Notes under the pieces: generated by a model
The model's database searches: none
Told to the model about the DNA's origin: nothing
The model's input: the letters and a program-made list of their open reading frames with translations, nothing else
Part shown: positions 1 to 44,263 of the stretch, in pieces
Layout of the letters: every line of letters begins with the position of its first letter
Position numbering within the stretch: the stretch's first letter is position 1
Assembly (NCBI GenBank): GCA_029038705.1
Contig: GCA_029038705.1_4346.1
Length of the DNA: 44,263 nucleotides
Strand: one strand, 5' to 3'
From: a phage
Made by a program: the position numbers and the translations under genes

Positions 1-30
1 AAAAAAAATCCCGGCTGGGTCAGGGCCGGG
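1..30 (-). terminator. Rho-independent terminator at the end of the lysis operon
   Basis: Stem CCCGGC/GCCGGG (about 10-30); on the minus strand it is followed by a run of 8-9 U (plus-strand A8 at 1-8). Confidence 0.6.
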
Positions 31-103
31 ATAAAACTGGAGAGCAGAGGGATGGAACAGGAGGTGATTTAAGTATCGTCTGATTAGTCTTAGGTGTCAA
101 TTG

Positions 104-136
104 GTAAAATAAAACCCGGATTCGCGGTCCGGGTTT
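104..136 (-). terminator. Rho-independent terminator downstream of the endolysin
   Basis: Stem AAACCCGG/CCGGGTTT with a 9 nt loop; on the minus strand it is followed by UUUUAUUUUACC. Confidence 0.6.
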
Positions 137-262
137 CGGGCATAAGCCCCTGAACCCTACGCAGTCTCCACCACCTGGGCTGCTGCTTCAGGTTTACCAG
201 GGCTTAGTATGCAAGCACAAGCAGCGTGATGTAAGTTTACTAAACGCCTTCGTATTCGTCCA

Positions 263-748
263 TCATTTAACAGCCCTCCCGATAGCCTCCGCCTCCTGCC
301 ACTGTTTACCGTCGAACAACGCCAGACGACCCGCAGTACGGCGACGCAGACCAAGTAACGGTTTACCATTCTGGTTGATGAACAGCGCCAGCTTAGCCCG
401 CAGCGTCGTGATATCACCAGAACGCAGCGCCTTACCCGTGCCCGTAGTAGCAGCAATCACGCCAGCGCCCGCGTTATAGACCAGGTCGCAAACAGCATCA
501 AACTGCGCCTGCGTCAGTGAATGGTGCGCTGCTGCGTCAACCGCAGCTACGGCCTTAGCCATATCACGATTCAGTAACAGGAGGCCTTGCCCTGGAGTGA
601 TGGTCCGCCCAGCCTTAACATGAGGGCCATAGCTTCCGTAGCCTATTGTAAGGTACTTCTCATTCGGTGTAGCGCGATACGCAGTTCCGCGGAATCCCTC
701 AAATGCAGCGGTAAAATGCAACCCATTATCTGAAATGTTTCGAGACAC
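263..748 (-). CDS. Endolysin, glycoside hydrolase family 24 (T4/P22-type lysozyme)
   Basis: Translation contains ISDNGLHF...FEGFRGTAYRA...YLTIGYG, the E-x8-D/T-x-TIGxG lysozyme signature. Likely start is GTG at 748, preceded by GGAGGA; the track's ATG at 799 would add an N-terminal extension overlapping the upstream gene. Confidence 0.85.
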   Translation of the reverse strand: MSRNISDNGLHFTAAFEGFRGTAYRATPNEKYLTIGYGSYGPHVKAGRTITPGQGLLLLNRDMAKAVAAVDAAAHHSLTQAQFDAVCDLVYNAGAGVIAATTGTGKALRSGDITTLRAKLALFINQNGKPLLGLRRRTAGRLALFDGKQWQEAEAIGRAVK

Positions 749-998
749 GCTTATGTCCTCCGTATGACAGCCACGCCTGACGAATCTGGCGCAGCGCAAC
801 TAATGTGATTAATGTCCCAGGCAGCGTTGGCGACATGCTGCCCTGTAACAGGTGGATGCATCCGGCAGCGCAAACGATAGCGGTCAGGATGTAGAGCACC
901 CGACCAAATAACCCATCGTCAACACTGGGGTGGTATACATTAAACAGCGATGTGCCACCGATTGCCAGCATACCGCCGAACCAGAATAACTCATTCAT
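726..998 (-). CDS. Small membrane protein, holin or antiholin-like
   Basis: 90 aa with two or three hydrophobic helices (FWFGGMLAIGGTSLF, VLYILTAIVCAAGCIHLL); sits between the holin-like ORF and the endolysin. Confidence 0.5.
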   Translation of the reverse strand: MNELFWFGGMLAIGGTSLFNVYHPSVDDGLFGRVLYILTAIVCAAGCIHLLQGSMSPTLPGTLITLVALRQIRQAWLSYGGHKRVSKHFR

Positions 999-1299
999 CC
1001 GGGTCTCCTCGACGTGCGATGTATTCTCCGGCGACGATACCGGAGAGGCGGGAATAGATAGGCACCCAGAGAATAGCGATAATGAAGCCCAGGCCAGCTA
1101 TCTCGCGTTCGCCGGTAATACCAAACCATTGGGCCGCGAGAGGCGCACCAAATACGGCGCAGGTGAAGCCGGTAGCGATAAAGCAGAAGCCATCAATAGG
1201 GCCAGAAATAACGGACTTATGTTGCCGTAGGCCGATTACCCCTCCGGCTAGTGCGGCAGCGAGAAGCCACCCCGTCACTGTTTCAGTAAATTTATCCAA
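991..1299 (-). CDS. Holin-like membrane protein (TTG start)
   Basis: 102 aa with three predicted TM segments; first gene of the lysis cassette. TTG start with GGAGGA 6 nt upstream, embedded in a hairpin. Confidence 0.55.
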   Translation of the reverse strand: MDKFTETVTGWLLAAALAGGVIGLRQHKSVISGPIDGFCFIATGFTCAVFGAPLAAQWFGITGEREIAGLGFIIAILWVPIYSRLSGIVAGEYIARRGDPDE

Positions 1300-1303
1300 G
1301 ATG

Positions 1304-1340
1304 AATCCTCCAGGTGCATATTAAGTATGCACCTGGAGGA
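1304..1340 (-). promoter_or_regulatory. 15 bp perfect-stem hairpin covering the holin Shine-Dalgarno
   Basis: TCCTCCAGGTGCATA-TTAAG-TATGCACCTGGAGGA. On the minus-strand mRNA the 3' arm contains GGAGGA, 6 nt before the TTG start at 1299. Confidence 0.55.
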
Positions 1341-1371
1341 TACCACGGGTAGGAATTATCCTAATAGCGGT

Positions 1372-1665
1372 TTATTTATGTCTCCAGATGTATTGTCGTC
1401 TCTGTGGTTTCGTCGGGATATCATCGTATCCCAGCGATTTCCAGTAATTAAATAACCGATTAGAGATTGCAGCGCGTTCCTGTGTTTTAAACTCACCGAG
1501 GTTTACGGCCTTCCCGTTCTGGAATCCACAGGCGCGGACAGCTTTACGCCGCTCTTGTATCTCAGGGAACAGTGCGTTACGGCGACGCTTGTGTATACGT
1601 GTCTTCGCTCTCGGTGACAGCGGCGCAAGGCCGCTTCGTTTCAGGATGTCAGTTGCTAACGACAT
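1372..1665 (-). CDS. Hypothetical basic protein
   Basis: Track ORF 1372..1710; likely start is the internal ATG at 1665, which overlaps the upstream stop (TGATG). Arg/Lys-rich. Confidence 0.45.
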   Translation of the reverse strand: MSLATDILKRSGLAPLSPRAKTRIHKRRRNALFPEIQERRKAVRACGFQNGKAVNLGEFKTQERAAISNRLFNYWKSLGYDDIPTKPQRRQYIWRHK

Positions 1666-1934
1666 CACTCCACCCCCTCCACATGTGTAACTGACCCACA
1701 GTTCGCGCACTCGACGTAATCAGGGAACTGGTCTTTGTATTTCTGTAACTCGGCTTCCGCTTTTTCTGCCCACGCTAAAAAGTCGAAAGCGGCATTGAGC
1801 ATCTGCGTACGCCATGTCCTGAGTTCATTGAACTTACGCTCAAGTTCCGCGTAGTCTTCGTAACCAACCCAGTCACCATCGTCGTGCGGCCCTATTAAAC
1901 CGCCTTGTAATAAATATCTCTGTACCATAATCAC
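1665..1934 (-). CDS. Hypothetical protein
   Basis: 89 aa ORF with C-terminal CANCGS motif; start overlaps the upstream stop. Confidence 0.5.
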   Translation of the reverse strand: MIMVQRYLLQGGLIGPHDDGDWVGYEDYAELERKFNELRTWRTQMLNAAFDFLAWAEKAEAELQKYKDQFPDYVECANCGSVTHVEGVE

Positions 1935-2134
1935 TTCTCCTGTTTACCAAGTCGCTTAGGTGAGCAGATAGCGCGTACCTCTGAATCGTTAGGCTTGTCG
2001 CCCTGAAACAAGAAGTGCGCGTTCTCTGCGGCGCGTGCCGCTGACTGGCACGCCTCCATAGAATAAAACGTTTCTGTTGCCGCCAGGTGCATCTGACCCG
2101 CAGATAACACCCAGATAAAGAGGATGCTGGTCAT
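1931..2134 (-). CDS. Hypothetical small protein with N-terminal hydrophobic (signal-like) segment
   Basis: 67 aa; MTSILFIWVLSAGQMHLAA at the N-terminus. Confidence 0.45.
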   Translation of the reverse strand: MTSILFIWVLSAGQMHLAATETFYSMEACQSAARAAENAHFLFQGDKPNDSEVRAICSPKRLGKQEK

Positions 2135-2212
2135 TTGTAGCGAACCTCTGGTTCAGCGTAGCCATTGTCTTTCCGGGCCGGGGTGAACCCAAACCGGCTC
2201 CGGAACCATATT

Positions 2213-2398
2213 TCAAACTGCTGCAAAGTGAGTCTCACTTCCTGGTAACTTGAAGCCGTTGTCGGTCCGCGCCACGTTCCACTCAATCCCACCGTGGTAC
2301 ACAACCATGTCATCTAAATCCAGGTCTATAACGGTTCCTACTTTGAAGATGCCTTTAGTCAGTTCACTGTCTCTTTTTGTAACTTTAACTTCTAACAT
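2213..2398 (-). CDS. Hypothetical protein
   Basis: 61 aa ORF directly downstream of promoter 2431-2459; GAGGAAAACG precedes the ATG. Confidence 0.5.
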   Translation of the reverse strand: MLEVKVTKRDSELTKGIFKVGTVIDLDLDDMVVYHGGIEWNVARTDNGFKLPGSETHFAAV

Positions 2399-2430
2399 TT
2401 CGTTTTCCTCTGTCTCGTCTGTGTAAATGA

Positions 2431-2459
2431 ATAGTAGCCTATTCTATCTTAGTGTGCAA
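2431..2459 (-). promoter_or_regulatory. Sigma70-like promoter (TTGCAC-N17-TACTAT) carrying the AATAG-N4-CTATT element
   Basis: On the minus strand: TTGCAC, 17 nt, TACTAT. Plus strand carries GAATAGTAGCCTATTC. Confidence 0.55.
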
Positions 2460-2466
2460 GTAAATT

Positions 2467-2637
2467 TTATTGGTGTTTTAAAGATAATCGTTCGCCACGA
2501 ATCCAGTAGTACCTCGGGCGTCTGGCCCACTGGCACCAGCGCATAACACGGTACTTGTTGCCGTCTGACGCAACAATAAGCCCGAATCGCTTTTCTCCGT
2601 TTCTACCGGTCCAGGTTACGATGTCATTCAGTTTCAT
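2467..2637 (-). CDS. Hypothetical small protein
   Basis: 56 aa ORF (MKLNDIVTWTGRNGEKRF...), below the 60 aa track cutoff; fills an otherwise empty gap. Confidence 0.3.
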   Translation of the reverse strand: MKLNDIVTWTGRNGEKRFGLIVASDGNKYRVMRWCQWARRPRYYWIRGERLSLKHQ

Positions 2638-2771
2638 TGTTGCGTCTCCTGCAATAGTCGCTTCGATTGTTGCGTTTGGTGAAAGTGTCGCCTTTTGACG
2701 ACACTAAGTTAAAGTTGTACGCTGCTGTGTAGCAGCGTAAGTCACTCAGTAAAATCCCAAACTATTGAACA

Positions 2772-2972
2772 TCACACTTCCGGCGGTTCAGGTAACGGCA
2801 TCCAGTGAGTCACGTACTTATCGTAGTGATTCCAGAAAGGCTTTCTCCCGTCATCAGGAACGATGTAATAATCGTGTTGAACTGCGTTATTTAACGTTTC
2901 ATACACCAGGAATTCTTTATCTGTACTACCGTTGCCCGGCAGCATCTCACTACACTTAATCCACTCACCCAT
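2772..2972 (-). CDS. Hypothetical protein
   Basis: 66 aa ORF in the early minus-strand operon. Confidence 0.5.
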   Translation of the reverse strand: MGEWIKCSEMLPGNGSTDKEFLVYETLNNAVQHDYYIVPDDGRKPFWNHYDKYVTHWMPLPEPPEV

Positions 2973-2975
2973 ATC

Positions 2976-3119
2976 TCACCTCGTATTCATCGCAGTTTGA
3001 ACACCAGCTTTCCACGCCCGCCACGCGAGACGTGTCTTAACGTTCAGGTACTCTTTCTTTGAACCCTTGTTAACCGGCAGACCCTCGACGATGGCCCACC
3101 GTTCGAATGCTTCTCTCAT
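2976..3119 (-). CDS. Hypothetical small protein
   Basis: 47 aa ORF (MREAFERWAIVEGLPVNKG...); its ATG overlaps the upstream stop (ATGA). Confidence 0.3.
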   Translation of the reverse strand: MREAFERWAIVEGLPVNKGSKKEYLNVKTRLAWRAWKAGVQTAMNTR

Positions 3120-3322
3120 AACTCAACCCCGTGGTGCTTAAGAAAACTGTTTAACTTGTACTCACGGTACTGTGCTACCTCCTTAGCATGAGCCAAATGC
3201 CACGACTTCAACGGGGTGTACTTCGCCTTTTCCCAGCATTCAACACCAAACTCGGCGGCGCGCAGACCGCCAATCAGACGGCGTAAGCGGAATTCGTTAT
3301 ACGGACTCATACCAACCTCCAC
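3116..3322 (-). CDS. Hypothetical protein
   Basis: 68 aa ORF. Confidence 0.5.
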   Translation of the reverse strand: MEVGMSPYNEFRLRRLIGGLRAAEFGVECWEKAKYTPLKSWHLAHAKEVAQYREYKLNSFLKHHGVEL

Positions 3323-3364
3323 AACGCGTGCACCACATAAACGGCGCTGATGATTAAAACAAAC

Positions 3365-3586
3365 TTATTCACGGCAACCTCCCTCAGAGTCGTCGGCACG
3401 AGCATCATGATTCGATGCCGGTTCGAGTAAAGTGACCACACCACTTTCCTTCGTCAGAAGGATGTAAACCGTCCGCAAATGTGCGTACTGTTTTAGCCAG
3501 GGACCGATTTCGGATTTACTGTTGAATTCTTTACTGGCTATGGTTTGTTTTGTCTCTTTCGATTTAATCTCTAGCTTAATCATCAC
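3365..3586 (-). CDS. Hypothetical protein
   Basis: 73 aa ORF. Confidence 0.5.
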   Translation of the reverse strand: MMIKLEIKSKETKQTIASKEFNSKSEIGPWLKQYAHLRTVYILLTKESGVVTLLEPASNHDARADDSEGGCRE

Positions 3587-3777
3587 TTCGCCCCTTTGAA
3601 TTTAAAATTGTTGCCGATGAGTGTTAAATTATCTCTGAAAGCGTAACCATGTTTCTTTCGTACAAGACCCCATACGTCTACAGCGGTACTATATTCATCC
3701 TCATTCTGGGTAACTATTACGTACTGTCCGCCGCGTTTTGTTTTAACCAACTGACCCTTCTTAAACATAACCATCAC
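3583..3777 (-). CDS. Hypothetical protein
   Basis: 64 aa ORF; start overlaps the upstream stop. Confidence 0.5.
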   Translation of the reverse strand: MMVMFKKGQLVKTKRGGQYVIVTQNEDEYSTAVDVWGLVRKKHGYAFRDNLTLIGNNFKFKGAK

Positions 3778-3786
3778 TCCTCTGTC

Positions 3787-4005
3787 TTATTTAAAGTAGA
3801 TAGCAAATTTCTTGTAACCCGCTGGCTCGTTACGAAGTCCTTTACCGTTAGCGAAACGTTGTACGTTAACAAAATCATTTTCATCCATTCCGTCGGTGTC
3901 GAACGTAAAGAAGTTGCGCTTGTTCCCGATAATTACGCGCTCTGAGATATCGATGCCGTAAACTTCTTTGATTGCGGAAACTACGCTTGCGGTCGCTTTG
4001 TTCAT
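3787..4005 (-). CDS. Hypothetical protein (first gene of the leftward early operon)
   Basis: 72 aa ORF immediately downstream of promoter 4040-4068. Confidence 0.5.
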   Translation of the reverse strand: MNKATASVVSAIKEVYGIDISERVIIGNKRNFFTFDTDGMDENDFVNVQRFANGKGLRNEPAGYKKFAIYFK

Positions 4006-4039
4006 TTCTAAATTCCTTATGTCTCGTTTCGATAAGTGA

Positions 4040-4068
4040 ATAGTAACCTATTATGTTGGGGTGTGCAA
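4040..4068 (-). promoter_or_regulatory. Sigma70-like promoter (TTGCAC-N17-TACTAT) carrying the AATAG-N4-CTATT element
   Basis: Minus strand: TTGCAC, 17 nt, TACTAT. Plus strand reads GTGAATAGTAACCTATTATG. Confidence 0.55.
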
Positions 4069-4426
4069 GAGAATAGTTACGTTGCCGTTGTGATTCTTCG
4101 GGGAGGGTTGTGCCTTTATTCTTATTACTTGGTAACTAAAGGGCAGGCTTAAGCCTGCCCAATAATCGTTACATTTTTACGGTTGCGAATCTACGGCACA
4201 TTAAGAAACAGTATATATTTCAGCGGGTTACTTCTTTAAATGAGATTTAGATACACTTATCCTTAAACCCCAAGGCAAGCATCTCAGCTGTCTGGGAGGG
4301 GTTGACGAATCCCTCGGGGAGGGTTCGTCAACTCCGTAATATATACAAGTCCCAAAACCATTATACAAACATGTGTCAAGAACTTTCAATAACATTTTTG
4401 TAAAGATTAAATATTACAGAGATTGG

Positions 4427-4455
4427 TTGCTTTTACATTCCCGCTATCCTATACT
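4427..4455 (+). promoter_or_regulatory. Sigma70-like promoter for the rightward operon
   Basis: TTGCTT, 17 nt, TATACT, about 30 nt upstream of the ATG at 4487. Confidence 0.45.
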
Positions 4456-4486
4456 CAGTTTCACCAAACAAACAGGAGATATAAAA

Positions 4487-4669
4487 ATGTCGCATTATAT
4501 GACGCAGAATGAAGTAGCTGAACGTATCGGGGTGACACGTCAGACAATTAATAACTGGTTGCGCAGCGGCAAATTCCCTGACTGCTGTATTAAGGTTATG
4601 GGCCGCCGTTTACCGGGAACATTTGACCGTAATAAAGTCGAAGCATGGATTAAGGAGAACGTGAAATGA
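4487..4669 (+). CDS. Small HTH DNA-binding protein (AlpA/MerR-excisionase-like fold)
   Basis: MSHYMTQNEVAERIGVTRQTINNWLRSGKFP is a helix-turn-helix signature. AGGAGA sits 7 nt upstream; the track's longer ORF from 4373 has no RBS. Confidence 0.6.
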   Translation: MSHYMTQNEVAERIGVTRQTINNWLRSGKFPDCCIKVMGRRLPGTFDRNKVEAWIKENVK

Positions 4670-4956
4670 AAGGCGTAATTTTCCACAATAAAGCAGAAAA
4701 CGAAGTGTATATGGTTCACTCCGTGGCAGGAGAGTTCGCTTTATGCTTCAATATCTCTTGCCATCTTGATACCTACCGGCCTTTCTGCGTAGAAACAGAA
4801 ATGAAGCTAATTAGCTTACGCCAACTAAGCACCATGTCGGCATCGCTTAACGTAAGAGATAATCTCGAGTATATCGACTTCTATTTCGGCGATGATTTGG
4901 TCGAGGAATATTTTGAAGAGTATAAAAATTTGCTGGAAGGGTTGGCTAAACGGTAA
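4666..4956 (+). CDS. Hypothetical protein
   Basis: 96 aa ORF; ATGA overlap with the upstream gene. Confidence 0.5.
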   Translation: MKGVIFHNKAENEVYMVHSVAGEFALCFNISCHLDTYRPFCVETEMKLISLRQLSTMSASLNVRDNLEYIDFYFGDDLVEEYFEEYKNLLEGLAKR

Positions 4957-5025
4957 AAAGAAACCCCAACGCAAGAACGTCGGGGCCAAAGCACAAATCA
5001 TCAAAGTAAGCACAAGGATTATACA

Positions 5026-5154
5026 ATGACGAAGTTAATAGTTCCACAGCTGCGCCGACAGAAACACGGCGCCGATTTCTTCGCGCCGGTAAAGATGAAC
5101 CGCGCAATGCGCCGTATGCAGGAAGCCTTAGAACGTGCGGAGAAAAAGAAATGA
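5026..5154 (+). CDS. Hypothetical small basic protein
   Basis: 42 aa ORF (MTKLIVPQLRRQKHG...), AAGGA upstream; ATGA overlap with the next gene. Confidence 0.35.
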   Translation: MTKLIVPQLRRQKHGADFFAPVKMNRAMRRMQEALERAEKKK

Positions 5155-7373
5155 ATATTGTTTTTGCAACGCTGCGTAACACATTCGATAAAAACCCTGT
5201 AGCGCGTGAAATGCCGCTGGAGCAGTTTGTCGAGTATGTCTGCGATACATCGAAGCGTTTATCCGTGGACCCGTCATGGACTAAGGAAGAGTACGACGCT
5301 GCCAAGATTAAACAGAAAGCTATTGCGCCTGTTGGTGGTCGCCGTAAAAACGCTATCCTGGAAGACAGTGTGGTTAAGTTCGATTTCGACCATCTCAACC
5401 GTACTCAGTACCGCGACCTGACACGCAAATTCAAGAACGCGCCGTTCTTCAATATTCTGCACACAACGGCATCGCATCAGCACGCATGTAAAAACGGAGA
5501 TTACGCTTTCCGCGTTCTGGTTCCAGCTCGCACGCCGTTTAACTCTAACGACGCGTGGATGGTGCAACGTGCTATTTGTGCAGAGTTAGAAATAGACGAA
5601 GCGTTGCGCGACCACTGCACAGAAGACGGCAACCGCCTTATCTACCTGCCGCATAAAGAGTCGAAGATAACGGTTACAGAAGGGCGTGTTATCCGTGCTG
5701 AGCGGTACATCAAGAAAGCCGAAGAGATGGGGTTGCGTAAGCGTGAGGCTAAAACACTTGCCGCTGATGAGCATGGGCTTAACGCGGATATAGCACACTT
5801 CTGCGAAGCCGAGCTTGGCCTTGACGCTTTATCTTCCGGGCGCGGGTACGAAGTGCCATGCCCTAACGAACATCTGCATACAGGCAAGGGCTCCACCAGC
5901 ATAATGCTCGACGGTAAAGAAGTGCGCTTTGTCTGCCAGCATACAAACAACGGCGCTTGCACCGAGCTTAACCGTAGGCAGCATTTGGCCCTGCGTATGT
6001 GTGGCCTACCCGACGAGCTTAACATAGATAAGCAACCTATCAGCATTAACAGCATTCGTGCGGCTCTGCCTGATTTACCGGAAGAAGAGATTGAAGAACT
6101 ACACCGCACAGAGAACGAGGACCCAGTAACTTGCAGCCTCGACGACCTGGAAGACGACGAGGACTCAGAGGAGGACGAGTTACCGGAGCCGGTAAAGGCT
6201 GATTTCGTCGTTGAGGGGTACATGCCGTCGGATTGTATCTGGGATATCGTCGGGGAATCTGGCACGTACAAATCGTTCTATACGCTGGGGATGATGTACC
6301 TCAGCGCCGCCGGGTACAGGTTTGCGGGGGCGGATACCCAGCGTTGCCACCATTTCTATATTGATGGTGAGGGTGGCGCAGCTACACGCACCCGTATTGA
6401 TGCACTAGCGGCTAAATATGGCGGGGAAGGTAAAGATTATGTACACGTCATCGATATGGGCGAAGTCGGCAAACTTAAAAGCCTGATTAAGTTAATGCGC
6501 GAAACTGCTGGCGACGAGCCAATTGGCATGGTTGCGTTCGACACCCTTAACCAGACCCTGGCACTGACGATTGATAAGTTCGACGAGAACAGTTCATCAA
6601 CAGCAATCGGCATGGGTAAAGTTATCGCCATTCTGAAAGAAGTACGCGATGCAACTAAAGCCGCAGTAGGCGTTGTCCACCATACGCCGAAGGGTGGAAA
6701 GAAAGCACGCGGCAGTGGGGCGCTGTATGCGGGTGTTGACGTGGAACTGACAATCGAACGTGCAACCGACCGTCAGATAAACGTATATCACTCGAAATTC
6801 AAGCACGGGCCTCAGCAGAAGACGGTTGGCATGGTGCTGGAGTCGGTACAGTTCCGTGAAGCGCCGCCGCCTAAAGAATACCGAGCGGTTGAGTTCCTGG
6901 GTAGCACAGAGGAATACGGCACAATCGTAAACCTGGACCTGCCTGAACCACACAAGGCGCTTGTGTTGATGCCGTGGGGTTTCGAGCCGTTCAAAACTGA
7001 CGAGGAGAAAGAGCGGGAAGAAGGGTTGACGAAAGAAGGTAAGCAAAAAGTAAAGGAAGAAGTTAAACGCGGCAGGGATGAAGTAAGGAAGGAGTCAATA
7101 CTTTCGGCACTGGAAGACCTGCAACAGTCAGATGACACAGGTCGCGGTTTTACTCAGCAGCAGATAGTGGCTCGTTCCGGTGACTTCTCTGTGACTAACA
7201 CCCATCTTGATAAAATGTTGAAAGATGGAGAACTAATGCTTGGTTGCGATGCTAACGGCGAAGTAGTACCGAGAACATATCGTATACCCGAAAGAATAGG
7301 TGATAGATTAAGGCCGAAGACACTATACGAACCAAATGAGATGCTGGTGGTGACAGAGGAGGATTTGGAATAG
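5151..7373 (+). CDS. Replicative primase-helicase-like protein (N-terminal primase-like region, Cys/His cluster, C-terminal RecA/DnaB-type P-loop ATPase)
   Basis: 740 aa. Walker A-like GESGTYKS, Walker B-like VAFDTL, Cys/His cluster CPNEHLHTG...CQHTNNGAC, and a C-terminal acidic/basic tail. Domain assignment is by eye. Confidence 0.65.
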   Translation: MNIVFATLRNTFDKNPVAREMPLEQFVEYVCDTSKRLSVDPSWTKEEYDAAKIKQKAIAPVGGRRKNAILEDSVVKFDFDHLNRTQYRDLTRKFKNAPFFNILHTTASHQHACKNGDYAFRVLVPARTPFNSNDAWMVQRAICAELEIDEALRDHCTEDGNRLIYLPHKESKITVTEGRVIRAERYIKKAEEMGLRKREAKTLAADEHGLNADIAHFCEAELGLDALSSGRGYEVPCPNEHLHTGKGSTSIMLDGKEVRFVCQHTNNGACTELNRRQHLALRMCGLPDELNIDKQPISINSIRAALPDLPEEEIEELHRTENEDPVTCSLDDLEDDEDSEEDELPEPVKADFVVEGYMPSDCIWDIVGESGTYKSFYTLGMMYLSAAGYRFAGADTQRCHHFYIDGEGGAATRTRIDALAAKYGGEGKDYVHVIDMGEVGKLKSLIKLMRETAGDEPIGMVAFDTLNQTLALTIDKFDENSSSTAIGMGKVIAILKEVRDATKAAVGVVHHTPKGGKKARGSGALYAGVDVELTIERATDRQINVYHSKFKHGPQQKTVGMVLESVQFREAPPPKEYRAVEFLGSTEEYGTIVNLDLPEPHKALVLMPWGFEPFKTDEEKEREEGLTKEGKQKVKEEVKRGRDEVRKESILSALEDLQQSDDTGRGFTQQQIVARSGDFSVTNTHLDKMLKDGELMLGCDANGEVVPRTYRIPERIGDRLRPKTLYEPNEMLVVTEEDLE

Positions 7374-7400
7374 GTAAAAAGAAAGGGGCGTTACGCCCCT
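7373..7400 (-). terminator. Terminator between the converging primase-helicase and XRE genes
   Basis: Hairpin AGGGGCG-TTAC-GCCCCT; minus strand is followed by UUCUUUUUACC. Overlaps the XRE stop codon. Confidence 0.5.
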
Positions 7401-7606
7401 TCACCTAGCGCCAGCCACTTGGCGTCTACTTCCAGCACTTCCGCCAGTTTAAACAGCGTTGCCGGGCGTACGTCCTGAGTTACCCCGAGTGCAAGCTGGT
7501 TAATCGCGCCCTGGGAAACGCCGGCCAGAACAGCCAGACGGCGCTGGGAGATACCGAGTTCTTTACGGCGTTGCTCTACACGGATGCCTAGTTCAGATGG
7601 TTGCAT
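7391..7606 (-). CDS. XRE-family (Cro/CI-type) HTH transcriptional regulator
   Basis: 71 aa; ELGISQRRLAVLAGVSQGAINQLALG is the XRE helix-turn-helix pattern. Divergent from the flanking plus-strand genes. Confidence 0.8.
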   Translation of the reverse strand: MQPSELGIRVEQRRKELGISQRRLAVLAGVSQGAINQLALGVTQDVRPATLFKLAEVLEVDAKWLALGEGA

Positions 7607-7626
7607 GTCAGTTACTCCTTAGTCAG

Positions 7627-7655
7627 TTGATATGTGAATAGTACCATATTAATTA
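7627..7655. promoter_or_regulatory. Operator-like copy 1 (GTGAATAGTACCATATTAAT), probably overlapping the leftward promoter of the XRE gene
   Basis: Degenerate copy of the AATAG-N4-CTATT element (second half ATATT), immediately upstream of the XRE gene start. Confidence 0.45.
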
Positions 7656-7670
7656 TTTTAGAAAAGCCCA

Positions 7671-7699
7671 TTGACATGTGAATAGTTCGCTATTATAGT
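7671..7699 (+). promoter_or_regulatory. Sigma70-like promoter (TTGACA-N17-TATAGT) with embedded AATAG-N4-CTATT palindrome
   Basis: TTGACATGTGAATAGTTCGCTATTATAGT; drives the gene at 7728. Confidence 0.6.
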
Positions 7700-7727
7700 T
7701 AGCCCATACCAAACGAGAGGGGCAGAT

Positions 7728-7955
7728 ATGAACACAATCACTGGGGCCATAGCTAAAGGTTTTCGAGCAATTTTCGGCGCTCCGCAAGAAGTGTGCACAA
7801 AACATAAATTTGTACTTTCTTGCGTAGTAGGGGATGAGTTTGATGGGTTCGATAAACTTGTTGTCTGTGACCATTGCGGGCAAGAAGCTATTCAACACTC
7901 AAACGGTAAATTTGAACTAATAGACGATAGCCTTACTGAAGGCGACGGTGAGTAA
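7728..7955 (+). CDS. Hypothetical protein (possible Cys-containing zinc-binding motif)
   Basis: 75 aa; CTKHK...CDHCG; GAGAGGGG RBS upstream. Confidence 0.5.
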   Translation: MNTITGAIAKGFRAIFGAPQEVCTKHKFVLSCVVGDEFDGFDKLVVCDHCGQEAIQHSNGKFELIDDSLTEGDGE

Positions 7956-7979
7956 CTTACACAAACAGGAGAGAAACAA

Positions 7980-8480
7980 ATGTTAGAGAAATTCTTAGTA
8001 TTGCTGGAACGTTTCGTAGTTGCACATGAACTGATTGCCGCGAACAGTGCGAAACAAGTTGTTCAGGTTGCCACGCCGCTGGAAGTAGAGACGGTATCGT
8101 ACACCAAAGAAGCGGTAGCTGAGTGCGCTGAAGAAGCAACAAAAGAAATCCCGGTTGAAGGTGAAGACGTAGTTGACACTAAACCGGCGGAGGAAGAGAA
8201 GCCAAAACGCAAGCCGCGTAAAGCTAAAGTAGAGGAACCTGCGCCAGAACCGGAAGAAGAGAAAGAAGAAGTCGATTACAAGTCTCTGCGTGACCAGATT
8301 CAGGCCATCGACGATGCAATTAATGAAGGTCCTAGCGATGCCGCGTGCGACGATTCTGATGAACTGCTGGAAGAGTTCACTGGTAAGAAAATGAAGATTG
8401 CAGCGATTAAAGACGAAGACCTGGCTGAATACCTGGAACGCTTGACAGCAATCAAGAACAAGTATTTCGAAGAAGAATAA
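7980..8480 (+). CDS. Hypothetical highly acidic protein with a short Lys/Arg-rich insert
   Basis: 166 aa; long D/E runs (EEEKPKRKPRKAKVEEPAPEPEEEKEE, DDSDELLEEF, KYFEEE). Confidence 0.55.
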   Translation: MLEKFLVLLERFVVAHELIAANSAKQVVQVATPLEVETVSYTKEAVAECAEEATKEIPVEGEDVVDTKPAEEEKPKRKPRKAKVEEPAPEPEEEKEEVDYKSLRDQIQAIDDAINEGPSDAACDDSDELLEEFTGKKMKIAAIKDEDLAEYLERLTAIKNKYFEEE

Positions 8481-8487
8481 TTATCTG

Positions 8488-8510
8488 GCGGCCTTCGGGC
8501 CGCTTTAACT
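8488..8510 (+). terminator. Rho-independent terminator
   Basis: GCGGCC-TTCG-GGCCGC followed by TTTAACT. Confidence 0.5.
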
Positions 8511-8523
8511 GAGGGTCGTAATA

Positions 8524-8739
8524 ATGAGTAACGTATACAAAGTAATAAACGAACAAATAGTTGTAGAAATAAGTGACTCATATGTGGGTTGTCAGCAATT
8601 CTTTGTTTTGAATGGTGCGTGGCGCGGGACTCTTGACTATGCCGCTGGCGAATATTGGGCGGACATGTACCCAACCGATAAAACGGCGGTACATACAATT
8701 CGTCCCGCCGTTAAAGGTGAATTTGCGCCGTACTACTGA
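8524..8739 (+). CDS. Hypothetical protein
   Basis: 71 aa ORF. Confidence 0.5.
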   Translation: MSNVYKVINEQIVVEISDSYVGCQQFFVLNGAWRGTLDYAAGEYWADMYPTDKTAVHTIRPAVKGEFAPYY

Positions 8740-8750
8740 GGGTCGGAATT

Positions 8751-8954
8751 ATGGCTATTTTAGCTAAGAAAAGTGGTCTTATGATTTCTGGCAGCGTTGT
8801 CGCTGAAAATGATTTGGTTTACGTATTTCAGGCGGTAGACAACAAACACCCTACGACGGTCAAGAAGGCCAGCAAAGTTGAGAAGGTTTTCGACGGCGAT
8901 TTTTCTATTGACGATGTTTTCACGTGGATTAATTCTGCGAGGGTAAGGAAATGA
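8751..8954 (+). CDS. Hypothetical protein
   Basis: 67 aa ORF. Confidence 0.5.
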   Translation: MAILAKKSGLMISGSVVAENDLVYVFQAVDNKHPTTVKKASKVEKVFDGDFSIDDVFTWINSARVRK

Positions 8955-9223
8955 TTTACCAACTCTACCGCGCCGTCGACAGGCGGGACAACACAGAGGC
9001 ACTATGGCTGTTGCGTGCGCCGTCCGGAGCGCACCAGATGGAAGAGATGGCTTACTTAGGCAAAGTACCGCGGCCTAAAGATATAGGCCGTCACGTGTCA
9101 CAGATTAAGCGCACGACATTCGCCAAACCAGACTTTTATGTCTTTGAGTCGATGTATGGGTGGGCTATGCACTGCGAACATAAGACGCGACATTTAATCG
9201 ACCAGTGGGAGAGCAGGGTATGA
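8951..9223 (+). CDS. Hypothetical protein
   Basis: 90 aa ORF; ATGA overlap. Confidence 0.5.
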   Translation: MIYQLYRAVDRRDNTEALWLLRAPSGAHQMEEMAYLGKVPRPKDIGRHVSQIKRTTFAKPDFYVFESMYGWAMHCEHKTRHLIDQWESRV

Positions 9224-9369
9224 CAAGGTACGCGATAATTGTAGAAATAGACGGTAAAGACCAGGAACACAGCCGCTACGCACGTTTGGACGAAGCCCAG
9301 TACATCTTCTACACATTCGGCTTCGCACGCAGTTTCACTAATGCGCGTATTGTGGAGATTGCAGAATGA
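9220..9369 (+). CDS. Hypothetical small protein
   Basis: 49 aa ORF, translationally coupled on both sides. Confidence 0.35.
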   Translation: MTRYAIIVEIDGKDQEHSRYARLDEAQYIFYTFGFARSFTNARIVEIAE

Positions 9370-9524
9370 CGAACCGTAAAGCGCGACTTCTCTTTATTAA
9401 ATGTCACCAGCCTTTTCGAGTAAGCAACTCGACTTGGCTGATTATATTCAACCGTAGCGGTGACACGTGCGCCTACAAGCGCAAAACGCGTAAAGTTAAA
9501 TGGGGTGGGAGTTTAAGAGCATGA
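9366..9524 (+). CDS. Hypothetical small protein
   Basis: 52 aa ORF, ATGA-coupled on both sides. Confidence 0.35.
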   Translation: MTNRKARLLFIKCHQPFRVSNSTWLIIFNRSGDTCAYKRKTRKVKWGGSLRA

Positions 9525-10762
9525 AACTAAAAGAACGAGGCGGCAATAATGATGTACACGCCTTACTGTCACCGTCAGGCGCTAAAAAGTGGCTGTCATG
9601 CGCTGCGTCGCTGGCGTGTGAAAAAGATATCCCTAACACGTCGGGTAAAGCCGCTGTATCAGGAACCGCCATGCACACCATAGCTGAGGTCCATCTCAAC
9701 GCCTATATACGCGGCACTGCGTTGCCGTTGGAGCGTGAAGTCGGCGCTTACGTGCTGGACGAGGGTAAAGGCCAGATTAAGGCGCTAATTAGCCAGATGA
9801 AAGGCGCGGTACTGATTACGGCTGACATGATTGAGCAGGTGCGCAAGTACACCGACTACTGCAAAGCGATTATCGACGTAGCGACTTACGCCAAGCTGGA
9901 AATGCGGGTAAATCTTACTGAGGTATTGCATCCGGGTTACGAAGGCGTTGAGACGTTCGGAACCGCTGACCTTGTTGCCGTTCAGGAACTGGCGAACACT
10001 GACGAGCATATGCTCATTATCGGCGACCTGAAAACAGGACGGCATCATGTCGAAGCGAAAGAAAACAAGCAGCTTATGCTCTACGCTCTCGGTGTTTACC
10101 GCCGACTCAAGAGACGTTATAACATATCAGTAGTGCGCCTGGTCATCTTCCAGCCGTACGCCGGGGGCGCGTCGGAGTGGGACATCTCGGTTGAAGGTCT
10201 GGAACTGTTCGCTAAGTTCGCACAGAAACGCGCACTGTTAGCCCTTGATGCGTATTTCCGAGGCAAGAAGAACCTGAAAGCGTCGGACTTTAAGCCGTCT
10301 GTCGACGGTTGTCAGTGGTGTCGGTTCTCTGAACAGTGCGCAGCGCGTACAAAGACGGTTAATTCTGTACTTGCCGAAGAACTGGAGGACGACTTTGCGC
10401 TGGAACTTACGCCGGAGCAACTCGTAGCTGAATATGAGAAGTTGCCGTTGTTGCGCCAGCACATCGATAAGGTCGAAAAAGCTATGGCTGCTGCGTTGCA
10501 TTCCGGTAAGAAAGTGCCAGGGTACAAGCTGGTGGAAGGTCGCCCAGGTAATCGTGCGTGGAAAGACGCAGAGAAAGTAGCAGAACTCTACGGCGACAAG
10601 CTGACTAAAGAAGTGCTCCTGACGCCGACCGAAGCGGTTAAAGTAATACCAGAAGAAGAACTGAAAGACTTCATCACACGTAAGCCGGGGGCGCCATGCG
10701 TCACAACAGCGGACGACAAACGTCCTGAGTGGAATCAGGTTAGTGAAGAAGATTTGGAATAA
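9521..10762 (+). CDS. PD-(D/E)XK exonuclease (RecB/Cas4-like, DUF2800-type) with C-terminal cysteine cluster
   Basis: LLSPSGAKKWLSC N-terminal motif, GTADLV...IIGDLKTG...QLMLYALG nuclease core, C-terminal CQWCRFSEQC. Start is probably the ATG at 9521 (GGGAG upstream) rather than 9500. Confidence 0.7.
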   Translation: MKLKERGGNNDVHALLSPSGAKKWLSCAASLACEKDIPNTSGKAAVSGTAMHTIAEVHLNAYIRGTALPLEREVGAYVLDEGKGQIKALISQMKGAVLITADMIEQVRKYTDYCKAIIDVATYAKLEMRVNLTEVLHPGYEGVETFGTADLVAVQELANTDEHMLIIGDLKTGRHHVEAKENKQLMLYALGVYRRLKRRYNISVVRLVIFQPYAGGASEWDISVEGLELFAKFAQKRALLALDAYFRGKKNLKASDFKPSVDGCQWCRFSEQCAARTKTVNSVLAEELEDDFALELTPEQLVAEYEKLPLLRQHIDKVEKAMAAALHSGKKVPGYKLVEGRPGNRAWKDAEKVAELYGDKLTKEVLLTPTEAVKVIPEEELKDFITRKPGAPCVTTADDKRPEWNQVSEEDLE

Positions 10763-10766
10763 AGTG

Positions 10767-10795
10767 TTGACACCTGAATAGTTAGCTATTATAGT
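10767..10795 (+). promoter_or_regulatory. Sigma70-like promoter (TTGACA-N17-TATAGT) with AATAG-N4-CTATT palindrome
   Basis: TTGACACCTGAATAGTTAGCTATTATAGT; upstream of the SSB-like gene. Confidence 0.6.
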
Positions 10796-10850
10796 TCTAA
10801 TCACTGGCCGGGCAGCTCCCGGAGTAAACTGAAAACTGAGGAATCGAGAA

Positions 10851-11477
10851 ATGGGACTGAAATTAAATCTGCGTAAAGTAAACACTGCTTGGGTTAACGT
10901 ATTCGAACGCGAAAAAGACCGTGAAAATGATGATGGTTCAATCACTAAAGGTCAGTACAGCGCGACTATTATCCTGCCGTCCGACCACGCGCAAATCGAC
11001 GCGCTCTACGACACCGTTTACGCTGTAGTTGAAGAAGCGTTAGGTGCAGCCGCCGCCGAGAAGTGGATGAAGTCCAACTACGGCGAAGGTAAGCACATGG
11101 ATAAATGTGCAATTAAAGACATTGCCGAGCGTGACAATCCGTTTGAAGACTTCCCGGAAGGCTTCTACTTCAAAGCGAAGGCACAGAAGCAGCCGCTGAT
11201 TGTAACCTCTAAAAAAGGTGAGACTCAGGTAGAACAGGACTTCAATGTAGACGGTGAACAGATTGAAGGTGAACAGGTTTACAGCGGATGCTTAGCTAAC
11301 GTAAGCGTTGAAATCTGGTTCAGCCAGAAATACAAAGTCCTCGGCGTTAACCTGCTGGCGATTAAATACGTTGGCGAAGGCAAAGCGTTCGGCGGTTCTA
11401 AAGTCGCTGCGAGCGTCAATGACCTGGAAGACGACGAAGAAGATGAAGCACCGCGCCGCGAACGTCGCCGCCGCTAA
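10851..11477 (+). CDS. Single-strand DNA-binding-like protein (DUF2815-type) with acidic C-terminal tail
   Basis: 208 aa; sits between the DUF2800-type nuclease and the DNA polymerase; C-terminus DLEDDEEDEAPRRERRRR. Confidence 0.55.
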   Translation: MGLKLNLRKVNTAWVNVFEREKDRENDDGSITKGQYSATIILPSDHAQIDALYDTVYAVVEEALGAAAAEKWMKSNYGEGKHMDKCAIKDIAERDNPFEDFPEGFYFKAKAQKQPLIVTSKKGETQVEQDFNVDGEQIEGEQVYSGCLANVSVEIWFSQKYKVLGVNLLAIKYVGEGKAFGGSKVAASVNDLEDDEEDEAPRRERRRR

Positions 11478-11496
11478 TATCTGAATCAATTTAACT

Positions 11497-11522
11497 AAGG
11501 CCCTTCATTGGGCCTTTTTACT
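11497..11522 (+). terminator. Rho-independent terminator
   Basis: AAGGCCC-TTCATT-GGGCCTT followed by TTTACT. Confidence 0.5.
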
Positions 11523-11536
11523 AGGGGTCAAAAATA

Positions 11537-13708
11537 ATGAGTTACCTGTTCTTAGACTTTGAAACATTCTCAGAAGCCGATTTGAAGAAAGTCGGTTCTT
11601 ACGCTTACGCCGAACACCCGTCAACCGAAGTGCTTATCTGTACATATGCTTTTGACGACGAACCTGTGCGGGTATGGGATTGCACCGACGGCAGCGACAT
11701 GCCGGGGGATTTACACCGCGCACTGCGCCGCCTTGTTAAGCCCAACAGCCGCATCAAGATGGTGTGGCACAACGGTGGACTTTTCGATCGCCTAATCATG
11801 AAACACTGCTGGGACTTTGATATTCCGGTAAGTAACACCATTGATACTATGATTTGGGCGTTCCGTCACGCGCTGCCGGGTTCTCTTGATGCGCTGTGCG
11901 AAGTGCTGGGCGTGTCTGCAGACAACGCGAAAGATAAACGCGGCAAGGCTCTGATTAAGCGTTTCTCTAAACCGACGCCGAAGAACTACAAAATCCGCCG
12001 CTACACCGCAGAAACTCACCCTGACGAGTGGGCGATGTTCATCAGGTACGCCGTGAGCGACATCACTGCGATGCGTGAAGTCTTCCATAAGCTGCCGCGT
12101 TGGGGTAACTCCGAGTTCGAAGACCGTGTACTGGAACTTGACCAGTTAATCAACGACCGCGGATTTAAGGTTGACGTCGCACTGGCGGAAGCCGCGATTG
12201 AAGCCGTAGAGAAGCACAAGGCACAGTTACAGGAAGAAGCTCAACGTAAATACGGCGGCTCGCTTACCGGTAAAGACTTCCTTCCGATTCTGCGTGAACT
12301 TGCGCCCGCGCACCGCATACACAATGCACAGAAGTCGACGCTTAACGACCTGTTGGCAGATGATGATTTACCGGACGACGCCCGGATGATTATCGAAATG
12401 CGCCTCGGGGCCGCGTCAACAGCGTCCACGAAATATAACCCGCTGCTGTTAGGCCGCTCGTCGGACGACCGACGCCGCGGTTGTATCCAGTACGGTGGGG
12501 CAAAGCGTACGTTACGGTTCGCGGGTAAAGGCTTCCAGCCACAGAACCTGGCGCGTGGGTACTATCACGATGATGAACTGGATAAAGGCATTTCAGCGTT
12601 ACTTAAGGGCCGGGCGCACCGCCGATTTGACGTAGCCAAGCTGACGGCATCTACCGTTCGTAGCTGCATTATACCGGAAGCTGGACATAAGTTTGTCGTC
12701 GCCGATTACTCTAACGTTGAAGGCCGGGGGCTTGCGTGGCTGGCGGGCGAAGACGATTTAATCGAAGTATTTGTAAACGGGGTTGATGTGTATAAGAAAC
12801 TAGCATCAACGGTGTTTAACGTTGCTTATGAAGCCGTAACAAAGGACCAAAGACAAATAGCCAAAGCAATGGTTCTGGGCCTCGGCTACGCGGGGGGTGT
12901 AGGGGCTTTCGTCACGTTTGCTAAAAACTTAGGTCTTGATTTGAATGACATGACTAACACTTTAGACGGTACATTCCCGGACCATATTTGGGCCGCTACC
13001 GCACGCGGATACGAATGGGCGCGTATTCAGGAAGCCAAGCGACCGCCACGTCCTGGTGAAAAAGATGACCGACCATCGTATATTCTTGATAAAAAAGTGT
13101 GGCGTACCTGTGACGCTTTAAAACGTATGTACCGAGAAGCTAATCCTGCAATAGTCCAATTCTGGCGTGACATTGAAGATGCGGCTATGGCGGCTATCCG
13201 TAATCCCGGTAAAGAGTTCACCGCAGGTCCCCGCGGCGTTAAGTTTTCGCGCAACGTAGAGACAGACAACAACGGCAACAAAGTCGCCGGTTGGTGGTTG
13301 CGCATGACGTTGCCGTCGGGCCGCGTTATGTCTTATCCAGGTGTCGGGTTAAGCGTGTCGAAAGAGACAGACGAAGATGGAAAAGTGTCTACTAACGTGC
13401 GCATCAAGTACCAGGGGGAGAACCAGTTAACCCGTCAGTGGGGCTTCCAGTACACCTACTCTGGTAAACTGGTGGAAAACTGCACTCAGGCGCTGTGCCG
13501 TGATTTGCTGGCTAACGCGCTGCTGAACGTAGAGGCAAACGGCTACCCGATTGTGCTCCATGTTCACGATGAAATTATCTGCGAGACACCGGATTTACCA
13601 GAATACAATGTCGCAGAGCTTGAGCGGTTGATGTGCGAATTACCAGAATGGGCCGAAGGGTTCCCTCTTGTAGCGGAAGGTCAGGAGTTAAAACGTTATG
13701 CTAAGTAA
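11537..13708 (+). CDS. DNA polymerase, family A, with 3'-5' exonuclease domain
   Basis: 723 aa. N-terminal LFLDFETFS (exo I), motif B-like KAMVLGLGYAGG, motif C-like VHDEIICE. Confidence 0.9.
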   Translation: MSYLFLDFETFSEADLKKVGSYAYAEHPSTEVLICTYAFDDEPVRVWDCTDGSDMPGDLHRALRRLVKPNSRIKMVWHNGGLFDRLIMKHCWDFDIPVSNTIDTMIWAFRHALPGSLDALCEVLGVSADNAKDKRGKALIKRFSKPTPKNYKIRRYTAETHPDEWAMFIRYAVSDITAMREVFHKLPRWGNSEFEDRVLELDQLINDRGFKVDVALAEAAIEAVEKHKAQLQEEAQRKYGGSLTGKDFLPILRELAPAHRIHNAQKSTLNDLLADDDLPDDARMIIEMRLGAASTASTKYNPLLLGRSSDDRRRGCIQYGGAKRTLRFAGKGFQPQNLARGYYHDDELDKGISALLKGRAHRRFDVAKLTASTVRSCIIPEAGHKFVVADYSNVEGRGLAWLAGEDDLIEVFVNGVDVYKKLASTVFNVAYEAVTKDQRQIAKAMVLGLGYAGGVGAFVTFAKNLGLDLNDMTNTLDGTFPDHIWAATARGYEWARIQEAKRPPRPGEKDDRPSYILDKKVWRTCDALKRMYREANPAIVQFWRDIEDAAMAAIRNPGKEFTAGPRGVKFSRNVETDNNGNKVAGWWLRMTLPSGRVMSYPGVGLSVSKETDEDGKVSTNVRIKYQGENQLTRQWGFQYTYSGKLVENCTQALCRDLLANALLNVEANGYPIVLHVHDEIICETPDLPEYNVAELERLMCELPEWAEGFPLVAEGQELKRYAK

Positions 13709-13829
13709 ACTGATTATCGCGTTACTGGCGGGATTCGCCGCCGGTGTCTACTGTCACGAGGGCCAATACGGAATGATGGTTGCCATATTGGGAATGTTCA
13801 TCGCAATTTATCTATGGGTGCTGGAATGA
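13698..13829 (+). CDS. Hypothetical small membrane protein
   Basis: 43 aa, almost entirely hydrophobic; overlaps the polymerase stop. Confidence 0.3.
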   Translation: MLSKLIIALLAGFAAGVYCHEGQYGMMVAILGMFIAIYLWVLE

Positions 13830-13915
13830 AAATCTACTGGTTCTATGAAGAAGACTGTCGAATCTGTCCGCGCTGCGGGATTGAGCACACGAAACGTGAG
13901 GGGTGCGTATTATGA
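13826..13915 (+). CDS. Hypothetical tiny Cys-rich protein
   Basis: 29 aa (MKIYWFYEEDCRICPRCGIEHTKREGCVL); ATGA-coupled. Confidence 0.25.
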   Translation: MKIYWFYEEDCRICPRCGIEHTKREGCVL

Positions 13916-14409
13916 AAGCACCAAGTGACGATATAAAAGATTTTCTGTCATACGACCCGGATACCGGGATATTTAAATGGGTCAAGCACAGATGCCAGAC
14001 CGCGAAACCCGGAGATGTTGTTACATACAAGGACCGTAAAGGGTACATATTGTTAGGATGGAGTAGGGTGTATTACCGCGCACACAGGCTGGCGTGGTGG
14101 TGGGTGTACGGAGAGATGCCAACTAAGCAAATAGACCATATTAACGGCATACGGGACGATAACCGGATTTGTAACCTACGGCTTGCGGATGAATTTCAAC
14201 AGAACCATAACCGCAAGACCCCAGTTACGAACACCAGCGGCGTGAAAGGGGTTAACTGGAGTAAGCCTCATAATGCTTGGTGTGCTCGAGTTGCTTTTAA
14301 AGGTACACGCTATCAGATTGGGTATTTCCAGAACCTAAATGAAGCAGAGGAATCCCTGAGAGAATTTAGGGTAAAACTGCACGGAGAGTTTTGCAACCAT
14401 GGCGACTAA
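13912..14409 (+). CDS. HNH homing endonuclease with AP2-like DNA-binding domain
   Basis: HRLAWWWVYGEMP...IDHINGIRDDNRICNLRL...NHN is the HNH motif; SGVKGVNWSKPHNAWCARVAFKGTRYQIGYF is AP2-like. Track start 13903 is GTG; ATG at 13912 has GAGGGG upstream. Confidence 0.8.
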   Translation: MKAPSDDIKDFLSYDPDTGIFKWVKHRCQTAKPGDVVTYKDRKGYILLGWSRVYYRAHRLAWWWVYGEMPTKQIDHINGIRDDNRICNLRLADEFQQNHNRKTPVTNTSGVKGVNWSKPHNAWCARVAFKGTRYQIGYFQNLNEAEESLREFRVKLHGEFCNHGD

Positions 14410-14686
14410 AGAGGGCCGCGTACAGAAATACGCAAAAGAGCAATTCGAGGCCATTGGCGGCCTCGTTCGTAAACTTTCGTACGAGGGGCGCTCCGGCGCC
14501 CCTGACCTGCTGGTAATTCTCCCCGGCGGCATCGTCTGGTTCGTCGAGGTGAAGAAAGACGAAAGCACGAAGCCTGACCCACACCAGTTACGAGAGCATG
14601 AGCGGATGCGTAAACGTGGTGCGAATGTTTTTGTCGTCGGGTCGTTCAAACAGGTTGACGACCTAATAGCGAACTATTATAGTTAG
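14399..14686 (+). CDS. VRR-NUC domain nuclease (PD-(D/E)XK)
   Basis: 95 aa; GAPDLLVILPGGIVWFVEVKKD matches the D-x(n)-E-x-K core. Confidence 0.7.
   Translation: MATKEGRVQKYAKEQFEAIGGLVRKLSYEGRSGAPDLLVILPGGIVWFVEVKKDESTKPDPHQLREHERMRKRGANVFVVGSFKQVDDLIANYYS
14655..14683 (+). promoter_or_regulatory. Sigma70-like promoter (TTGACG-N17-TATAGT) with AATAG-N4-CTATT palindrome, inside the 3' end of the VRR-NUC gene
   Basis: TTGACGACCTAATAGCGAACTATTATAGT. Confidence 0.55.
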
Positions 14687-14716
14687 CCCTACACCAACAA
14701 TATAAGGAATTGATAG

Positions 14717-14908
14717 ATGAAATACGAATATGACCGTAAACCAGCACGTGACATCGTACCTGGCGACATGATTTTCAACGTTAAGACCCGCCAGCCTGTT
14801 GCCGTTGATACGGTGTTCGTCGAGTCAAACGGTAAACTGGTTATCGAAGATGTAACAGGCAATGTTACAGCGTTCGGGCGTAAAGAGTTAGTTCTGGTGG
14901 CAAAATGA
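14717..14908 (+). CDS. Hypothetical protein
   Basis: 63 aa ORF with AAGGAA RBS. Confidence 0.5.
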   Translation: MKYEYDRKPARDIVPGDMIFNVKTRQPVAVDTVFVESNGKLVIEDVTGNVTAFGRKELVLVAK

Positions 14909-16329
14909 GTAAGTTTCAAAGGCGCGAATATCAGAAGCTCATGACTTCGTTCATGCTACAGCATCCGCGCTGTAATATCTGGTGCGGCATGGGAGGGGGC
15001 AAAACCTCCTCAACTATGTGGGTGCTTAATCGCCTGTTTCGCAACGGGCAGCTTACAGAAGATGACCGCGTGTTAATCCTCGCCCCGTTGCGTGTTGCAT
15101 CCGGTACGTGGCCCGCTGAACAAGAGAAATGGAACTTCCCCTGTCTGCGTGTCGTAGATGCTACCGGTTCAGAGAAGCGCCGCATCGCGGCGCTGGAGTC
15201 CGACGCTAACGTGGTGTGCACTAACTACGAAGTTATTGAGTGGCTGATTGACTACTATGGCAAAGATGACTGGCCTTTTACTGTTATCGTTGCCGATGAA
15301 AGCACGAAGCTTAAATCGTTTCGCAGCCGTTCTGGCGGCAGCAAGCGAGCAAAGGCGCTTAGTAAAGTGGCATTTGGCAAAGTTAAGCGTTTCATTAACC
15401 TGACTGGCACGCCGTCACCAAACGGCCTCAAGGACTTGTGGGGGCAGAACTGGTTTATCGACGCTGGCGAGCGACTCGGTTCATCGTACACAGCATTCAC
15501 CGACCGCTGGTTTAACTCGGTACAGAAAGGTAAATCGGCTATGGCGCGTGAATATCATGCGCGACCGGGTGCAGATAATGAGATTCATCAGAAGATGAAA
15601 GACATCAGCCTGACCATAGACCCTGCCGAGTGGTTTGGTTGTGAAGCGCCTGTTATCGTACCGGTGGAAATAGACCTGCCGAAGAAAGCGCGTCAGGCGT
15701 ACATAGATATGGAGGAGAAGTTATTCGCAGAACTGGAGAGCGGGGAAGTTGAAGCGGCTAACGCTGCGGCGAAGACCTCAAAGTGCTTGCAGATTGCATC
15801 TGGTGCTGTATATGTATCCGGGCCAGACGGCGAAGCAACCAAAGAATGGGAGAAAGTGCACGACACGAAACTGGATGCGCTGGCGTCCATTGTCGAGGAG
15901 TTACAGGGTGCGCCGTTACTGGTAGCCTATCAGTTCAAGCACGAACTGGAGCGCGTCCTTAAGCGATTCCCACAAGCACAGGCCTTTGCCAAAGGCGCCA
16001 GGGGTAATAAGCAGATGGAAGCATGGAACCGCGGGGAAATAGAGATTTTGTGCGTCCACCCTGCGTCCGCCGGGCATGGTTTGAATTTACAGGACGGGGG
16101 TCATCATCTGGCGTTCATCTCGCAAGGCTGGAACCTTGAGCACTATTTGCAGGTTGTTGAGCGCATAGGCCCAGTCCGCCAGAAACAGGCGGGTCACGAG
16201 CGCCCGGTGTTCCTTTATCACATCGTTGCTAAAGACACTCTGGACGAGGTTGTCGCCGCGCGTACCGACGAGAAGAAATCGGTACAGGAAGAGTTGCTTA
16301 ATTACATGAAGAGACGAGGTAAGAAATGA
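14905..16329 (+). CDS. SNF2-family DNA helicase/translocase
   Basis: 474 aa; Walker A-like GMGGGKT, DEXH-like VIVADESTKLK, C-terminal helicase domain. Confidence 0.8.
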   Translation: MSKFQRREYQKLMTSFMLQHPRCNIWCGMGGGKTSSTMWVLNRLFRNGQLTEDDRVLILAPLRVASGTWPAEQEKWNFPCLRVVDATGSEKRRIAALESDANVVCTNYEVIEWLIDYYGKDDWPFTVIVADESTKLKSFRSRSGGSKRAKALSKVAFGKVKRFINLTGTPSPNGLKDLWGQNWFIDAGERLGSSYTAFTDRWFNSVQKGKSAMAREYHARPGADNEIHQKMKDISLTIDPAEWFGCEAPVIVPVEIDLPKKARQAYIDMEEKLFAELESGEVEAANAAAKTSKCLQIASGAVYVSGPDGEATKEWEKVHDTKLDALASIVEELQGAPLLVAYQFKHELERVLKRFPQAQAFAKGARGNKQMEAWNRGEIEILCVHPASAGHGLNLQDGGHHLAFISQGWNLEHYLQVVERIGPVRQKQAGHERPVFLYHIVAKDTLDEVVAARTDEKKSVQEELLNYMKRRGKK

Positions 16330-16841
16330 TGGATTTCGAAGAGTTTCTACTTAAAGCTCATCTGCTGGCGCGTGGGTTTGACGCTGACCGTCTCCAGGTA
16401 GTCTTAGCCCCTGGAGTAGCTACGTTTTACCTGTGGGGGTTTGACGGTAGGCTTCGCGGATACCAGCATTACAAACCACATGCCGAAAAGAACTGTAAAA
16501 ACCCTAAAGACGCGCGGTACTTTACCAGAACAACAAGGCCGTGTTTATGGGGGCTTGAGTATTTGCCGGAAAGCGGGGTGGTATTTGTTACCGAAAGCAT
16601 ATTCAAAGCCGTAGCCTTGATGAATTGCGGGTTCAATGCTGTAAGCGCACTGGGGTCAAATATATCAACAGACCTACGGCAGCAAATGTCACTTTTGCCG
16701 TATGACTGGGTGTGCGCTGGCGACAATGATAAAGCTGGATTAAAGTTCAGCAAAACATTCACCAGAGGATTTGTATCTAACGACCTTGATGAACTTTGTG
16801 AAGAAGAAATAACGTATCTTGCGAGGAAATTTACCAGATGA
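16326..16841 (+). CDS. Toprim-domain protein (DnaG-type primase catalytic core-like)
   Basis: 171 aa; VVFVTESIFKAV...VCAGDNDKAG matches the Toprim E...DxD pattern. Confidence 0.6.
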   Translation: MMDFEEFLLKAHLLARGFDADRLQVVLAPGVATFYLWGFDGRLRGYQHYKPHAEKNCKNPKDARYFTRTTRPCLWGLEYLPESGVVFVTESIFKAVALMNCGFNAVSALGSNISTDLRQQMSLLPYDWVCAGDNDKAGLKFSKTFTRGFVSNDLDELCEEEITYLARKFTR

Positions 16842-16975
16842 ACATCATAGCCCCGATTCCAGCATTGCAAAAACGTATCAAGGAACTCGAAGAAGAGGTT
16901 CTACGACTACGGCAACAAAGAGACGCCGCTAATGCGCAACTGGCGTTTGTACTGGAGAAGTTATCAGAAGAGTAG
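16838..16975 (+). CDS. Hypothetical small coiled-coil protein
   Basis: 45 aa; ATGA-coupled to the Toprim gene. Confidence 0.3.
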   Translation: MNIIAPIPALQKRIKELEEEVLRLRQQRDAANAQLAFVLEKLSEE

Positions 16976-17008
16976 AGAAAAGGCCCCGTTTGGGGCCTTA
17001 GTTTTTAG
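16976..17008. terminator. Bidirectional terminator between the replication and tail modules
   Basis: AAGGCCCC-GTTT-GGGGCCTT, flanked by T-rich sequence on both strands. Confidence 0.6.
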
Positions 17009-18957
17009 AGTATGCGTATTTCCCCGCCGTGTATGGCGACAGGAGTAGCCAAATAAGGACTTTTTACCACAACGAAGCCATTTTCGTTGCTCACCACCGG
17101 CGGCTTCGATACATCGGATGTAGAAAGCGCCACCGCGGTCCTACCGGCTACATGCCCGAGCCAAAACCATGTCCCCAAGTTATGGTCTATTTTAAGGGCG
17201 AGGAACAGTAATTGGGTATCTGAGTATTGAATCTGTGTTGTCCATTTTGCTCGGGTGTCTGAGCCAGAAATCTCTGTAGAGACGCTCGCGCCAACTGTGT
17301 ACCCTGCGGAGCTACCATTGCTCATCTTCCCGTTAACAAGCTGCGGGTGGTATTTACTGGTCTGCTTGGCTTTCCCTACAACTGAACTAAGTCCTAAATC
17401 CGGGTGGTAGAAGACTATAGTCTGGTCTACTGTGCTGGCCTCTTTAGCGGATGCAGCGGGTAGTGTTGTACCGCCGGGTTTTATATCTGTTTGCCAGTGA
17501 ATGTCAGAAAGGTTGTACGGCGACCCTTCGTTAAGGTTCCACCAAACGGCCCCTCCCCCAATACGGTTATTAGGAAGAATACGCACGTTAGTATTATCGT
17601 CAAATGCGCCAAACATTTTCATACTACTGCCGTAAATCCAACAGTTATCCATAGTGATATTATTGGCGCTCGTTGCTATGACGCCATATACACCACTTTC
17701 GTCTGACTCTATGTAGCATGAATCAAACTTGATGTTATATGCTCCTGCAATCCAAACGCCATGGGTACGAAAACTTTCAATGCCGCAGTTGAACAGCGTA
17801 AGAGCTTCAACAGCCCCTTCGAACTTAATGCCGACATCACACTTGCCTGTATGAACTGATACTAATGGCTGAATGTTACATTCATCGGTAAAGTGGTAAC
17901 GGTGCAAGCCGTTAGTGTATGTACCGTTACACTGTAGGTTCCTGAACATGGAGTAAAAACAGCGCTGAGTGTAAATCAACTGCTGGACGTTTACACCAAC
18001 AATATCTGTAACTTCGCAGCCAAATACATGGTCCCGCAGACGAAAGCCTTGATAGAAATTAATCAGTGTAGCATTGCGAATTGTTGTCCCTATAGTTAGA
18101 TACTCTTCACCAGATTTTCCAAAAACCGAAGAGATAGTGCCAGTAGAAGTTATATAGCCAGTCTCAATGAACACGTTAGTTGTGTCAGAAGTGTCGTCAC
18201 GCCCTACGATACGAGCGCCCTGAAAATCGATCACTTGCATCCTACGCTTAGGGAAATTAGTTGCTTCAATGCCAGATGGAGATTCTGAAGCCAACACATA
18301 AACTTTACCGGCGATGTAGTAGCTTTTCCACGGAGTAGCAACAACTTTAACACCACCCGCGCGCCACGCGGCGACTATAGCCGCCTGAAACGCCGATGTG
18401 TCGTCATGGCGACTAGGGTTTGGGCTTCCGTTTACCAGGTAGGCGTCACCGTATGCGCCAAAATCATCAACGTTAATCTCCTGTTTGAGTTTATCCATTA
18501 CGGTGAGTGAAACCGAATCGGAATACCCAGAATTGAATCCCACCAAAGATGCGCCGGATAGATCTGCTAGCTCATTGCGCAAATCCGGGTCAGTCTGCGG
18601 CTTCCAGTTAGCGTTACCAACCGGGTTAAACGATGCGGGGACAACAACCGGCAGAGTCCCGGTATACGAGTACCACGTCTTGCTTACAGGGGCATACACC
18701 ACTTTGTCTCGGTCATTAACTGTTAATGTCCCGCCTGTAGAAAAGTCCCACGACACGGGAGAAAATCCCGCGCCACGCAACACGGCGGGTAACGTCTTCT
18801 GTGTCTGTCCGGTAACCTGATTTGTTGCATAATCAATATCAGCACCAGTAGCAACACCGCCGGATTTGCCGGTGATAACCTCGGCTTCAAAAATTTGGTG
18901 TTTCTTGGCGGTCTGTAAATCCACCAGGCTTAAAACGTCACCGCATCCGCTTGACAT
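17005..18957 (-). CDS. Tailspike / tail fibre with right-handed beta-helix (pectate-lyase-like) domain; candidate depolymerase
   Basis: 650 aa, last gene of the tail operon; DDTSAFQAAIVAAW resembles the pectate-lyase-family motif; repetitive Gly/Asn/Thr-rich beta-strand segments. Confidence 0.7.
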   Translation of the reverse strand: MSSGCGDVLSLVDLQTAKKHQIFEAEVITGKSGGVATGADIDYATNQVTGQTQKTLPAVLRGAGFSPVSWDFSTGGTLTVNDRDKVVYAPVSKTWYSYTGTLPVVVPASFNPVGNANWKPQTDPDLRNELADLSGASLVGFNSGYSDSVSLTVMDKLKQEINVDDFGAYGDAYLVNGSPNPSRHDDTSAFQAAIVAAWRAGGVKVVATPWKSYYIAGKVYVLASESPSGIEATNFPKRRMQVIDFQGARIVGRDDTSDTTNVFIETGYITSTGTISSVFGKSGEEYLTIGTTIRNATLINFYQGFRLRDHVFGCEVTDIVGVNVQQLIYTQRCFYSMFRNLQCNGTYTNGLHRYHFTDECNIQPLVSVHTGKCDVGIKFEGAVEALTLFNCGIESFRTHGVWIAGAYNIKFDSCYIESDESGVYGVIATSANNITMDNCWIYGSSMKMFGAFDDNTNVRILPNNRIGGGAVWWNLNEGSPYNLSDIHWQTDIKPGGTTLPAASAKEASTVDQTIVFYHPDLGLSSVVGKAKQTSKYHPQLVNGKMSNGSSAGYTVGASVSTEISGSDTRAKWTTQIQYSDTQLLFLALKIDHNLGTWFWLGHVAGRTAVALSTSDVSKPPVVSNENGFVVVKSPYLATPVAIHGGEIRIL

Positions 18958-18969
18958 ATAGAGTCCTCT

Positions 18970-21525
18970 TTAATTAAAACCATTGCTGAATCCGTCGGAG
19001 AAACCGCTGCCGTATGGCGCGACGCCGTCGTATTTATAGAATCCGTCGTCATAGTTGTAGCCTGTAATCTTGACCGTGCGGTCGTCGCCGGGGTCGATTG
19101 AAGAAACAACTATCTTCTGAGCATTATGCCTTGCTTCGTTGCCGAATGAAAACTCAGTTTTTAGTGCGCTATTCCCCGTGTAGATTGCTTCTTCCGGCGC
19201 GGAGAGCATAATCACTTCGCGGTCGTGGCTTCCTTTGATAACGGAGATACTCTGTACAGAGCCATCGCGCTTCTTGAGGATGATGGAGTGGTCATCACCC
19301 GGAGTAAACGCAACCGGCTGTGACAGTGTCAGCGTAAGCCCATTAACGGCAGCAACATAGCCGTCCTGTGGCGCAATACGCGAGCCTTTAACTACGCTGA
19401 TTACACCGCCTGGGGTAGCGAGCGCACCTTCTTCGGTAGCTTCAAACTCTACGACAACTTTACTTAACGCATTGCGCTGGTAGCGACGCCACGCCAGCCA
19501 GTACGCTTGCTGATAGTTGCGCACGCCCTTCGATTCGTATTCCTCGGTGTTTGCCCCTAGTTCTTCCGGGATATAAATAGTTTCCTGTACGTTCGTATCC
19601 GGGTCGATGTATGAGAACGACAGGCTATCGTAGGTTGTCGAATCGTTGAACGTGCGGGTCCATTTCTCAGTACCGGTAGTTTTGCTGCGGTGGGTGAACA
19701 CCATTTCAGGCCCCGCGACAGGACGGTCGAATCGCAGCATAATATCCGCACCTTTACGGTACGCAGTACAGAAAACGGCTTCCGCTATGGTCTGGACGAT
19801 GTCCTGCATGGTTGTGTCATAGTCGTCGAACGTGTAGCAGAATTGCCCTGCTAATTCACTTCCGAAATAGGACTCAATTTCTTCCTGCACAGCAAGTAAC
19901 TTGTCCATGTTTGCCGTTGTCAGTTCCAGATTGCCTACTGCGGGGTCGCGCGCCAGTCGAATTAGAGATTGTACGGCTTGCGTGTTCGGTGTCATTACTG
20001 TATCGAATACCCCATTGCCGAGGTATTTGTAGCACATCTCGGTCGCAATCATGCGCAGTTCAGGGTTATCGATACTGGCGGCCCGCGGCGTCTGTTTACG
20101 GGCGCAATGTACGGTAGTTCGGTTGCCGTAGTGTGGAGTGGTGTCCAGAGACTGCCCATACAGGTTAATGAATGTTATCTCGTCGCTTACCGTTCCGGCA
20201 TAGTCCTTATCAAAATTCGTTATACGGCGCATACGGGCGCGGAAACGAGACGCGGTCGGCAACTGCCCGTAGATAGACGTACCAACGTAATCCGTGCTAT
20301 TACCAGTAATCGTAGCCTGTACCGTGTAAATATCGCTCAACGGGTTACGCTGAGAGTCAATCATCTGGTACTGGAGTTCCACCGTTACGCTGGTGCGGTT
20401 ATAGCCGCCGTCGTATTTGTAGATGCCGTTCTGCCCGGCAACGTTCGCAAGCACCCGGTCAACTTCTCCGCGCACCATGTAATACCAGTCTGTCAGGGAT
20501 ACGTCATAGGTGTCGCTCGGGCCGATAAACGTATCTGAACGCTCTGTTAGGGCGTACGTCTGCCCGCTGGTCAACGCCGCCCAGTTAGACGCACCGTTTA
20601 CCGCTAATCTTACTTCGAAGTCATCAACGTATAAAACCTCAAACGAGCCGTTCAGGTTAGTGACATCAGCAACGTCAAAGTTGCTCAGCACCGCGACATC
20701 ACCGGCGCTAAGAAACTCAGAAAAAGCAGAGTCGCCCGACGGGTCATAGATGTAGCCGGTGGTCGAAGTACGTTTGGCGGTTCCACCGGAGCTTGGGTTA
20801 GCCCCAATGTCGTTTGGCGCTTTGAGCACAATACCGTCAACGTCGTCATTGGAGTACGTCACATAGAGCTTCTGATCAATGACGTCGCCGATTTGTACCT
20901 GCGGCGATGTGGTGTTGTTCGGTGACGTATACGGCGCGTACACGGCAACAGAGGAACCTGTGATGTCGCTTATCAGGGTGTCGCCTTCCGTGACGCCATC
21001 GGCCTCAATATACAGATGTCCGCGCCCGGCGTCGTAGTACGAATACTCCAGCAAAGCACCAGTGGAGTTGAACGCTTTATACGTCTGCATAAGGTCGTTA
21101 GGGATTGTCTGCACAGTCCCGCAGATGTCATAAGAGCGCTCGTAAGGGCGTGGTTTGTTTGAGCGGTCCGTGAGGCTGTTATTTGGCGATGTTGTCTGGT
21201 TGTTAGTCGCCGTATAGTTGGCGTTTGCGGACATGTTCAGGCCAAACAACTTAGCGATTGGCTTAAGGATAAAACCAAATACCTTACTAACTGCACCAAG
21301 CGCCCCGCTACCCGCACCCTCAATAATATGGTACACGGCGTCTTCGTCTTTAAGCGCTTCGAAGTCGTCTGTAACATCAGTATCATCGCCAATCTCGCCG
21401 AGGTAGACGCGCACAGGCACACCGTCCGGAATACGGCTAACAACAAACTCCATCGGCATCCCGACGTGTTTTGTACGGTCGAAAGCGCCATCAGCGTTTC
21501 GCGAGTAGTGCAGGATTATCGCCAA
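18970..21525 (-). CDS. Tail tip / central tail fibre protein (host-specificity J-like)
   Basis: 851 aa; position distal to tape measure and minor tail genes. Function assigned by size and position. Confidence 0.6.
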   Translation of the reverse strand: MAIILHYSRNADGAFDRTKHVGMPMEFVVSRIPDGVPVRVYLGEIGDDTDVTDDFEALKDEDAVYHIIEGAGSGALGAVSKVFGFILKPIAKLFGLNMSANANYTATNNQTTSPNNSLTDRSNKPRPYERSYDICGTVQTIPNDLMQTYKAFNSTGALLEYSYYDAGRGHLYIEADGVTEGDTLISDITGSSVAVYAPYTSPNNTTSPQVQIGDVIDQKLYVTYSNDDVDGIVLKAPNDIGANPSSGGTAKRTSTTGYIYDPSGDSAFSEFLSAGDVAVLSNFDVADVTNLNGSFEVLYVDDFEVRLAVNGASNWAALTSGQTYALTERSDTFIGPSDTYDVSLTDWYYMVRGEVDRVLANVAGQNGIYKYDGGYNRTSVTVELQYQMIDSQRNPLSDIYTVQATITGNSTDYVGTSIYGQLPTASRFRARMRRITNFDKDYAGTVSDEITFINLYGQSLDTTPHYGNRTTVHCARKQTPRAASIDNPELRMIATEMCYKYLGNGVFDTVMTPNTQAVQSLIRLARDPAVGNLELTTANMDKLLAVQEEIESYFGSELAGQFCYTFDDYDTTMQDIVQTIAEAVFCTAYRKGADIMLRFDRPVAGPEMVFTHRSKTTGTEKWTRTFNDSTTYDSLSFSYIDPDTNVQETIYIPEELGANTEEYESKGVRNYQQAYWLAWRRYQRNALSKVVVEFEATEEGALATPGGVISVVKGSRIAPQDGYVAAVNGLTLTLSQPVAFTPGDDHSIILKKRDGSVQSISVIKGSHDREVIMLSAPEEAIYTGNSALKTEFSFGNEARHNAQKIVVSSIDPGDDRTVKITGYNYDDGFYKYDGVAPYGSGFSDGFSNGFN

Positions 21526-21881
21526 AATTCAATCTCCGTGTACGTGTCTCTGAGGTCCGCCAGCCTGTCAAGCCGTACCTGGCGGGATGCAAGCTCGCAA
21601 TGACTCACCATCCCGTCGAAGTAAACTCCCGCATGCCACACGATACGACCCCCGCGGCGATAACCCATAAGCACCGCGCAGAAGTTTTCAGGCTTATCAA
21701 TTTTTGTAAGCCCCTTCGTGTCACGGCGGCCTTCGTCAAACGCTTCGTTAATTGCCGTTGGGCTTGTAACGTCGAACGCAGGGGTTTCTAACCCGGCATC
21801 CGCGCGGACAATGCGCACGTGATGCCAGCAATTGCGTTTGCGAAAGTCGTAAGGTATGCCCGTGTAGTCGTTAATATTCAT
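21516..21881 (-). CDS. Tail assembly protein, possible NlpC/P60-type (gpK-like)
   Basis: 121 aa with candidate Cys/His residues (NCWHHV, WHAGVY); positioned as lambda K. Confidence 0.4.
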   Translation of the reverse strand: MNINDYTGIPYDFRKRNCWHHVRIVRADAGLETPAFDVTSPTAINEAFDEGRRDTKGLTKIDKPENFCAVLMGYRRGGRIVWHAGVYFDGMVSHCELASRQVRLDRLADLRDTYTEIEFWR

Positions 21882-22393
21882 GTGGTCAACAGGCCGCGTA
21901 ATAACGGTATCTCTTTAGGTGTCATCAGTATACCAGTGCTTCGTTGGTTCAGCATAGGTGTACCGACATCTGCGGAAAACTCGCCTTTCTCCTGATTGAT
22001 GGCCTGTAACTCGTACATGACAGGGCCGTCCGCAGGATAAGACAGGTCGGTGCCGACGTAACGGCGGAATACAAACTTCGGCAACTCGGTGTTACTCATC
22101 GGGATTTTATCCATCTCATCATCAAGTTGATTGAGAATATCCGGTAGTGTAAACGTCGTCGTCTGGTCCATATCGCTGTTGTTAGCGGCCCCGGACGCCT
22201 CCATCGGGGTGGGTTCGAATGTGATAGTTTCGCCGGTTTCCAGTGTCGCCGTAAGTTCCTGTAGCCCACGAACAAGATAGTACGTCTTTGACAACAACGG
22301 GTGGCTGATTTGCAACGTGATGTAGTCTATCTCGCCGTCGGGATTTGATGCCAACTTACGGCGATAGGCAGCTTCTACTGATTCCTGACTCAT
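21878..22393 (-). CDS. Minor tail protein
   Basis: 171 aa; between the distal tail protein and K-like gene. Confidence 0.45.
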   Translation of the reverse strand: MSQESVEAAYRRKLASNPDGEIDYITLQISHPLLSKTYYLVRGLQELTATLETGETITFEPTPMEASGAANNSDMDQTTTFTLPDILNQLDDEMDKIPMSNTELPKFVFRRYVGTDLSYPADGPVMYELQAINQEKGEFSADVGTPMLNQRSTGILMTPKEIPLLRGLLTT

Positions 22394-22396
22394 AAG

Positions 22397-23797
22397 TTAG
22401 CCGTCCACATTAAAATCAATACGAGTGATATATTTACTACCCCACGCAGAATCGGCCTGAGGGATAGTCGCGTAATCATCTACAGCCTGAACGTTTATCA
22501 CGGAGCCGTCGGAATAGGTGATGTCGATACTTGTCGCGCCGTTCATTACTACTTTTGCCGATGGCGCTGGGCGTGTTACAGGAGACGCCGACGTAATTAT
22601 TGGTGATGTTGTATTTTGGTTTACCTCTACAGTAGCCGCGGATAATTTAATCCCTGAAACGCCATCCCCCGTAAAGGCTCCGGTAACTCCGTCTGAATAT
22701 ATCCATGCGTCCATCCGTATGCTCATTGTTTTATCTTCTGTCGCGGTGATCGTCTCCGATATTCGGAACCACCCTCCGCCTACGTCGGTTACATCTGTAC
22801 CGCCTGGGCCGGAATAAATGCTACCATCCCGCAAATCAACAACTGCCGAGCCTAATACTGTAGGAAGTTCTCGCACGTACATCCGTATGAAATTGTATCC
22901 GTTTGCTTTTGCGAAGAAACTAAAAGTAACCATGTCGCCAACACCAACGCTAACATCTACAGTCTGGTTTATTAGGTGGTTACCGCTTGCGGCGGTAGCA
23001 GTTACGTCGTACGTGCCAGCGGCTGTTAAAACACCTGTTTCAGATACTGATACACTCACCAAACCTTTGTTCCAGTTTGACGAAGAGAAATTGCTTGAAT
23101 ATAGGAATCTGTTAGTTACTGATACCTCTGGTGGCACGCGCCCGGCGGCAACCCCGTCAATAAACGTAAGAGGCCATTCATTGGCGGCGGACTGTACAAG
23201 ATTACCATTGCGGTTGATGTAATAAACCTGTGGCCCCTCATACACAATGCGGCTATCAAGAGTCGACGCCAGAAGGTTAATCGGCGGATACCCGGCGGGG
23301 CCTTCATTGCTCCAGATGCGAGGGAACGTCGTCTCATAGTTCGCGTATATTTTCAGGAAACTACCCAGACAATCCCCGTAACAGCCGTACAAATCCGGAA
23401 GATTGTTAATCAGGCACTGGTTCTCAAGGTCCTGGAACGGCGATTTCTCGGCGGTTGCTGTGAAGGTAATTGTCCAGTTAATCCCGTCTTCGGTGGACTC
23501 GGCGATAGTGGACGTAATGGTTACCTGATAATCTTCGATGCCCATGCCGAAGTCGTGCGCCATCCAGAAACTTGACGCACCGCCGTCTACTTTTTCGAGG
23601 AACGACAGAAACGCCTGTCGCCCCATTGCGGATGTAATCAGGGTTACGCTCACCGGGAACACGTCGTAATACGTGTCGCGCCCCTGACGTACACCGCCAC
23701 CAGCTAAATCAACGCTCCAGACGTTGTTACGTCTGGTCATCGAGTAGCCTTTCGATACAATTGGCTTAAGGCTACGTGGGAAATATAAGTCGCTCAT
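22397..23797 (-). CDS. Minor/distal tail protein with C-terminal extension
   Basis: 466 aa immediately downstream of the tape measure protein. Confidence 0.5.
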   Translation of the reverse strand: MSDLYFPRSLKPIVSKGYSMTRRNNVWSVDLAGGGVRQGRDTYYDVFPVSVTLITSAMGRQAFLSFLEKVDGGASSFWMAHDFGMGIEDYQVTITSTIAESTEDGINWTITFTATAEKSPFQDLENQCLINNLPDLYGCYGDCLGSFLKIYANYETTFPRIWSNEGPAGYPPINLLASTLDSRIVYEGPQVYYINRNGNLVQSAANEWPLTFIDGVAAGRVPPEVSVTNRFLYSSNFSSSNWNKGLVSVSVSETGVLTAAGTYDVTATAASGNHLINQTVDVSVGVGDMVTFSFFAKANGYNFIRMYVRELPTVLGSAVVDLRDGSIYSGPGGTDVTDVGGGWFRISETITATEDKTMSIRMDAWIYSDGVTGAFTGDGVSGIKLSAATVEVNQNTTSPIITSASPVTRPAPSAKVVMNGATSIDITYSDGSVINVQAVDDYATIPQADSAWGSKYITRIDFNVDG

Positions 23798-25815
23798 TAT
23801 TTGAACCCCGGCGCGTTTCTTGTGGCCTTGCGAGCCTTGCTAATCTTACTGTTGCTGTTCTGCAAAGACGCGGCAACCTGTTCTTCAATGATGATACGCA
23901 AACGGCCCTCATCATCTTGCTCAGTGGATACGTTGCCGATTTGAGAACTCGTGTTGTTTACGATAGTAACATTAGATGGGCCACTATTTCCGCTATTATT
24001 ACCGTTTAACTGCTGCCGTGTTTGACTTGCATTGGTCGCCCTGCCAGAACCCGCCATCTTGATAATCTCAGGGCCGCGTTCACCAACCAGGTAACTACCG
24101 CCAGCGTTCATTTGCCCGCCTTGCTCACGCGCGCCGCTAATCTTGGCGATGTTCGCCACCCCCGCCGCGACAGCCAGACCCGCGGCAACCGGAGCGAGTG
24201 CCGGGCCGACAATTGGAATAGCAGCAGTTGATTTATAGGCTTCGATAGCAGCCGTGTAAGTGGCAATAGTCGCTTGCGTTATGGCGAACGCTTTGTACGC
24301 AGCGGACGTCTCCCCCAGTGCGGATTTAGCATCCGCTGCCATGCTGCCGAATGCGTCGGCGGTGGCGTTGGCTTGTGCAATATTGCTCTGTTCGTTCAGG
24401 TTACGCACTGCATTAGCGTATTCTTCTTCGCTGATTAGTTTCTGTTTAAGGAAATCGTCCAGTTGCTTAAGTTTGGCGTCATTCTGCCGTTGGATTTCCT
24501 CGAACTCTGTGCCACCAAGCGCCTGTAGTTTCTCCAGATATGCATCAGCATTGTTATACAGCGCATCTCGTTGTGCCTGAAACTCCGCCATGATGTCACT
24601 TTTCGACTTCTCGTAGTCAGCGTCGCTTACGAGTTGCTTGTCGTGGAACTCCTGCAATTTAGCCAGTTTCTGTTTCTCTTTGGCGTCTATCCGTTCTAAC
24701 TCTGTTCCGGTGTTTGTGTCTATTTGAGCTATAAACTGGTCTGCGGCTTTCTGTGCGCTTTCCTGCGCGCGAGCGTCGGCGCGGGCTTGAGCATCTGCTC
24801 GTTTCTTAGCTGCGGCAGCGATACGATTCTGCCTGTCTATTTCCTTCTGTGCCCTGTCCGCCTTATCCTTTTCATACGTCTTCTCAGATTGCTCTACCCC
24901 TTTTCGCTCGGCTGCGCGGGTCTTTTCCTCCACACCAAGGTAGTTAAGTTCATTTCGCAGTTTATTTATTTCCATCTGCGCTTCTGGCGTTTTGGCGTTT
25001 ATGCCGTCCAGGTAGGCGACCAGCCCTTCTCGAGCTCCAGGAACCCCAGCTGCGATTGCTTTCTGAGCAACTTCAATACTGCGTAACTCTTTGGCGGTCA
25101 ACCCCGCCGCTTCCGCAGCGGATTCGTACTGGAAAGCCACGGCCCCGGCAGCGTCCCCGCCTTGGGCTATCTGTGATGCGGCAAGGTTGGTGGTCAACTT
25201 CTGAAACAGAGATTGGGCTTTTGTTACCTTATCAATAGCTTCAACAATCTTATCTGCGGTGGAGTTAGCCTGTATGGCGGTTGCCTCTAGTGCCTTATTA
25301 AGAAATGCCATCTTCTCCGCTGTTGTTGCCCCGACAGCGTCCAGTTTTTCCAGTGCGTCATTCATGTCATACACACCGGGTGTGGCCTCATTAAGAGCGT
25401 CATCAAGGAACTTAGTAGCTTCCTCCAGTTGTTTAGCGGTATCCGTTGAGTTACTCAAAGACGCGTACAGCGCGCCGCCGATTACGGTGGCGATAGTCAA
25501 TACCGTGCCCGCAATTGGATTGAATGCGGACACTAACTGACTACCTTGTTGCGTGAAAGCCGTGAGGGCGGACTGCCCCCCTTGGATTTGTACGATAAAG
25601 TCCTGTACCTGATACCCAGCATTACCTATTGACGCCCGCATCGCGTTCATCTTCGGGGTTGCCGCGGAGGTGGTGTCCGTTAGTTTCTTTGTGCTGGAAT
25701 CCGCTTTCCCAGCGGAACTACTAAGGTTATCTAACTGCTTTGCTGCTTGCTCCGCTCCAGTTGCCTGGACTCGCACCATTAAACTCGCGGTATCAGCCAT
25801 TATAATCGTCCTCAT
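23797..25815 (-). CDS. Tail tape measure protein
   Basis: 672 aa; long Ala/Gln/Lys/Glu-rich coiled-coil core, C-terminal hydrophobic/Gly-rich segment (IVGPALAPVAAGLAVAAG...GERGPE). Confidence 0.8.
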   Translation of the reverse strand: MRTIIMADTASLMVRVQATGAEQAAKQLDNLSSSAGKADSSTKKLTDTTSAATPKMNAMRASIGNAGYQVQDFIVQIQGGQSALTAFTQQGSQLVSAFNPIAGTVLTIATVIGGALYASLSNSTDTAKQLEEATKFLDDALNEATPGVYDMNDALEKLDAVGATTAEKMAFLNKALEATAIQANSTADKIVEAIDKVTKAQSLFQKLTTNLAASQIAQGGDAAGAVAFQYESAAEAAGLTAKELRSIEVAQKAIAAGVPGAREGLVAYLDGINAKTPEAQMEINKLRNELNYLGVEEKTRAAERKGVEQSEKTYEKDKADRAQKEIDRQNRIAAAAKKRADAQARADARAQESAQKAADQFIAQIDTNTGTELERIDAKEKQKLAKLQEFHDKQLVSDADYEKSKSDIMAEFQAQRDALYNNADAYLEKLQALGGTEFEEIQRQNDAKLKQLDDFLKQKLISEEEYANAVRNLNEQSNIAQANATADAFGSMAADAKSALGETSAAYKAFAITQATIATYTAAIEAYKSTAAIPIVGPALAPVAAGLAVAAGVANIAKISGAREQGGQMNAGGSYLVGERGPEIIKMAGSGRATNASQTRQQLNGNNSGNSGPSNVTIVNNTSSQIGNVSTEQDDEGRLRIIIEEQVAASLQNSNSKISKARKATRNAPGFK

Positions 25816-26062
25816 TACGGCCTTCGAACAGTGCGTCTAGGCCCATTATTAAGTCTACCTCAAGCAACGAGAACGGCTGTTTATGCAACTCTGCGTACGC
25901 TGTAAGGTGGTGATATTGGAGCATTTCCCTTGGTATTAGCACATTATTGCGGCTTACAAACTTCAATGCGTAGTATTTATCCATTATTTTCATCATATCG
26001 CTCGGGCATTCCGGCGGGGTTTCCTCAGGCTCCTTCGGTACAGGTAACCCCATAGCCGCCAT
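25793..26062 (-). CDS. Tail assembly chaperone, T-like downstream ORF
   Basis: 89 aa between the G-like chaperone and the tape measure. Its frame is open about 39 codons upstream of the ATG and is -1 relative to the preceding ORF. Confidence 0.4.
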   Translation of the reverse strand: MAAMGLPVPKEPEETPPECPSDMMKIMDKYYALKFVSRNNVLIPREMLQYHHLTAYAELHKQPFSLLEVDLIMGLDALFEGRNEDDYNG

Positions 26063-26151
26063 AGCGGCCTTGTGCCCGTCGGCGATGGAGTCGAACTCAC
26101 GTCTCCTTTGCCGTATAACCCAGCGATACCTCGCATATTCGTAAAGCGCTT

Positions 26152-26568
26152 CTACTTTACAGATAAAGCTTTGCGGCTCTCAGCATGGTGTTGAGCGACA
26201 GCCCCTCCCAACCCTTTATACTCCTTCAACAGCTTGACCAACGCTTTCTTAGTGAACTTCTCCTCGAAGGACCACCCTACAACAACAACGGCAGCAAGTG
26301 CATCGTTAAGTTTAGCCAATTCACTGTTTAATTCCGTGTTATAGCGCGCCCAGTCCCCTTTCTCGCGGCACTCCGCGTCGAGCGGTTTCAGGCGGTCAAG
26401 GATGTCGCGGTAAGCGGAGATAAAATCCTTAGCTGCGGCGATTGAGTCGTCGCAGTCAGGCCCCATCACCTGCAACCACTCCCCTGAGTCACTGCCGTCC
26501 GGTAGCAGGATAGGCATCTTAGTTCCCGCAGCGTGGCGGGACGCGAAATAAAAATCAGAAAGTTTCAT
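26152..26568 (-). CDS. Tail assembly chaperone (gpG-like)
   Basis: 138 aa, acidic; canonical position between the major tail and tape measure genes. Confidence 0.5.
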   Translation of the reverse strand: MKLSDFYFASRHAAGTKMPILLPDGSDSGEWLQVMGPDCDDSIAAAKDFISAYRDILDRLKPLDAECREKGDWARYNTELNSELAKLNDALAAVVVVGWSFEEKFTKKALVKLLKEYKGLGGAVAQHHAESRKALSVK

Positions 26569-26677
26569 TCTTTAATCCTTTGGTTAAGAGGTTGTTGGTT
26601 AAAGAGAAATGCACCAGGCGGTAACCAACCGCTTTTCGTGCGCGACACTAGGTGCAAAATTATTCTAACACACTACT

Positions 26678-26706
26678 TGCACACCCCAATATAATAGGGT
26701 ACTATT
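26678..26706 (+). promoter_or_regulatory. Sigma70-like promoter (TTGCAC-N17-TACTAT) with AATAG-N4-CTATT element, driving the plus-strand cassette
   Basis: TTGCACACCCCAATATAATAGGGTACTAT; same architecture as the minus-strand early promoters at 2431 and 4040. Confidence 0.55.
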
Positions 26707-26745
26707 CACTTACACCAACGTTATTAACTTAAATAAGGAATTAAA

Positions 26746-27072
26746 ATGCGTAAATTAATCATAGCCATGGGTCTTATTTCTTTTTGCGCGGTAGGGTCCC
26801 AGTGTGAGCAAGTATATAGTGAAACCCCTTTAGTAACTTCCGGGGTGCTTGATTCAGCCCCTCCGTCTGCCGTTAGTGCGTTTAAAACCGCTGCTATTCG
26901 CGAATGTAATGCTGCCGTGCGCGCTGGCGGGTCTGGCCTTGGTCTTGAATTGATGACATCCCTTGTTGTTGAGTCTGTAGATGTTAACAGCCCCACTTTC
27001 AGCAGCCTACTGTTAGCCACTCGTTTGCAAATGGTTACAACCGGATGGTCAATAGGCGCAGAAAGTAAATAG
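26746..27072 (+). CDS. Hypothetical small secreted protein (N-terminal signal peptide)
   Basis: 108 aa; MRKLIIAMGLISFCAVGSQC signal-like start (no canonical lipobox); AAGGAA RBS. The antisense ORF 26724..27020 is judged spurious. Confidence 0.45.
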   Translation: MRKLIIAMGLISFCAVGSQCEQVYSETPLVTSGVLDSAPPSAVSAFKTAAIRECNAAVRAGGSGLGLELMTSLVVESVDVNSPTFSSLLLATRLQMVTTGWSIGAESK

Positions 27073-27137
27073 TTGCCTTTATTTAAAGGAATGCACTGTG
27101 GTTAAATAGGACAAATCCTAAACACGAGGAAATAGGC

Positions 27138-28292
27138 ATGGCCCAGAAGAAAATAACCGACGAACAGTTACAGGAAGAATTGAACGCTGGGATGAAGAAT
27201 ATCGACATTGCTCGTAAATACGGCATCTCAGACCGCGTTATTCGTATCCGTAAAGCGAAACTAGCGAAGAAAGGCGTAGGCCACGGGCGTGACGTTAGCC
27301 ACCTTGTGCCGGACGGCTACAAGATTAAGGGTACATCGTCTCTGGTTGATGAGTTAGGCAACACTAAACTGCAATGGGTTAAGACCGACACCGATGCGGA
27401 ACGTCAGGTCGAGTTAATGAAAGCCGTTGTGGACGAGATGAAAAAAGATTTACCCAAGTATAAGCCAGTCACTTTGGCCAAAAATGGGACAGATGACGAC
27501 TTATTAAATCTTTACACAATAACAGACCATCACATAGGGATGTTGGCGTGTCAAGAAGAAGGCGGGGATGATTACGACACCACAATCGCGGAATCTCTCG
27601 CGGTTGACTGGTTCAACAGTGCGGTTTGTATGAGTCCACAGAGTGGTGAATGTATCATTAACTTCTTAGGGGACCAAATGCACTACGACGGCATGAAGGC
27701 AATGACCCCTATGAGCGGTCATATTCTTTCAGCGGATAGTCGCCTGTTTAAAATGATACGCACGGCCATTAAGGTTATCAAGCTGGCTGTCTCACTGTGC
27801 TTGCGAAAACACAAGAAGGTTAAACTTCTTATCTGTGAAGGTAACCACGACCTTAGTTCTTCTCTGTGGCTCCGGGAGATGTTCTACGAGGTATACACAA
27901 ATGAGCCTCGCGTCGAGGTTAACCGGGAGGTGTCACCGTATTATGCGTACAAGTTCGGGGATTGTATGATTTCAGCACATCACGGGCATTGTTCTAACTT
28001 TGCTAAGGTAGAGCAGGCTATAATCGGTAAGTACCGGGAGATGTACGGGCGGTGTAAGTTCACATATGTCCATACGGGGCACCTCCATCACAGGGCGGTT
28101 AAAGAGACTAATCTGCTAATTGTTGAGCAACACCAGACATTAGCGGCTAAAGATGAGTATTCTAGTAAGGGCGGCTATTATTCAGGTAGAAGCGCAAATG
28201 TGATTACATACCACAAACGTTACGGGGAGGTGTCCCGCATAAGTATACCTGTCGAAATGCTGCGAGACATAAACCCAAAATCGACATACTAA
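27138..28292 (+). CDS. HTH domain fused to a calcineurin-like metallophosphoesterase
   Basis: 384 aa. N-terminal NIDIARKYGISDRVIRIRKAKL (HTH-like). Phosphoesterase motifs in canonical order: TDHHIG, GDQMHYDG, EGNHD, HHGH, HTGHLHH. Confidence 0.65.
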   Translation: MAQKKITDEQLQEELNAGMKNIDIARKYGISDRVIRIRKAKLAKKGVGHGRDVSHLVPDGYKIKGTSSLVDELGNTKLQWVKTDTDAERQVELMKAVVDEMKKDLPKYKPVTLAKNGTDDDLLNLYTITDHHIGMLACQEEGGDDYDTTIAESLAVDWFNSAVCMSPQSGECIINFLGDQMHYDGMKAMTPMSGHILSADSRLFKMIRTAIKVIKLAVSLCLRKHKKVKLLICEGNHDLSSSLWLREMFYEVYTNEPRVEVNREVSPYYAYKFGDCMISAHHGHCSNFAKVEQAIIGKYREMYGRCKFTYVHTGHLHHRAVKETNLLIVEQHQTLAAKDEYSSKGGYYSGRSANVITYHKRYGEVSRISIPVEMLRDINPKSTY

Positions 28293-28307
28293 AATATAGG
28301 TGAAAGT

Positions 28308-28808
28308 ATGGATTGGAGTGAGGTTTTTAGCTACAAAAATGGCGTCCTATACTGGAAAGTCAAATCATGTCGCCGTAACGATGTGAATATAGGTGATGTG
28401 GCCGGGAGTTTGTGTAAAAACGGCTATTGGTATGTCATGTTTGGTAACCGTAAGTTTAAAAGGTCGAGGGTGGTGTATGAGATGTTCTCAGGTAAGATTC
28501 CAAAAGGATTTGTCATAGACCATACTAACCATGATACCTGTGACGACAGAATTGAAAACCTGTCATGCAAATCTAGAAGGGACAACATGGTTAACGTGAA
28601 AAGGCGCAAAGATAATACCTCTGGAGTTACGGGTGTGGCGCGGAAAGGAAAAACTAAGTGGAGAGCTTATGCCGTTGTCAACGGTAAGCAGATTAGTAAA
28701 ACATTTGACAGAATAGAGGACGCTTTCGCTGAAAGAATTTACATGTCTGTGGCTAATAGGTTTCACATAAATCATGGACTGACAACATTCAACAACGGTT
28801 ATAAATAG
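28308..28808 (+). CDS. HNH homing endonuclease with AP2-like domain (paralogue of 13912..14409)
   Basis: GFVIDHTNHDTCDDRIENL...(HNH) and SGVTGVARKGKTKWRAYAVVNGKQISKTF (AP2-like). Confidence 0.8.
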   Translation: MDWSEVFSYKNGVLYWKVKSCRRNDVNIGDVAGSLCKNGYWYVMFGNRKFKRSRVVYEMFSGKIPKGFVIDHTNHDTCDDRIENLSCKSRRDNMVNVKRRKDNTSGVTGVARKGKTKWRAYAVVNGKQISKTFDRIEDAFAERIYMSVANRFHINHGLTTFNNGYK

Positions 28809-28817
28809 GGTGTAGAG

Positions 28818-29111
28818 ATGACTTCAAAATACAACCGCACAATGACAAACACTCACGGCAGCACCATGACAGTAGACGTTTATGATGTGCTCCGTGCTTT
28901 CGATATCCGTGACCCGGCGCTACAGCATGCGTTAAAGAAGTTATTGTGCATGGGCTTGCGCGGACACAAGGACACCGGAACCGACTTAGCAGAAGCAATT
29001 GAAAGTCTGGAGAAGTTACGGGAATACCGAAGCAATATTGATGAGTTAAAATATTATGAAAACAATATATGTAATCCGAGTATACGACGAAGAATGGGAC
29101 GAGTGGGTTGA
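28818..29111 (+). CDS. Hypothetical protein
   Basis: 97 aa ORF. An overlapping alternative 53 aa ORF (29056..29217) exists; the true 3' end is uncertain. Confidence 0.4.
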   Translation: MTSKYNRTMTNTHGSTMTVDVYDVLRAFDIRDPALQHALKKLLCMGLRGHKDTGTDLAEAIESLEKLREYRSNIDELKYYENNICNPSIRRRMGRVG

Positions 29112-29213
29112 TATTTATGCCGTTAGTAGTAAGGAAGAGGCCTCTAAAGAAATGACAGAACGAAGGGACCGAGGCCAGTTAACTAACTTCTACGAAATGC
29201 CGTTCAAAAGTGA

Positions 29214-29248
29214 GTAAGAAAAGGCCCCTTTCGGGGCCTTAGTTTTAT
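29214..29248. terminator. Bidirectional terminator between the plus-strand cassette and the major tail gene
   Basis: AAGGCCCC-TTTC-GGGGCCTT with T-rich flanks on both strands. Confidence 0.6.
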
Positions 29249-30417
29249 GCGTAACTAATACGTTGAATTACGATAGACGACTGATACTGGTTGCCTGTGG
29301 ACTGCCCTTCTATACTTTGGGTAATTGACTCAGGCCCGCCAATCTCAGGTGTAACCGCCGTGAGTTCTGCGCGTTTCAAACTAAAAGACATAGCCCCGTT
29401 TACCCCCGCCAGAATAGAGTTAATCTCCACCTGCTGTTCGTTGATAAACTTCTGAATCATAGCCATGTCGTACAGCTTGCCGGAGATGGAGAAGGTGTTA
29501 GCCGCGCGGCTACGTTCCACAAACGCTACGTTAGTGTTGCCGAGTTCGAACTGCGCCGACGCGCTGTTGTCGTTGGTGATGGTCAGGCTGTCGCAACGCA
29601 ACGGCGTAGAACCGTCGAACACAGAAACATCGACCGAGGAGAATGGCTCGGCACCAAACGTAACAGAGGAGAAATCAGAACCAGACGGCTGCGTGGTGAG
29701 AATCTCCTGACTGCGACCGATGAACGGGAAGCTGCCAGTTACCATCGCGTTAACAGCCTGTTCGATGGTAAAACCAGAAACTTCCACGCCTTTGGTTAAC
29801 GTGTACGCGTCAGTACCGCCGCACTGGCCTTTGTACCAGGTAAGGATAGAGAACGTCTTACACGCGTTACCGGTTTCCAACGTGTCGCCAGTTTTAGCCT
29901 TACTAGTTTTTGTCTCGGTGGTCAGGGTGTGTTGGATGCCCGCACCAGTAACAACCGTAGCCTTTACTGCAGTAACAATAAATGGTTTTGCGTTATCGCC
30001 TGTTAAATCGGTAAACGCAATCAGGTCGCCTACCCCAACTCCGTCAGTGATAAAACTGCCGGTAGCGCGTGTGAACGTCTTGCCCGCGGGTGCGACGGTA
30101 ATCGATAGTCCTGACAGGGAAACGCCGGATTGCCACGTAGAGCCTAAAGCCCCGGCTAACCAGTCGTCCTGACTTTTAGAGCTAAGCTCAATAGCGTATT
30201 CTCCGCTAACCTGCTTGTTACCGGTGCGGATGGATGTGGTTTCTCGGCTGCCGTCAAGTTCGTTGGAGGTCAGCGTGTCGCGGGTAATGGCAGGAACGCC
30301 GCCCGTGTTGCGCAACGGCGACCATACCGGGTTAGCCGGTGTTACGCCCGGGGTAGTTTCTGCCACATAGAATTGCGCAGTATTCGCGCCCTTAAAAGGA
30401 GTTGTAGCCATATTCAC
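29245..30417 (-). CDS. Major tail (tube) protein
   Basis: 390 aa, Thr/Ser/Gly-rich; positioned between connector genes and chaperones. Confidence 0.6.
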   Translation of the reverse strand: MNMATTPFKGANTAQFYVAETTPGVTPANPVWSPLRNTGGVPAITRDTLTSNELDGSRETTSIRTGNKQVSGEYAIELSSKSQDDWLAGALGSTWQSGVSLSGLSITVAPAGKTFTRATGSFITDGVGVGDLIAFTDLTGDNAKPFIVTAVKATVVTGAGIQHTLTTETKTSKAKTGDTLETGNACKTFSILTWYKGQCGGTDAYTLTKGVEVSGFTIEQAVNAMVTGSFPFIGRSQEILTTQPSGSDFSSVTFGAEPFSSVDVSVFDGSTPLRCDSLTITNDNSASAQFELGNTNVAFVERSRAANTFSISGKLYDMAMIQKFINEQQVEINSILAGVNGAMSFSLKRAELTAVTPEIGGPESITQSIEGQSTGNQYQSSIVIQRISYA

Positions 30418-30830
30418 AGCCTCTTGGTGAATGCAATAAAGTTAATTGACAATGGCCGTTTGGCCCATCCGTTTTCTACAATCAGCGGCCCCAGGCTTAC
30501 CGATTGAACCTCGGCGCAGATGTCGTTACGCGAAAATGACTTACCTGCTTTAAACACCGTGTTAAGTAAGTCTGCCATTTTATTGATTGGCGCGCTACCT
30601 TTCACCGATGCGTAGTTAATGTCTACCTGATAAATACCAGAGCGTTGTTCCGTGAAGAACAAATCCGCCTGCTCGGTATCCGCAAGTAACATGTAGCTCG
30701 CCAGATACGGCGTATCGGTTGACGTCGGCGCGTCGATGTTTTCAAGCGCAACCTTGATGCCGTTGGCGGTTCCGAAGGCTACCAGCGGCGCATCAAACGC
30801 TTTTGTTAAGTCCTCAAAGTAGCCCATCAT
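30414..30830 (-). CDS. Tail completion / tail terminator-like protein
   Basis: 138 aa; position immediately upstream of the major tail gene. Confidence 0.4.
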   Translation of the reverse strand: MMGYFEDLTKAFDAPLVAFGTANGIKVALENIDAPTSTDTPYLASYMLLADTEQADLFFTEQRSGIYQVDINYASVKGSAPINKMADLLNTVFKAGKSFSRNDICAEVQSVSLGPLIVENGWAKRPLSINFIAFTKRL

Positions 30831-31222
30831 TTCACCTTGTTGGCTTCTTCGTTAATGAGTTGCTGGAAGCGGGACACATTAGCCCTGACAACCCCGGCAG
30901 GGGCCTGTTGCGACCAGCCATACTCCAGCCGTTGTGCATACGGCAGATTATTTGTCAGCGTGAACTCGCGCCAGTCGGCGGCTTTCAGTACGAAACTCGT
31001 GGCGTTTCCGGTTGCCGTGTTTCCTGATTTATCCCTAGCGTCCGTAATCCCGGAAGCAGGTGTACCCCCAGACGCCATCCAGTTCATACGGAATCGGCCT
31101 GTATCTACCGGACTCGCCTTTATGATAGCGGAAAACAGCTTGATAGACACCTGACGCATCACCTTCTCAGGGTTCTTCTTCGCCTTTTCCACGAACTTAG
31201 ATACATCAAGCGTGAAACTCAT
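30827..31222 (-). CDS. Head-tail connector protein (HK97 gp10-like)
   Basis: 131 aa; PVDTGRFRMNW resembles the DTGxLRxS motif of the gp10 family. Confidence 0.5.
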   Translation of the reverse strand: MSFTLDVSKFVEKAKKNPEKVMRQVSIKLFSAIIKASPVDTGRFRMNWMASGGTPASGITDARDKSGNTATGNATSFVLKAADWREFTLTNNLPYAQRLEYGWSQQAPAGVVRANVSRFQQLINEEANKVK

Positions 31223-31632
31223 TTTCTCACCTGGATAAAGTAGGCCACGACATCATCATTAACCATCTTCTTTTCAATGGCTACGACAGACCATTGCTCA
31301 CCGCTGAATTGTACCTTGTCTGCCATCTTAGGAACGACGCTGTAATCGGCTTTGACAATCATGTCACCGGCCCGAATAGTCGTACCGTTAACCAGCCCCG
31401 CGTTTACCGGAACCGGAACCGCTTTCAACGGCAACACTTCATCCGCAGACCAGACGTACTCACCGAGAACTTCATCCCACACTTTCGAGCCAGCGCGAAT
31501 CAGAGATACCGTGCTACCGAATTTGGTTAGAAGGCGTGTACCAACGCCTTGCATACGTTTACTGAAAGCGGTGCTCATTACGCTGCCTCCAGTCTCGAGA
31601 TAACCAGTAATGCGGATGGTGCTGTACCCCAT
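31219..31632 (-). CDS. Head-tail joining / head closure protein (probable)
   Basis: 137 aa; gene order. Confidence 0.4.
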   Translation of the reverse strand: MGYSTIRITGYLETGGSVMSTAFSKRMQGVGTRLLTKFGSTVSLIRAGSKVWDEVLGEYVWSADEVLPLKAVPVPVNAGLVNGTTIRAGDMIVKADYSVVPKMADKVQFSGEQWSVVAIEKKMVNDDVVAYFIQVRK

Positions 31633-32192
31633 GCGGTTACAGTAGCCTGTTGCGGGTATACGCCACCGTAGTTGCTCCCGGCGCTATCTCGCATAATCTG
31701 AACAGCAAACGTCTGGCCTGCGGCGGGGTTAATAACGACGCGAGATTCAATCGGGATTGTGGTGTCTGCGCTTACCAGTTTCGTGGCGGCGGGCGAGCCG
31801 TACTGAGCGCCGTTTACTAAAATACGTGATAGAAGGATGGATGTCCCACTAGCGCCAGTACGCCCCGCCTGTAACTTGATGCGAACGGCGTAGTTACCCG
31901 CGGTGTTGAATGTAACAAGCCCCGCGGCATTAATCATTACCGGGTTAGACGCGCTTCCCTGGGCAGCACCGAAAGTTATTTGCAATGCTGTACCCACTGC
32001 GGATGGTGCTCGTGCTACTGTCGACGCGGCACGGAGAACTTCAACCTCTTTAACCCCCGGAGTGGCATAGATAGGCGAGTCGGCCATCTGTGTCATTACC
32101 TCGCGCAACGCTGCGGGGGTAATAAGCCCAGTGGTATTATCGGGGAGATTTGCGCCGATAAGAGTAAACATCTCTGATTTAGTCTTAGCCAT
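31578..32192 (-). CDS. Hypothetical structural protein
   Basis: 204 aa; overlaps the downstream gene by about 55 nt. Confidence 0.45.
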   Translation of the reverse strand: MAKTKSEMFTLIGANLPDNTTGLITPAALREVMTQMADSPIYATPGVKEVEVLRAASTVARAPSAVGTALQITFGAAQGSASNPVMINAAGLVTFNTAGNYAVRIKLQAGRTGASGTSILLSRILVNGAQYGSPAATKLVSADTTIPIESRVVINPAAGQTFAVQIMRDSAGSNYGGVYPQQATVTAWGTAPSALLVISRLEAA

Positions 32193-32194
32193 TT

Positions 32195-32707
32195 TTAACC
32201 CCGGTACACATTAAATGAGAAGCCGTTGTTAAGACCGCCGCACAGTAACGGACGTAGGGCGTCGTCCGCAGCTGTTATCGCGGTTGTAGCGCCACTGCTG
32301 CCGTTGTTGAAGTAGGTCACTGTCACCGCGCCCTCGACACGCTCTGTCTGCACGGAGCGACCATCTGAGTTAGCCCGCACTTCCGTACCTGCGCCATATG
32401 TAACCGCAGCGATTACCTGCGCAAGAATCACCTGTTTTGGGATGGCATTGTTCGATACAGGGAACCCGTTCAATGTTACGCCGGTGCGTGGGTACGCAAG
32501 AGACTGTTCAGCGGATACGCGACGACCGCACATCTGCGGTTCTGCAAGCCCGACATAAGTAACACCATTACGCAAGGCCACCTCGGCGGCAGTATCATCC
32601 GCGGGCAACTCCAGACCATAATTAGCTGCTAACGCGCGGGCGTCAGCCAGACTAATGTAACTGTCGGCATTCTGGACTATTGCCCCCGTTTCCACGATTA
32701 GCGGCAT
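32195..32707 (-). CDS. Hypothetical structural protein
   Basis: 170 aa ORF. Confidence 0.45.
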   Translation of the reverse strand: MPLIVETGAIVQNADSYISLADARALAANYGLELPADDTAAEVALRNGVTYVGLAEPQMCGRRVSAEQSLAYPRTGVTLNGFPVSNNAIPKQVILAQVIAAVTYGAGTEVRANSDGRSVQTERVEGAVTVTYFNNGSSGATTAITAADDALRPLLCGGLNNGFSFNVYRG

Positions 32708-32710
32708 AAA

Positions 32711-32890
32711 TTATTCCTCTGACTTACGGCGACGGCGCTTAGCACCACCGCCGTTGTTGTGCGCTTCTTCGTTGTCTGGTTGAGTCGCAACCAGTTCATC
32801 CGCGTCTACAACACCGCGAACAGGCATCACCTGACCATCAACAACATCAACGTGAGTGTACTTTTCACGGATTACATAATTATCTGCCAT
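32711..32890 (-). CDS. Hypothetical small protein with basic C-terminus
   Basis: 59 aa (MADNYVIREKYTHVD...KRRRRKSEE). Confidence 0.3.
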   Translation of the reverse strand: MADNYVIREKYTHVDVVDGQVMPVRGVVDADELVATQPDNEEAHNNGGGAKRRRRKSEE

Positions 32891-32926
32891 GACCTTTCCT
32901 TATTATGGCCCCGAAGGGCCGTTGTA

Positions 32927-33271
32927 TTAAGACACAGTTGCTACAGTGCTGCTGGAGATAATATTACCATACGCATCGTGAACAACCACTTTATACGTGC
33001 CGGAGTCGGTAGTAGCGACAGTAGTGGACTTGGTGTACGTAGCTGCGGTAGCGCCGGCGATGGCGTTGTTATTCTTATACCACTGGTAAGAATATGGCTC
33101 CAGACCGCCAGTTACCGCAACGGCGAGAGTCAATGCGGCGGGTGCGGTAACCTCGGTAGTAGCGTTAAGTGGGGTAGAAAAAGACGCAGGAGAAATAGTC
33201 TCCATGTCAATCTTAGCGCCCGGGGCGTCAGCGGAGACGCCGGTGATGCGTCGTTTCAATACGTCTGCCAT
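32927..33271 (-). CDS. Ig-like domain protein (candidate capsid decoration)
   Basis: 114 aa; YSYQWYKNN...SGTYKVVVHDAYGN is the bacterial Ig-like pattern; directly downstream of the major capsid gene. Confidence 0.5.
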   Translation of the reverse strand: MADVLKRRITGVSADAPGAKIDMETISPASFSTPLNATTEVTAPAALTLAVAVTGGLEPYSYQWYKNNNAIAGATAATYTKSTTVATTDSGTYKVVVHDAYGNIISSSTVATVS

Positions 33272-33332
33272 TGAGGGATCCTCTTAGTAAATGAAAAGAG
33301 GGACCGAAGTCCCTCTCGATTATAGCTTAACC

Positions 33333-34382
33333 TTAAGCACCTACACCAGTTACCAGGAAGGCAATAGGCACATGCTTACGTTCAACCACACGGTTCCAGT
33401 TGGAGGCGTTCGCCAGGTCCTGCCAGGAAGCGGAGCGCGGGGTAGTCTCGGTGCCGTTGCCAGTGATTACTGCGCTGGTGAAGCTGTAGCCCAGTGGGTG
33501 CAGTAACCAGGTCTTACGGGTCCACAAGGTTTCGACACCGCCACCATTGCCGCGGGACTCTTCGCGCTCATATGCCAGCGGATTTTTCGGGTTACCTTCG
33601 CCGTAACCGATAGCGCCGTTGCCGAAGATGATGGAGATAAACTTACGGCTCGGGCCTGTACCAACTACCGTCATGCTGTCATCAACAATCACGCGGTAGC
33701 CCTGGTAGGTGGCGAACAGGGTATCGTTGTCAGCGTTTTTGATGAAGTCAATAAGCTGCTGCTTACGGGCCTGCGCATAAACGAAGCTGTGCATCGCGAT
33801 AGCGCCCAGCACTTCACCGCCGTTGCCCATCAGCGCATCACCCATAGTCTGGGTAGCGTCGATGAACGCGCCCGCGTCGAAGCCTTTAGTAGCGGACACG
33901 TCGATCACCATGTCGTTCTGCTCGTGGTATGCGTCGGTAGCGGCCACGTTGTCATTGTACAGACCGAGCGCGGTGGCAATCAGACGGCGTTGTGCCTGGC
34001 GCTGCCAGAAGTTATCCAGGCGAGAAGCTACTGATTGCAGCGGGTTCTGGCTGGTCAGTTCGACAGTCAGGTCCGCCTGGCCGAAACCTTCGTTCAGGTA
34101 TGCAACGCGCGCCATCATCTCACCGGTCCGCACGTTACGCGGGGTAGCGATATCCTGGTATACGTCGTTCGAGTAGTTTGGCTCGATAGAGGTATCAATC
34201 GCTTTCCAGAAAGGAATATTAGCGATGTTGGACGGGCCGCGGGCAATCTCGGCAGCGTATGGGGTCGGGGTCAGAATACCAGACTGGAAGAACGCGGTTT
34301 TTTCTACCGGGTCCTCGGTCATATAAGACGCCAGGACCGGGATGTTGCCAGTTACGATATCGCCGATAGTAGTAATTGCCAT
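33333..34382 (-). CDS. Major capsid protein
   Basis: 349 aa; position after the scaffold gene; strong RBS. Fold not verified. Confidence 0.7.
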   Translation of the reverse strand: MAITTIGDIVTGNIPVLASYMTEDPVEKTAFFQSGILTPTPYAAEIARGPSNIANIPFWKAIDTSIEPNYSNDVYQDIATPRNVRTGEMMARVAYLNEGFGQADLTVELTSQNPLQSVASRLDNFWQRQAQRRLIATALGLYNDNVAATDAYHEQNDMVIDVSATKGFDAGAFIDATQTMGDALMGNGGEVLGAIAMHSFVYAQARKQQLIDFIKNADNDTLFATYQGYRVIVDDSMTVVGTGPSRKFISIIFGNGAIGYGEGNPKNPLAYEREESRGNGGGVETLWTRKTWLLHPLGYSFTSAVITGNGTETTPRSASWQDLANASNWNRVVERKHVPIAFLVTGVGA

Positions 34383-34384
34383 TA

Positions 34385-35140
34385 TTATTTCCTCAGGGCT
34401 TTAAGTTGCCGTTCAAATTCGGCAGGGTTCGATTTATACAGGGCTAAACGCTCTGCTTCACTCATGTCTTTAAACGCTGGTGCGGCCCCGCCGCCTTTGC
34501 CACCGGAAGCCCCGCCGCCGGAAGCTGCATTTGCTTTAATCAAATGCGAAAACGCTTTGTGTTCACGCAAATATTTACGGAACTGTTCCGGGTCAGTTGT
34601 GATTACATTGCCATCTGCGCCGACAAACTTAGTAACCACATCATCGCCTTCGAACTCAGTCTTAACGAACGGTGCAAGAATGTCTACTGCTTCAGGGGTG
34701 ATAAAGTCGCCCGCGAAAGAGCCTAACACCGCTTTACGTTCGCTGCCGAGGATGCGCTCTGCCATTTTGGAGATGCGACCATCTTTCTCAGCTAACACCG
34801 GGTCATACTGGCTACGAATCGTCTTTTCGAACTCGTCCATCTTACCAGCGGCTTTTAACGCCTCCTGGTGGGCACGCTGCCGTTCTTCTTCGGCCTCTTT
34901 TGCTTTACGAGCGGCTTCTTTCTTCTCCGCCAGCAACGCTTCCTGATTGGCCTTAAGCCCGGCTACTTCTTTCTCAATCAGCGCCTGAACTTCTTCAGCG
35001 GTGAACATTTTTGGCGCGTCACCGCCACCAGCTTTATCTTCTGCCCCAGCTTCTTCCTGGAACGGATAACGTAAAAAACGATTCATAGTCAGTATGTCCC
35101 CTGGACGTTGGAACCCGGGCCACCCGGATTTACATGTCAA
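34385..35140 (-). CDS. Scaffolding protein
   Basis: Coiled-coil, Ala/Glu/Lys-rich (EALLAEKKEAARKAKEAEEERQRAHQEALKAAGK). Real start may be the ATG at about 35086, which has GGGGA upstream. Confidence 0.55.
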   Translation of the reverse strand: MTCKSGWPGFQRPGDILTMNRFLRYPFQEEAGAEDKAGGGDAPKMFTAEEVQALIEKEVAGLKANQEALLAEKKEAARKAKEAEEERQRAHQEALKAAGKMDEFEKTIRSQYDPVLAEKDGRISKMAERILGSERKAVLGSFAGDFITPEAVDILAPFVKTEFEGDDVVTKFVGADGNVITTDPEQFRKYLREHKAFSHLIKANAASGGGASGGKGGGAAPAFKDMSEAERLALYKSNPAEFERQLKALRK

Positions 35141-35168
35141 GAATAAATTATTCCAACATGCAAGGCAA

Positions 35169-35432
35169 CTATTCCAGAATATTCCTCACGTAGTCCTGCA
35201 ACATGAACACTTTCAGCCTCAGTTGCCGTACGCATTCGGCGTTCTGAACGTCGATAGCCAAATCCTCGTCAGCGTCGTTACTTGGCGGAGCCAGTTTGCA
35301 CGGCGGCTGCATCATTGTCGTATCCGGGGATGGAATTAGCGTTTGCGACGGCGCTGGACTTGAGCAGGACGCGAGCATCGTCGAAAGTGCACACGCTGCG
35401 ACCAGGCGTTTTAATGTACTTAACGACTTCAC
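35169..35432 (-). CDS. Outer-membrane spanin (Rz1-like lipoprotein)
   Basis: 87 aa; signal peptide with lipobox LASC (MKSLSTLKRLVAACALSTMLASC), Pro-rich mature part; starts inside the i-spanin gene in another frame and extends past its stop. Confidence 0.7.
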   Translation of the reverse strand: MKSLSTLKRLVAACALSTMLASCSSPAPSQTLIPSPDTTMMQPPCKLAPPSNDADEDLAIDVQNAECVRQLRLKVFMLQDYVRNILE

Positions 35433-35664
35433 GGGTAATTACCTCTGATTTCGTCTTGCCTTCGTTGTCAGCGGCTGCGGCCTTTGATTCGTCCTGCTGC
35501 TGCCGTTGTGTTTTCTTCGCCAACTCAGCCTGTGCTTTCTGCTGTTGCTGAGAAACGAGATTCGCCCGGCCTTCGTTCCAGCCGCTGCGGTACTGGTAGA
35601 TGCCGTGTGCGTAAGCCAGGATGACGAAACATGCTCCTGCTACGACAGTTGCTTTAAGATTCAT
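35278..35664 (-). CDS. Inner-membrane spanin (Rz-like)
   Basis: 128 aa; N-terminal TM helix (ATVVAGACFVILAYA) then Gln/Ala/Lys-rich coiled coil; GGAGA RBS. Confidence 0.7.
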   Translation of the reverse strand: MNLKATVVAGACFVILAYAHGIYQYRSGWNEGRANLVSQQQQKAQAELAKKTQRQQQDESKAAAADNEGKTKSEVITREVVKYIKTPGRSVCTFDDARVLLKSSAVANANSIPGYDNDAAAVQTGSAK

Positions 35665-35915
35665 GTTTCTCCTTTCTCGATAAGTAAAGCCCCGCTTTAA
35701 GGCGGGGCGCTAGTCCTTATCATTTAAACATAGAAACGGCGTAATCTCAGTAAACCCGTTACTTTTTACACGAGCAATAGAGTATGGCCCTTCCGAACGC
35801 GTCAGCGTAACTACACTCATGACTTACGTCCCGCTCCGTTACCTGCCCGCGCCGCGGTCGCTTGTTCATACTTCACAAGCTCAGGTGGAGCTTAGCACAT
35901 TTTTAGTGAAAAGTC

Positions 35916-35931
35916 AACTATTCGAATAGTT
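35916..35931. repeat. Perfect 16 bp palindrome AACTATTCGAATAGTT
   Basis: Read directly. Shares the GAATAGTT half-site with the promoter element; GGAATAA is repeated twice just downstream (about 35954-35969). Confidence 0.6.
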
Positions 35932-35978
35932 TATTCCTACATTTACAATTTGGTGGAATAACTGGAATAATCACAGGC

Positions 35979-36003
35979 ATTAAAAAGCCCCTTTCGGGGC
36001 CTA
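35979..36003 (-). terminator. Rho-independent terminator
   Basis: Hairpin GCCCC-TTTC-GGGGC; minus strand is followed by UUUUUAA. Confidence 0.5.
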
Positions 36004-36006
36004 AGT

Positions 36007-36468
36007 TTATTCTGGCTTAGTGACCTTCGCCGCTTTGCTGACAGCCTCTACACCATCGGCATCAGTAACTTTAACGAAGTATTCCCCAACAGAATTAACC
36101 GTCAGATACAAAGCCTCTTCCGGGGCGTTAACCACTTCCTTCCCGTCTTTGTACCAGGTCAGCGCATATGGTGCTTTGCCCGCCTTAACTTCGACAGCGA
36201 TATTTGCGCTGCCGTCTGCCAGTTCAGCGTCCTGCGGTTGTACGGAGAAATACACATCACCAGCATCCGCCAGGTACTGAATCTCATAAAGCATGCCCGC
36301 CGCCGGTAGCGCAATACCGGTTTTATCTGCAAACGGCATATCGTCTACGGGCGCACCCAGTACACTTTCATCTTCAATAAATACCACGTTCTCGCCGGAG
36401 CCAGGCACACGGGCGTACTGGACTACGCGACGCGACGGTACATCAGTTACTTTGAAAAAGCCCATCAT
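36007..36468 (-). CDS. Ig-like domain protein
   Basis: 153 aa; ALTWYKDGKEV...VGEYFVKVTDADG is an Ig-like pattern. Confidence 0.5.
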   Translation of the reverse strand: MMGFFKVTDVPSRRVVQYARVPGSGENVVFIEDESVLGAPVDDMPFADKTGIALPAAGMLYEIQYLADAGDVYFSVQPQDAELADGSANIAVEVKAGKAPYALTWYKDGKEVVNAPEEALYLTVNSVGEYFVKVTDADGVEAVSKAAKVTKPE

Positions 36469-37544
36469 TATTCCCCTTTCAGATAATCAGCAACACGTTT
36501 ATCGAGTTCCGCCATCTGCTTAAGCGTGAGCGGATTCCCGAAACCATCTACAGATATTACGCGAAACTCTTCCGGCGATATACCGCTGTTACGGAAAATC
36601 TTACCCCGCACCGGGCCTAGAGCCTGGTCCTGAAACCATGCCGGTTGTTGTTTCAGGAACTCGTAGTAAGTGGTGTCTGCGCTTACCTGAGTACCTCCGT
36701 CCGCACCCTTAGCCGCGCGTTTTGCGCCTTTATCCAGGAAGTCGAACTCCGAACTGATTACCGGAGCCGTGCACGACCGGCAGTTCGGATGGGCGGGGGG
36801 CATCGGCCCTTTACCGATTTCCCACGTCATCCCATCTCTGGCCTTGCAAACGGCTGAGGTCCTAGAATCAAGAGTAGACACCCACTCATATTTCTCGATA
36901 ATGTCGTCGTTCTGGCGGTACGTCTCATTACGGGCTTCGTTGGACACGTGGGACAGCGCGGTGCGGATTACTGTAGCAGCGTGTTTCTCTGATACGTCAG
37001 CCAGGCCGCCTTTACCAACTACTTCTTTAACAATCTGCCGTGTGGTTTGGCCTTGCACAAAGCCCATCTTAACGCCAGTTACAAGGCGCGCGACCTCCGC
37101 TTCACCCCAGCCTGACATCAGCTTGGTGAAGTCAACGGGCTTGTCACTTAGCGACAGAGGTTGAAACTCGGCAGCGGCCCACACCTGCTCGGCGGTAGGT
37201 GTAACAAATTCCGCGTTAACGTTGGTGGTAAGTGTCTTTACGTTCCACTCAGCCTCATATGCCGCCAGTTCCTTAAGGTCTTCTGTCAGCTTTGTTTGCC
37301 AGTCAACTGTAAGTCCAGCCAGTGCTTCTTCAAGGTCGCGTAACAGTTTATTCAGCCGGGCGGTGCTGCGGCCATCATCGCCGAATAACAGCACCTGCCG
37401 TTTGATTTCGTCCCGCATCTCCTGAATGAACGGTGCTAGGTCTTTCACCTCACCGGATGCAGTACGTTGCAGCCATATCTGGTGGCTAATTAGAGATGTA
37501 AGTAAGCTCATAAGCCCTCCTGTAGTATCGACAGTGTAACGCAT
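36468..37544 (-). CDS. Head morphogenesis protein (Mu F / SPP1 gp7-like)
   Basis: 358 aa; VSTLDSRTSAVCKARDGMTW...PPAHPNCRSCTAPV matches the MuF-family Cys/His motif; position after portal. Confidence 0.7.
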   Translation of the reverse strand: MRYTVDTTGGLMSLLTSLISHQIWLQRTASGEVKDLAPFIQEMRDEIKRQVLLFGDDGRSTARLNKLLRDLEEALAGLTVDWQTKLTEDLKELAAYEAEWNVKTLTTNVNAEFVTPTAEQVWAAAEFQPLSLSDKPVDFTKLMSGWGEAEVARLVTGVKMGFVQGQTTRQIVKEVVGKGGLADVSEKHAATVIRTALSHVSNEARNETYRQNDDIIEKYEWVSTLDSRTSAVCKARDGMTWEIGKGPMPPAHPNCRSCTAPVISSEFDFLDKGAKRAAKGADGGTQVSADTTYYEFLKQQPAWFQDQALGPVRGKIFRNSGISPEEFRVISVDGFGNPLTLKQMAELDKRVADYLKGE

Positions 37545-37647
37545 AAAAATAATATCTCAGGGAATTTTTTCTTATTGCGGTGCGATGTCTTGCTGTGGTA
37601 CATGTATATACACAATCTTTATACTAGAAGAAGCGGAGGGTATTTTA

Positions 37648-38997
37648 ATGGGGTCCAGACGTTTAACTGAAGAAGATGTAAACCTGAGACTGGCGTCACG
37701 GGGTATAGTAGTAATTGAGTATGCAGGCCACTCTAAACTTAAGTCTAAATTCCGCTGCCGTAGTGGCCATGTGTGGGAGACAAAGGCCAATACCGTCCTA
37801 AACGGTCATGGTTGCCCCCAATGCTACGCTGCGGAAAAACGGGCGAAAGTAACAGAGTGGCCTAATGGGGTTGAATGCCTTAATTACGCAGGTGCTGTAA
37901 GTGGGAAATCAACGTTCAGATGTAAATGCGGGTTCGTCTGGTCCGCTACCGGCAGCGACATTTTAAGGGGTAAAAGTCATTGCCCGAATTGCAGCACTAA
38001 CAGAAAAAGGCTCGAGATCGGAGAAATAGAGGAAAGGTTACGCGGCACTGGTTTTGAACTGGTGTCTTATTCAGGGGATATCTGCCGTGCGCCATCGACA
38101 CTGAGGTGTCAAAAAGGCCATGAATGGGCCTCTACGCTTGGTAACATTTTTCAGGGTAGAGGGTGCCCGCGGTGCGCGTCGTTCGGGCGTAGTAAAGTGG
38201 AGGATGAAGTCTGTGAATTTCTCGATAGCATGGGGGTGGAATATCATCGGAATGATAGAAGTCTTATCCACCCAAGAGAGATAGATATTTTAATACCGCA
38301 ACATAATCTGGCGATAGAAATAAACGGCCTGTACTGGCACAGTGAAGCTGCCGGGAAGGGGAGAAAGTATCACATGGAGAAAAGAGTCGCCGTTGAGGAA
38401 AGAGGGTTCAGGCTCCTGTCAATAAGGGATGAGCTATGGCTGCATAAAAAAGAAATAATAAAGAAAATAATCGGCCATTCCGTCGGCGTCTCTTCTTTGC
38501 GAGTTTTCGCCCGCAAATGCCATGTAAAAGAGATTAACAAAATATGTGCAGAGCGTTTCCTGGAGGAGAACCACATTCAAGGATTCCGTAACTCGACGAG
38601 GTATATCAGCCTCGTTTATGAAGAAAAGATTGTTGCGGTAATGACGCTGACGTGTAGAAAAGGTGAATGGGAGCTTGTGCGGTACGCTACGTCGTGTTCG
38701 GTGGTAGGCGGGCTGTCGAAGCTATGGGCCTATGCCGTGCGCCGTTATAGCATCACCGACGGTTTTACCTACACTGACCGGGATTTATTTACCGGAGAAT
38801 CATACCTATCAGCGGGGTTTAAAAAGGCTTCTGTGAGATGTGGATTCCGCATCGTCGTAAACAATGCGACTAAAACAGAATCACGGCAAAAATGGAACAA
38901 AGCGCCAGAGGGGCTTACACAGTCGGAATGGTACGCTGCGGAAGGTGTATCCCGCATATGGGATAGCGGACAAGAGAAATTGGTATGGAATAAGTGA
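37648..38997 (+). CDS. Stand-alone nuclease with repeated zinc-ribbon modules and a PD-(D/E)XK-like core (homing-endonuclease-like)
   Basis: Three repeats of a C-x-x-G/C-H...CPxC module (CRSGHVWET..CPQC; CKCGFVWSA..CPNC; CQKGHEWAS..CPRC), then REIDILIP...AIEINGLYWHS. Start is probably the ATG at 37648 (GGAGGG RBS), not 37585. Confidence 0.55.
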   Translation: MGSRRLTEEDVNLRLASRGIVVIEYAGHSKLKSKFRCRSGHVWETKANTVLNGHGCPQCYAAEKRAKVTEWPNGVECLNYAGAVSGKSTFRCKCGFVWSATGSDILRGKSHCPNCSTNRKRLEIGEIEERLRGTGFELVSYSGDICRAPSTLRCQKGHEWASTLGNIFQGRGCPRCASFGRSKVEDEVCEFLDSMGVEYHRNDRSLIHPREIDILIPQHNLAIEINGLYWHSEAAGKGRKYHMEKRVAVEERGFRLLSIRDELWLHKKEIIKKIIGHSVGVSSLRVFARKCHVKEINKICAERFLEENHIQGFRNSTRYISLVYEEKIVAVMTLTCRKGEWELVRYATSCSVVGGLSKLWAYAVRRYSITDGFTYTDRDLFTGESYLSAGFKKASVRCGFRIVVNNATKTESRQKWNKAPEGLTQSEWYAAEGVSRIWDSGQEKLVWNK

Positions 38998-38998
38998 G

Positions 38999-39026
38999 AT
39001 TAAGGCCCCAATAGGGGCCTTAATAT
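38999..39026. terminator. Hairpin terminator between converging genes
   Basis: TAAGGCCCC-AATA-GGGGCCTTA. Confidence 0.5.
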
Positions 39027-40502
39027 TTACTCCTGCTGTTGCTGCTGCGCCGACTGCGGAATCTCCCCCGTCACCTGAGTAACGGCCCCCAACGGCAATG
39101 GTGCATCCTCGATAGCGTTCTGAATGTCTTCATCCTTCCAGTCAGTTACACCCGCCTTGCGCAACGCAGCATAGTAAGCGGTGGCGGGCAGCAAGCCAGC
39201 GTTAATGTCCGCCATCCACTGGGCGCGGTCCTGAGCTGTCATCGGTTGTAGGAAGAACTCCATGTTCAGCTTGAATTCAATCTCTGTGTCTTCGCGCAAC
39301 CCTAGCATCGCCGCTACCCAGCGCAATGCATCGGTATACGCCATGCTTACGTTACGCGCGATTGTTGCCATGACTGACGTATCGGCGCCGCGTTGCAGGC
39401 GGGCGGATTCGGCGGTGATTTGCTGCGTCGGGGTGATAAGCTGCGCGCCAATCTGAATGGCCTGATTCTCTTTATCCAGCATATTCTGTTTGGCGAGGTT
39501 GTTCTCTCCTGCCTGAACAAGAAATGCATTGCCGCCGTAGCCGATGTTATGGCCTGAACGTGACCCCATGCGCACGCCGTGAGGGTTAGCTTCTTTCCAC
39601 TGTTCCATGCTCATGTTCTCACCGGGGGCGATGAACAGAGTTGGCTGGCCTACAACGAAGCTGGATTCCTCATTGTCTGCGCTGTTACGGAAATGTCCGA
39701 TATTAAGCTCAGCCAACGGCAGCAAAGGCGCATCGTCGATAGTAGCGTCGTTGTTGCTTGCACCAATGAACGTGAACGGGATTTTGCCACGTAACTGTTC
39801 GCCGAGTTCCGGGAAGATTTCGATTACTTCACCCTGTGCGCCACCTTCTGCGTCAAAGCGGTAAATGCGCTGACGGTAGCGACCGTCAATCAAATCGAGA
39901 ACGCGGTATTGCTCACCGAACTTTGTTTCGAACTCTGCGCCCGGTTCTGAGTATTCCCATACCTCACGCAATACAACCATCGTCACGCGGTTAACTGAAC
40001 CGACGCGAGTCAGTCGCCAGTTGATGATGTTCTCTGCGGTATAGAAAGCGATGACCGGGTTTAATAACCCCGCGTTCTGCTCTGCCGCCGTTGCCGCGGC
40101 GGTCTCCGGGGCGTCAACCAGCAACCCACCACGGCCCACCGAGTCAATCTCCATCAGCGTGTCCTGCGCGTGCTGCCACAGACCAACACCGGAGCCGTCG
40201 ACATTACGTAACAGGTACTCCAGTTCAGGCGGGATAATCTGCTCGGGGTCTTTGCGCATCACGGACCCAACCATCCCCGCCAGGGTACGTTTAGTAAAGT
40301 TGTAGCAGATAGCGCCGTTCTCGTATTCTTCCTGACGCTGTGCCGCGTAGGTCGGGTCTGGTTCGTTCTTCCCGACGTTGCGCAGGTAACGGATAAGGTC
40401 GCCTTCCAGCGCGTGGCGTACCTTCTGCCATTTATTGAAGTGATGCAGCCATTCCCGGTGTTTAGTCTTAACACCCTGATTCTGACCGTTCATAGTTAAC
40501 AT
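39027..40502 (-). CDS. Portal protein
   Basis: 491 aa, immediately downstream of TerL; acidic Gln-rich C-terminus. Assigned by size and synteny. Confidence 0.65.
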   Translation of the reverse strand: MLTMNGQNQGVKTKHREWLHHFNKWQKVRHALEGDLIRYLRNVGKNEPDPTYAAQRQEEYENGAICYNFTKRTLAGMVGSVMRKDPEQIIPPELEYLLRNVDGSGVGLWQHAQDTLMEIDSVGRGGLLVDAPETAAATAAEQNAGLLNPVIAFYTAENIINWRLTRVGSVNRVTMVVLREVWEYSEPGAEFETKFGEQYRVLDLIDGRYRQRIYRFDAEGGAQGEVIEIFPELGEQLRGKIPFTFIGASNNDATIDDAPLLPLAELNIGHFRNSADNEESSFVVGQPTLFIAPGENMSMEQWKEANPHGVRMGSRSGHNIGYGGNAFLVQAGENNLAKQNMLDKENQAIQIGAQLITPTQQITAESARLQRGADTSVMATIARNVSMAYTDALRWVAAMLGLREDTEIEFKLNMEFFLQPMTAQDRAQWMADINAGLLPATAYYAALRKAGVTDWKDEDIQNAIEDAPLPLGAVTQVTGEIPQSAQQQQQE

Positions 40503-40514
40503 TGAATAATCCTC

Positions 40515-41786
40515 TTAAAGTGCGAAAGTCACCGGGACGTTAATAACTGGTTTGCGAATCGGCATTTCATACGCGATAGGGTATGTGGTTCCATCATTCT
40601 GGTGGTCCACACCACCTGATTTATCCGGTTCGCCGTTCTTGTCGTAGGCTTGCTGCTCCAGGCATCGAGCAGTAACCGGGCAAGCCTGTTCGTTAATCAT
40701 GACCATACCAGATTCAAGCGCCTTATTCATCGCAGATACGCGGTCTTTAACCGGTGGGTTTGTCGATTTAGCGCGTACTTCGAAACCGGCCTGCTGTAGC
40801 TGGACGATGTCGGAGGTGCTGGCGTTGTTGCTTTTACGGTTCTTGCCGCTGGCGTCCGGGTACATAACGATATAATGGCCCTTACTTTTCCAGCGCTCCG
40901 TTATGGCTCGCACTACATCCGGCGTATCGAACATATCAACCAACTCGGCGACAGCGTGCCACACCTTTCCGCGTTGCACGTAGACTGTGCTCGCCATATG
41001 GCCTACGTTAAAATCCTGCCCAATATACAGAGTCTCACCAGGCTTGATTGTTTCGCGACTGCTGTTTTTCCTGCGGTCGTAAGCGTAGTAGACCGTCCCA
41101 GCCGTGAGGTTTACGAACTCGCCGTTGATGTAGGCATCAATCAACTGCCCGGGGTAGGTATCTCGTAAGGACTGCACATAATCTTCTGGCAGGAACGGGT
41201 TAGACAGGGTGGACGCCTGAATCATCTCGTAACCAGGATTCTTTTTAACAACCCAGCGGTCATGCACGAAACGGAATCCTTCCGGCGTAGTGAACACGGA
41301 AACGGTATTAGCAGGTTTTGGCGTAATAGGTTTATACGTCCTCGGCAACTGACGGTTACGGGCGATGACTTTGTTCCATGCGTGCTCCGCGTGTTCCATG
41401 TTCAGGGTATCCAACTCGTCGATTTTTGCACGAAATGACTCGTAACCAACGATTCGTGCTGGATTATCTAATGTACGCAGGACAAAATCCCCAAATTGAC
41501 CGGATGACGTATAGATTATGTTGTCGGACTTATTGTATTTGTACCGGATACCCCAGTCCGTCAGCTTCTCTTCCATACGGGGCGCAAGGATAAGGCGTAC
41601 CAGGTCATAAGTAGGCTCATACATGGCGATGATAGAATCGCTGCCACCCTCCATGCTGTCCAGTAGCGCGGAGTTACACATAACCTCTGATTTCCCGGTG
41701 CCGAAGCCAGCCACGAACGCAGGGAACTTGCAATGCATCCCAAGAAATGCGCCTTGAGGTTCCGTTGCCGTGATATTAACGTTCAC
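40515..41786 (-). CDS. terL: Terminase large subunit
   Basis: 423 aa; Walker A-like FVAGFGTGKS near the N-terminus; C-terminal nuclease-type region; upstream of portal. Confidence 0.85.
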   Translation of the reverse strand: MNVNITATEPQGAFLGMHCKFPAFVAGFGTGKSEVMCNSALLDSMEGGSDSIIAMYEPTYDLVRLILAPRMEEKLTDWGIRYKYNKSDNIIYTSSGQFGDFVLRTLDNPARIVGYESFRAKIDELDTLNMEHAEHAWNKVIARNRQLPRTYKPITPKPANTVSVFTTPEGFRFVHDRWVVKKNPGYEMIQASTLSNPFLPEDYVQSLRDTYPGQLIDAYINGEFVNLTAGTVYYAYDRRKNSSRETIKPGETLYIGQDFNVGHMASTVYVQRGKVWHAVAELVDMFDTPDVVRAITERWKSKGHYIVMYPDASGKNRKSNNASTSDIVQLQQAGFEVRAKSTNPPVKDRVSAMNKALESGMVMINEQACPVTARCLEQQAYDKNGEPDKSGGVDHQNDGTTYPIAYEMPIRKPVINVPVTFAL

Positions 41787-42288
41787 CGGACACCACCTTA
41801 ATTGTTACTTCACTGATTGGCTCGTCGCGTACTTCTTCGGCGACAACTGTTTTATTCAGCCCCAGCTTAGCGGCGGCGAACGTAGCAGAGATACCGGCGG
41901 CCCCATTCTCAGTGAAATACGCCTCTTCCAGCGCCTGTGCCGTTTCATAGGCTTCTGCAAATGAGGGAATCTCGCGCAGCCACAGCTTAATAATCGGGAT
42001 AGTGACACCGATGTGTAAGGCGAAGCGAGCCAGTGATGGCGGTTTATCCGCAATGACTGCTTTGTAGTCTCCGTGCGCACCGGTCGGCATAGCCTCCCAC
42101 GACGTGCGGTCGAAGAAACGAATCAATTCGTCACAATAGTCCGGGTCCCACAACGCGGCGGAATTACGGGATGATTGATAAAGGCTCTGTTTACCGCGCG
42201 GTCGTTTACGGCGACGGTTTGCGCTAACAGCTTCTTCATGTGCAGCTTGCACCACCTCTGGTGATGGCTGCTTGAGTTTCAGCTTCAT
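41776..42288 (-). CDS. Terminase small subunit (probable)
   Basis: Position upstream of and overlapping TerL. Start is probably the ATG at 42288 (AAGGGGA RBS) rather than the track's 42327. Confidence 0.5.
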   Translation of the reverse strand: MKLKLKQPSPEVVQAAHEEAVSANRRRKRPRGKQSLYQSSRNSAALWDPDYCDELIRFFDRTSWEAMPTGAHGDYKAVIADKPPSLARFALHIGVTIPIIKLWLREIPSFAEAYETAQALEEAYFTENGAAGISATFAAAKLGLNKTVVAEEVRDEPISEVTIKVVSGER

Positions 42289-42380
42289 AGAATCCCCTTG
42301 CATATGCGTCTGACCATCAGAGCGCACCAGACGCGCCCTACGCGTCTAAATGGATTATATAAGGGGATTGGGCGGGATGT

Positions 42381-42406
42381 ACAGAAAAGCCCTCGGTAGA
42401 GGGCTT
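42381..42406 (-). terminator. Rho-independent terminator upstream of the packaging genes
   Basis: AGCCCTC-GGTAG-GAGGGCT; minus strand is followed by UUUUCUGU. Confidence 0.5.
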
Positions 42407-42507
42407 GTATCAGTTGTATAGGCCGTGGCGTGGTGCTCTTTTACCGTCGCCGCCGTAATGGTCGTTAGCTACGGGAATGGCCCGGGCGTTAGGGATGATT
42501 AGTAGTC

Positions 42508-42768
42508 TCATTCCCCGCTCTCCTCTCGTGCGATACGTTGCTCAGTTTTAGTGATACCCCGGCGCGTGAATAACACCGGGCTTGTTTTAACGTGCGTCAT
42601 CAGACGGTTGTTATAAATTACGTGGCGCTCGCAGTCCACGTCTTTGCTGTACTTCGCAATCGTCATTTCGTTGATGCCGGTTTGTCGGCACGTCTCGGCC
42701 ATCGTGCCAAATTCTTTAATCAGGTTAGGAATGCTGGTAATCATCCTAAGAAATTCCTCGTTGTCCAC
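42508..42768 (-). CDS. Small HTH-containing protein (candidate regulator or DNA-binding packaging accessory)
   Basis: 86 aa; ETCRQTGINEMTIAKYSK is HTH-like. Confidence 0.4.
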   Translation of the reverse strand: MDNEEFLRMITSIPNLIKEFGTMAETCRQTGINEMTIAKYSKDVDCERHVIYNNRLMTHVKTSPVLFTRRGITKTEQRIAREESGE

Positions 42769-42909
42769 ATCGCATTCGGATATTTGTTATCGCGGTCCTG
42801 CACTACAGCAATCATGTTTCCACGTTGCACCAGGCAGAAGTGCCGTTGTTGCTCGCCGTTGTAGCGACGCCAGATTGCCTCTTCGATTGCTGCGTTGATG
42901 TCACTGAAC
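42741..42909 (-). CDS. Hypothetical small protein
   Basis: 56 aa ORF (MFSDINAAIEEAIWRRYNGEQQ...) below the track cutoff; overlaps the downstream gene start by about 28 nt. Confidence 0.25.
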
Positions 42910-42913
42910 ATAT

Positions 42914-43105
42914 CTACCCCACTATTTCATCACCGAGCCACGCCGTCTCTCGTATATCATCGACCACACACGCGGCGTGCTCACGGCTAATTGCAAAAAT
43001 GTAGAAGCTAAACTTCTTCCCGTCGGCGTCGATATGGTTAACAGAGTATGGTTTCCACAGGACGCCATCAATCACTACCGGTTCAGGCGCTTTCATGCCC
43101 ATCAC
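42914..43105 (-). CDS. Hypothetical protein
   Basis: 63 aa ORF. Confidence 0.45.
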   Translation of the reverse strand: MMGMKAPEPVVIDGVLWKPYSVNHIDADGKKFSFYIFAISREHAACVVDDIRETAWLGDEIVG

Positions 43106-43280
43106 CGGATGCTTTGTTCAGGTTGAAGCGGTTAATCAGTTCACGACGTGTCTCGTAAAGTGACTCAACCATTTGCTCGGCTACAGCGATTTTAGTATTC
43201 AGGACGTGCATCACGTGACTGATGTCTACGCCGCCGTTAACAGCCTCCACCATCATCTTTTCATATTCACGGTCAGTCAT
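43083..43280 (-). CDS. Hypothetical protein
   Basis: 65 aa ORF. Confidence 0.45.
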   Translation of the reverse strand: MTDREYEKMMVEAVNGGVDISHVMHVLNTKIAVAEQMVESLYETRRELINRFNLNKASGDGHESA

Positions 43281-43435
43281 TCTTTACGCTCTCCCCACAT
43301 GCGATTTAGATACTTGTTCTTGTCCGGCCCCGGGAAACTGTTACGTTTCATAAGCTCCTCTCGTGTCGGGAACGAGGTGTGACTGACTTTACGGCCTACT
43401 CGTAATGGTTGGCTTACTTGACCTTGTTCGCTCAT
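43277..43435 (-). CDS. Hypothetical small protein
   Basis: 52 aa ORF; ATGA-coupled on both sides. Confidence 0.3.
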   Translation of the reverse strand: MSEQGQVSQPLRVGRKVSHTSFPTREELMKRNSFPGPDKNKYLNRMWGERKE

Positions 43436-43629
43436 TCTACAATCTCCCATTTAACGCCGTGGAAGCCATCACCTTCATCGTTACCAAAGTCTATGAAAAT
43501 ATAGCAGTCGTCGTCGGAGTCTATATAACCGAAACCAGTAGCTGTCGGGTTGTACACATCGTACACTTTACCCTCTGTCACATAGTCAAGGGCGGCTAAC
43601 CAGAGAATTTTAGCGGCTTTAACTTTCAT
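43432..43629 (-). CDS. Hypothetical protein
   Basis: 65 aa ORF. Confidence 0.45.
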   Translation of the reverse strand: MKVKAAKILWLAALDYVTEGKVYDVYNPTATGFGYIDSDDDCYIFIDFGNDEGDGFHGVKWEIVE

Positions 43630-43835
43630 TTCTTCTCTCCTGCAAACTTAAATTTAGCCTCGAACTCCTTTCTACCAACACAATATTCTGAATAGGATTC
43701 ATTGAATTTCATCAATGGGTAGTCGGCGATAAGTACGTGGTCCAACCCAACCGCAGTTACAATGAAACTAACTTCACCTACATCACCCCACGAGTAATTA
43801 CTCTTATAGATGCCACCAACGATAACGTCGATCAT
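43626..43835 (-). CDS. Hypothetical protein
   Basis: 69 aa ORF. Confidence 0.45.
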   Translation of the reverse strand: MIDVIVGGIYKSNYSWGDVGEVSFIVTAVGLDHVLIADYPLMKFNESYSEYCVGRKEFEAKFKFAGEKK

Positions 43836-43981
43836 TTCTTCTCTCCTGCATAAGCTGCTTTCAGTGTCTGCATCGCGGCGAACCAGAATGCAGCCGCTGG
43901 GATGCTGTTGCTCAGGTTGCTAACGGCGATGCGTGCCATCAGTTGTGCGTCTTTGAATGCTTCGATATCTGTAATTTTCAT
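43832..43981 (-). CDS. Hypothetical small protein
   Basis: 49 aa ORF (MKITDIEAFKDAQLMARIAVSNL...); coupled on both sides. Confidence 0.3.
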   Translation of the reverse strand: MKITDIEAFKDAQLMARIAVSNLSNSIPAAAFWFAAMQTLKAAYAGEKK

Positions 43982-44178
43982 TAGTTATTCTCCAGTATTT
44001 CTAACGCTTTCACGAGGTAACGTTTACGTAAAACATCAGTCTGCGCGCTATTAGCCCTGCGTATGTAGCCCGCAGCAGCCCTCATCTGTAGTTTTTCCAC
44101 CGAACCATTCCCTATAACTGATGCGATACATTTAACTTCGAGTTCTTCGGTTATTTCTATCGTCGATACGTTGCCCAT
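43981..44178 (-). CDS. Hypothetical protein (first gene of the leftward small-gene operon)
   Basis: 65 aa ORF with GGAG RBS, downstream of promoter 44213-44241. Confidence 0.45.
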   Translation of the reverse strand: MGNVSTIEITEELEVKCIASVIGNGSVEKLQMRAAAGYIRRANSAQTDVLRKRYLVKALEILENN

Positions 44179-44212
44179 TTCTCTCTACTCCGTTCTCGTT
44201 GTCGATGAAGTA

Positions 44213-44241
44213 AATATAATAGGGTCGAGGATAATAGTCAA
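44213..44241 (-). promoter_or_regulatory. Sigma70-like promoter (TTGACT-N17-TATATT) with two CTATTAT elements
   Basis: Minus strand: TTGACTATTATCCTCGACCCTATTATATT. Confidence 0.5.
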
Positions 44242-44263
44242 CTAGTCATTACAGAAAACAGAT

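Follow-up and report, generated by a model that had tools for sequence, protein, structure and literature searches.

Introduction

HNH-AP2 proteins are a recognised family of homing endonucleases, and homing endonuclease genes (HEGs) mark recombination boundaries in phage genomes (PMC10448857, PMC2248197, PMC5714182). In PMC10448857 and PMC2248197, HNH(N)-AP2 homing endonucleases in phages, cyanobacteria and protists are attributed to Magnani et al. 2004. Examples include those of the Xanthomonas phages Xp10, OP1 and Xop411 and the 'IPA-HNH' of ICP1 (PMC10448857, PMC2248197). The T4-type endonucleases SegG, SegE and MobE, which are also intergenic and intron-less, cut at a distance and co-convert their flanks, according to PMC10448857. 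They are unlike the HNH-AP2 proteins described here in that Seg enzymes are of the GIY-YIG type and Mob enzymes fall into another HNH group. The HNH nicking endonuclease I-HmuI of Bacillus phage SPO1 (PDB 1u3e) is encoded in a group I intron and, according to the literature, binds DNA through a NUMOD/helix-turn-helix region. Hef-like homing endonucleases combine zinc-finger repeats with a Vsr-like PD-(D/E)XK core. To our knowledge, no HNH-AP2 enzyme target has been characterised in the Guernseyvirinae group.

The window (the whole stretch of DNA analysed) is the complete Kagunavirus-like genome of an E. coli phage, 44,263 nucleotides in length. It contains two genes of HNH_3 plus AP2 architecture, HNH1 and HNH2, and a third nuclease gene that is Hef-like (Table 1). 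HNH1 and HNH2 are distant relatives within one well-known family of selfish homing nuclease genes, and they are most probably independently acquired, freestanding HEGs that arrived by homing-driven transfer. This is a clear but ordinary case of a known phenomenon; the family, and its orthologues in relatives, were annotated beforehand, and nothing in the findings on HNH1 and HNH2 would surprise a specialist.

Table 1. Coordinates of the nuclease genes, their insertions and the adjoining features in the window.
Feature	Position	Strand	Basis or detail
Conserved 29-codon CxxC mini-ORF, left border of cargo hotspot	13826..13915	+	translation
HNH1 insertion	13906..14420		515 bp relative to HEG-less Kagunavirus JSSK01; site in JSSK01 is 27 bp
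HNH1, freestanding HNH_3 + AP2 endonuclease gene	13912..14409	+	165 aa
VRR-NUC nuclease gene	14399..14686	+	PHROG 93/5702; weak Pfam VRR_NUC match
Calcineurin-like phosphoesterase / DNA-repair exonuclease gene, chimeric	27138..28292	+	PHROG 704, E 1e-150
Jerseyvirus-like patch (phosphoesterase 3' part + HNH2) in Kagunavirus backbone	27426..28816		~1.4 kb; identity profiles
HNH2, freestanding HNH_3 + AP2 endonuclease gene	28308..28808	+	166 aa
PHROG 2452 gene, right border of HNH2 insertion, Kagunavirus-type from first codon	28818..29111	+
Hef-like insertion	37513..39038		1526 bp relative to JSSK01; between minor capsid (36468..37544, -) and portal (39027..40502, -) genes
Hef-like endonuclease gene, freestanding	37585..38997	+	Pfam, PHROG

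Protein architecture and family membership

The two HNH proteins score 46.7 and 58.2 bits against PF13392, for which the cut-off is 24.8. Their family profiles match I-HmuI with E-values of 3e-7 and 4e-9, and I-HmuI is the best match in both structure and profile over residues ~30-105. Both proteins have the beta-beta-alpha-metal fold and share with I-HmuI an N-terminal beta-hairpin DNA-binding region beside this core. Sequence identity to I-HmuI is ~19-20%, and the window proteins differ from it in being freestanding and in carrying an AP2 domain. In the alignment with I-HmuI, D74/H75/N87 correspond to the catalytic D-H pair and the HNN-motif Asn of the window proteins. HNH1 retains D75/H76/N88/N100 and HNH2 retains D71/H72/N84/N93/N96.

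The AP2 domain is less readily detected. Single-sequence searches with HNH1 or HNH2 return no PF00847 (AP2) match at E<=1, and single-sequence PDB searches return nothing useful; family profiles and structure models are needed to detect the fold and the AP2 similarity. With profiles, the region ~105-158 matches WRI1 (7wq5, E 9e-7 and 4e-5) and TEM1 (7et4, E 8e-4 and 1e-3). Many full-length homologues carry PF00847, and the region is modelled as a three-stranded sheet with one packed helix. The same two-domain architecture, claimed for both genes in the original prediction, is therefore borne out by family profiles and structure models. Both proteins are assigned to the HNH(N)-AP2 family, within His-Me finger group 2, with a predicted I-HmuI-like nuclease and a predicted AP2 DNA-binding domain, and both genes should be named HNH-AP2 homing endonucleases in annotation.

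The proteins resemble described family members in their N-terminal HNN-type His-Me finger (HRLAW, DH, DNR, NLR and N boxes), their lack of a Cys zinc site and their C-terminal AP2 domain. The genes resemble them in being freestanding, in occurring as several diverged copies at scattered locations in one genome, and in having degenerate copies in relatives. There is no difference in kind, although the Pfam AP2 model misses both window sequences and each clade has its own substitutions. HNH1 and its nearest relatives have Q97 at a position occupied by Asn in 65 of 70 family members (N97Q); its counterpart in the I-HmuI alignment is N96, a metal ligand. HNH2 and its clade have Ser (S53 in HNH2) instead of the HRL-box His, a residue that does not vary across the alignment of the HNH1 family, and NLS is found where NLR is expected (NLS and NLE are variants of the NLR box). 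These substitutions at conserved positions could alter the nuclease activity of either protein. Both proteins are predicted to be catalytically active and to act on empty sites. A literature search returned no cleavage or homing data for HNH1, HNH2 or their close relatives.

HNH1 and HNH2 are 29% identical. HNH1 is closer to HNH-AP2 genes of other phages, at other sites, than to HNH2; its identity to EM1_gp66 and the Shashou HNH gene is 44-52%. The term 'paralogous' used at the outset holds in the sense of membership in one family and fails in the sense of duplicates; the low pairwise similarity argues against duplication within the genome and for independent acquisition, and repeated acquisitions are what had been proposed. 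A recent within-genome duplication is rejected on the 29% identity and on the presence elsewhere of 93-99% identical orthologues of each gene. In tblastn searches of the window with six HNH-AP2 proteins of the subfamily as queries, no further HNH-AP2 copies or remnants were found.

The HNH1 site

Three segments of the window have no counterpart in the JSSK01 genome (the HNH1 insertion, the Jerseyvirus-like patch and the Hef-like insertion), and the three nuclease genes are thus insertions relative to HEG-less genomes. The HNH1 insertion has clean borders, with the mini-ORF on the left and the VRR-NUC gene on the right. Identity to JSSK01 is 100% over the upstream flank (13400-13905) and resumes at 14421, at 90.6%. 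The stop codon of the mini-ORF overlaps the HNH1 start (ATGA), and the last 11 nt of HNH1 are the first 11 nt of VRR-NUC (ATGGCGACTAA). The left-border junction GGGGTGCRTATTATGA is also found in EM1 and XY1, which have other cargo at this position. Across relatives, the DNA polymerase/VRR-NUC junction falls into at least eight size classes and contains many alternative cargos, and the HNH1 site is a cargo hotspot located between these two genes. For the global alignment with SETP3, only the central part (12900-14900) was used, since the alignment is unreliable outside it (short locus with intein).

The MATKEGRV start allele of VRR-NUC is present in all five HNH1-containing genomes examined. 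The first eight codons (MATKEGRV versus MSTPEGKI) were considered as a cleavage-immunity allele specific to HNH1 carriers, and this was dropped after a sample of 17 genomes. In that sample, the HEG-less K1ind2, BCH953P1 and Bas73 have the HNH1-linked start sequence minus one codon, and VSe101 and Ent2 carry its CGCGT core. Strict linkage to HNH1 is confined to the 11-nt stop/start overlap. No extended co-conversion tract is visible at HNH1; the linked stretch is at most ~25 nt and its allele is not exclusive to carriers.

The HNH2 site and the chimeric phosphoesterase gene

HNH2 immediately follows the phosphoesterase gene and forms the right end of a patch of Jerseyvirus-type DNA. The phosphoesterase gene is Kagunavirus-type over its 5' ~95 codons and Jerseyvirus-type over the remaining three quarters, and it should be flagged as a chimera in annotation. 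An informative-site scan places the switch from Kagunavirus-type to Jerseyvirus-type at ~27300-27425. The patch is 89-98% identical to Salmonella phage KE04, versus 58-74% in its flanks; those flanks are 90-100% identical to BUCT789. In the window and in BUCT823, the right end of the Jerseyvirus-type tract lies no more than 10 nt from the stop codon of HNH2. The breakpoints are the same in the window, BUCT823 and XY1, which points to one ancestral event and not repeated ones. HNH2 is accompanied by a donor-type tract of ~0.9 kb on one side only. The cassette around the phosphoesterase gene is variable as well, with Ant, sie-like and other genes.

Empty HNH2 sites are compact. In Salmonella phage MET_P1_001_43, the site consists of TAA, 15 nt and ATG; in BUCT789 and JSSK01, the stop overlaps the next start.

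In the window, HNH1 and HNH2 both lie inside operons and are translationally coupled to their neighbours. No sigma-70-like promoter was found on the + strand upstream of either gene, where matches do not exceed the shuffle expectation.

Distribution and selection in relatives

HNH1 DNA is found in 61 of the ~430-470 related records, at full length in 55 (about 12%), and HNH2 DNA in 162, at full length in 115 (about 26%). In relatives, each gene is always at the same junction. The Guernseyvirinae orthologues (SETP3 gp37, SEP1_gp22, EM1_gp62, KE04 CDS0072 and others) are 93-99% identical in amino acid sequence and are annotated as HNH or homing endonucleases. HNH1 and HNH2 occur together in several Salmonella Jerseyviruses (Kenya-K series, KE04). 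Among the records listed, no E. coli Kagunavirus combines HNH1, HNH2 and the Hef-like gene. The flanks indicate insertion and not ancestry; in HEG-less relatives the flanking genes are intact and directly abut one another.

Both genes are more similar between genera than their surroundings. HNH1 is 94% identical to its counterparts in Salmonella Jerseyviruses, compared with 78-84% identity in the flanks, and HNH2 is 97% identical across genera versus 58-74% for the tail tube flank. The dS is 0.18 for HNH1 and 0.12 for HNH2, compared with 0.51 for VRR-NUC and 0.50 for the phosphoesterase. The dN/dS of 0.03-0.16 indicates purifying selection on both genes. GC content is 0.47 in HNH1 and 0.41 in HNH2, against 0.52-0.54 in their neighbours.

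Horizontal acquisition of both HNH genes is supported by their patchy distribution, the excess similarity across genera, the purifying selection and low GC, and the existence of filled, empty and deleted sites. These patterns support separate acquisitions of HNH1 and HNH2 from related phages. The third nuclease is of another type. Repeated acquisition of three freestanding nuclease genes, as originally suggested, agrees with all three being inserted relative to HEG-less relatives. As in other freestanding HEGs, each HNH gene has its own ORF among intact genes and outside any intron or intein, is sporadically present, shows evidence of horizontal spread and has degenerating copies.

It is very improbable that HNH1 and HNH2 were already present in the subfamily ancestor and disappeared repeatedly, for instance as genes with a terminase-associated role in packaging. 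Deletion remnants show that loss occurs, and about half of the Jerseyviruses carry HNH2. Against this, adjacent genes have a dS 3-4 times that of the HEGs in the same genome pairs, their GC is atypical, HNH2 of the window lies in a foreign-type patch, and genes missing from most relatives cannot be essential. A terminase-associated HNH was rejected as a candidate, since the HNH genes are 12-27 kb from the terminase (40515..42327) and absent from most relatives. The HNH_3 plus AP2 architecture is distinct from the small terminase-associated HNH type.

A domesticated function, either exclusion of competitors by DNA cutting (marker exclusion) or AP2-based regulation of transcription, is also improbable, if somewhat less so. 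It would agree with the purifying selection and with the operon embedding and translational coupling of both genes; moreover, transcription factors arose from AP2 domains, and DNA-binding domains of HEGs have been co-opted in conflicts between phages and satellites (PMC10448857). However, the genes are missing from most related phages and decayed in several, which makes them dispensable, and competitor exclusion is biochemically so close to homing that it is hardly a separate mechanism.

Decayed copies and the proposed mechanism of transfer

Decayed copies are found at both sites. Jersey_40 contains an internal-deletion remnant at the HNH1 site. In PhiSEP1, HNH2 is reduced to a remnant of 54 nt by a deletion between AACGG repeats. 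In XY1, HNH2 codons 1-60 are fused at the microhomology GAGATGTTC to the 3' end of a Kagunavirus-type phosphoesterase gene. Other HNH-AP2 lineages occupy the same sites, with Shashou and ZCEC5 at the HNH1 site and SCS92 at the HNH2 site.

Under homing-driven transfer, the enzyme would nick or cut the genome of a related phage lacking the gene, at the empty site or nearby, during mixed infection. Recombinational repair would follow, with the gene-carrying genome as template, and the recipient would gain the HEG along with more or less of its flanking DNA. HNH2 would in this way have entered the Kagunavirus sub-lineage that comprises the window, BUCT823 and XY1, and some 0.9 kb of phosphoesterase DNA of Jerseyvirus type would have come with it. 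Catalysis by the enzyme, a nick or double-strand break in its target sequences, and the endonuclease (in place of ordinary recombination) as the force behind the transfers are inferred from sequence comparison.

The main competing explanation is that HNH1 and HNH2 are passengers, moved by ordinary homologous recombination in hotspots and encoding nucleases that may be inactive or otherwise used. Both HNH sites are general cargo hotspots, so that ordinary recombination between conserved flanks could move the genes; the many cargos at the polymerase/VRR-NUC junction, the variable phosphoesterase cassette and the variable portal/minor capsid junction agree with this, as do the substituted conserved nuclease positions and the lack of a promoter for either gene. 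However, the strong purifying selection on both ORFs indicates that the protein is in use, and both proteins keep the D-H dyad of the active site as well as the invariant Asn residues. In addition, a homing-type nuclease is present at each of three unrelated junctions, different HNH-AP2 lineages are found time and again at precisely these sites, and the one-sided HNH2 tract is what a break to one side of the gene would produce. The passenger explanation is therefore considered unlikely, and homing-driven transfer is preferred.

Within homing-driven transfer, a more specific reading of HNH2 is put forward tentatively. HNH2 may cut within the SbcD-like phosphoesterase gene, at a point several hundred bp upstream of where HNH2 itself lies, so that repair brought the ~0.9-kb Salmonella-Jerseyvirus tract and HNH2 to an E. 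coli Kagunavirus; the GAGATGTTC fusion in XY1 would then be a scar of aberrant repair. The likeness to SegG, SegE and MobE lies in this putative one-sided tract, which runs from within the neighbouring gene to the endonuclease gene. If this is correct, homing across phage genera would imply co-infection of a shared host, and natural recombinants would locate the cleavage region without an experiment.

The weight of these observations is modest. Every stage of the homing endonuclease life cycle (empty, filled, internally deleted and fused) is represented at two sites among ~450 subfamily genomes, and a donor-type tract is seen to have passed from one genus to another. These observations agree with the published view of nuclease genes as borders of genetic exchange between phages. 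The sites also provide natural substrates on which HNH-AP2 enzyme targets could be mapped.

The Hef-like nuclease

The third gene, termed a zinc-ribbon nuclease in the original prediction, encodes three treble-clef zinc fingers, a Vsr/MTES_1575-like PD-(D/E)XK domain and a C-terminal domain; zinc-finger repeats and a Vsr-like core are shared with Hef-like homing endonucleases. It matches Pfam DUF4379 (E 8e-13), with weaker matches to MTES_1575 and Vsr, and PHROG 559/3339 (E 5e-98 and 2e-75). Translation probably begins at M22 (position 37648). In a search of 50,697 phage records, the DNA of the insert had no match and only its flanks were matched. The portal/minor capsid junction is variable across relatives. 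The best phage relatives of the protein are 44% identical in amino acid sequence and are annotated as 'Hef-like homing endonuclease'. In Jersey, the Hef-like copy lies between the terminase and portal genes, whereas the window copy lies between the portal and minor capsid genes.

Architecture and relatedness of the HNH-AP2 genes

Two paralogous HNH-AP2 endonuclease genes had been predicted in the window, and both ORFs, HNH1 and HNH2, are found at the predicted positions. Both score well beyond the Pfam HNH_3 threshold and are assigned to PHROG 99. The Pfam AP2 model hits neither of them as a single sequence, which made other tests necessary for the AP2 part of the prediction. Homologues were gathered, 793 of HNH1 and 47 of HNH2, and in many of them PF00847 and PF13392 together span the full length. 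In PDB searches with profiles of the alignments built from them (A2 and A3), both families match I-HmuI across the N-terminal ~100 residues and plant AP2/ERF domains (WRI1 and TEM1) over the last ~50 residues. The two families align profile to profile across 165 columns, at 25% identity (probability 100%, E 2.5e-62). On these matches and this alignment, the common two-domain architecture is real. The term "paralogous" holds in part. HNH1 and HNH2 belong to the same family, but with just 29% BLASTP identity over 99 residues they are distant members of it, and recent duplication is rejected. HNH1 is nearer to HNH-AP2 genes at other sites in the subfamily (EM1_gp66, 44%; Shashou HNH, 52%).

At the position aligned with I-HmuI N96, Asn is found in 65 of 70 family members, but in HNH1 and its nearest kin the residue is Gln. 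In the HNH2 clade, Ser replaces the HRL-box His, which is invariant in the HNH1 family, and NLS stands in place of NLR. A search for a dedicated promoter of HNH1 or HNH2 found none.

According to PMC2248197, PMC10448857 and PMC5714182, HNH(N)-AP2 homing endonucleases were described in 2004, and their genes occur in phages as multiple, scattered and degenerating copies. Homing endonucleases and inteins are already listed as mobile elements in papers on Jerseyvirus. An NCBI entry named "HNH endonuclease" is identical to the HNH1 protein, and GenBank has annotated orthologues of both genes from dozens of phages. The original prediction is correct, though ordinary, and already known in kind. The added value is modest: a clean natural series in which the site is filled, empty or decayed, and a cross-genus conversion patch.

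Features of the window and comparison loci (locus coordinates are locus-internal)
Feature	Coordinates	Remarks
HNH1	13912..14409 (+)	165 aa
HNH1 residues 96-100	14197..14211	Gln-for-Asn region
HNH2	28308..28808 (+)	166 aa
HNH2 residues 53-55	28464..28472	HRL-box region
Hef-like nuclease	37585..38997	strand opposite to surrounding head genes; in 1526-bp insertion 37513..39038, minor capsid / portal
Nuclease-bearing segments without JSSK01 counterpart	13906-14420; 27426-28816; 37513-39038	second is the Jerseyvirus-type patch
Shorter segments without JSSK01 counterpart	3421-3580; 23983-24112; 26720-27105; 29054-29217; 43149-43257
Tail-fibre swap against JSSK01	17006-18762	within ORF 17005..18957, - strand
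Tape measure parts and adjacent tail genes	22394..23350; 24318..26475	diverged from JSSK01 beyond blastn alignment
DNA polymerase/VRR-NUC junction	13500-14800
Helicase-side junction	14908/14910	between 14717..14908 and helicase 14905..16329
Hairpin	29221..29240	perfect, 8 bp, GC-rich
HNH2 site, filled		KE04
HNH2 site, empty		MET_P1_001_43; TAA + 15 nt + ATG
HNH2 site, 54-nt remnant	L012 ~1709-1762 (PhiSEP1)	PhiSEP1 and others; mini-ORF; deletion between two AACGG repeats
XY1 fusion ORF	L005 2603-3166	corresponds to window 28308-28487
Jersey_40 mini-ORF	L010 1806-1928
EM1 gp66, gp62, gp59	L001 780-1253, 3809-4306, 4802-5299

The HNH1 site

The window is collinear over all 44,263 bp with Escherichia phage JSSK01 (Kagunavirus, Guernseyvirinae), whose genome is circular; identity is 91-99% in most blocks. 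The polymerase-helicase and tail-cassette regions match ~430-470 records from Kagunavirus (E. coli) and Jerseyvirus (Salmonella).

The borders of the HNH1 insertion are sharp. Upstream of 13905, identity to JSSK01 is 100% for at least 500 bp; 515 bp then take the place of 27 bp in JSSK01, after which similarity returns at 90.6%. The start codon of HNH1 and the stop codon of a conserved CxxC mini-ORF overlap (ATGA), and the last 11 nt of HNH1 are the first 11 nt of VRR-NUC. A re-coded VRR-NUC start as an HNH1 immunity allele was considered and dropped after a sample of 17 genomes.

The distribution of HNH1 is patchy. It occupies the same position in EM1, KMB36, EP-M-A and EP-B-K_E2 (97-98% DNA identity) and in ~50 Salmonella Jerseyviruses (94%), whose flanks match the window at only 78-84% identity. 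In Shashou, Sciku and ZCEC5 this exact site holds an HNH-AP2 lineage 52% identical to HNH1, and in phage Jersey it holds Jersey_40, an internally deleted remnant. The Jersey_40 mini-ORF retains both termini of a Shashou-type HNH.

In a spread sample of relatives, the polymerase/VRR-NUC junction falls into at least eight length classes, from 718 to 1754 nt between the same flanks, and is therefore a general cargo hotspot. Small membrane-like ORFs are among the cargo here, as is an "endonuclease VII" gene in Bas73. In EM1, the replication module contains three HNH-AP2 genes within 5 kb, with 32-44% identity to each other or to HNH1; they show dense colonisation of the subfamily by this family.

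The HNH2 site

HNH2 lies 15 nt after the phosphoesterase stop and 9 nt before the next gene. By identity profiles and an informative-site scan, the segment that contains it is Jerseyvirus-type (89-98% identity to Salmonella phage KE04), whereas both flanks are Kagunavirus-type (85-100% identity to BUCT789). The tail tube is just 58-74% identical to that of KE04. These results make the phosphoesterase gene a chimera. The breakpoints recur in BUCT823, and XY1 matches the window at 100% identity across 27400-28400, so the patch is one ancestral import common to a Kagunavirus sub-lineage.

Among Jerseyviruses that share the same phosphoesterase allele, three states of the site, including a decayed one, are seen (see the table). 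In XY1, HNH2 codons 1-60 run in frame into the final 128 codons of a phosphoesterase of Kagunavirus type, fused at a 9-nt microhomology (GAGATGTTC). This ORF, labelled a phosphoesterase-domain protein in GenBank, resembles a scar left by aberrant recombination. In SCS92, the exact site contains a different HNH-AP2 gene.

Selection, divergence and movement

Purifying selection acts on both proteins, as Nei-Gojobori dN/dS is 0.07-0.16 for HNH1 and 0.03-0.06 for HNH2. When the window is compared with Jerseyvirus copies, dS is 0.18 for HNH1 and 0.12 for HNH2; the same pairs of genomes give 0.51 for VRR-NUC and 0.50 for the phosphoesterase. HNH1 and HNH2 are thus more similar across genera than their neighbours. 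GC content is 0.47 for HNH1, 0.41 for HNH2 and 0.48 for the Hef-like gene, compared with 0.50 for the genome and 0.52-0.55 for neighbouring genes. Together, the selection, dS and GC results reject ancestral, vertical inheritance of HNH1 and HNH2.

During mixed infection, the HNH enzymes would cleave or nick genomes lacking the homing endonuclease gene near the empty site, and recombinational repair would then copy the gene and flanking DNA into the recipient. Two features suggest that the break may lie inside the phosphoesterase gene: the 0.9-kb donor tract, which is one-sided and lies upstream of HNH2, and the XY1 fusion within that gene. Because both sites are general hotspots, HNH1 and HNH2 may instead have moved passively by ordinary recombination.

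The third nuclease and other differences from JSSK01

The third nuclease gene, which falls in PHROG 559/3339, encodes a protein with three treble-clef zinc fingers (DUF4379), a PD-(D/E)XK core similar to Vsr/MTES_1575, and a C-terminal domain. A DNA-level search of 50,697 phage records with the gene and its insert returned no match. The nearest phage proteins, annotated as Hef-like homing endonucleases, are merely 44% identical. Its homologues align from residue ~15-24, so its real start is probably M22 (37648). Phage Jersey has a Hef-like homologue at a junction other than minor capsid / portal.

The helicase-side junction has no cargo in the window. It is occupied by a C5-cytosine methyltransferase in JSSK01 and many relatives and by the HNH-AP2 gene gp59 in EM1. 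A helicase intein is present in SETP3 and Shashou and absent from the window. The hairpin, which is terminator-like on both strands, separates the + strand cassette of HNH2 from the tail tube gene on the - strand. JSSK01 lacks a counterpart of the distal tail fibre/tailspike region and carries a K1 endosialidase there; this swap points to a different receptor specificity.

Follow-up and report, generated by a model that had tools for sequence, protein, structure and literature searches.

The window, a 44,263-nt stretch of phage DNA (GCA_029038705.1), encodes at 17005..18957 what we interpret as the only tailspike of a small, lytic E. coli siphovirus of the genus Kagunavirus. It is likely that this spike carries a swapped beta-helix cassette that binds, and putatively cleaves, a surface polysaccharide of the host, most probably the O-antigen. 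Residues 1-129 of the protein are an anchor peculiar to the genus, by which the spike would be attached to the tail tip next to the J-like protein, and residues 158-650, following a short linker, are an exchangeable cassette composed of the beta-helix and a C-terminal beta-sandwich.

The open reading frame, predicted in the initial annotation to be the terminal tail gene, is a real gene on the minus strand (17005..18957), which starts with ATG, codes for 650 amino acid residues, stops with TAA and is preceded by the ribosome-binding site AGAGGA (18964..18969, minus strand) located 6 nt 5' of the ATG. Its upstream neighbour, separated by 12 nt from the tailspike start, is the gene for a J-like central tail protein of 851 aa (18970..21525, minus strand), the product of which matches phrog_469 'tail protein' (E 1.8e-254) and, weakly, Pfam Phage-tail_3 and FNIII-A_GpJ; the listed TTG start of this gene is probably too far upstream, because its relatives are 824-827 aa long. 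In small siphoviruses, the position of the J-like protein defines the tailspike locus. On the other side, 5 nt after the tailspike stop, lies a bidirectional intrinsic-terminator hairpin (16980..16999) of the form AAGGCCCC-loop-GGGGCCTT, GC-rich and followed by a T-rich tract, that closes the tail operon; as judged from the sequence and a terminator scan, its stem is 8 bp long with 6 GC pairs, and T-rich runs are present on both strands. Past the hairpin are convergent plus-strand replication genes (a 45-aa ORF, a Toprim protein and an SNF2 helicase). Since the genes beyond the hairpin run in the opposite direction, the tail operon does end with the tailspike.

NCBI has an identical 650-aa protein as a TPA entry on a contig of 44,293 bp, labelled E. 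coli, under the name 'right-handed parallel beta-helix repeat-containing protein', and a collection of 5.8 billion proteins contains 16 full-length variants of 650 aa with 91-100% identity, all on phage-sized contigs. The idea that the reading frame does not code for a functional virion protein, and is instead an ORF that arose by chance or is in decay, or a beta-helix adhesin that the phage took from a bacterium, is practically untenable: nothing specific speaks for it, although degraded prophages do carry truncated copies of the cassette, and the frame is intact with its ribosome-binding site and terminator, the 16 variants are full-length, and both the position and the anchor are those of a canonical Kagunavirus tailspike.

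The backbone of the phage was analysed by comparison of the first 25 kb of the window, which are 95.6% identical over 81% of their length to Escherichia phage JSSK01 and 90-95% identical, at about 70% coverage, to many other genomes of Kagunavirus (Guernseyvirinae). On this genome comparison, the phage is assigned to Kagunavirus within Guernseyvirinae. From the backbone identity and the presence of the identical protein on the 44,293-bp contig, it follows that the window is an essentially complete Kagunavirus genome. The tailspike gene lies directly 3' of the J-like protein gene at the end of the structural operon of a genome in the 41-45 kb range of Guernseyvirinae, in agreement with the tailspike locus described after the J-like protein for this subfamily (PMC11990801), and the same order from J-like gene to tailspike gene is found in JSSK01 and fFiEco02. 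In JSSK01, the closest backbone relative, the tailspike slot is occupied by a 984-aa beta-propeller K1 endosialidase. The protein of the window differs from the K1 endosialidases of K1G, K1H and JSSK01 in that it gives no match to End_beta_propel PF12217 and its predicted fold is a beta-helix. With the other Kagunavirus tailspikes (fFiEco02, XY1, K1G/K1H and BASEL Bas70-76), it shares the backbone, the locus and the N-terminal anchor, and its organization agrees with the logic of anchor plus exchangeable receptor-binding domain (PMC10408124); the difference is in the receptor-binding cassette, which has no near DNA match among 50,697 phage records.

The modular structure of the tailspike was evident from DNA homology. 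After megablast of the whole gene against the 50,697 phage records, 103 records matched, and only through the first 371-391 nt. The matching records are almost all Kagunavirus or E. coli siphoviruses, with 86.5-97% identity among the matches listed. This part corresponds to the particle-binding Kagunavirus anchor (aa 1-129; 18571..18957, minus strand). PHROG tail-spike families match the protein with E values down to 1.5e-49, this being the value for phrog_29731 'tail spike protein' against aa 1-114, and nearly all these matches fall within aa 1-222. In addition, PDB entry 9lna_A ('Tail fibers protein') aligns to aa 6-146, and Pfam Tail_spike_N aligns to aa 77-112 with 22.6 bits, under its cut-off. 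Behind the anchor is a linker or neck (aa 130-157; 18487..18570, minus strand), into which a modelled helix at aa 124-138 extends, followed by the right-handed parallel beta-helix (aa 158-480; 17518..18486, minus strand) as the receptor-binding and putative catalytic domain. The C-terminal beta-sandwich, as delineated by the model and by sequence identity (aa 481-650; 17008..17517, minus strand), ends in a conserved GGEIR, its residues G644-R648 being invariant among close relatives.

The breakpoints could be located by blastn on both sides. On the 3' side of the gene, Kagunavirus DNA homology reaches exactly to the stop codon, the JSSK01 backbone being 98.8% identical from 16600 to 17005, the position at which the stop codon ends. 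This segment includes the terminator hairpin, which can thus be counted as part of the conserved Kagunavirus backbone. At the other end, backbone homology resumes at 18572 (fFiEco02) or 18763 (JSSK01), the homology to JSSK01 stopping at nucleotide 195 of the gene. Homology to prophage DNA spans 17017-18486, and the 85 nt from 18487 to 18571, which cover the linker, match neither the Kagunavirus nor the prophage lineage. The identity to the spike of an E. coli prophage, calculated separately for each domain, is 22% for aa 1-129, 29% for aa 130-157, 94% for aa 158-480 and 88% for aa 481-650. The alignments show a clean cassette replacement at the tailspike locus. The cassette was probably acquired by recombination, with one end around codon 130-158 and the other at the stop codon. 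The HNH endonuclease of the window was considered as a mediator of the swap on the basis of an HNH gene adjacent to the prophage spike, and was rejected because the two are 35% identical members of a common homing-endonuclease family.

The family to which the cassette belongs is small, with 156 clusters at 50% identity among 1.84 billion representatives, 12 of them with E <1e-30. Its main carriers are hundreds of 638-aa proteins that have PF09008, the P22 head-binding domain, at their N-terminus and share 84-88% identity with the tailspike over its C-terminal 81%. These spikes end intact P22-like prophages, after gp7, gp20, gp16, a Mnt/Arc immunity region and Ant, that are inserted at tRNA-Arg in E. 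coli EC6 and adjoining the hut operon in Salmonella enterica. Across the P22-like (Lederbergvirus) prophage spikes the beta-helix is 92-94% and the C-terminal domain 84-88% identical to that of the window, and we conclude that the two almost certainly have the same glycan specificity. The prophage spikes differ in carrying the P22 head-binding domain, with only 22% N-terminal identity, and in serving temperate podoviruses instead of a lytic siphovirus. Pfam search did not detect PF09008 in the window protein; having nothing but the receptor-binding cassette in common with the P22 tailspike family, the protein does not belong to that family as a whole. The initial annotation had not recognised that exchange is confined to aa 158-650, nor that P22-like prophages have this cassette too.

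Other carriers of the cassette include a T7-like podovirus, in which it occupies the tail-fibre position after gp13-gp16 behind a PF03906 N-terminus, and a 58-kb siphovirus. In a tblastn search of all phage records, its only protein relative above 30% identity was the second spike of vB_EcoP_P64441 (Slopekvirinae); no other sequenced phage isolate carries the cassette. This spike, named 'tail fiber protein', is a podoviral protein of 520 aa with a short N-terminus and no Kagunavirus anchor; it is 70% identical at the amino acid level over 96% of the receptor-binding domain and is encoded apart from the K1 endosialidase of the same phage. At 70% identity, it may share the specificity of the window spike or differ from it. 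Among 5,426 complete E. coli genomes the cassette was found in three, two of the three copies being truncated remnants. Temperate P22-like phages of E. coli and Salmonella, a T7-like phage, a Slopekvirinae phage and a 58-kb siphovirus are all equipped with nearly the same cassette. Kagunavirus and Lederbergvirus have already been documented to swap receptor-binding domains in a way that tracks the O-serogroup (PMC10408124).

The protein had initially been annotated as a beta-helix depolymerase on the basis of a sequence motif and of repetitive beta-strand-like segments, with structure prediction proposed as a check. An AlphaFold2 monomer model, made from 62 relatives (mean pLDDT 81), contains the core of a right-handed parallel beta-helix, in which short strands are stacked over aa 242-470 with pLDDT mostly >90; within aa 160-480 most ten-residue blocks have pLDDT >90, with one dip to 68. 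The C-terminal domain is all-beta in the model (block pLDDT 51-91) and gives weak Foldseek matches to Ig-like domains over about 85-117 aligned columns, and aa 1-69 are disordered or of low confidence. The top Foldseek match against PDB was the HK620 tailspike (E 1.2e-7), followed by the tailspikes phiAB6, CBA120 TSP1, AS12 gp42 and CBA120 TSP2, and the top matches against predicted viral structures were also tailspikes. Structure prediction thus bore out the proposed fold, with the strand stack modelled and tailspikes as best structural matches. The repetitive segments turned out to be clear in the model (aa 242-470) but weak in the sequence, where Pfam Beta_helix scored 26.8 bits against a cut-off of 25.9 and hydrophobicity autocorrelation over aa 241-470, with 20 lags tested, was highest at lag 23 (z = 2.06), a value not significant alone; sequence periodicity was for this reason not used as evidence for rungs.

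The motif DDTSAFQAAIVAAW is present at aa 185-198 (18364..18405, minus strand). It coincides with a cap helix modelled at aa 187-199, and we regard it, on the profile evidence, as a true hallmark of a beta-helix N-terminal cap, beyond chance agreement. Both parts of the cap can be recognized, FGAYGD at aa 166-171 and DDTSAFQAAI at aa 185-194, which are split by an insertion of 11-12 aa relative to the family consensus, as FGAYGD...(NGSPNPSRH)...DDTSAFQAAI. Residues D185, D186, Q191, A193 and R199 are invariant in 10 closer relatives. When the 62 relatives are compared as a profile with solved structures, the matches run almost exclusively through this cap, with the consensus NVKDFGAxGDGxTDDTxAIQAAI and E values from 3e-17 to 4e-06, and thereby tie the segment to solved beta-helix enzymes; the matched proteins are GH55 glucanases, Geobacillus E2 ORF18, PfbA, the Sf6 tailspike, AlgE4/6, polygalacturonases, iota-carrageenase, phiAB6, Phi92 gp150 and phi29 gp12. 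Pfam PF12708 was not reported for the tailspike at E <= 1.

For prediction of the active site, we examined conservation along the beta-helix. The sole invariant columns in the alignment of 62 sequences, which extends down to about 20% identity, are E394, Y415 and E417, and these are the candidate catalytic residues. They belong to two stacked rungs, CGIES (aa 391-395) and CYIES (aa 414-418), at 17707..17787 (minus strand), both of which lie in modelled strands (E392-394 and E415-418) and are 23 residues, or one coil, apart. From the strand register, the Glu, Tyr and Glu side chains should stack on the outer face, with Ile and Cys pointing into the core. Glu394 and Glu417, located one coil apart on the repeated C-x-I-E-S rungs with Tyr415 beside them, would then be the best candidates for the active site, and this arrangement of modelled rungs suggests an endoglycosidase, that is, a hydrolase, a reading to which we give somewhat better than an even chance.

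Asp/Glu pairs are used by the tailspikes of P22, Sf6 and HK620, in which the catalytic acids are 33 residues apart, as against 23 for the candidate acids here. The identity to HK620 (PDB 2vji, 4xn3; endo-N-acetylglucosaminidase, E. coli O18A1), P22 and Sf6 is only 11-14%, and the Foldseek TM-score to HK620 is about 0.33, a level at which no residue-level correspondence of the catalytic residues was established. None of the solved relatives of the cassette is more than 18% identical, and no characterised close homologue was found by phmmer, by tblastn of all phage records or by the family profile against solved structures. Chemistry could not be transferred from solved structures by sequence, because the phmmer match is only N-terminal (9lna) and the profile match covers only the cap motif. 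Geobacillus virus E2 ORF18, a 'putative pectin lyase' (PDB 7chu) of a phage of a Gram-positive thermophile, is 12% identical, and nothing usable on its substrate or catalytic residues was found in the literature.

Against the hydrolase reading it could be held that the beta-helix uses other chemistry, such as beta-elimination by a lyase acting on a uronic-acid polymer, or that it binds the glycan without hydrolysis as a purely adhesive spike. This seems unlikely, since a pair of invariant glutamates separated by one coil is what most commonly marks a tailspike endoglycosidase, the best Foldseek match is the endo-N-acetylglucosaminidase of HK620, and the strict invariance of three surface residues at about 20% identity favours catalysis over mere binding. 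In the proposed mode of infection, the beta-helix surface of the spike, which would be a homotrimer by analogy with solved tailspikes, would bind the host polysaccharide, most probably a specific O-antigen, and cleave it, and the cleavage would let the virion work down to the outer membrane, where its DNA would be injected.

The target glycan is most likely an O-antigen rather than a capsule, by analogy with related phages. The solved P22-type tailspikes, those of P22, Sf6 and HK620, are O-antigen endoglycosidases, and P22-like prophages are the main home of the cassette, which argues for an O-antigen; so does the finding that the Salmonella carriers are twice named serovar Rubislaw, O:11, in the databases. 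The genus of the phage points in the same direction, because the Kagunavirus isolates of the BASEL collection are all O-antigen-dependent, those obtained on K-12 with restored O16 fully so (PMC11990801), and because exchange of receptor-binding domains tracks the O-serogroup (PMC10408124). For Guernseyvirinae in general, dependence on glycans through the spike encoded after the J-like protein has been described (PMC11990801). The initial proposal that a surface polysaccharide is the primary receptor is supported by the same analogy, the phage being a Kagunavirus and the tested isolates of this genus being glycan-dependent via the tailspike (PMC11990801, PMC10408124).

A target other than the O-antigen for the same tailspike architecture, such as a capsule (K-antigen), colanic acid or another exopolysaccharide, is quite unlikely, but several observations speak for it. 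The 70%-identical cassette is the second spike of vB_EcoP_P64441, beside a K1 endosialidase, and this arrangement recalls K1-5, a phage of two capsules. Among Kagunaviruses, the K1 capsule is the target of the prototypes, K1G and K1H, as well as of JSSK01, the closest backbone relative (PMC10408124; PMC11990801). A glycan shared by both hosts would be compatible with the presence of the cassette in E. coli and Salmonella, both of which have colanic acid and ECA, and aa 123-440 weakly match phrog_8280 'tail spike protein with colanic acid degradation activity' (E 2.1e-5). Colanic acid was rejected as the main reading because the similarity to phrog_8280 and to Phi92 gp150 is generic.

Several routes to the serogroup behind the favoured O-antigen reading were tried. 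According to the serogroup-subtype definition (Pas et al. 2023), a receptor-binding domain is grouped with a spike of known serogroup at an amino acid identity of at least 30%, the hosts being of one serogroup; the only relative above 30% in the tblastn search of all phage records, the spike of P64441, has no assigned serogroup. The subtype is therefore outside those assigned to serogroups, with only a 70% relative among sequenced phage isolates. The only intact E. coli lysogen, EC6, has an O60-type wzm/wzt cluster with IS1 inside a glycosyltransferase gene, and two other genomes with the O-cluster of EC6 are without the tailspike. Serogroup prediction from complete E. coli genomes was abandoned, because one intact lysogen (EC6, O60-type; n=1) gives no association. 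The published structure of O60 is reported not to fit its galF-gnd cluster (PMC7685785). An E. coli O-group partner of Salmonella O:11 was not found in the literature. It is possible, if doubtful, that the cassette represents an uncharacterised family of polysaccharide-cleaving enzymes with a C-x-I-E-S active site (Glu394, Tyr415 and Glu417), specific for an O-antigen found in Salmonella O:11 (Rubislaw) and also in a minority of E. coli.

The principle of a conserved anchor and a horizontally exchanged receptor-binding domain, with recombination where the anchor ends, is a published one, and since exchange between Kagunavirus and Lederbergvirus has also been reported, the present case raises no new biological question (PMC10408124). 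What it adds is a natural receptor-binding module found on siphovirus, T7-like, Slopekvirinae and P22-like chassis, which should be useful for host-range engineering and, once the glycan is known, for serogroup-specific diagnostics, albeit with modest practical value. The cassette may also lead to a reagent for the typing or therapy of Salmonella O:11 (Rubislaw) and of the E. coli type that corresponds to it. If the proposal of a shared O-antigen family is true, the cassette would be a cross-genus, serogroup-specific recognition module carried on at least five unrelated phage backbones.

The tailspike gene shares a bidirectional terminator (hairpin at 16980-16999) with a 45-aa coiled-coil ORF on the plus strand (16838-16975; MNIIAPIPALQKRIKELEEEVLRLRQQRDAANAQLAFVLEKLSEE), which ends just before the hairpin and the start of which overlaps the stop codon of the preceding Toprim gene (ATGA). 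This small ORF is kept in Kagunaviruses (JSSK01_41 and FE2_034), and the Pfam search with it gave sub-threshold matches only (DUF1192, DUF4140 and ZapB-like). The J-like tail protein gene, directly upstream of the tailspike gene (18970-21525, minus strand), is 851 aa in length from a TTG start in the mechanical ORF list, but its relatives are annotated as 824-827 aa, and thus the true start is probably the internal Met (MPMEFVV...) located about 22-24 codons downstream of the TTG.

Between the DNA polymerase and VRR-NUC genes, the window carries an HNH_3 homing-endonuclease-like gene of 168 aa (13903-14409, plus strand; Pfam, 46.6 bits), whereas Escherichia phage JSSK01, the closest relative, has two tiny ORFs only at this position. 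The product shows 35% identity with that of the HNH_3/AP2 gene of Salmonella P22-like prophages (L003 9478-9978), which lies immediately upstream of the homologous tailspike gene on the opposite strand. Another difference from JSSK01 is the DNA cytosine methyltransferase gene, which separates the 63-aa ORF from the SNF2 helicase gene in that phage (L012 14655-16943) but is missing from the window (14717-16329), where the two directly adjoin.

Among complete E. coli genomes, an intact prophage copy of the tailspike cassette was found in EC6 only (NZ_CP182398.1 1800000-1849999). In this strain IS5 interrupts the colanic-acid gene cpsB and IS1 lies within a glycosyltransferase gene of the O60-type wzm/wzt O-antigen cluster, so that its surface glycans may be altered. 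E. coli 2017.06.05CC (NZ_AP027790.1 3810220-3827323) carries a truncated 276-aa copy in a degraded P22-like prophage, which has lost its injection proteins by deletion and is adjoined by IS1; a Hachiman defence system (HamA plus helicase) is located just past this region. The Slopekvirinae podovirus vB_EcoP_P64441 (PQ847473.1) possesses two spikes: the one encoded at the tail-fibre position is a K1 endosialidase, and the other, encoded after the lysis genes, is related to the cassette and 520 aa long. This combination suggests a dual-receptor host range.

What the first reader, a model, noticed from the sequence alone, without database searches (positions are those of the whole stretch)
25793..26568. 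Chaperone pair overlap without a recognisable slippery site
The T-like ORF is open in the -1 frame for about 39 codons upstream of its ATG and overlaps the last 9 codons of the G-like ORF, the usual setting for programmed frameshifting. The overlap reads ...GAG AGC CGC AAA GCT TTA TCT GTA AAG TAG and contains no canonical X-XXY-YYZ heptamer. Either the shift uses a non-canonical site or the T-like protein is made from its own ATG.
Basis: seen in the sequence. Interest (0 to 1): 0.3.

Follow-up and report, generated by a model that had tools for sequence, protein, structure and literature searches.

The report
Tail chaperone frameshift at A_AAG-stop
This is the usual phage tail-assembly chaperone pair, whose longer fusion protein is almost certainly made by a one-base backward ribosome slip on the four bases A_AAG just before the first gene's stop codon, a minimal slip signal shared by every relative examined and already annotated as a frameshift in some of them.

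Summary
On the minus strand, a 138-aa G-like ORF (26568-26152) is overlapped for 25 nt by a -1 frame that stays open to 25796 and runs into the tape-measure gene. No X_XXY_YYZ heptamer lies in the overlap.

G ends GTA AAG TAG, which is the tetranucleotide A_AAG abutting the stop.

- All 113 related loci with an intact G end finish NNA_AAG_TAR. The preceding codon encodes six different amino acids but always ends in A, and Lys is always AAG.
- One relative leaves only 7 nt of overlap.
- Four loci carry G_GGA_AAG or A_AAA_AAG at this exact position.
- Against the nearest relative, the 32 codons between the slip site and the first ATG changed 12 synonymous : 2 non-synonymous in the -1 frame, and 2:12 and 1:13 in the other two frames.
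- Two relatives have no start codon in the T frame until codon 109.
- The fusion I predicted for phage K1H is identical to its deposited frameshift product.

I found no conserved stimulatory RNA structure or internal Shine-Dalgarno sequence. The adjacent stop codon may be the stimulator, but that is inferred, not shown. This is an ordinary, known kind of feature and of low interest.

The parts
26152..26568 (-). G-like tail assembly chaperone ORF (138 aa plus TAG stop)
   Evidence: ORF list and translation. Matches phrog_15027 positions 1-138 at E=1e-50 and Pfam Phage_TAC_4 at 27.7 bits. The exact protein is in public collections as 'MAG: tail assembly chaperone'.
26155..26158 (-). Proposed -1 slip site A_AAG (last sense codon AAG = Lys138, preceded by the A of GTA)
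   Evidence: NNA_AAG_TAR is present in all 113 related loci with an intact G end. The profile junction falls at Lys138. Substitution patterns switch frame here. Locus L076 allows a slip only within its last 7 nt.
26152..26154 (-). G stop codon TAG directly 3' of the slip site; possible 'shifty stop' stimulator
   Evidence: Among 69 distinct related sequences the stop is TAG in 48, TAA in 21 and TGA in none, and it is always adjacent to A_AAG. The +4 base is A or C in 67 of 69. A stimulatory role is inferred, not shown.
25796..26155 (-). T segment read in the -1 frame after the slip (120 codons, VEALYEYAR...EDDYNG); stop TGA at 25795-25793
   Evidence: Translation. Matches phrog_15027 positions 137-258 and phrog_4557, and Pfam Phage_TAC_18 at 42.1 bits. 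Synonymous to non-synonymous codon changes against phage Esher4 are 12:2 before the ATG and 35:6 after it.
26180..26182 (-). TGA that closes the -1 frame upstream and sets the 25-nt overlap window
   Evidence: Sequence and three-frame translation.
26051..26062 (-).
   Evidence: Weak Shine-Dalgarno pairing of -3.8 and -2.9 kcal/mol. The first is not conserved (Leu in most relatives). The second is Ile in six clusters.
23797..25800 (-). Tape measure protein gene; its likely start ATG at 25800 overlaps the T stop (ATGGCTGA)
   Evidence: phrog_1538 at E=3e-106. K1H has the same 8-nt overlap between the end of GT and the start of its tape-measure gene.

Best explanation
The locus is a lambda-type G/GT tail assembly chaperone pair of a Kagunavirus-like (Guernseyvirinae-like) E. 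coli siphophage.

Most ribosomes translate G (138 aa) and terminate at TAG. A minority slip back one base when tRNA-Lys, decoding the last sense codon AAG (26157-26155), re-pairs with the overlapping AAA (26158-26156). They then read GUA (Val) and continue in the -1 frame for 120 codons. The product is a 258-aa G-T fusion (...KALSVK|VEALYEYAR...) that ends 8 nt inside the tape-measure gene.

The slip signal is the minimal tetranucleotide A_AAG rather than an X_XXY_YYZ heptamer. The P-site tRNA on GUA cannot re-pair in the -1 frame, so only the Lys tRNA slips.

The adjacent stop codon probably helps. One plausible route is that tRNA-Lys sits in the P site while the A site waits for a release factor, and that pause gives time for the slip. 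No RNA structure or internal Shine-Dalgarno stimulator is evident.

Shown here: the anatomy, the frame switch at this position, and family-wide conservation of the motif. Inferred: that a fusion protein is actually made, its proportion, which ribosomal site the slip occurs in, and any role of the stop codon.
For: 1. The fused-chaperone profile phrog_15027 runs through the junction at Lys138.

2. All 113 related loci with an intact G end finish NNA_AAG_TAR. They comprise 69 distinct sequences and 26 clusters below 93% identity. The -2 codon is GAA, GCA, GTA, AAA, TCA or GGA, which is six amino acids, all with A-ending codons. Lys is never AAA, although AAA outnumbers AAG 390 to 276 in this window.

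3. The overlap is as short as 7 nt in L076 and 16 nt in several other loci.

4. Canonical heptamers sit at exactly this position in relatives: G_GGA_AAG in L022 and L078, A_AAA_AAG in L039 and L040. A distant high-GC relative, L116, has T_TTT_TTC at the homologous junction.

5. Window against Esher4: changes upstream of the site are synonymous only in the G frame (72:4). The 32 codons downstream, before any ATG, changed 12:2 in the T frame against 2:12 and 1:13 in the other frames.

6. L046 and L052 have no ATG, GTG or TTG in the T frame until codon 109.

7. My predicted K1H fusion, slipped at the same Lys, is identical to the deposited product YP_009168853.1 / ADA82316.1. Phage fFiEco02 is also annotated as a frameshift product.

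8. A_AA.G is the most shift-prone tetramer in E. coli (PMC4066793). A_AAG sites serve IS1222 and B. subtilis cdd (PMC5009743).
Against: - No protein-level evidence is available for this phage or, as far as I found, for any Guernseyvirinae.
- In reporter assays A_AAG alone gave only about 0.15% frameshifting, barely above background, and needed a pseudoknot to reach 5.6%.
- I found no conserved stimulator. The window's 107 nt downstream fold no better than shuffled sequences (z = -0.34), and relatives range from z = +1.7 to -3.5.
- The only consensus helix is 6 bp at -1.8 kcal/mol. Its one covarying pair holds in only 13 of 26 clusters.
- I saw no Shine-Dalgarno-like sequence at a useful distance upstream (read from the sequences; not scored).
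- The role of the stop codon cannot be separated from the simple need for G to end, because the next stop in the G frame is 47 codons further on.
- A published relative (Shashou) was annotated as having no slippery sequence and no frameshift.
Confidence: 0.85

Rival explanations
1. T is made as a separate ~86-89-aa protein by independent initiation at ATG 26062 or 26053. There is no frameshift, and the upstream open stretch is incidental.
For: Two in-frame ATGs exist. Gene callers annotate an 83-105-aa stand-alone protein in many records. The Shashou announcement took this view. The second Met is conserved in most relatives.
Against: - The 32 codons upstream of the ATG evolve as coding sequence in the T frame (12:2), and they align without gaps across the family from the residue after Lys138.
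- The ATG at 26062 is Leu in most relatives. The second Met is Ile in six clusters.
- L046 and L052 have no start codon until codon 109.
- Shine-Dalgarno pairing is weak (-3.8 and -2.9 kcal/mol).
- The nucleotide-level conservation of A_AAG would be left unexplained.
Confidence: 0.07
2. The -1 slip occurs elsewhere in the 25-nt overlap, for example on U_UUA (GCT TTA, 26168-26165) rather than on A_AAG.
For: U_UUA was 1.8- to 3.6-fold above background in E. coli reporters with a pseudoknot, and it lies inside the window's overlap.
Against: - That codon is CTC, CTT, CTG, TTA or TTG in relatives, so the motif is not conserved.
- Window-to-Esher4 changes at GCT/TTA/TCT are synonymous in the G frame and non-synonymous in the T frame, so this stretch is read in the G frame (read from the sequences).
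- L076 leaves only 7 nt of overlap.
- The profile junction is at Lys138.
Confidence: 0.03
3. The fusion arises from transcriptional slippage (RNA polymerase deleting an A in the A-run) rather than from ribosomal slippage.
For: The site contains a short A run (AAA in the window, AAAA in K1H-like phages).
Against: From general knowledge, productive transcriptional slippage needs homopolymer runs of roughly 7 or more. The window has three As. Strict conservation of G as the fourth base, and of the adjacent stop, fits tRNA-Lys re-pairing and not polymerase slippage.
Confidence: 0.02

Closest known systems
Phage lambda gpG/gpGT and the conserved tail-chaperone frameshift of dsDNA phages (Levin 1993; Xu, Hendrix and Duda 2004, as cited in PMC5009743)
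   Same: Two overlapping ORFs lie directly upstream of the tape-measure gene. The second is in the -1 frame and has no start of its own. A short product and a C-terminally extended fusion share one start. The slip lies at the 3' end of G.
   Different: Lambda uses the heptamer G_GGA_AAG with tandem slippage of two tRNAs. Here only A_AAG is present and the upstream codon (GTA) cannot re-pair. The slip codon is the very last sense codon. G and T belong to other Pfam families (Phage_TAC_4 and Phage_TAC_18). The tail tube gene is separated from G by a 2.7-kb block of genes on the opposite strand.
Escherichia phage K1H ORF19A/19B (YP_009168854 / YP_009168853) and other Kagunavirus/Jerseyvirus chaperones (phrog_15027)
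   Same: Homologous G and T (about 48% aa identity), the same gene order, and the same ...A_AAG_TAR junction. The K1H fusion is already deposited as a joined CDS, and its sequence equals a slip at this Lys.
   Different: The window carries a divergent allele shared at DNA level only with phage MirsaeidiM_Esher4. It has GTA rather than GAA before AAG. Its fusion is not annotated in public records.
Tetranucleotide Z_ZZN -1 frameshift sites: A_AAG in IS1222 (G_CGA_AAG) and B. subtilis cdd (A_CGA_AAG)
   Same: A single tRNA-Lys slips on A_AAG with a non-slippery 5' codon. It works in bacteria that have one Lys tRNA for both AAA and AAG (PMC5009743; PMC4066793).
   Different: From general knowledge, those cases use an upstream Shine-Dalgarno sequence and/or a downstream structure as stimulator. 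Here neither is detectable, and a stop codon directly follows the site.
Burkholderia phage KL1 gp18/gp19
   Same: The tail-chaperone slip site lies immediately upstream of the stop codon of the short product (PMC3483164).
   Different: KL1 has a canonical heptamer (GGGAAAC) and a TGA stop.

Membership tests
Lambda-type G/GT tail assembly chaperone pair expressed by -1 programmed frameshift | Two overlapping ORFs immediately upstream of the tape-measure gene, the second in the -1 frame | tested here: met
   G is 26568-26152. The -1 frame is open 26179-25796. The tape-measure gene (phrog_1538) starts at 25800/25815.
Lambda-type G/GT tail assembly chaperone pair expressed by -1 programmed frameshift | Canonical X_XXY_YYZ slippery heptamer in the overlap | tested here: not met
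   None in the 25-nt overlap. Only the tetramer A_AAG is present. Relatives L022/L078 and L039/L040 do have G_GGA_AAG and A_AAA_AAG at the same position.
Lambda-type G/GT tail assembly chaperone pair expressed by -1 programmed frameshift | The downstream segment has no translation start of its own and is conserved as protein right from the junction | tested here: met
   12:2 synonymous to non-synonymous changes in the 32 codons before the first ATG. The family alignment is gapless from K-V-x-A-L. L046 and L052 have no start until codon 109.
Lambda-type G/GT tail assembly chaperone pair expressed by -1 programmed frameshift | Located between the major tail (tube) gene and the tape-measure gene | tested here: inconclusive
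   The tube-like gene 29245-30417 (phrog_290) is upstream on the same strand, but a block of opposite-strand genes (26746-29217) intervenes. K1H likewise has opposite-strand genes (a hypothetical protein and a DNA repair exonuclease) directly upstream of G.
Lambda-type G/GT tail assembly chaperone pair expressed by -1 programmed frameshift | Both G and a minor G-T fusion protein are produced, and both are needed for tail assembly | not testable with these tools
   Needs protein analysis and genetics.
phrog_15027 / Pfam Phage_TAC_4 + Phage_TAC_18 (Guernseyvirinae chaperones) | Sequence match above family thresholds | tested here: met
   phrog_15027 at E=1e-50 (G) and 5e-35 (T). PF08748 at 27.7 bits (cut-off 21.1). 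PF23812 at 42.1 bits (cut-off 27).
Z_ZZN tetranucleotide -1 frameshift sites (A_AAG class) | A_AAG in the zero frame within the region where both frames are open | tested here: met
   GT A_AAG TAG at 26160-26152. Conserved in all 113 related loci with an intact G end.
Z_ZZN tetranucleotide -1 frameshift sites (A_AAG class) | A stimulator: an upstream Shine-Dalgarno-like sequence or a downstream hairpin/pseudoknot | tested here: not met
   The window's downstream fold has z = -0.34. The consensus helix is only -1.8 kcal/mol and is not supported by covariation. I saw no conserved Shine-Dalgarno-like sequence 10-14 nt upstream (read; not scored). A pseudoknot search was not done.
Z_ZZN tetranucleotide -1 frameshift sites (A_AAG class) | The host decodes AAA and AAG with a single tRNA-Lys (UUU-type anticodon) | not tested
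   The host is inferred to be E. coli from its relatives. E. coli has a single Lys tRNA according to PMC5009743.

The most novel reading that the evidence does not exclude
The stop codon may be an integral part of the signal. This would be a natural -1 'shifty stop', in which tRNA-Lys slips in the P site on A_AAG while the A site holds a weakly terminating UAG/UAA followed by A or C, with no RNA structure involved. The G:GT ratio across this large phage family (about 500 phage records) would then be set by competition between release factor and Val-tRNA, and would respond to the host's release-factor and translation state.
Probability: 0.35. Interest if true: 0.4.

Novelty: new member of a known kind. 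Interest (0 to 1): 0.2.

Why it matters
The practical value is for annotation. Records of this phage group disagree. K1H and fFiEco02 carry a joined frameshift CDS, most others list a 'hypothetical protein', and one genome announcement states there is no slippery sequence. The comparative evidence here gives one rule for all of them: slip at the terminal A_AAG and join Lys to Val.

For mechanism, it adds a well-conserved natural example of a minimal tetranucleotide -1 site with no detectable RNA stimulator, directly abutting a stop codon. That makes a convenient test case for whether slow termination can stimulate -1 slippage. It does not change the understanding of tail assembly.

Tried and rejected
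- **Downstream stimulatory RNA structure.** Single-sequence folds of 60-120 nt and z-scores for 12 diverse relatives show no consistent stability. RNAalifold found one 6-bp long-range helix (GCGCU with GGC(C)GCU about 80 nt downstream) that seemed to covary at one pair among 12 sequences. With 26 clusters that pair is formed in only 13, and another pair breaks in 6. I attribute the helix to conserved Ala-Leu and Ala-Ala-Leu codons.\n- **Upstream internal Shine-Dalgarno sequence.** I saw none conserved (read from the sequences; not scored).\n- **Other slip sites in the overlap (U_UUA, C_AAA).** Rejected on conservation and substitution pattern.\n- **Big protein database search with the fusion.** It returned only two G-only hits and was uninformative.\n- **PDB sequence search with the family profile and NCBIfam scan.** Nothing significant.\n- **Promoter and terminator scan of 25700-27200.** Nothing above shuffle expectation.\n- **Literature on K1 phages and Guernseyvirinae frameshift sites.** I found no explicit description of the A_AAG-stop site.
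Full report
**What is there**

All relevant genes are on the minus strand. A 138-aa ORF (26568-26152, stop TAG) is followed by a -1-frame reading frame. That frame is closed upstream by TGA (26182-26180), is open from 26179 to 25796, and has its first ATG at 26062. Its stop overlaps the start of a 670-aa tape-measure gene (phrog_1538, E=3e-106).

The first ORF matches Pfam Phage_TAC_4 at 27.7 bits (cut-off 21.1). The -1 frame matches Phage_TAC_18 at 42.1 bits (cut-off 27).

PHROG family phrog_15027 is a 259-position profile of fused chaperones. It matches G residues 1-138 to profile positions 1-138, and -1-frame residues 7-123 to positions 137-258. The two frames therefore join at Lys138.

**Where the frame changes**

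G ends GTA AAG TAG. The last sense codon with the preceding base forms A_AAG (26158-26155), directly followed by the stop.

I collected 114 related loci: three annotated phages and 111 IMG/VR loci. They comprise 62 distinct 115-nt sequences (69 distinct over a longer 155-nt stretch) and 26 clusters below 93% identity.

- Every one of the 113 loci with an intact G end finishes NNA_AAG_TAR. A further locus, L059, has G broken across three frames, probably by sequencing errors, but it has the same junction.
- The codon before AAG is GAA, GCA, GTA, AAA, TCA or GGA. That is six different amino acids, always with an A-ending codon.
- Lys is always AAG and never AAA, although AAA is the commoner Lys codon in this window (390 to 276). 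This is constraint on the nucleotides, not on the protein.
- The overlap shrinks to 16 nt in several loci and to 7 nt (C GCA AAG) in L076.
- Two pairs of loci have full canonical heptamers at this position: G_GGA_AAG and A_AAA_AAG.
- A distant high-GC relative (L116) has T_TTT_TTC at the homologous junction, just before an R-E-A-L motif that aligns with V-E-A-L here.

**Evidence from the window's own lineage**

The only DNA-level relative of this G/T allele is Escherichia phage MirsaeidiM_Esher4, at 80% nucleotide and 94.6% amino-acid identity.

| Region compared | Frame read | Synonymous : non-synonymous codon changes |
|---|---|---|
| G ORF | G frame | 72 : 4 |
| 32 codons between slip site and first ATG | T frame | 12 : 2 |
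| Same 32 codons | G frame | 2 : 12 |
| Same 32 codons | +1 frame | 1 : 13 |
| T segment after the ATG | T frame | 35 : 6 |

The three changed codons just upstream of the site (GCT/GCG, TTA/CTG, TCT/TCG) are silent in the G frame and non-synonymous in the T frame. The reading frame under selection therefore switches within GTA-AAG-TAG.

**Can T be made on its own?**

- In the window, the two ATGs at 26062 and 26053 have weak Shine-Dalgarno pairing (-3.8 and -2.9 kcal/mol). The G start scores -5.4 and the ATG at 25815, which ORF listing gives as the tape-measure start, scores -6.0.
- The first ATG is Leu in most relatives.
- The second Met is Ile in six clusters.
- In L046 and L052 the T frame has no ATG, GTG or TTG until codon 109 of 122.

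Independent initiation cannot be the family's way of making T.

**Mechanism**

The best-supported reading is a -1 slip of the single tRNA-Lys from AAG to AAA, followed by decoding of GUA (Val) and 119 further codons. The result is a 258-aa fusion.

According to the literature read here, the minimal -1 site is a Z_ZZN tetramer. A_AAG has been studied since the 1980s and is used by IS1222 and B. subtilis cdd (PMC5009743). In E. coli the tetramer ranking is A_AA.G >> U_UU.C > U_UU.U. A_AA.G reaches 5.6% with the IS3 pseudoknot, but tetramers without a stimulator averaged only about 0.15% (PMC4066793).

A stimulator is therefore expected, and I did not find one.

- The window's downstream 107 nt fold no better than shuffled sequences (z = -0.34).
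- Relatives scatter from z = +1.7 to -3.5.
- The only consensus helix is a weak 6-bp long-range pairing that loses its apparent covariation when more lineages are added.
- I saw no conserved upstream Shine-Dalgarno-like sequence (read from the sequences; not scored).

The one invariant neighbour is the stop codon. It is TAG in 48 distinct sequences, TAA in 21 and TGA in none. The following base is A or C in 67 of 69, and +4U is the base reported to strengthen termination (abstract of PMC5289835).

A P-site slip during slow termination is an attractive mechanism, but it is inferred. The stop must also be there simply to end G, and the +4 base is also a coding position in T.

**Comparison with what is known**

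This is the conserved tail-chaperone frameshift of dsDNA phages. The frameshift is already annotated in relatives. K1H carries a joined CDS, and my predicted K1H fusion is identical to the deposited YP_009168853.1. Phage fFiEco02 is labelled 'frameshift product'.

Other records list T as a hypothetical protein. [quoted passage not shown]

The window's own fusion is not in the public protein collection, while its G and its 89-aa T are present as separate proteins.

Phage KL1 offers a precedent for a slip site immediately before the stop, but with a canonical heptamer (PMC3483164).

**Verdict**

- It is a new member of a known kind and of low interest.
- The open point worth a small experiment is whether the stop codon acts as the stimulator.

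Noticed in passing
window 25793-25815 (minus strand): The tape-measure gene probably starts at ATG 25800 (MADTASL...). This forms ATGGCTGA with the T stop, an 8-nt overlap, as in K1H. The upstream ATG at 25815 given by the mechanical ORF list is probably not the start.
   Followed up: partly
window 26746-29217 (+ strand): A block of opposite-strand genes sits between the tail tube-like gene (29245-30417, minus strand) and G/T. It holds a phrog_14165 hypothetical protein, a DNA repair exonuclease (phrog_704), an HNH endonuclease (phrog_99) and small ORFs. K1H also has an exonuclease and a hypothetical protein there. Whether the HNH gene is an insertion specific to this phage was not checked.
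   Followed up: partly
window 26448-26700: There is a mosaic boundary inside G. The intergenic region plus the first ~40 codons of G are 82-86% identical to about 110 Kagunavirus records. The rest of G/T has only phage MirsaeidiM_Esher4 as a DNA-level relative and is about 48% identical in protein to the others.
   Followed up: partly
L046 and L052 (IMG/VR relatives), T frame: These relatives have no ATG, GTG or TTG anywhere in the T frame until codon 109 of 122. The Met of the conserved A-M-G motif is Ile in six clusters.
   Followed up: yes
L116 (IMGVR_UViG_3300038525_000015, about 1201-2100): A distant, high-GC relative on an 81-kb contig has a canonical T_TTT_TTC heptamer at the homologous G/T junction. 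Its G frame continues about 10 codons past the heptamer, so the slip site does not abut the stop there.
   Followed up: partly
L059 (IMGVR_UViG_638275545_000001): The G gene is split over three reading frames, probably through sequencing errors in an old genome record. The A_AAG_TAG junction itself is intact.
   Followed up: no
window 26150-26145 with 26069-26063 (minus strand): A possible long-range pairing of AGCGCU (5 nt after the slip site) with GGC(C)GCU about 80 nt downstream recurs in many relatives. It is explained by conserved Ala-Leu and Ala-Ala-Leu codons and is not supported by covariation.
   Followed up: yes

Follow-up and report, generated by a model that had tools for sequence, protein, structure and literature searches.

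A conserved antisense cassette with exchangeable genes in the tail module of a Kagunavirus-like phage

Phages of the subfamily Guernseyvirinae carry, between the genes of the tail assembly chaperone and the tail tube, a block of genes read against the tail operon, an arrangement annotated in hundreds of deposited genomes, including vB_SenS-Ent3 (Ent3; gp20–24), K1H (ORF15–18), Golestan (gp19–22), and XY1. The first position of this block, here termed slot 1, is usually taken by a superinfection immunity gene of the T4 Imm type (PF14373). We analyzed a window of 44,263 nucleotides from a Kagunavirus-like member of the subfamily, in which a plus-strand unit of 2.5 kb (26677–29240) occupies the same junction. 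The unit shares with the described cassettes the junction, the orientation, the promoter region, the terminator, and a core gene for an HTH-metallophosphoesterase (HTH-MPE). It differs from them in its gene combination, which was not found among the loci examined (the slot 1 gene sp108, an MPE of allele A, a full HNH endonuclease gene, a gp21-like gene, and the small gene p53), and in the diverged type of the adjacent chaperone and tape measure genes. The cassette is a new mosaic of a known arrangement, and the initial annotation is wrong in finding no link to any described system.

Five plus-strand ORFs make up the unit: 26746–27072 (108 residues), 27138–28292 (384 residues), 28308–28808 (166 residues), 28818–29111 (97 residues), and 29056–29217 (53 residues). 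A small ORF at the end of the cassette had been described before; there are in fact two, the last ones of this series. On the left, the unit is divergent from the tail assembly chaperone gene (26152–26568, minus strand; PF08748, phrog_15027), beyond which lie a second chaperone gene (25793–26062, minus strand; PF23812) and the tape measure gene (23797–25815, minus strand). On the right, it converges with the tail tube, or major tail, gene (29245–30417, minus strand; PF18906, 9.4e-40). The ORFs and flanks, together with the promoter motif and terminator hairpin described below, confirm the self-contained 2.5-kb plus-strand unit within the minus-strand tail block. An Rfam scan of the whole window returned no matches, and PADLOC reported from it a homing endonuclease and nothing else.

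A self-contained antisense block in a tail operon looks foreign, yet here it is the inherited design of a whole subfamily, and the tempting reading of the unit as an acquired moron or accessory island is corrected by the comparison of relatives that the initial annotation had itself proposed. The order of a minus-strand chaperone gene, a plus-strand slot 1 gene, MPE gene and further genes, and a minus-strand tube gene is found at the same junction, always with an HTH-MPE, in all 30 Guernseyvirinae-type loci compared (the window, XY1, Ent3, Golestan, EnJE1, CTH7, K1H, SGPC, 21 IMG/VR loci, and one Logan contig), with orientation, promoter class, and terminator likewise conserved among the relatives examined. 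In the phage collection, 353 records hold an Imm gene and 99 an sp108 gene, versus about 494 whose tail tube is ≥60% identical, counts that fit this synteny. The outgroup Shewanella phage 3/49, whose tail tube is 63% identical and whose genome has no MPE, carries a two-gene antisense cassette at the same junction. It begins with a gene for a small membrane protein, has a promoter-like site of the TTGCAC type, and is closed by a bidirectional terminator. In a more distant Vibrio relative, the chaperone-tube junction is uninterrupted.

Lambdoid morons resemble the cassette in having their own promoter and terminator, in lying between two structural genes, and in their somewhat lower G+C content, but they come and go among close relatives, whereas the cassette is present in 30 of 30 loci and its largest gene belongs to the core. 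The cassette has a G+C content of 44.6% against a genome mean of 50.3%, with 40.9% for the HNH gene, 46.6% for the MPE gene, and 48.3% for sp108, which fits some horizontal input. This composition, the autonomous signals, the differing gene content among relatives, and the usual presence of an Imm-type gene in slot 1 would all suit a recently acquired island serving host takeover, anti-defence, or superinfection exclusion. Such an origin is nevertheless very unlikely, and for the unit as a whole it is refuted by synteny: the unit and its MPE keep their junction, an analogous unit exists in phage 3/49, the MPE family is found in 2012 phage records, and the homing endonuclease is the only PADLOC hit. 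Slot 1 (sp108 or Imm), the HNH gene, and the downstream small genes vary among relatives and behave as accessory; for these the idea of accessory content holds, while the HTH-MPE is core. To judge from gene order, the Guernseyvirinae have inherited the cassette as part of their genome architecture, its accessory genes being swappable, and it is not a recent insertion. We consider it probable that this tail-junction cassette is an inherited, autonomous antisense unit read by host RNA polymerase, in which the genes around an MPE core are exchangeable. Kagunaviruses and Jerseyviruses serve in therapy, in biocontrol, and as chassis for synthetic biology, and knowing which genes of the block are dispensable is of practical value.

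The putative cassette promoter, TTGCAC-N17-TACTAT (26677–26705, plus strand), lies one base off the position first reported for it (26678–26706). It belongs to a 29–36-nt motif, TTGCACAC...ATA.AATAGG.TACTATTCAyTTA, of which the window holds exactly three copies, at 26677(+), 4068(−), and 2459(−), with none expected from 100 shuffles. The identity of the cassette copy with the other two is extended, and these two head a leftward small-gene operon adjoining the replication module, which we infer to be early. The motif is kept at the equivalent place in XY1 and Ent3 and is also present at XY1's own early region. A generic sigma-70 scan of the window did not call the cassette promoter because its hexamers match at no more than 7 of 12 positions. 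The 'early-gene type' ascribed to the promoter in the initial annotation is supported at the sequence level, in the sense of a motif class shared between promoters. Counting against early timing, the only related RNA-seq study, on the Kagunavirus K1B4, classed the Imm gene as peaking 'late' in a coarse design (MOI of 100 and sampling to 120 min, for a latent period of 30 min) (PMC12645636). Imm is the only cassette gene mentioned in that paper, whose supplements hold nothing usable for the MPE, and the PhageExpressionAtlas paper does not mention a related phage.

The unit ends at a bidirectional intrinsic terminator common to the cassette on the plus strand and the tail tube gene on the minus strand. 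Hairpin scanning and folding place it at 29221–29240, within the interval proposed initially (29214–29248): its stem of 8 bp with 6 G-C pairs scores on both strands, folds with a dG of −16 to −18 kcal/mol (z of −3.0 to −3.9), and is also present in the relatives L016 and L019. With the promoter class, this terminator supports the reading of the unit as antisense and transcriptionally autonomous. A structured stretch on the plus strand (26610–26656), lying upstream of the promoter and kept in XY1 and Ent3, forms a GGCGGT/ACCGCC hairpin followed by TTTT (−18.3 kcal/mol, z of −2.6) and contains a terminator-like match (26639–26656); it might shield the cassette from transcription on the plus strand. 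For the chaperone operon, no strong minus-strand promoter was found, the only candidate being TTGGGG-N16-TAGAAT.

In the inherited-cassette reading, the cassette promoter would fire together with the two other copies of its class, which head the operon read as early, and late rightward-to-leftward tail transcription would then converge on the cassette and be attenuated at the shared hairpin. The same layout could instead be selected mainly for regulation: convergent transcription and the shared hairpin would determine how much tail tube is made relative to downstream tail proteins and when the tail genes are expressed, with gene content secondary. The weakness of the chaperone operon promoter points this way, as does the occurrence of an antisense unit with a bidirectional terminator in Shewanella phage 3/49, where the genes are unrelated. 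We give this possibility little credence: the MPE is under strong purifying selection and is found outside tail modules too, and the distant Vibrio relative has the junction without any such unit.

The constant core gene of the cassette (27138–28292, plus strand; phrog_704 at 1e-150) encodes the HTH-MPE. Five motifs typical of MPEs, namely DxH, GD, GNH[D/E], H, and GHxH (here D130/H132, G178/D179, G235/N236/H237, H282, and G314/H315/H317), do not vary among 14 sequences with identities as low as 30%. The AlphaFold2 model (pLDDT of 70) matches Mre11, Rv0805, MJ0936, GpdQ, and Vps29 with a Foldseek probability of 1.0, Mre11 (4tug) being the top match at 1.6e-6; this predicted likeness is generic for the superfamily. 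The N-terminal HTH is indicated by several weak matches, all to the same residues, in line with the fusion recognized in the initial annotation. Pfam gave no Metallophos match (PF00149/PF12850) at E ≤ 0.1, and one close homologue carries a precomputed PF12850 match. No MPE was found among the PDB sequences, whether the query was the protein itself or a profile built from 14 sequences, and a second profile search of a large protein database returned close relatives only.

The MPE family is present in 2012 phage records (T1 ST16, Dhillonvirus, Webervirus, and others) and therefore counts as core in a very large set of phages, not as a moron. The locus directs attention to an HTH-MPE family carried by about 2000 sequenced phages, T1 included. 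Outside the Guernseyvirinae, the gene is co-directional with its neighbors, at the end of an early or replication operon. In phage T1, ST16 is a homologous HTH-MPE of 40% identity, directly followed by ST15, a homolog of the cassette HNH gene with 64% nucleotide identity. Webervirus shows the order of MPE, Pnkp phosphatase, and kinase, with the same Pnkp partners as Kagunavirus. Unlike the antisense cassette of the tail module, the T1 and Webervirus genes are co-directional and close the early or replication operon, beside the lysis genes. A Dhillonvirus anti-Tmn protein was considered as an MPE relative and dismissed, being a small rod-shaped protein unrelated to MPEs.

From motifs and fold, we infer that the MPE is a nuclease or phosphodiesterase; it would be metal-dependent and act on nucleic-acid ends or host DNA. 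The MPE of P. putida cuts single-stranded DNA, leaving mixed 3'-PO4 and 3'-OH ends (PMC7826289), and gp48 of mycobacteriophage A10ZJ24 is an early MPE that degrades host DNA (PMC12287305). The cassette MPE shares the five motifs and the fold with these two proteins and with Mre11/SbcD, and like gp48 it would be an early product, given the inferred class of its promoter. It differs from the solved MPEs by the lack of a significant sequence match and by an extra N-terminal module of HTH and β-hairpin. Unlike Mre11/SbcD, it is not accompanied by a Rad50/SbcC partner, which is absent from the XY1 annotation; the window has no ORF for a large coiled-coil ATPase.

The gp48 precedent lends some appeal to a chiefly anti-defence role, in which the HTH-MPE would degrade host DNA early and so silence defence genes or, alternatively, hydrolyze cyclic-nucleotide immune signals. 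The promoter class read as early, the intact and strongly conserved catalytic site, and the modeled resemblance to both nucleases (Mre11) and cyclic-nucleotide phosphodiesterases (Rv0805) are compatible with this. We find it unlikely all the same: a phosphodiesterase of small molecules would not be expected to carry a DNA-binding HTH, the near-universal presence of the MPE in several phage groups is a better fit to core DNA metabolism than to an arms race, and RM and Old systems still act against Kagunaviruses (bioRxiv 10.1101/2024.09.12.612763).

In several relatives, the MPE gene is followed by genes for a HAD_PNKP phosphatase and a P-loop kinase. Both are present in K1H, Golestan, and XY1, and the order MPE, phosphatase, kinase is seen in K1H, Golestan, the Webervirus Roth09, and locus L022. 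In the many relatives that have them, this split Pnkp-type 3'-phosphatase and kinase would heal 3'-phosphate and 5'-OH ends. They are absent from the window, where the HNH gene, the gp21-like gene, and p53 stand in their place, and the end-healing rationale is therefore not directly applicable here. The cassette might at root be a nucleic-acid repair module of MPE, Pnkp phosphatase, and kinase, degraded in the present phage, that counters host anticodon or other ribonucleases in the way of T4 Pnkp. The conservation of the gene order in Kagunavirus, Webervirus, and a T1-like contig speaks for this, as does the use of an MPE domain in bacterial Pnkp, where it removes the 2',3'-cyclic phosphate. 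It is a quite improbable root, since most Jerseyviruses, too, lack the Pnkp genes while every locus compared retains the MPE, the XY1 annotation lists no ligase gene, and the profile of the kinase beside the MPE is closer to dNMP kinases (phrog_139).

Directly downstream of the MPE gene lies a free-standing HNH homing endonuclease gene (28308–28808, plus strand; PF13392, HNH_3, at 6.1e-16; phrog_99 at 1.4e-49; PADLOC HEase). The initial annotation had described an HNH-AP2 endonuclease; the HNH part is confirmed by Pfam, and the AP2 domain has no Pfam match even at E ≤ 10, although the C-terminal sequence pattern of the protein resembles AP2. A search of the PDB sequences with the HNH protein found no match. 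Among relatives, the gene occurs in present, deleted, and scar variants. In HNH-less loci with allele A (L018/L023, L020, and L017), only the ends of the gene are left, 12 codons at the start and 3 at the end, joined in at least three different ways. An XY1 ORF consists of HNH residues 1–61 and, from the fusion point 'EMFS' on, the C-terminal 130 residues of a Golestan-type MPE with 100% identity.

The neighboring MPE gene bears the marks of exchange. Its HTH part follows the genus, whereas the catalytic domain exists as two alleles, A and B, that are 49% identical and each occur in both genera at 97–98% identity. Domain-wise identities reveal the window MPE as a chimera of a Kagunavirus-type HTH part and an A-allele catalytic domain; its nucleotide identity to XY1 is 98.7%. 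The HNH and gp21-like genes have 92% nucleotide identity to the Jerseyvirus Ent3. In a segment map, a Jerseyvirus-type tract of 1.8 kb (27261–29046), covering the MPE catalytic domain, the HNH gene, and the 76-residue gp21-like gene, is embedded in a Kagunavirus backbone. Across the loci surveyed, the window-type HNH gene adjoins allele A only.

Free-standing homing endonucleases of the T4 type, of the Seg and Mob families, cause marker exclusion and co-conversion. The cassette HNH gene is like them in standing free between conserved genes, in its polymorphism of presence, deletion, and scars, and in the linkage of flanking alleles to the endonuclease; it differs from Seg in being of the HNH_3 type (phrog_99) and not GIY-YIG. 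The Jerseyvirus-type tract is best explained by endonuclease-driven gene conversion: the HNH protein would act as a selfish homing endonuclease that cuts HNH-less relatives during co-infection, and repair would copy the HNH gene with its flanks, which would account for the 1.8-kb tract in the Kagunavirus backbone. Homing-endonuclease turnover can be followed cleanly at this natural locus, from gain and cross-genus co-conversion of the domain of a neighboring enzyme to deletion and scars.

Slot 1 of the window (26746–27072, plus strand; phrog_14165 at 1.8e-33) encodes sp108, a 108-residue protein predicted to be secreted. The signal peptide noted in the initial annotation is seen across the family alignment, together with two invariant cysteines, C20 and C54. 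GenBank phage copies are at most 60% identical. Among 1.84 billion proteins, the family has only 12 cluster representatives, of which three, very long and matching in multiple stretches, are probably spurious, and six that were checked lie on contigs of ≤44 kb. These matches identify sp108 as a small, apparently phage-restricted, and putatively secreted family that alternates with Imm. Most relatives have Imm in slot 1, as in XY1, whose protein matches PF14373 at 7.7e-14. For sp108, the Pfam scan gave no match, the Imm_superinfect domain (PF14373) included, and no nucleotide match was found in XY1, Golestan, or Ent3, which all carry Imm at this place. One GenBank record labels an sp108 homolog as DUF3718, an assignment that found no support when nine family members were scanned with Pfam. 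The AlphaFold2 model (pLDDT of 52) was unusable.

Compared with T4 Imm, sp108 is alike in its place, as Imm holds slot 1 in about 350 relatives and sp108 also comes first and is targeted to the envelope; it is unlike in having no sequence similarity to Imm and in being predicted as secreted, where Imm is membrane-embedded. By its position and localization signals, the slot 1 product is a putative envelope or superinfection-exclusion factor. Whether the probably disulfide-bonded sp108 or, elsewhere, an Imm-type membrane protein, it would act at the cell envelope and most likely exclude superinfecting phage, and the sp108 family can reasonably be put forward as a candidate exclusion factor of a new kind. 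A more speculative proposal, to which we attach only limited weight, is that the cassette is an infection-establishment module timed by its antisense position, with the HTH-MPE, as a DNA-targeted nuclease, disabling the host chromosome or defence expression and sp108 founding a secreted exclusion family that replaces Imm in about one-fifth of the subfamily. The cassette would then be on while only host polymerase reads its promoter class and off once late tail transcription collides with it.

Downstream of the HNH gene, the gp21-like gene (28818–29111, plus strand; phrog_2452 at 1.4e-36) has a 76-residue core ending at 29045 and runs to 97 residues here because the stop codon is lost, as judged by comparison with L016 and L030. 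Its PHROG matches fell on the C-terminal ends of longer profiles and had raised the possibility of a kinase or ATPase remnant, which was rejected, as there is no similarity to the XY1 kinase and the 76-residue unit is free-standing in 774 phage records. The last gene before the terminator, p53 (29056–29217, plus strand), has the same place in some Kagunaviruses. It has no family match in Pfam or PHROG, and amino-acid matches of 91–92% in L030 and L069; over the aligned start, it differs from L030 at synonymous positions only.

The cassette, a plus-strand gene block at 26677-29240, comprises five ORFs flanked by the minus-strand chaperone, tape measure and tail tube genes, as described in the initial annotation. 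Its first position (slot 1) encodes a 108-aa protein predicted to be secreted, sp108 (26746-27072), followed by a 384-aa HTH-metallophosphoesterase (MPE, 27138-28292), an HNH endonuclease (28308-28808), a gp21-like gene (28818-29111) and a 53-aa ORF, p53 (29056-29217); the end of the unit holds two small ORFs rather than one. The promoter hexamers, TTGCAC-N17-TACTAT at 26677-26705 (+), are weak relative to the sigma-70 consensus, and a generic sigma-70 promoter scan did not call this site. The 29-36-nt promoter motif occurs in exactly three copies in the window, at 26677(+), 4068(-) and 2459(-), where none is expected by chance, and the latter two head a leftward small-gene operon beside the replication module. 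It is kept ahead of the cassette in phages XY1 and Ent3 and is also found at XY1's own early region. These three shared copies and their conservation justify, as a motif class defined by sequence, the earlier description of the promoter as being of the early-gene type. The replication genes are served by a distinct class, TTGACAnnTGAATAGTTnGCTATTATAGT, with three near-identical plus-strand copies spaced through the replication module (7671-7699, 10767-10795 and 14655-14683). The proposed bidirectional terminator corresponds to an 8-bp G+C-rich hairpin at 29221-29240, which scores on both strands. The ORFs, their flanks, the promoter motif and the both-strand terminator therefore establish the plus-strand unit as real and self-contained. 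Back-to-back with the cassette promoter lies a minus-strand promoter-like site, TTGGGG-N16-TAGAAT (26663-26689, -), which could drive the chaperone and tape-measure operon; XY1 keeps its -10 hexamer, and Ent3 has a weaker version of it.

In a Megablast search, the segment 26500-29300 matched 387 phage records, nearly all of them from siphoviruses that infect Salmonella and Escherichia and belong to the subfamily Guernseyvirinae. The nearest are Escherichia phages BUCT823 and vB_EcoS_XY1 (Kagunavirus), and the Jerseyvirus matches are at about 92%. In the genome plan given by the XY1 annotation, a long minus-strand block leads from small genes, which are read as early, past the lysis, terminase and head genes to those of the tail; the replication genes form a block on the plus strand, and a few plus-strand islands lie within the structural block.

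The initial annotation interpreted the unit, which interrupts the minus-strand operon between the chaperone and major tail genes, as having the layout of a moron or accessory island. Comparison of synteny overturns this interpretation: the relatives examined share this gene order, the very observation that the initial annotation had named as counter-evidence to an acquired island. The same plus-strand unit is present in every named relative opened (Jerseyviruses Ent3, EnJE1, CTH7 and SGPC; Kagunaviruses XY1, Golestan and K1H), in 21 of the 21 IMG/VR loci that carry Guernseyvirinae tail genes, drawn from 60 loci encoding MPE relatives, and in one Logan contig, that is, in 30 of 30 loci with the window included. 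Counts in the phage collection agree with this ubiquity: the two slot 1 proteins, the T4 Imm-type superinfection immunity protein and sp108, occur in 353 and 99 records, respectively, against about 494 in which the tail tube reaches 60% identity or more. Shewanella phage 3/49, which shares the tail module with Guernseyvirinae (tube 63% identical), has a different replication module and no MPE anywhere in its genome, still has two antisense genes forming a unit at this junction (S349_35 and S349_36, 7210-7781 of locus L014). The unit encodes a 60-aa single-TM protein and then a 129-aa protein, with a TTGCAC-N17-TATTGT promoter-like site upstream and a bidirectional terminator adjoining the tail tube gene. 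In a more distant Vibrio relative, the junction is uninterrupted. The constant layout and the 3/49 analogue argue, at the level of gene order, that the tail-junction slot is old and inherited. The window carries the usual tail-junction cassette of Guernseyvirinae, with its parts combined in a new mosaic.

This mosaic starts with the chaperone start and promoter (26544-26743), nearest to the Kagunavirus type at about 90%, followed by the sp108 segment (26744-27105), without match in XY1, Golestan or Ent3. The MPE and the HNH start (27106-28487) are nearest to XY1 (98.7%), the stretch covering the MPE catalytic domain, HNH and gp21-like gene (27261-29046) is nearest to Jerseyvirus Ent3 (92.5%), and p53, the terminator and the tail tube, from 29062, are again of the Kagunavirus type. 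Slot 1 is occupied by either the Imm-type protein (PF14373) or sp108. Members of the sp108 family have a signal peptide and two cysteines that do not vary, as well as the conserved blocks CEQIFSET and GW.IGAE, and match none of the Pfam families. The family is very small: 1.84 billion proteins yielded 12 cluster representatives, of which three, very long multi-stretch matches, are probably spurious; the six representatives checked all lie on contigs of at most 44 kb. No GenBank phage copy exceeds 60% identity to the window allele, and metagenome copies reach 87-98% identity to it.

The MPE, assigned to phrog_704, has relatives in 2012 phage records, including Guernseyvirinae, T1 and other Drexlerviridae, Dhillonvirus, Webervirus, Jedunavirus, and Vibrio and Rhodobacter phages. 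Outside Guernseyvirinae, it is co-directional with its neighbors at the end of an early or replication operon, near lysis or terminase genes. Searches against Pfam and against PDB sequences did not recover the domain. The five metallophosphoesterase motifs are kept without exception in homologues as distant as 30% identity. The fold predicted by AlphaFold2 (pLDDT 70) matches Mre11, Rv0805, MJ0936, GpdQ, Vps29 and PolD DP1, and this model confirms the superfamily fold, not a subfamily. Residues ~1-50 give repeated weak matches to HTH modules of the LuxR, FixJ and Lrp types. The gene order MPE, Pnkp-type HAD phosphatase (PF25109), P-loop kinase recurs in K1H, Golestan, Webervirus Roth09 and a T1-like contig. 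There are two precedents for function: the Pseudomonas putida MPE cleaves ssDNA to a mixture of 3'-PO4 and 3'-OH ends (PMC7826289), and an MPE encoded by an early mycobacteriophage gene breaks down host DNA (PMC12287305). On the simplest view, the HTH-MPE would likewise be a nucleic-acid phosphodiesterase or nuclease.

The HTH part of the MPE tracks the genus (94-95% identity inside a genus, 75-79% from one genus to the other). For the catalytic domain there are two alleles, A and B, 49% identical to each other. Both genera have both alleles, at 97-98% identity, and the Dhillonvirus copy is 88% identical to allele B. Among the loci compared, the window-type HNH is found only beside allele A. 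Allele-A genomes devoid of HNH are not empty sites: 12 codons from its start and 3 from its end remain, and the deletion junctions are of at least three kinds. The XY1 ORF GT371_00011 (4603-5166 of locus L001) is annotated as a calcineurin-like phosphoesterase; it is a recombination scar in which HNH residues 1-61 run, through an 'EMFS' common to both, into the C-terminal 130 residues of a Golestan-type MPE (100% identical over this portion), so that XY1 has one and a third MPE genes. The HNH of T1, likewise 3' of its MPE, is homologous to that of the window. Taken together, the allele linkage, deletion junctions, XY1 scar and T1 homologue fit the life cycle of a putative homing endonuclease with co-conversion of its flanks.

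Downstream of the MPE, relatives carry varying combinations of HNH, a second HNH type, the gp21-like gene, Ant/Roi, the Pnkp pair and p53. In the window, the TAA stop of the gp21-like gene is missing (29040-29111, +), the relatives' GATGAGTAAG reading GATGAGTTAAAA; the 76-aa core is extended by 21 codons to 97 aa and overlaps p53 in another reading frame. The lost stop may reflect either a genuine mutation or an error in the sequencing.

The flanks of the cassette are unequally conserved. The window chaperone and tape measure protein (23797-26568, -) are only 43-57% and 37-58% identical, respectively, to those of other Guernseyvirinae, whereas the tail tube is far less diverged (89-98% in Kagunavirus-type loci), which places the cassette at a module boundary. 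The tape measure protein, of 672 aa where those of XY1, Ent3 and Golestan have about 779 aa, is of a short type common to the window and Logan contig L076 (SRR27405695). The latter, the closest metagenomic relative, has an extra 210-aa gene (7333-7965 of L076, -) between cassette and tail tube; the junction keeps taking insertions.

Just upstream of the 4068(-) promoter, the element at 4389-4141 (-) consists of a strong sigma-70-like promoter (TTGAAA-N18-TATAAT, 11/12), about 220 nt of highly structured non-coding sequence (MFE -70.8 kcal/mol, z -4.1) and a terminator (4160-4141, -). It has no match in Rfam and is a candidate small RNA or leader. A second antisense gene in the structural block (37585-38997, +), between a head gene (36468-37544, -) and the portal gene (39027-40502, -), has no counterpart at this junction in XY1; it encodes a 470-aa HNH/homing endonuclease matching phrog_559 (5.5e-98) and phrog_3339 (1.6e-75).

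Follow-up and report, generated by a model that had tools for sequence, protein, structure and literature searches.

A family of small exported phage proteins that alternates with Imm homologues in the tail-gene cassette of Guernseyvirinae, and its possible role in superinfection exclusion

The comparison of related loci indicates that the position held by the gene at 26746-27072 (+) of the window (the whole stretch of 44,263 nucleotides analysed here, contig GCA_029038705.1_4346.1) is an exchange slot, which is occupied alternately by a member of the gene's own family, by a homologue of the T4 protein Imm, or rarely by another small exported protein with two cysteines. The export of the gene product via a conserved Sec leader of the signal peptidase I (SPase I) type is strongly supported by its sequence features, and superinfection exclusion is the most likely function that can be proposed for it by analogy, with a likelihood that falls a little short of even. 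As far as the searches described below extend, the family is a phage-restricted orphan.

The exchange slot and its occupants

The window is the genome of a siphophage of the Guernseyvirinae type, with relatives in Kagunavirus and Jerseyvirus, and a megablast search with it matched 283 phage records, mostly of Salmonella and Escherichia phages. An initial annotation had described the gene as the first of a cassette, which is correct: it heads a plus-strand cassette (26746-29217) that is inserted between the minus-strand tail-tube and tail-chaperone genes. The divergent left neighbour is a tail assembly chaperone gene (26152-26568, −; PF08748, phrog_15027), which is found at every related locus inspected and defines the slot. 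The second cassette gene encodes a metallophosphoesterase-type DNA repair exonuclease (27138-28292, +; phrog_704, E = 1e-150), and the remainder (28308-29217) holds an HNH endonuclease gene (28308-28808, +; PF13392, E = 6e-16) and two small ORFs (28818-29111 and 29056-29217, both +), with phrog_99 and phrog_2452 also matched in this remainder. A GC-rich bidirectional hairpin at 29221-29240, which is terminator-like on both strands (−17.7 kcal/mol, z −3.05), separates the end of the cassette from the tail-tube gene.

The cassette has the character of a “moron”, in that an extra set of genes splits structural genes that are otherwise adjacent and deviates from them in composition (G+C of 0.41-0.48, as against 0.50-0.55 in the flanking tail genes). 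With regard to a terminator of its own, the gene has none directly after it and shares the hairpin with the downstream cassette genes, and the promoter-like block ahead of it is conserved. Because no terminator-like fold was found between the gene and the exonuclease gene (z −0.52), the two are probably co-transcribed. The rest of the cassette is variable among relatives, and includes exonuclease, HNH, polynucleotide kinase/phosphatase, Rha-like and anti-repressor-like genes; at metagenome locus L007 the family gene stands alone between the tail genes, and it is accompanied by a single further cassette gene at L010-L012 and in the Hafnia phage TS33.

The cassette that diverges from the chaperone gene begins with the family gene at 14 of the 15 family-bearing loci inspected (these include CR01, Esher4, S4lw, K1H and TS33 from GenBank, and L007-L013 from metagenomes); the exception is L006, where a 65-aa ORF precedes it. 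In most relatives the first position, behind the same conserved promoter, is held by a hydrophobic Imm-type protein of 59-68 aa, as in XY1, BUCT823, SP-101, JD02, EnJE6, Ijeoma and Klebsiella phage D1. The relative K1ind1 is likewise of the Imm type, whereas Bas70-76, like K1H, belong with the family. The XY1 and SP-101 proteins match PF14373 (Imm_superinfect) at 51.8-56.5 bits, for which the cutoff is 27.9, and in an aligned stretch of 54 aa the Imm-type slot protein and T4 Imm have 28% of their residues in common (pairwise E = 9e-12). The Imm-type proteins of the Guernseyvirinae have been annotated by homology alone.

The limits of the exchange are seen in the comparison with phage XY1, in which a single-gene module (26736-27104, +) is replaced by a gene for an Imm homologue. 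The megablast alignment of the window with XY1 falls into two pieces between which the family gene is missing, and the flanks of the gene are about 97% identical; identity stops near the Shine-Dalgarno sequence and restarts 33 nt before the ATG of the exonuclease gene. The two phages have the same promoter region and 5' leader, again at about 97% identity.

In a tblastn census in which records were grouped by the first word of their organism name, the chaperone gene was found in 500 records, the family in 99 and the Imm type in 371; the corresponding counts are 103, 30 and 73 for Escherichia, 11, 3 and 8 for Kagunavirus, and 357, 64 and 263 for Salmonella. The family and Imm counts for Escherichia and for Kagunavirus add up exactly to the chaperone total, and among the Salmonella records there are about 30 with the chaperone gene and neither of the two, five of which have the gene for St162 gp53. 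The Imm type and the family were never found together, either in the window or in the other loci checked. The third occupant, St162 gp53, is a protein of 94 aa with a classical leader (…LSAEA↓TPC…, the arrow here and below marking the cleavage site) and two cysteines, for which no homology to the family is detectable outside the leader, and in a distant Shewanella relative the slot holds a 60-aa ORF with one long hydrophobic stretch of transmembrane type. An earlier paper reports that phages G and L differ from phage P at the place where the latter has a “superinfection immunity” gene, and leaves the difference uninterpreted (PMC5582158); in the census, phages G and L carry the family gene.

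Superinfection exclusion is the likely function, in the guarded sense given at the outset, because the first slot appears to be reserved for a small envelope protein and because its commonest occupant is homologous to T4 Imm, which blocks DNA entry by superinfecting phage (PMC11436027). The initial annotation had suggested that a small exported protein of this kind might block a receptor or a DNA-injection step. The suggestion of exclusion gains circumstantial support from the Imm homologue, which holds the same slot behind the same promoter and in a mutually exclusive manner; the receptor option is the weaker half of the suggestion, as is discussed in the next section. It may also be observed that an argument from a shared slot is one of guilt by association.

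The alternative that survives best, which we consider unlikely while granting it real weight, is that the exported protein has a different function in the envelope and that the slot is merely permissive for small accessory genes. Such a function could consist in inhibiting a host periplasmic enzyme, in stabilizing the envelope before programmed lysis, or in neutralizing a host defence that acts on the envelope. The export features and the phage restriction fit this alternative equally well, the known exclusion proteins show no similarity to the family, and the remaining cassette is made up of unrelated accessory genes (exonuclease, HNH, polynucleotide kinase, Rha-like), which shows that many cargos are tolerated. 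A permissive slot is more difficult to reconcile with the small membrane or exported protein that stands first at every inspected locus, with the near-complementary pattern of the two families, and with the fact that one occupant family is homologous to a protein whose exclusion activity is proven. A further point against the alternative envelope function is the distance of 25 kb to the holin and endolysin genes (263-998), and on account of this location a role in the lysis module was rejected.

The slot gene diverges faster than any other gene in its neighbourhood. At the metagenome loci L008 and L009 the tape measure protein is 98-99% and the chaperones are 97-99% identical to those of the window, and the slot protein is 87-89% identical. 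The L008 protein consists of a K1H-type leader joined to a window-type mature domain, which points to recombination within the slot gene. Slot and chaperone alleles co-vary (Spearman 0.77), and this co-variation was rejected as evidence for a target in the tail, since adjacency and shared ancestry explain it. In Esher4 the tape measure is 91% and the chaperones are 90-97% identical to those of the window, yet the identity of the slot protein is 57%; the slot allele does not closely follow the tape-measure allele, an observation that counts against the proposed exclusion.

Export signal and mature domain

The 108-aa precursor begins MRKLIIAMGLISFCAVGSQC, and its residues 1-17 (MRKLIIAMGLISFCAVG; 26746-26796, +) constitute a predicted signal peptide with an SPase I site at AVG↓SQC, that is, after G17. 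The n-region MRK (+2) is followed by the hydrophobic core LIIAMGLISFCAV, which comprises 13 residues with a mean Kyte-Doolittle value of 2.68. The leader thus combines the features expected of a Sec/SPase I substrate: a basic n-region and a hydrophobic region of 10-15 residues, small residues at −3 and −1, and no Pro at +1. The signal-peptide layout noted in the initial annotation is well supported by its recurrence in all 25 family members analysed, each of which has one or two basic N-terminal residues, then a hydrophobic core, and a (−3,−1) site of small residues shortly upstream of the invariant first Cys of the mature protein.

Cleavage probably occurs after G17. In the Kagunavirus/Jerseyvirus branch the site always lies three residues before the Cys, as xxG↓S(P/Q/T)C or SFA↓HPC, and this is the sole site common to the whole of the close branch. 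An alternative cleavage, VGS↓QCE, is possible in the window protein only, and in homologues of the SPC type cleavage one residue later is ruled out because Pro would then stand at +1. The distant branch has sites of the AxA type, mostly 3-5 residues ahead of the Cys (AKA↓TTC, AIA↓GPVC, ASA↓ETPC). The three cysteines recorded in the initial annotation are all present, as C14, C20 and C54, but they are not of equal standing: C20 and C54, both of which belong to the mature part, do not vary within the family, whereas C14 falls within the leader's hydrophobic core, and relatives have A, T, Q, P or G in its place.

It is improbable, although a short leader of 17 residues with a cleavage site that is a prediction would be compatible with it, that the hydrophobic segment stays uncleaved and serves as a bitopic inner-membrane signal anchor, with the helical domain in the periplasm and a mode of action like that of Imm or HK97 gp15. 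The other slot occupants are membrane proteins, which lends this alternative some additional plausibility. It is opposed by the permitted (−3,−1) sites, which are kept in register, by the classical AxA sites of the distant members, and by the length of the core, since 13 residues are short for a stable transmembrane helix.

The predicted mature domain, which is periplasmic in the cleaved form (about 91 aa; 26797-27069, +), is characterised by its modelled helices, its invariant columns and its physical properties. It has a mass of 9.3 kDa and is acidic (pI 4.6). No segment of transmembrane grade was found in it (maximum KD19 1.13), and a C-terminal membrane anchor was rejected on this basis. 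An AlphaFold2 model, which was computed from an input of ten family sequences with three rows from GenBank loci left out, is all-helical (mean pLDDT 80.9, pTM 0.72), with helices at 19-25, 28-31, 34-37, 40-63, 67-77 and 84-106; residues 1-15 are unstructured (pLDDT < 50), which is consistent with export, and the helices begin only at residue 19. The C-terminal helix contains the conserved family pattern ...SLLxATRLQMVxxGWxIGAE. The model places C20 in the short helix at the start and C54 in the long one at the centre, and a disulfide between them is a plausible prediction.

The protein is matched over its full length by the profile of PHROG 14165, a group of unknown function (E = 1.8e-33, residues 1-108 on positions 1-109 of 109). 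Pfam gave no match at E up to 10 for eight family members; these include the S4lw protein, whose GenBank label “DUF3718” (PF12514) was rejected for this reason, and no literature on DUF3718 was found. NCBIfam and PADLOC did not match the family, a PDB sequence search with the family profile returned nothing at E up to 10, and a scan of viral_contigs with back-translated peptides returned no relative. A BFVD fold search recovered the K1H homologue together with weak matches to other small phage proteins, and none of the searches run revealed a likeness in sequence or fold between the family and an exclusion protein that has been characterised. When 1.84 billion cluster representatives were searched exhaustively with phmmer, 11 matches were obtained, of which three (P0006, P0011 and P0013) are large multi-stretch matches. 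The two of these that were inspected, P0006 and P0011, were rejected as relatives; the matches are compositional, with adhesin-like repeats rich in T, V, D and S, and the proteins behind them are giants of 3,692 aa and 4,377 aa. Two profile iterations recovered only proteins whose lengths are 108-124 aa and whose contigs do not exceed 45 kb, and the family-bearing contigs that were inspected are all phage-like and of the Guernseyvirinae type.

The lipobox pattern [LVI][ASTVI][GAS]-C was not found in the window protein, in which ISF-C14 and GSQ-C20 both misfit, with position −1 occupied by Phe in SFC and by Gln in GSQC; nor does the protein show a feature that would target it to the outer membrane. 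Ten metagenome proteins of the distant (MKRIT) branch do have a good lipobox ([LI]GC, then Ser) ahead of the domain, as does the protein of the cultured Hafnia phage TS33, and these members could be membrane-tethered. They are the evidence that favours a block of adsorption, in which the family would mask or alter a surface receptor as the Cor and Llp lipoproteins do. For the window protein, which is without a lipobox and whose C14 is not conserved, a receptor block is highly improbable. A soluble periplasmic protein would be unable to reach the cell surface, and the Guernseyvirinae depend on O-antigen or capsule glycans that are recognised by tailspikes, which leaves no outer-membrane protein to plug (PMC11990801); the window itself encodes a tailspike.

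If the function is exclusion, then exclusion at the step of DNA entry is more likely than exclusion at the receptor, because a soluble periplasmic protein is predicted and because phages of this group rely on tailspikes and on glycans of the cell surface. Two known proteins favour DNA entry as well: HK97 gp15, an exclusion moron of a tail operon, acts on the incoming tail, and T4 Spackle, a small disulfide-bonded periplasmic helical bundle, stops entry.

Coding strand and expression

A real gene, as opposed to a chance ORF, occupies 26746-27072 (+). It starts with ATG, 6 nt downstream of a Shine-Dalgarno sequence AAGGA read from the sequence (26735-26739, +), and encodes the 108-aa precursor assigned above to PHROG 14165. 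Of the full-length homologues, those at 50-60% identity come from 99 GenBank phage records, and both closer (87-98% identity) and more distant ones (21-43%) were recovered from metagenome contigs. The sense frame is uninterrupted in all homologues, and its pairwise dN/dS of 0.10-0.41 among them indicates purifying selection.

A 98-aa ORF with a GTG start lies on the opposite strand (26724-27020, −), in the antisense frame that is codon-aligned with the gene; codon-aligned antisense frames are often open by chance. The initial annotation judged this ORF to be spurious, and the homologues bear this out, since all those that are less than about 60% identical (CR01, K1H, Esher4, S4lw, L006 and L007) have 1-4 stops in this frame. 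The notion that the antisense ORF, or no protein at all, is made instead of the sense product can be dismissed even though the antisense frame is open across the whole gene in the window and in its two closest relatives, since the more distant homologues carry these stops in a gene whose sense frame stays open with dN/dS below 0.45, and since the Shine-Dalgarno sequence and the promoter are both on the sense strand.

A putative sigma-70-type promoter is located at 26677-26705 (+), with a −35 hexamer TTGCAC (26677-26682), a spacer of 17 nt, and a −10 hexamer TACTAT (26700-26705). Both hexamers are invariant and in register in all 11 of the aligned Guernseyvirinae intergenic regions. The intergenic region is strongly conserved across genera regardless of the gene that follows it, and the spacer sequence differs between Kagunavirus and Jerseyvirus. 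A generic promoter scan missed this conserved promoter, whose −35 hexamer matches at only three of six positions; the perfect TATAAT at 26690-26695 was not accepted as the −10 element, since it falls inside the spacer and Jerseyvirus does not conserve it. A search of the window with Rfam at the gathering threshold returned nothing.

The window contains three occurrences of TTGCRY-N17-TAYTAT, where 0.06 would be expected, and the three promoter copies have a block of about 45 nt in common. The second copy (4068-4040, −) is located at the main divergent control region, where it heads a leftward series of small ORFs, and the third (2459-2431, −) heads ORFs that lead into the holin and endolysin genes. 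To judge by these elements, the gene is probably transcribed by the host polymerase, along with the small-gene cluster. The initial annotation had supposed an early promoter, which is plausible in view of the near-identical copy that heads the small-gene cluster at the control region.

Proposed mechanism and comparison with known systems

In the exclusion mechanism proposed here, transcription by host RNA polymerase would start at the conserved phage promoter and would reach this gene first among those of the cassette within the tail operon. The precursor would be exported by Sec and would lose its 17-residue leader to signal peptidase I, and the product in the periplasm would be a soluble, acidic bundle of helices, about 91 aa long and probably held together by a disulfide between C20 and C54. 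The protein would then wait in the periplasm, and exclusion would come after the adsorption of a second phage. It would interfere with the tail-tip/tape-measure conduit of the incoming related phage, which is the target that we infer, or with a periplasmic or inner-membrane step that the conduit needs, and the genome of the second phage would be kept from reaching the cytoplasm. In the window the tape measure is encoded at 23797-25815, and the tip genes span 18970-23797. No muralytic Pfam domain was found in the tape measure, tip or spike proteins, in which a divergent domain could escape such a search; because no tail lysozyme domain was found, a lysozyme block of the Spackle type is unsupported.

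A more general proposition is that all Guernseyvirinae have, at the head of the cassette within the tail operon, a dedicated one-gene “exclusion slot” with interchangeable, unrelated envelope proteins, whether Imm-type membrane proteins, members of the present family or an exported protein of the St162 type, and that the family is a new periplasmic exclusion class which disables the DNA-delivery conduit of glycan-dependent siphophages. We regard this as a tentative possibility, of a likelihood distinctly below even.

If the exclusion function is correct, the family would be a new one within a known kind of system, and the alternation at the slot would offer a useful way of ordering a group of phages that is popular for therapy. 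Jerseyvirus and Kagunavirus phages are often isolated and are often proposed for the therapy of Salmonella and E. coli infections and for biocontrol; the slot would divide these widely used phages into exclusion groups, and if the first cassette gene determines which phages can be partners in co-infection, then the members of a cocktail that carry different slot alleles could interfere with one another. Few periplasmic exclusion proteins are understood, T4 Spackle being the model case, and an unrelated family that acts against siphophages without a known tail lysozyme would point to a new vulnerable step in the delivery of DNA across the periplasm. The window and XY1, whose flanks are 97% identical, constitute a clean natural experiment, as near-identical phages that differ in the slot gene alone.

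By its profile match the protein belongs to PHROG 14165, and it stands outside the Spackle, Imm and Cor/Llp families. The Ltp protein of Streptococcus phage TP-J34 is reportedly an extracytoplasmic, all-helical exclusion lipoprotein which acts on the tape measure protein of incoming siphophages, and by this description it resembles those members of the distant branch of the family that have a lipobox; it differs in coming from a temperate phage of a Gram-positive host and in what is said to be a repeat architecture, and it was not among the PDB matches listed for the family. Cor and T5 Llp, exclusion lipoproteins that plug FhuA (PMC3594210, PMC9586334), are like the window protein in being small exported phage proteins, and they do cause exclusion. 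They differ from it in being lipoproteins, whereas the window protein has no lipobox and comes from a phage group that uses glycan receptors (PMC11990801).

The best precedent for both the location and the logic of the proposed system is HK97 gp15, an exclusion moron that lies within the tail operon beside the chaperone and tape-measure genes, and that prevents DNA entry in a manner in which the tail of the incoming phage determines sensitivity (PMC3594210). The likeness to this YebO-like inner-membrane protein is one of description. Unlike the window protein, which is predicted to be exported and whose gene shares a terminator with the downstream genes, HK97 gp15 is made by a prophage and stays in the membrane uncleaved; no prophage or chromosomal copy of the family was found in the profile searches, whose hits lie on contigs of 45 kb or less. 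T4 Imm and the other PF14373 proteins are like the family in being small envelope-located proteins, and the homologues of Imm hold the promoter-proximal slot in most Guernseyvirinae. The Imm type, at 59-68 aa, is a hydrophobic membrane protein, in contrast to the window protein, which has no PF14373 match and is predicted to be soluble after cleavage.

The closest parallel in architecture is T4 Spackle, whose mature form is a periplasmic helical bundle of 75 aa with one disulfide that blocks entry (PMC7677548). Spackle and the family are both phage-encoded and all-helical, with a cleavable signal peptide (predicted in the case of the family) and one pair of cysteines (invariant in the family), and they differ in mature size, 75 aa as against about 91 aa in the window protein. 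Homology to Spackle was not found (hhalign gave a probability of 6%, with only 14 leader residues aligned), and the Spackle-like architecture is a resemblance and not a membership. The family probably acts in a compartment like that of Spackle, and the two stand in different relations to Imm: in T4, Spackle is the partner of Imm, whereas in the Guernseyvirinae the family is the alternative to the Imm homologue in the slot.

Repeated putative promoter blocks and a possible leader of the chaperone operon

The putative promoter block TTGCAC-N17-TACTAT, which stands at 26677-26705 (plus strand) before the gene of the small exported-type protein (26746-27072), occurs three times in the window, compared to an expected count of 0.06. 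The two further copies, located by pattern search and by the block that they share, lie on the minus strand at 4040-4068, at the head of a leftward cluster of small genes, and at 2431-2459, at the head of a run of ORFs leading into the holin and endolysin genes. Conservation among the copies extends over about 45 nt and includes the initially transcribed TCAYTTA.

The conserved intergenic stretch that separates the chaperone gene from the gene of the exported-type protein contains an int-alpA-like RNA element (26593-26658, minus strand), which matches the full Rfam model RF02996 (int-alpA RNA). At 35.0 bits it falls slightly short of the model's gathering score, 35.8, with E 2.4e-5 over a search of 901 nt. 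Its counterpart in L008, a metagenome locus from a close relative, scores 35.0 and that in phage XY1 34.2; RNAfold returns the same three-way shape, and the inner hairpin carries a compensatory change of T-A to G-C between phages. For the operon of the chaperone and tape measure, this element would form the 5' leader. Directly upstream of it, and back-to-back with the putative promoter of the gene for the exported-type protein, is the sequence TGtTAGAAT (26662-26670, minus strand), a possible leftward-facing extended -10 promoter that was read from the alignment only, as was its Jerseyvirus counterpart, TGcTATTCT.

Recombination within the slot gene and mosaicism around it

The slot is the first position of the cassette. 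In L008 (4001-4327) the first 23 residues of the slot gene product are identical to the K1H-type protein while the mature domain is of the window type, and this combination of sequences indicates a recombination breakpoint within the gene. Judged by sequence identity, mosaicism on the two sides of the slot is strong: the window chaperone and tape measure (23797-26568) are 91-97% identical to those of Esher4 only, compared to at most 57% for all other GenBank phages, and on the opposite side the exonuclease (27138-28292) is 92-99.7% identical to those of XY1 and of Salmonella Jerseyviruses.

A distant branch of the family and a third slot occupant

A distant branch of the family, comprising the metagenome members P0009 and P0016-P0024 and a gene of Hafnia phage TS33 (L019:3001-3360), conserves the leader MKRIT…[LI]GC-SYVG. 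It has a good lipobox at Cys17; an AxA site comes next, and the two-Cys domain after it. These members, in contrast to the window protein, may be lipoproteins. A third occupant of the slot, besides the PHROG 14165 family and the T4 Imm homologues, gp53 of Salmonella phage St162 (L020:1050-1334), is present in 5 records; it is a protein of 94 aa with two cysteines and a predicted classical signal peptide, it has no detectable homology to the PHROG 14165 family outside the leader, and it forms the St162 cassette alone, with no second gene.

HNH genes and the chaperone ORF pair

HNH/homing endonuclease genes lie at 13903-14409, at 28308-28808 (within the cassette) and at 37585-38997. The match of the ORF directly after the cassette HNH gene (28818-29111) to phrog_2452 is confined to the C-terminal third of that family, as would be expected of the remnant of a longer gene. 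Two chaperone ORFs lie on the minus strand, the first matching PF08748 (26152-26568) and the second PF23812 (25793-26062), in the same arrangement as in K1H and Shewanella phage 3/49, where the pair is annotated as a joined, frameshifted product of the G/GT type.

Follow-up and report, generated by a model that had tools for sequence, protein, structure and literature searches.

Phage-encoded metallophosphoesterases (MPEs) have been connected with damage to the host genome. The predicted metallophosphatase T5 A1 is both needed for host DNA degradation and sufficient to bring it about (bioRxiv 10.64898/2026.04.02.716235), and mycobacteriophage A10ZJ24 gp48, an MPE, has phosphodiesterase activity and causes host DNA damage (PMC12287305). 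A further family, PHROG 704, to which coliphage T1 gp16 (ST16) belongs, is persistent in Drexlerviridae, where the gene is found in 508 of 522 genomes (PMC13164509). Family members are labelled 'DNA repair exonuclease', 'metallophosphoesterase' or 'winged helix-turn-helix domain-containing protein' in the databases, and automatic annotation often calls metagenomic relatives 'DNA polymerase II small subunit'. These family names are homology guesses; the literature searched for functional work (T1, Drexlerviridae, Jerseyvirus, Kagunavirus, escape mutants, anti-defence) yielded annotations only.

The window analysed here, a stretch of 44,263 nucleotides, is a near-complete siphophage genome of the Guernseyvirinae (Kagunavirus/Jersey-like). 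One of its genes encodes a helix-turn-helix (HTH) segment fused to an MPE domain and belongs to PHROG 704. The protein is 99.7% identical to the annotated phage XY1 protein QIG59201 and 93% identical to Jerseyvirus proteins. It matches phrog_704 with an E-value of 1e-150 (residues 3-375 aligned to positions 1-389 of the 390-position profile), and T1 gp16 matches the same profile with 7e-155. The match is full-length, HTH, hairpin-helix and MPE are common to both, and there is no substantive difference, which makes the window protein an ordinary member. Relatives, T1 gp16 among them, were found in 2056 of 50,697 phage records, and family members are also present in temperate prophages. The preliminary description of this locus overlooked that the family is very common in phages and already annotated. 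The protein is thus a real HTH-MPE, routine as a sequence and already catalogued. As best explanation of its function, at a rough probability of 0.45 and therefore slightly short of even odds, we propose an HTH-tethered metal-dependent DNA nuclease that is made before the late genes and is comparable to T5 A1 and the mycobacteriophage MPEs. The locus contains the following features.

26746..27072, plus strand: first cassette gene, 108 aa, signal-like and hydrophobic at its N-terminus; PHROG 14165, without assigned function
27126..27130, plus strand: GAGGA Shine-Dalgarno sequence (ribosome-binding site), 7 nt 5' of the ATG, read from the sequence
27138..28292, plus strand: HTH-MPE gene, 384 aa plus stop, ATG start, complete
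27159..27269, plus strand: basic three-helix HTH, residues 8-44 (AlphaFold2 helices, weak GerE/FixJ matches, Pfam HTH in relatives, pI 10.1)
27318..27446, plus strand: beta-hairpin (residues 61-85) and helix (87-103) in the interval between HTH and catalytic domain (AlphaFold2, conserved columns)
27492..28271, plus strand: MPE domain, residues 119-378 (Foldseek probability 1.00; PF00149/PF12850 matches in relatives)
27522..27539, plus strand: motif I TDHHIG, residues 129-134, D130 and H132 invariant
27669..27692, plus strand: motif II GDQMHYDG, residues 178-185, G178 and D179 invariant
27837..27851, plus strand: motif III EGNHD, residues 234-238, N236 and H237 invariant
27978..27989, plus strand: motif IV HHGH, residues 281-284, H282 invariant
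28071..28091, plus strand: motif V HTGHLHH, residues 312-318, G314 and H317 invariant, H315 in at least 90%
28308..28808, plus strand: HNH homing endonuclease immediately 3' of the MPE gene (phrog_99, E 1e-49)
28818..29111, plus strand: 97-aa ORF near the cassette end, matching C-terminal ends of longer PHROG families only
29056-29217: unassigned 53-aa ORF, last in the cassette, overlapping the end of 28818..29111
29221..29240: bidirectional hairpin terminator AAGGCCCCTTTCGGGGCCTT, at the junction of the plus-strand cassette with the minus-strand tail-tube gene

The strand opposite the HTH-MPE gene has stops throughout. The superfamily motif set DxH, GD, GNH(D/E), H and GHxH is complete in the ORF, and all five phosphoesterase motifs were located in the canonical order given by the preliminary description, with ligand residues invariant in 73 relatives; five MPE motifs in order are far beyond chance. 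Invariant residues were called from a family alignment of these 73 sequences at 31-93% identity and comprise D130, H132, G178, D179, N236, H237, H282, G314 and H317. H182 of motif II, three residues past the Asp, is near-invariant, a highly conserved loop VTPxSGHxLDADxR lies C-terminal to this motif, and motif III has the extended family consensus EGNHDxxSSxWLRE. Since the catalytic residues are invariant over this range of identity, the protein is predicted to be an active enzyme and not a decayed domain.

The N-terminal HTH, likewise part of the preliminary description, is borne out by three helices in the AlphaFold2 (AF2) model (residues 8-16, 21-28 and 32-44; pLDDT about 83-88), by weak GerE/FixJ-type matches in single-sequence searches and by Pfam HTH matches among the 73 relatives (HTH_1 in 14, Sigma70_r4_2 in 10, HTH_50 and HTH_23 in 8 each). 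The segment is basic, with a median pI of 9.5 across the family versus 6.4 for the MPE domain. Its basic character and conserved position argue for a nucleic-acid-associated enzyme. In the hairpin-helix block that follows, G65, S67, G74, W80 and K82 are invariant (alignment A2); the block may belong to the HTH as a wing or extend the MPE core.

The HTH is similar in type to GerE/LuxR and to sigma-70 region 4, and a PHROG labelled 'late transcriptional activator' is weakly matched. Both would suit a protein that is mainly a transcription factor, whose HTH acts at phage promoters or on RNA polymerase to time late and lysis genes while the MPE domain serves as sensor or secondary activity. Such a role would also fit the gene order of Drexlerviridae, where in 508 of 522 genomes the lysis cassette comes directly after the gene (PMC13164509), the 7 related loci in which antiterminator Q directly follows it, the endolysin genes seen in about 50 of 162 loci within the flanks retrieved, and the finding that T5 A1 binds RNA polymerase and dampens pre-early transcription. 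Adjacency is weak evidence in compact phage genomes, however, and the Guernseyvirinae gene is nowhere close to lysis genes; in the window, the endolysin at 263-799 is far from it. In addition, the HTH has the lowest block conservation of all parts and the catalytic residues do not vary, and therefore selection would act mainly on the enzyme. We consider a primarily transcriptional role improbable.

The assignment of the catalytic domain comes from the family and from the fold. The preliminary description had suggested a Metallophos profile search, which failed for the single sequence and succeeded for part of its relatives: with the protein alone, PF00149 and PF12850 gave no match even at E<=1 and the gathering score was not reached, while PF00149 and PF12850 were each detected in 17 of the 73 family members, with a best E-value of 3.9e-5. 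Single-protein searches of Pfam, NCBIfam and PDB sequences returned faint HTH matches and no MPE match. The full-length family profile found HTH matches in the PDB, and its sole MPE chains were Mre11/SbcD and a 'Nuclease MPE' at a non-significant E-value of about 1; an MPE-only profile (A3) matched no MPE protein in the PDB. The MPE call is based on family-level Pfam matches and fold, not on single-sequence Pfam. As single-sequence and profile searches are near-null, placement in an MPE subfamily by sequence is impossible, and by these comparisons the family is best described as a divergent MPE branch.

The predicted structure supports the fusion of an HTH to a calcineurin-like MPE. The AF2 model (mean pLDDT 87.5, pTM 0.74) shows an N-terminal three-helix HTH, the beta-hairpin and helix, and then the MPE fold, and model and Foldseek together display its four-layer alpha/beta arrangement. 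Foldseek against the PDB gave 133 matches at E<=0.001, and the best 50 of the 133 are all MPE-fold proteins. Mre11, YfcE-like proteins, PolD DP1, Rv0805, acid sphingomyelinase and Vps29 were matched with probability 1.00; identities to MPE structures are about 10-13%, with E-values of 1e-7 to 1e-5. The best PDB match is Mre11 (4o43, E 5e-8), and the PolD DP1 proofreading exonuclease is near the top. Rv0805, with an E-value of 4e-7, is no better than other MPEs.

For a ranking by sequence, hhalign and hmmsearch were run with E. coli SbcD, CpdA, YfcE, ApaH and LpxH, T4 gp47, lambda NinI, Bxb1 gp47 and T5 A1 and A2 as references. Among these ten proteins, T4 gp47 and Bxb1 gp47 came first against the family profile, YfcE third, CpdA sixth and NinI last, where all pairwise scores are tiny and usable as ranking only. 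With NinI, ApaH scored lowest. These two results bear on a possible protein Ser/Thr/Tyr phosphatase that acts, like lambda NinI, on host or phage phosphoproteins. That function could be read from the location, last in nin-like regions and right before Q, which mirrors lambda ninI-Q, and from several database records that name a 'putative serine/threonine protein phosphatase'. The PPP signature GDxHG, GDxVDRG and GNHE is absent, though, with TDHHIG, GDQMHYDG and GNHD present instead, and no PPP structure is found in the best 50 of the 133 Foldseek matches, so that a protein phosphatase appears most implausible. The preliminary description had held that sequence alone cannot choose between nuclease, phosphatase and cyclic-nucleotide phosphodiesterase. 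We agree, and PPP enzymes and canonical Mre11/SbcD have since become disfavoured.

Local motif forms resemble those of nuclease-type MPEs such as Mre11. The family has a motif I consensus TDYHLG, compared with DWHLG in E. coli SbcD and T4 gp47, together with GDFLH in motif II and EGNHD in motif III. Several points speak against a nuclease. Judged by Foldseek on the predicted model, nuclease likeness appears no stronger than likeness to non-nuclease MPEs. At the sequence level, the lack of a PDB MPE match for the MPE-only profile and the uniformly tiny profile scores would weigh in the same direction. The most conserved family-specific loops, EETGxDWD and LDAD, are acidic, which is odd for a DNA-binding surface. 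The replication module of the window already supplies an exonuclease for recombination and an annealing protein of the gp2.5 type, and temperate prophages, which usually spare host DNA, carry the gene.

Part of this evidence would fit a nucleotide-directed phosphoesterase that hydrolyses an immune signal (a cyclic mono- or oligonucleotide), dinucleotides of the Ap4A type or (d)NTP/(d)NMP derivatives and uses the HTH for autoregulation or localisation. Rv0805 (a class III cNMP phosphodiesterase), YfcE-like phosphodiesterases and GpdQ match the fold about as well as nucleases do, YfcE holds third place among the references, the motif IV form HGH is that of the YfcE sequence, PF12850 occurs in 17 of 73 members, and the acidic loops would suit such a substrate. 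On the other hand, a soluble small-molecule hydrolase would have no evident use for a DNA-binding HTH that is basic and conserved, CpdA ranked under the nuclease references, and the literature searched holds no link to any signalling defence system. The phage enzymes known for degrading such signals, Acb1 and Apyc1, have folds other than MPE. The gene neighbourhood, discussed below, can be read for this substrate as well; overall we regard it as unlikely.

The HTH-MPE gene lies in a 2.5-kb lower-GC cassette that is counter-oriented inside the tail operon. In relatives, the slot of the gene at 26746..27072 is occupied by a small membrane protein annotated 'superinfection immunity'. An accessory-like cassette beside a putative superinfection-exclusion gene is a typical counter-defence location, a further point for a nucleotide immune signal. 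An HNH gene also stands in this place in T1 (ST15), Vibrio phage K88 and Salmonella phage Ent3, and 14 of the 162 related loci have one there. The 97-aa ORF gave no Pfam match and aligns with positions 150-223 of 235 in phrog_2452 and 172-238 of 246 in phrog_17613. The large ORFs of the window are all assigned to replication, tail, head or homing functions.

The 'early-type transcription unit' of the preliminary description is putative. The position directly before Q in 7 loci fits pre-late expression, while a consensus scan upstream of the gene found no plus-strand promoter. A direct repeat ACACTAnnTGCA, present in two copies, came up in the promoter/operator search for the cassette; the motif is not enriched genome-wide and is conserved only in part in relatives.

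The neighbour survey covered the 162 related loci (85 viral or reference and 80 from bacterial genomes), and no universal neighbour gene was found across them. The commonest recurring neighbours are lysis genes, dNMP kinase, PNKP-type HAD phosphatase, Q and HNH endonucleases, with 20 loci for dNMP kinase, 11 for NinG-like proteins and 8 for a PNKP-type HAD phosphatase directly downstream; others are dATP/dGTP diphosphohydrolase N-domain proteins and a YfbR-like HD protein. We counted the nucleotide-salvage and DNA-processing neighbours for a DNA nuclease; dNMP kinase, diphosphohydrolase N-domain, YfbR-like HD and HAD phosphatase genes fit a nucleotide substrate equally well. The 8 loci with the HAD phosphatase (PF25109, E 8.5e-21), which is followed by a P-loop kinase and occurs in many Kagunavirus and Webervirus genomes, also bring RNA-end healing into consideration. 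As in the MPE of Clostridium thermocellum Pnkp, a 2',3'-cyclic phosphodiesterase and 3'-phosphatase would then act with the PNKP-type pair in repairing tRNAs cut by anticodon nucleases of the host. The HAD/kinase pair is missing from the window and from most loci, the T1 pnk-like gene is about 36 kb distant, and no RNA ligase was seen in the related loci. Moreover, the HAD 3'-phosphatase would render the MPE redundant, and the HTH is a module for binding DNA and not RNA. We therefore hold RNA-end healing to be very improbable.

Gene context and phage precedents favour a DNA substrate. Domain architecture, intact catalytic motifs, fold, distribution and gene context are observed here, and from them we infer substrate, expression timing and biological role of the HTH-tethered nuclease as follows. 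The basic N-terminal HTH would anchor the enzyme on double-stranded DNA, and a flexible linker and the conserved hairpin-helix would join it to the binuclear-metal MPE domain. D130, H132, D179, N236, H282, H315 and H317 are the predicted metal ligands and H237 the putative general acid; as the ligand set is intact, hydrolysis of phosphodiester bonds is expected. The enzyme would act alone, without a Rad50/SbcC-type ATPase and without a Mre11 capping domain, and would be expressed from an accessory non-structural transcription unit, before or independent of the late structural operon. Its job would be an attack on DNA in infection. This may be breakdown of the host chromosome as by T5 A1, leading to host shut-off and release of dNMPs for the phage, or the trimming of DNA ends or structures for phage replication and recombination.

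Compared with Mre11, SbcD and T4 gp47, the MPE fold is shared and motifs I-III appear similar in form; the hhalign alignment to T4 gp47 extends over motifs I-V and the following TLxAxD...RG segment, in 184 columns. Identity is just 10-12%, and the HTH-MPE family has an extra N-terminal HTH. In the AF2 model, the Mre11 capping/DNA-binding domain is absent and the protein ends about 65 residues past motif V, with MPE-core strands and one short helix only. None of the 73 family members matched the Mre11_DNA_bind or SbcD_C Pfam models, and a Rad50/SbcC/gp46 partner gene was found neither in the window nor as a neighbour in the 162 related loci. We reject canonical Mre11/SbcD membership for a protein without capping domain, without the SbcD C-terminal Rad50-binding region and without a Rad50/SbcC gene. 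Archaeal PolD DP1, a proofreading exonuclease, shares the MPE fold and is among the top Foldseek matches. The HTH-MPE protein differs from it by having neither OB fold nor partner DP2, and the phage encodes a family-A-type DNA polymerase elsewhere.

The MPEs of Cluster A mycobacteriophages (Bxb1 gp47, L5 gp54, A10ZJ24 gp48; PHROG 221) are stand-alone, phage-encoded and early. The Bxb1 gp47 type has the motif forms EGNHDL and HGH in common with the HTH-MPE family, whereas it is 255 aa long, lacks an HTH and belongs to a different PHROG; the hhalign probability is just 7%. Bxb1 gp47 is reportedly a recombination directionality factor and required for phage DNA replication.

T5 A1 shares the overall architecture. 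Pfam detects an HTH at the N-terminus in at least 7 of 48 members of its family (PHROG 1745), and the AF2 model of T5 A1 shows a three-helix N-terminus (helices 5-56), a disordered linker and an MPE-like body that is divergent and missed by Pfam Metallophos. The two families align collinearly, with E-values of 6e-4 for the HTH, 8e-4 for motif III and 0.08 for motifs IV-V, and the extended motif III (E/S-NHD-L-x-x-S-x-W-L) aligns with T5 A1 VESNHDLALSRWL. These hhalign segments are short, with probabilities of 21-29%, and PHROG 704 and PHROG 1745 show no cross-matches in either direction. In BFVD, both models match an overlapping set of phage MPEs, and the top matches of the T5 A1 model outside its own family are other phage MPEs. 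The best 50 matches of the A1 model contain no core PHROG 704 proteins, and T5 A1 was rejected as close structural kin. T5 A1 is also larger (556 aa), with an extra domain of about 200 residues between HTH and MPE core, and it is a pre-early gene of Demerecviridae whose partner A2 is a separate DNA-binding protein. As judged from the models, the parallel is one of architecture (HTH, linker, divergent MPE) and not of membership.

It is a tentative and somewhat unlikely idea that T1 gp16-type HTH-MPEs and T5 A1 are two branches of one widespread class of HTH-tethered, host-chromosome-destroying phage metallo-nucleases. Were it true, host DNA degradation would be the task of the 'DNA repair exonuclease' that T1-like, Jersey-like, 9g-like and marine siphophages carry in their thousands, and the T1 gp16-type protein would provide host shut-off and dNMP supply and be a source of the m6dAMP danger signal for Metis-type defences. 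The gene is deposited and annotated in hundreds of phage genomes and the family is present in about 4% of sequenced phage genomes, and one biochemical and genetic study would settle the label for thousands of genes. A nuclease that acts on host DNA would be relevant to therapeutic phages, among which Kagunavirus, Jerseyvirus and Webervirus are frequent. It would also tie T1-like and Jersey-like phages to the mechanism of T5 A1 and to defences that sense genome breakdown.

The ORF under study is real and is correctly described at the domain level as a helix-turn-helix (HTH) fused to a metallophosphoesterase (MPE). It has 384 open codons with an ATG start and GAGGA 7 nt upstream, and a reading of the reverse strand finds the opposite strand closed. 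The preliminary description had read five phosphoesterase strings in canonical order from this ORF, and all of them are found in that order in the translation.

HTH-MPE gene and phosphoesterase motifs of its product
27138-28292, plus strand: HTH-MPE gene
Residues 129-134: motif I, TDHHIG
Residues 178-185: motif II, GDQMHYDG
Residues 234-238: motif III, EGNHD
Residues 281-284: motif IV, HHGH
Residues 312-318: motif V, HTGHLHH

Although the single sequence does not match Pfam Metallophos even at E<=1, PF00149 and PF12850 are each matched by 17 of the 73 relatives in the family alignment (31-93% identity). The invariant columns of this alignment are exactly the MPE ligand positions D130, H132, G178, D179, N236, H237, H282, G314 and H317. 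For the N-terminus, single-sequence searches give only faint GerE/FixJ-type HTH matches at residues 8-45; among the 73 members, the HTH families matched are HTH_1 (14), Sigma70_r4_2 (10), HTH_50 (8), HTH_23 (8) and GerE (6). The first 50 residues have a basic pI (10.1; family median 9.5), with that of the catalytic domain near neutral.

The AlphaFold2 (AF2) model, built on 91 sequences, has a pLDDT of 87.5 and a pTM of 0.74. Three N-terminal helices (8-16, 21-28, 32-44) are followed by a low-confidence linker, a long beta-hairpin (61-85) with a helix (87-103), and an alpha/beta domain (residues 119-378) that matches MPE-fold structures at probability 1.00 in Foldseek against the PDB. The best match is Mre11 (4o43, E 5e-8); a COG0622/YfcE-like phosphoesterase, acid sphingomyelinase, PolD DP1, Rv0805, Vps29, GpdQ and purple acid phosphatase reach the same probability, with an identity of only 9-13% across all of these matches. 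Because the family-level evidence is clear and is joined by the AF2 model, the Foldseek matches and the basic N-terminus, both the original observation and its interpretation as HTH plus metallophosphoesterase stand.

Within the MPE superfamily, sequence comparison assigns the catalytic domain to no subfamily. A profile of the MPE domain retrieves no MPE protein from the PDB at E<=10, and with the full-length profile, Mre11/SbcD and 'Nuclease MPE' come up no better than E about 1. Against ten references, the family profile ranks T4 gp47, Bxb1 gp47, YfcE, T5 A1, SbcD, CpdA, A2, LpxH, ApaH and NinI in this order, with bit scores <6 for all. The hhalign alignment with T4 gp47 runs over 184 columns, from motif I through motif V into the TLxAxD...RG segment beyond, and has a probability of just 14%. 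A canonical Mre11/SbcD protein is ruled out, as both defining features tested, the capping domain and the Rad50/SbcC partner, are lacking. A PPP-phosphatase is likewise ruled out by the absence of its signature from the sequence, and we regard a role as protein phosphatase as scarcely plausible.

The consensus motif forms of the family, TDYHLG, GDFLH and EGNHD, look most like those of nuclease-type MPEs when set beside the SbcD and T4 gp47 sequences and the motif forms of Mre11; motif IV, 'HGH', is closer to YfcE. We favour, at a probability of roughly 0.45, the reading that the protein is a DNA-cleaving phosphodiesterase. The HTH would tether the enzyme, the binuclear-metal MPE domain would cleave DNA without an ATPase partner, and the gene would be expressed apart from the late structural operon. 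Such an enzyme would serve to break down the host chromosome, leading to host shut-off and dNMP supply, and/or to process DNA ends for phage replication. Against DNA cleavage stand the weak and non-specific likeness to nucleases and the acidic character of the most conserved family-specific loops. That the enzyme instead hydrolyses phosphoesters of nucleotides or small molecules is conceivable, but we consider it unlikely.

The protein is not new; the phage family to which it belongs is very large and has been catalogued before, and within it the protein is an ordinary, nearly identical member. It matches PHROG 704 ('DNA repair exonuclease') over its full length at E 1e-150; its identity is 99.7% to an Escherichia phage XY1 protein and about 93% to those of Jerseyvirus. 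Coliphage T1 gp16 (ST16) also belongs to this family. By tblastn, relatives occur in 2056 of 50,697 phage records (1940 of them covering >=80% of the protein), spanning Drexlerviridae, Guernseyvirinae, Seuratvirus-type, Vibrio, Campylobacter, Rhodobacter, roseophage and cyanophage genomes. In an exhaustive HMMER scan over 1.84 billion cluster representatives, 4221 clusters pass E<=1e-3, and 1031 pass E<=1e-30. The 185,579 species genomes of bacteria and archaea contribute only 86 matches; most lie on contigs of proteobacteria, apparently within prophages. One 92%-identical copy (4496-5647) lies on a 13 kb scaffold (scaffold23) of a Taishania pollutisoli (Bacteroidota) assembly in a Jerseyvirus-like gene order; the likeliest explanation is that phage DNA contaminates the assembly, not that this is a prophage. 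Database names include 'DNA repair exonuclease', 'serine/threonine protein phosphatase', 'calcineurin-like phosphoesterase', 'recombination endonuclease subunit', 'winged helix-turn-helix domain-containing protein' and 'DNA polymerase II small subunit'. Every one of them is a homology guess, and our literature search found no experimental test of any family member.

The window amounts to a nearly complete siphophage genome of the Guernseyvirinae (Kagunavirus/Jersey-like). Its replication module comprises helicase-primase, PHROG 69 exonuclease, gp2.5-like SSB/annealing protein, DNA polymerase, helicase and primase; tail spike, tail, tape measure, chaperone, tail tube, head, portal, terminase and endolysin genes are also present. 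Two further points count against the DNA-cleaving reading: the phage already encodes a recombination exonuclease, and the HTH-MPE gene also occurs in temperate prophages. The gene lies in a 2.5 kb plus-strand cassette (region 26569-29244) that splits the minus-strand tail operon, with a GC content of 0.43-0.48 compared to 0.51-0.54 in the flanks.

Features in and around the cassette
25793-26062, minus strand: tail assembly chaperone ORF, phrog_15027 positions 172-258 of 259
26152-26568, minus strand: tail assembly chaperone ORF bordering the cassette, phrog_15027 positions 1-138 of 259
26746-27072, plus strand: 108-aa protein with signal-like N-terminus, PHROG 14165
28308-28808, plus strand: HNH homing endonuclease immediately downstream of the HTH-MPE gene
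28818-29111, plus strand: 97-aa ORF matching C-terminal ends only (phrog_2452, 150-223 of 235; phrog_17613 'ATPase', 172-238 of 246)
29056-29217, plus strand: short 53-aa ORF overlapping the end of the 97-aa ORF
29221-29240: bidirectional hairpin terminator at the cassette end
29245-30417, minus strand: tail-tube gene bordering the cassette

The two phrog_15027 ORFs carry the usual signature of a programmed frameshift, which would yield G-like and GT-like chaperone products. The 97-aa ORF, which has a 76-aa version in relatives and no match in a Pfam search, is what is left of a longer gene or else a small stand-alone domain. Since the cassette is antisense within the tail operon and ends in a bidirectional terminator, late transcripts must either cross about 2.7 kb in antisense or be started anew ahead of the chaperone genes. 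The divergent intergenic region holds ACACTAnnTGCA twice (26645-26656 and 26670-26681), 25 bp apart, with TATAAT at 26690-26695 just downstream. The motif has no genome-wide enrichment in the window and some Kagunavirus relatives keep only the second copy; the pair could be an operator, part of a promoter, or chance.

The preliminary description placed the gene in an early-type transcription unit. This is inferred from orientation; a scan upstream of the cassette on the plus strand found no consensus sigma-70 promoter. Some support comes from seven related loci in which antiterminator Q (PF06530) immediately follows the HTH-MPE gene, which places the latter at the end of a delayed-early, nin-like region. 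In Drexlerviridae, a 2026 pangenome study describes the gene as persistent, in a conserved module that 508/522 genomes carry immediately ahead of the lysis cassette (PMC13164509). A primarily regulatory HTH protein linked to late and lysis expression is a further reading, which we hold to be distinctly improbable.

Neighbours were counted within fetched flanks of 162 related loci (85 IMG/VR and reference phages, 80 bacterial genomes). No universal partner gene was found among them, and an SMC-like ATPase lies beside the HTH-MPE gene in none.

Recurrent neighbours among the 162 loci
Endolysins (three families): about 50
dATP/dGTP diphosphohydrolase N-domain proteins: 21
dNMP kinase: 20
HNH endonuclease directly downstream: 14, including T1 (ST15), Vibrio phage K88, Salmonella phage Ent3 and the window
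PNKP-type HAD phosphatase: 11, of which 8 directly downstream, kinase usually next
NinG-like: 11

A pair of genes, for the PNKP-type phosphatase (PF25109) and then a P-loop kinase, recurs directly downstream of the HTH-MPE gene and is found in Klebsiella phage IMGroot (L004), in loci L006, L009-L012 and L029, and in others. Annotations within it vary (dNMP kinase, 'acid phosphatase', 'replication factor C large subunit'), and together the pair resembles a split T4 Pnkp. That the HTH-MPE protein heals RNA ends with this pair is very improbable. The window carries three HNH/homing endonuclease genes (28308-28808, 13903-14409, 37585-38997), and the 3' flank of the HTH-MPE gene may be a recurrent homing site. 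In XY1 (MN927225), a 187-aa 'calcineurin-like phosphoesterase superfamily domain protein' (7603-8166) is chimeric. Over its first 61 residues it reproduces the N-terminus of the window HNH endonuclease almost exactly (one mismatch seen), and residues 30-187 are 86% identical to the C-terminal part of a Kagunavirus-type HTH-MPE. It looks like a scar, in which a Jersey-type MPE allele with part of its HNH gene would have replaced the resident allele.

For the DNA-cleaving reading, two phage MPEs with experimental support for action on DNA offer precedents, A10ZJ24 gp48 and T5 A1. Bxb1 gp47, a homologue of the former, also serves as the recombination directionality factor, and phage DNA replication requires it. 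The mycobacteriophage protein A10ZJ24 gp48 acts as a phosphodiesterase and disrupts the integrity of the host genome (PMC12287305). T5 A1 (1706-3376 in the T5 locus; relatives P0391-P0510), a predicted metallophosphatase, is described as necessary and sufficient for host chromosome degradation (bioRxiv 10.64898/2026.04.02.716235). The abstract and discussion of this preprint, and term searches in it, make no mention of an N-terminal HTH; at least 7 of 48 A1 relatives match one in Pfam (HTH_23, HTH_38, HTH_7 or HTH_3), and none of the 48 matches Metallophos. The AF2 model of an A1 orthologue (pLDDT 89) has N-terminal helices 5-17, 26-41 and 44-56, then a disordered linker and a large catalytic body.

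When the profiles of the two families are compared with each other, short stretches match in collinear order, in the HTH (E 6e-4), in an extended motif III (E 8e-4; EGNHDxxSxWL in HTH-MPE, ESNHDLALxRWL in A1) and in motifs IV-V (E 0.08). BFVD matches of the A1 model outside its own family overlap weaker matches of the HTH-MPE model. Core PHROG 704 proteins are absent from the A1 matches listed. From the A1 HTH, the collinear profile matches and the overlapping BFVD matches we conclude that the two families share their architecture and are possibly distant relatives; membership of the A1 family itself is rejected. The main yield of the analysis is a testable hypothesis, in which the HTH-MPE protein would be a host-DNA nuclease resembling T5 A1.
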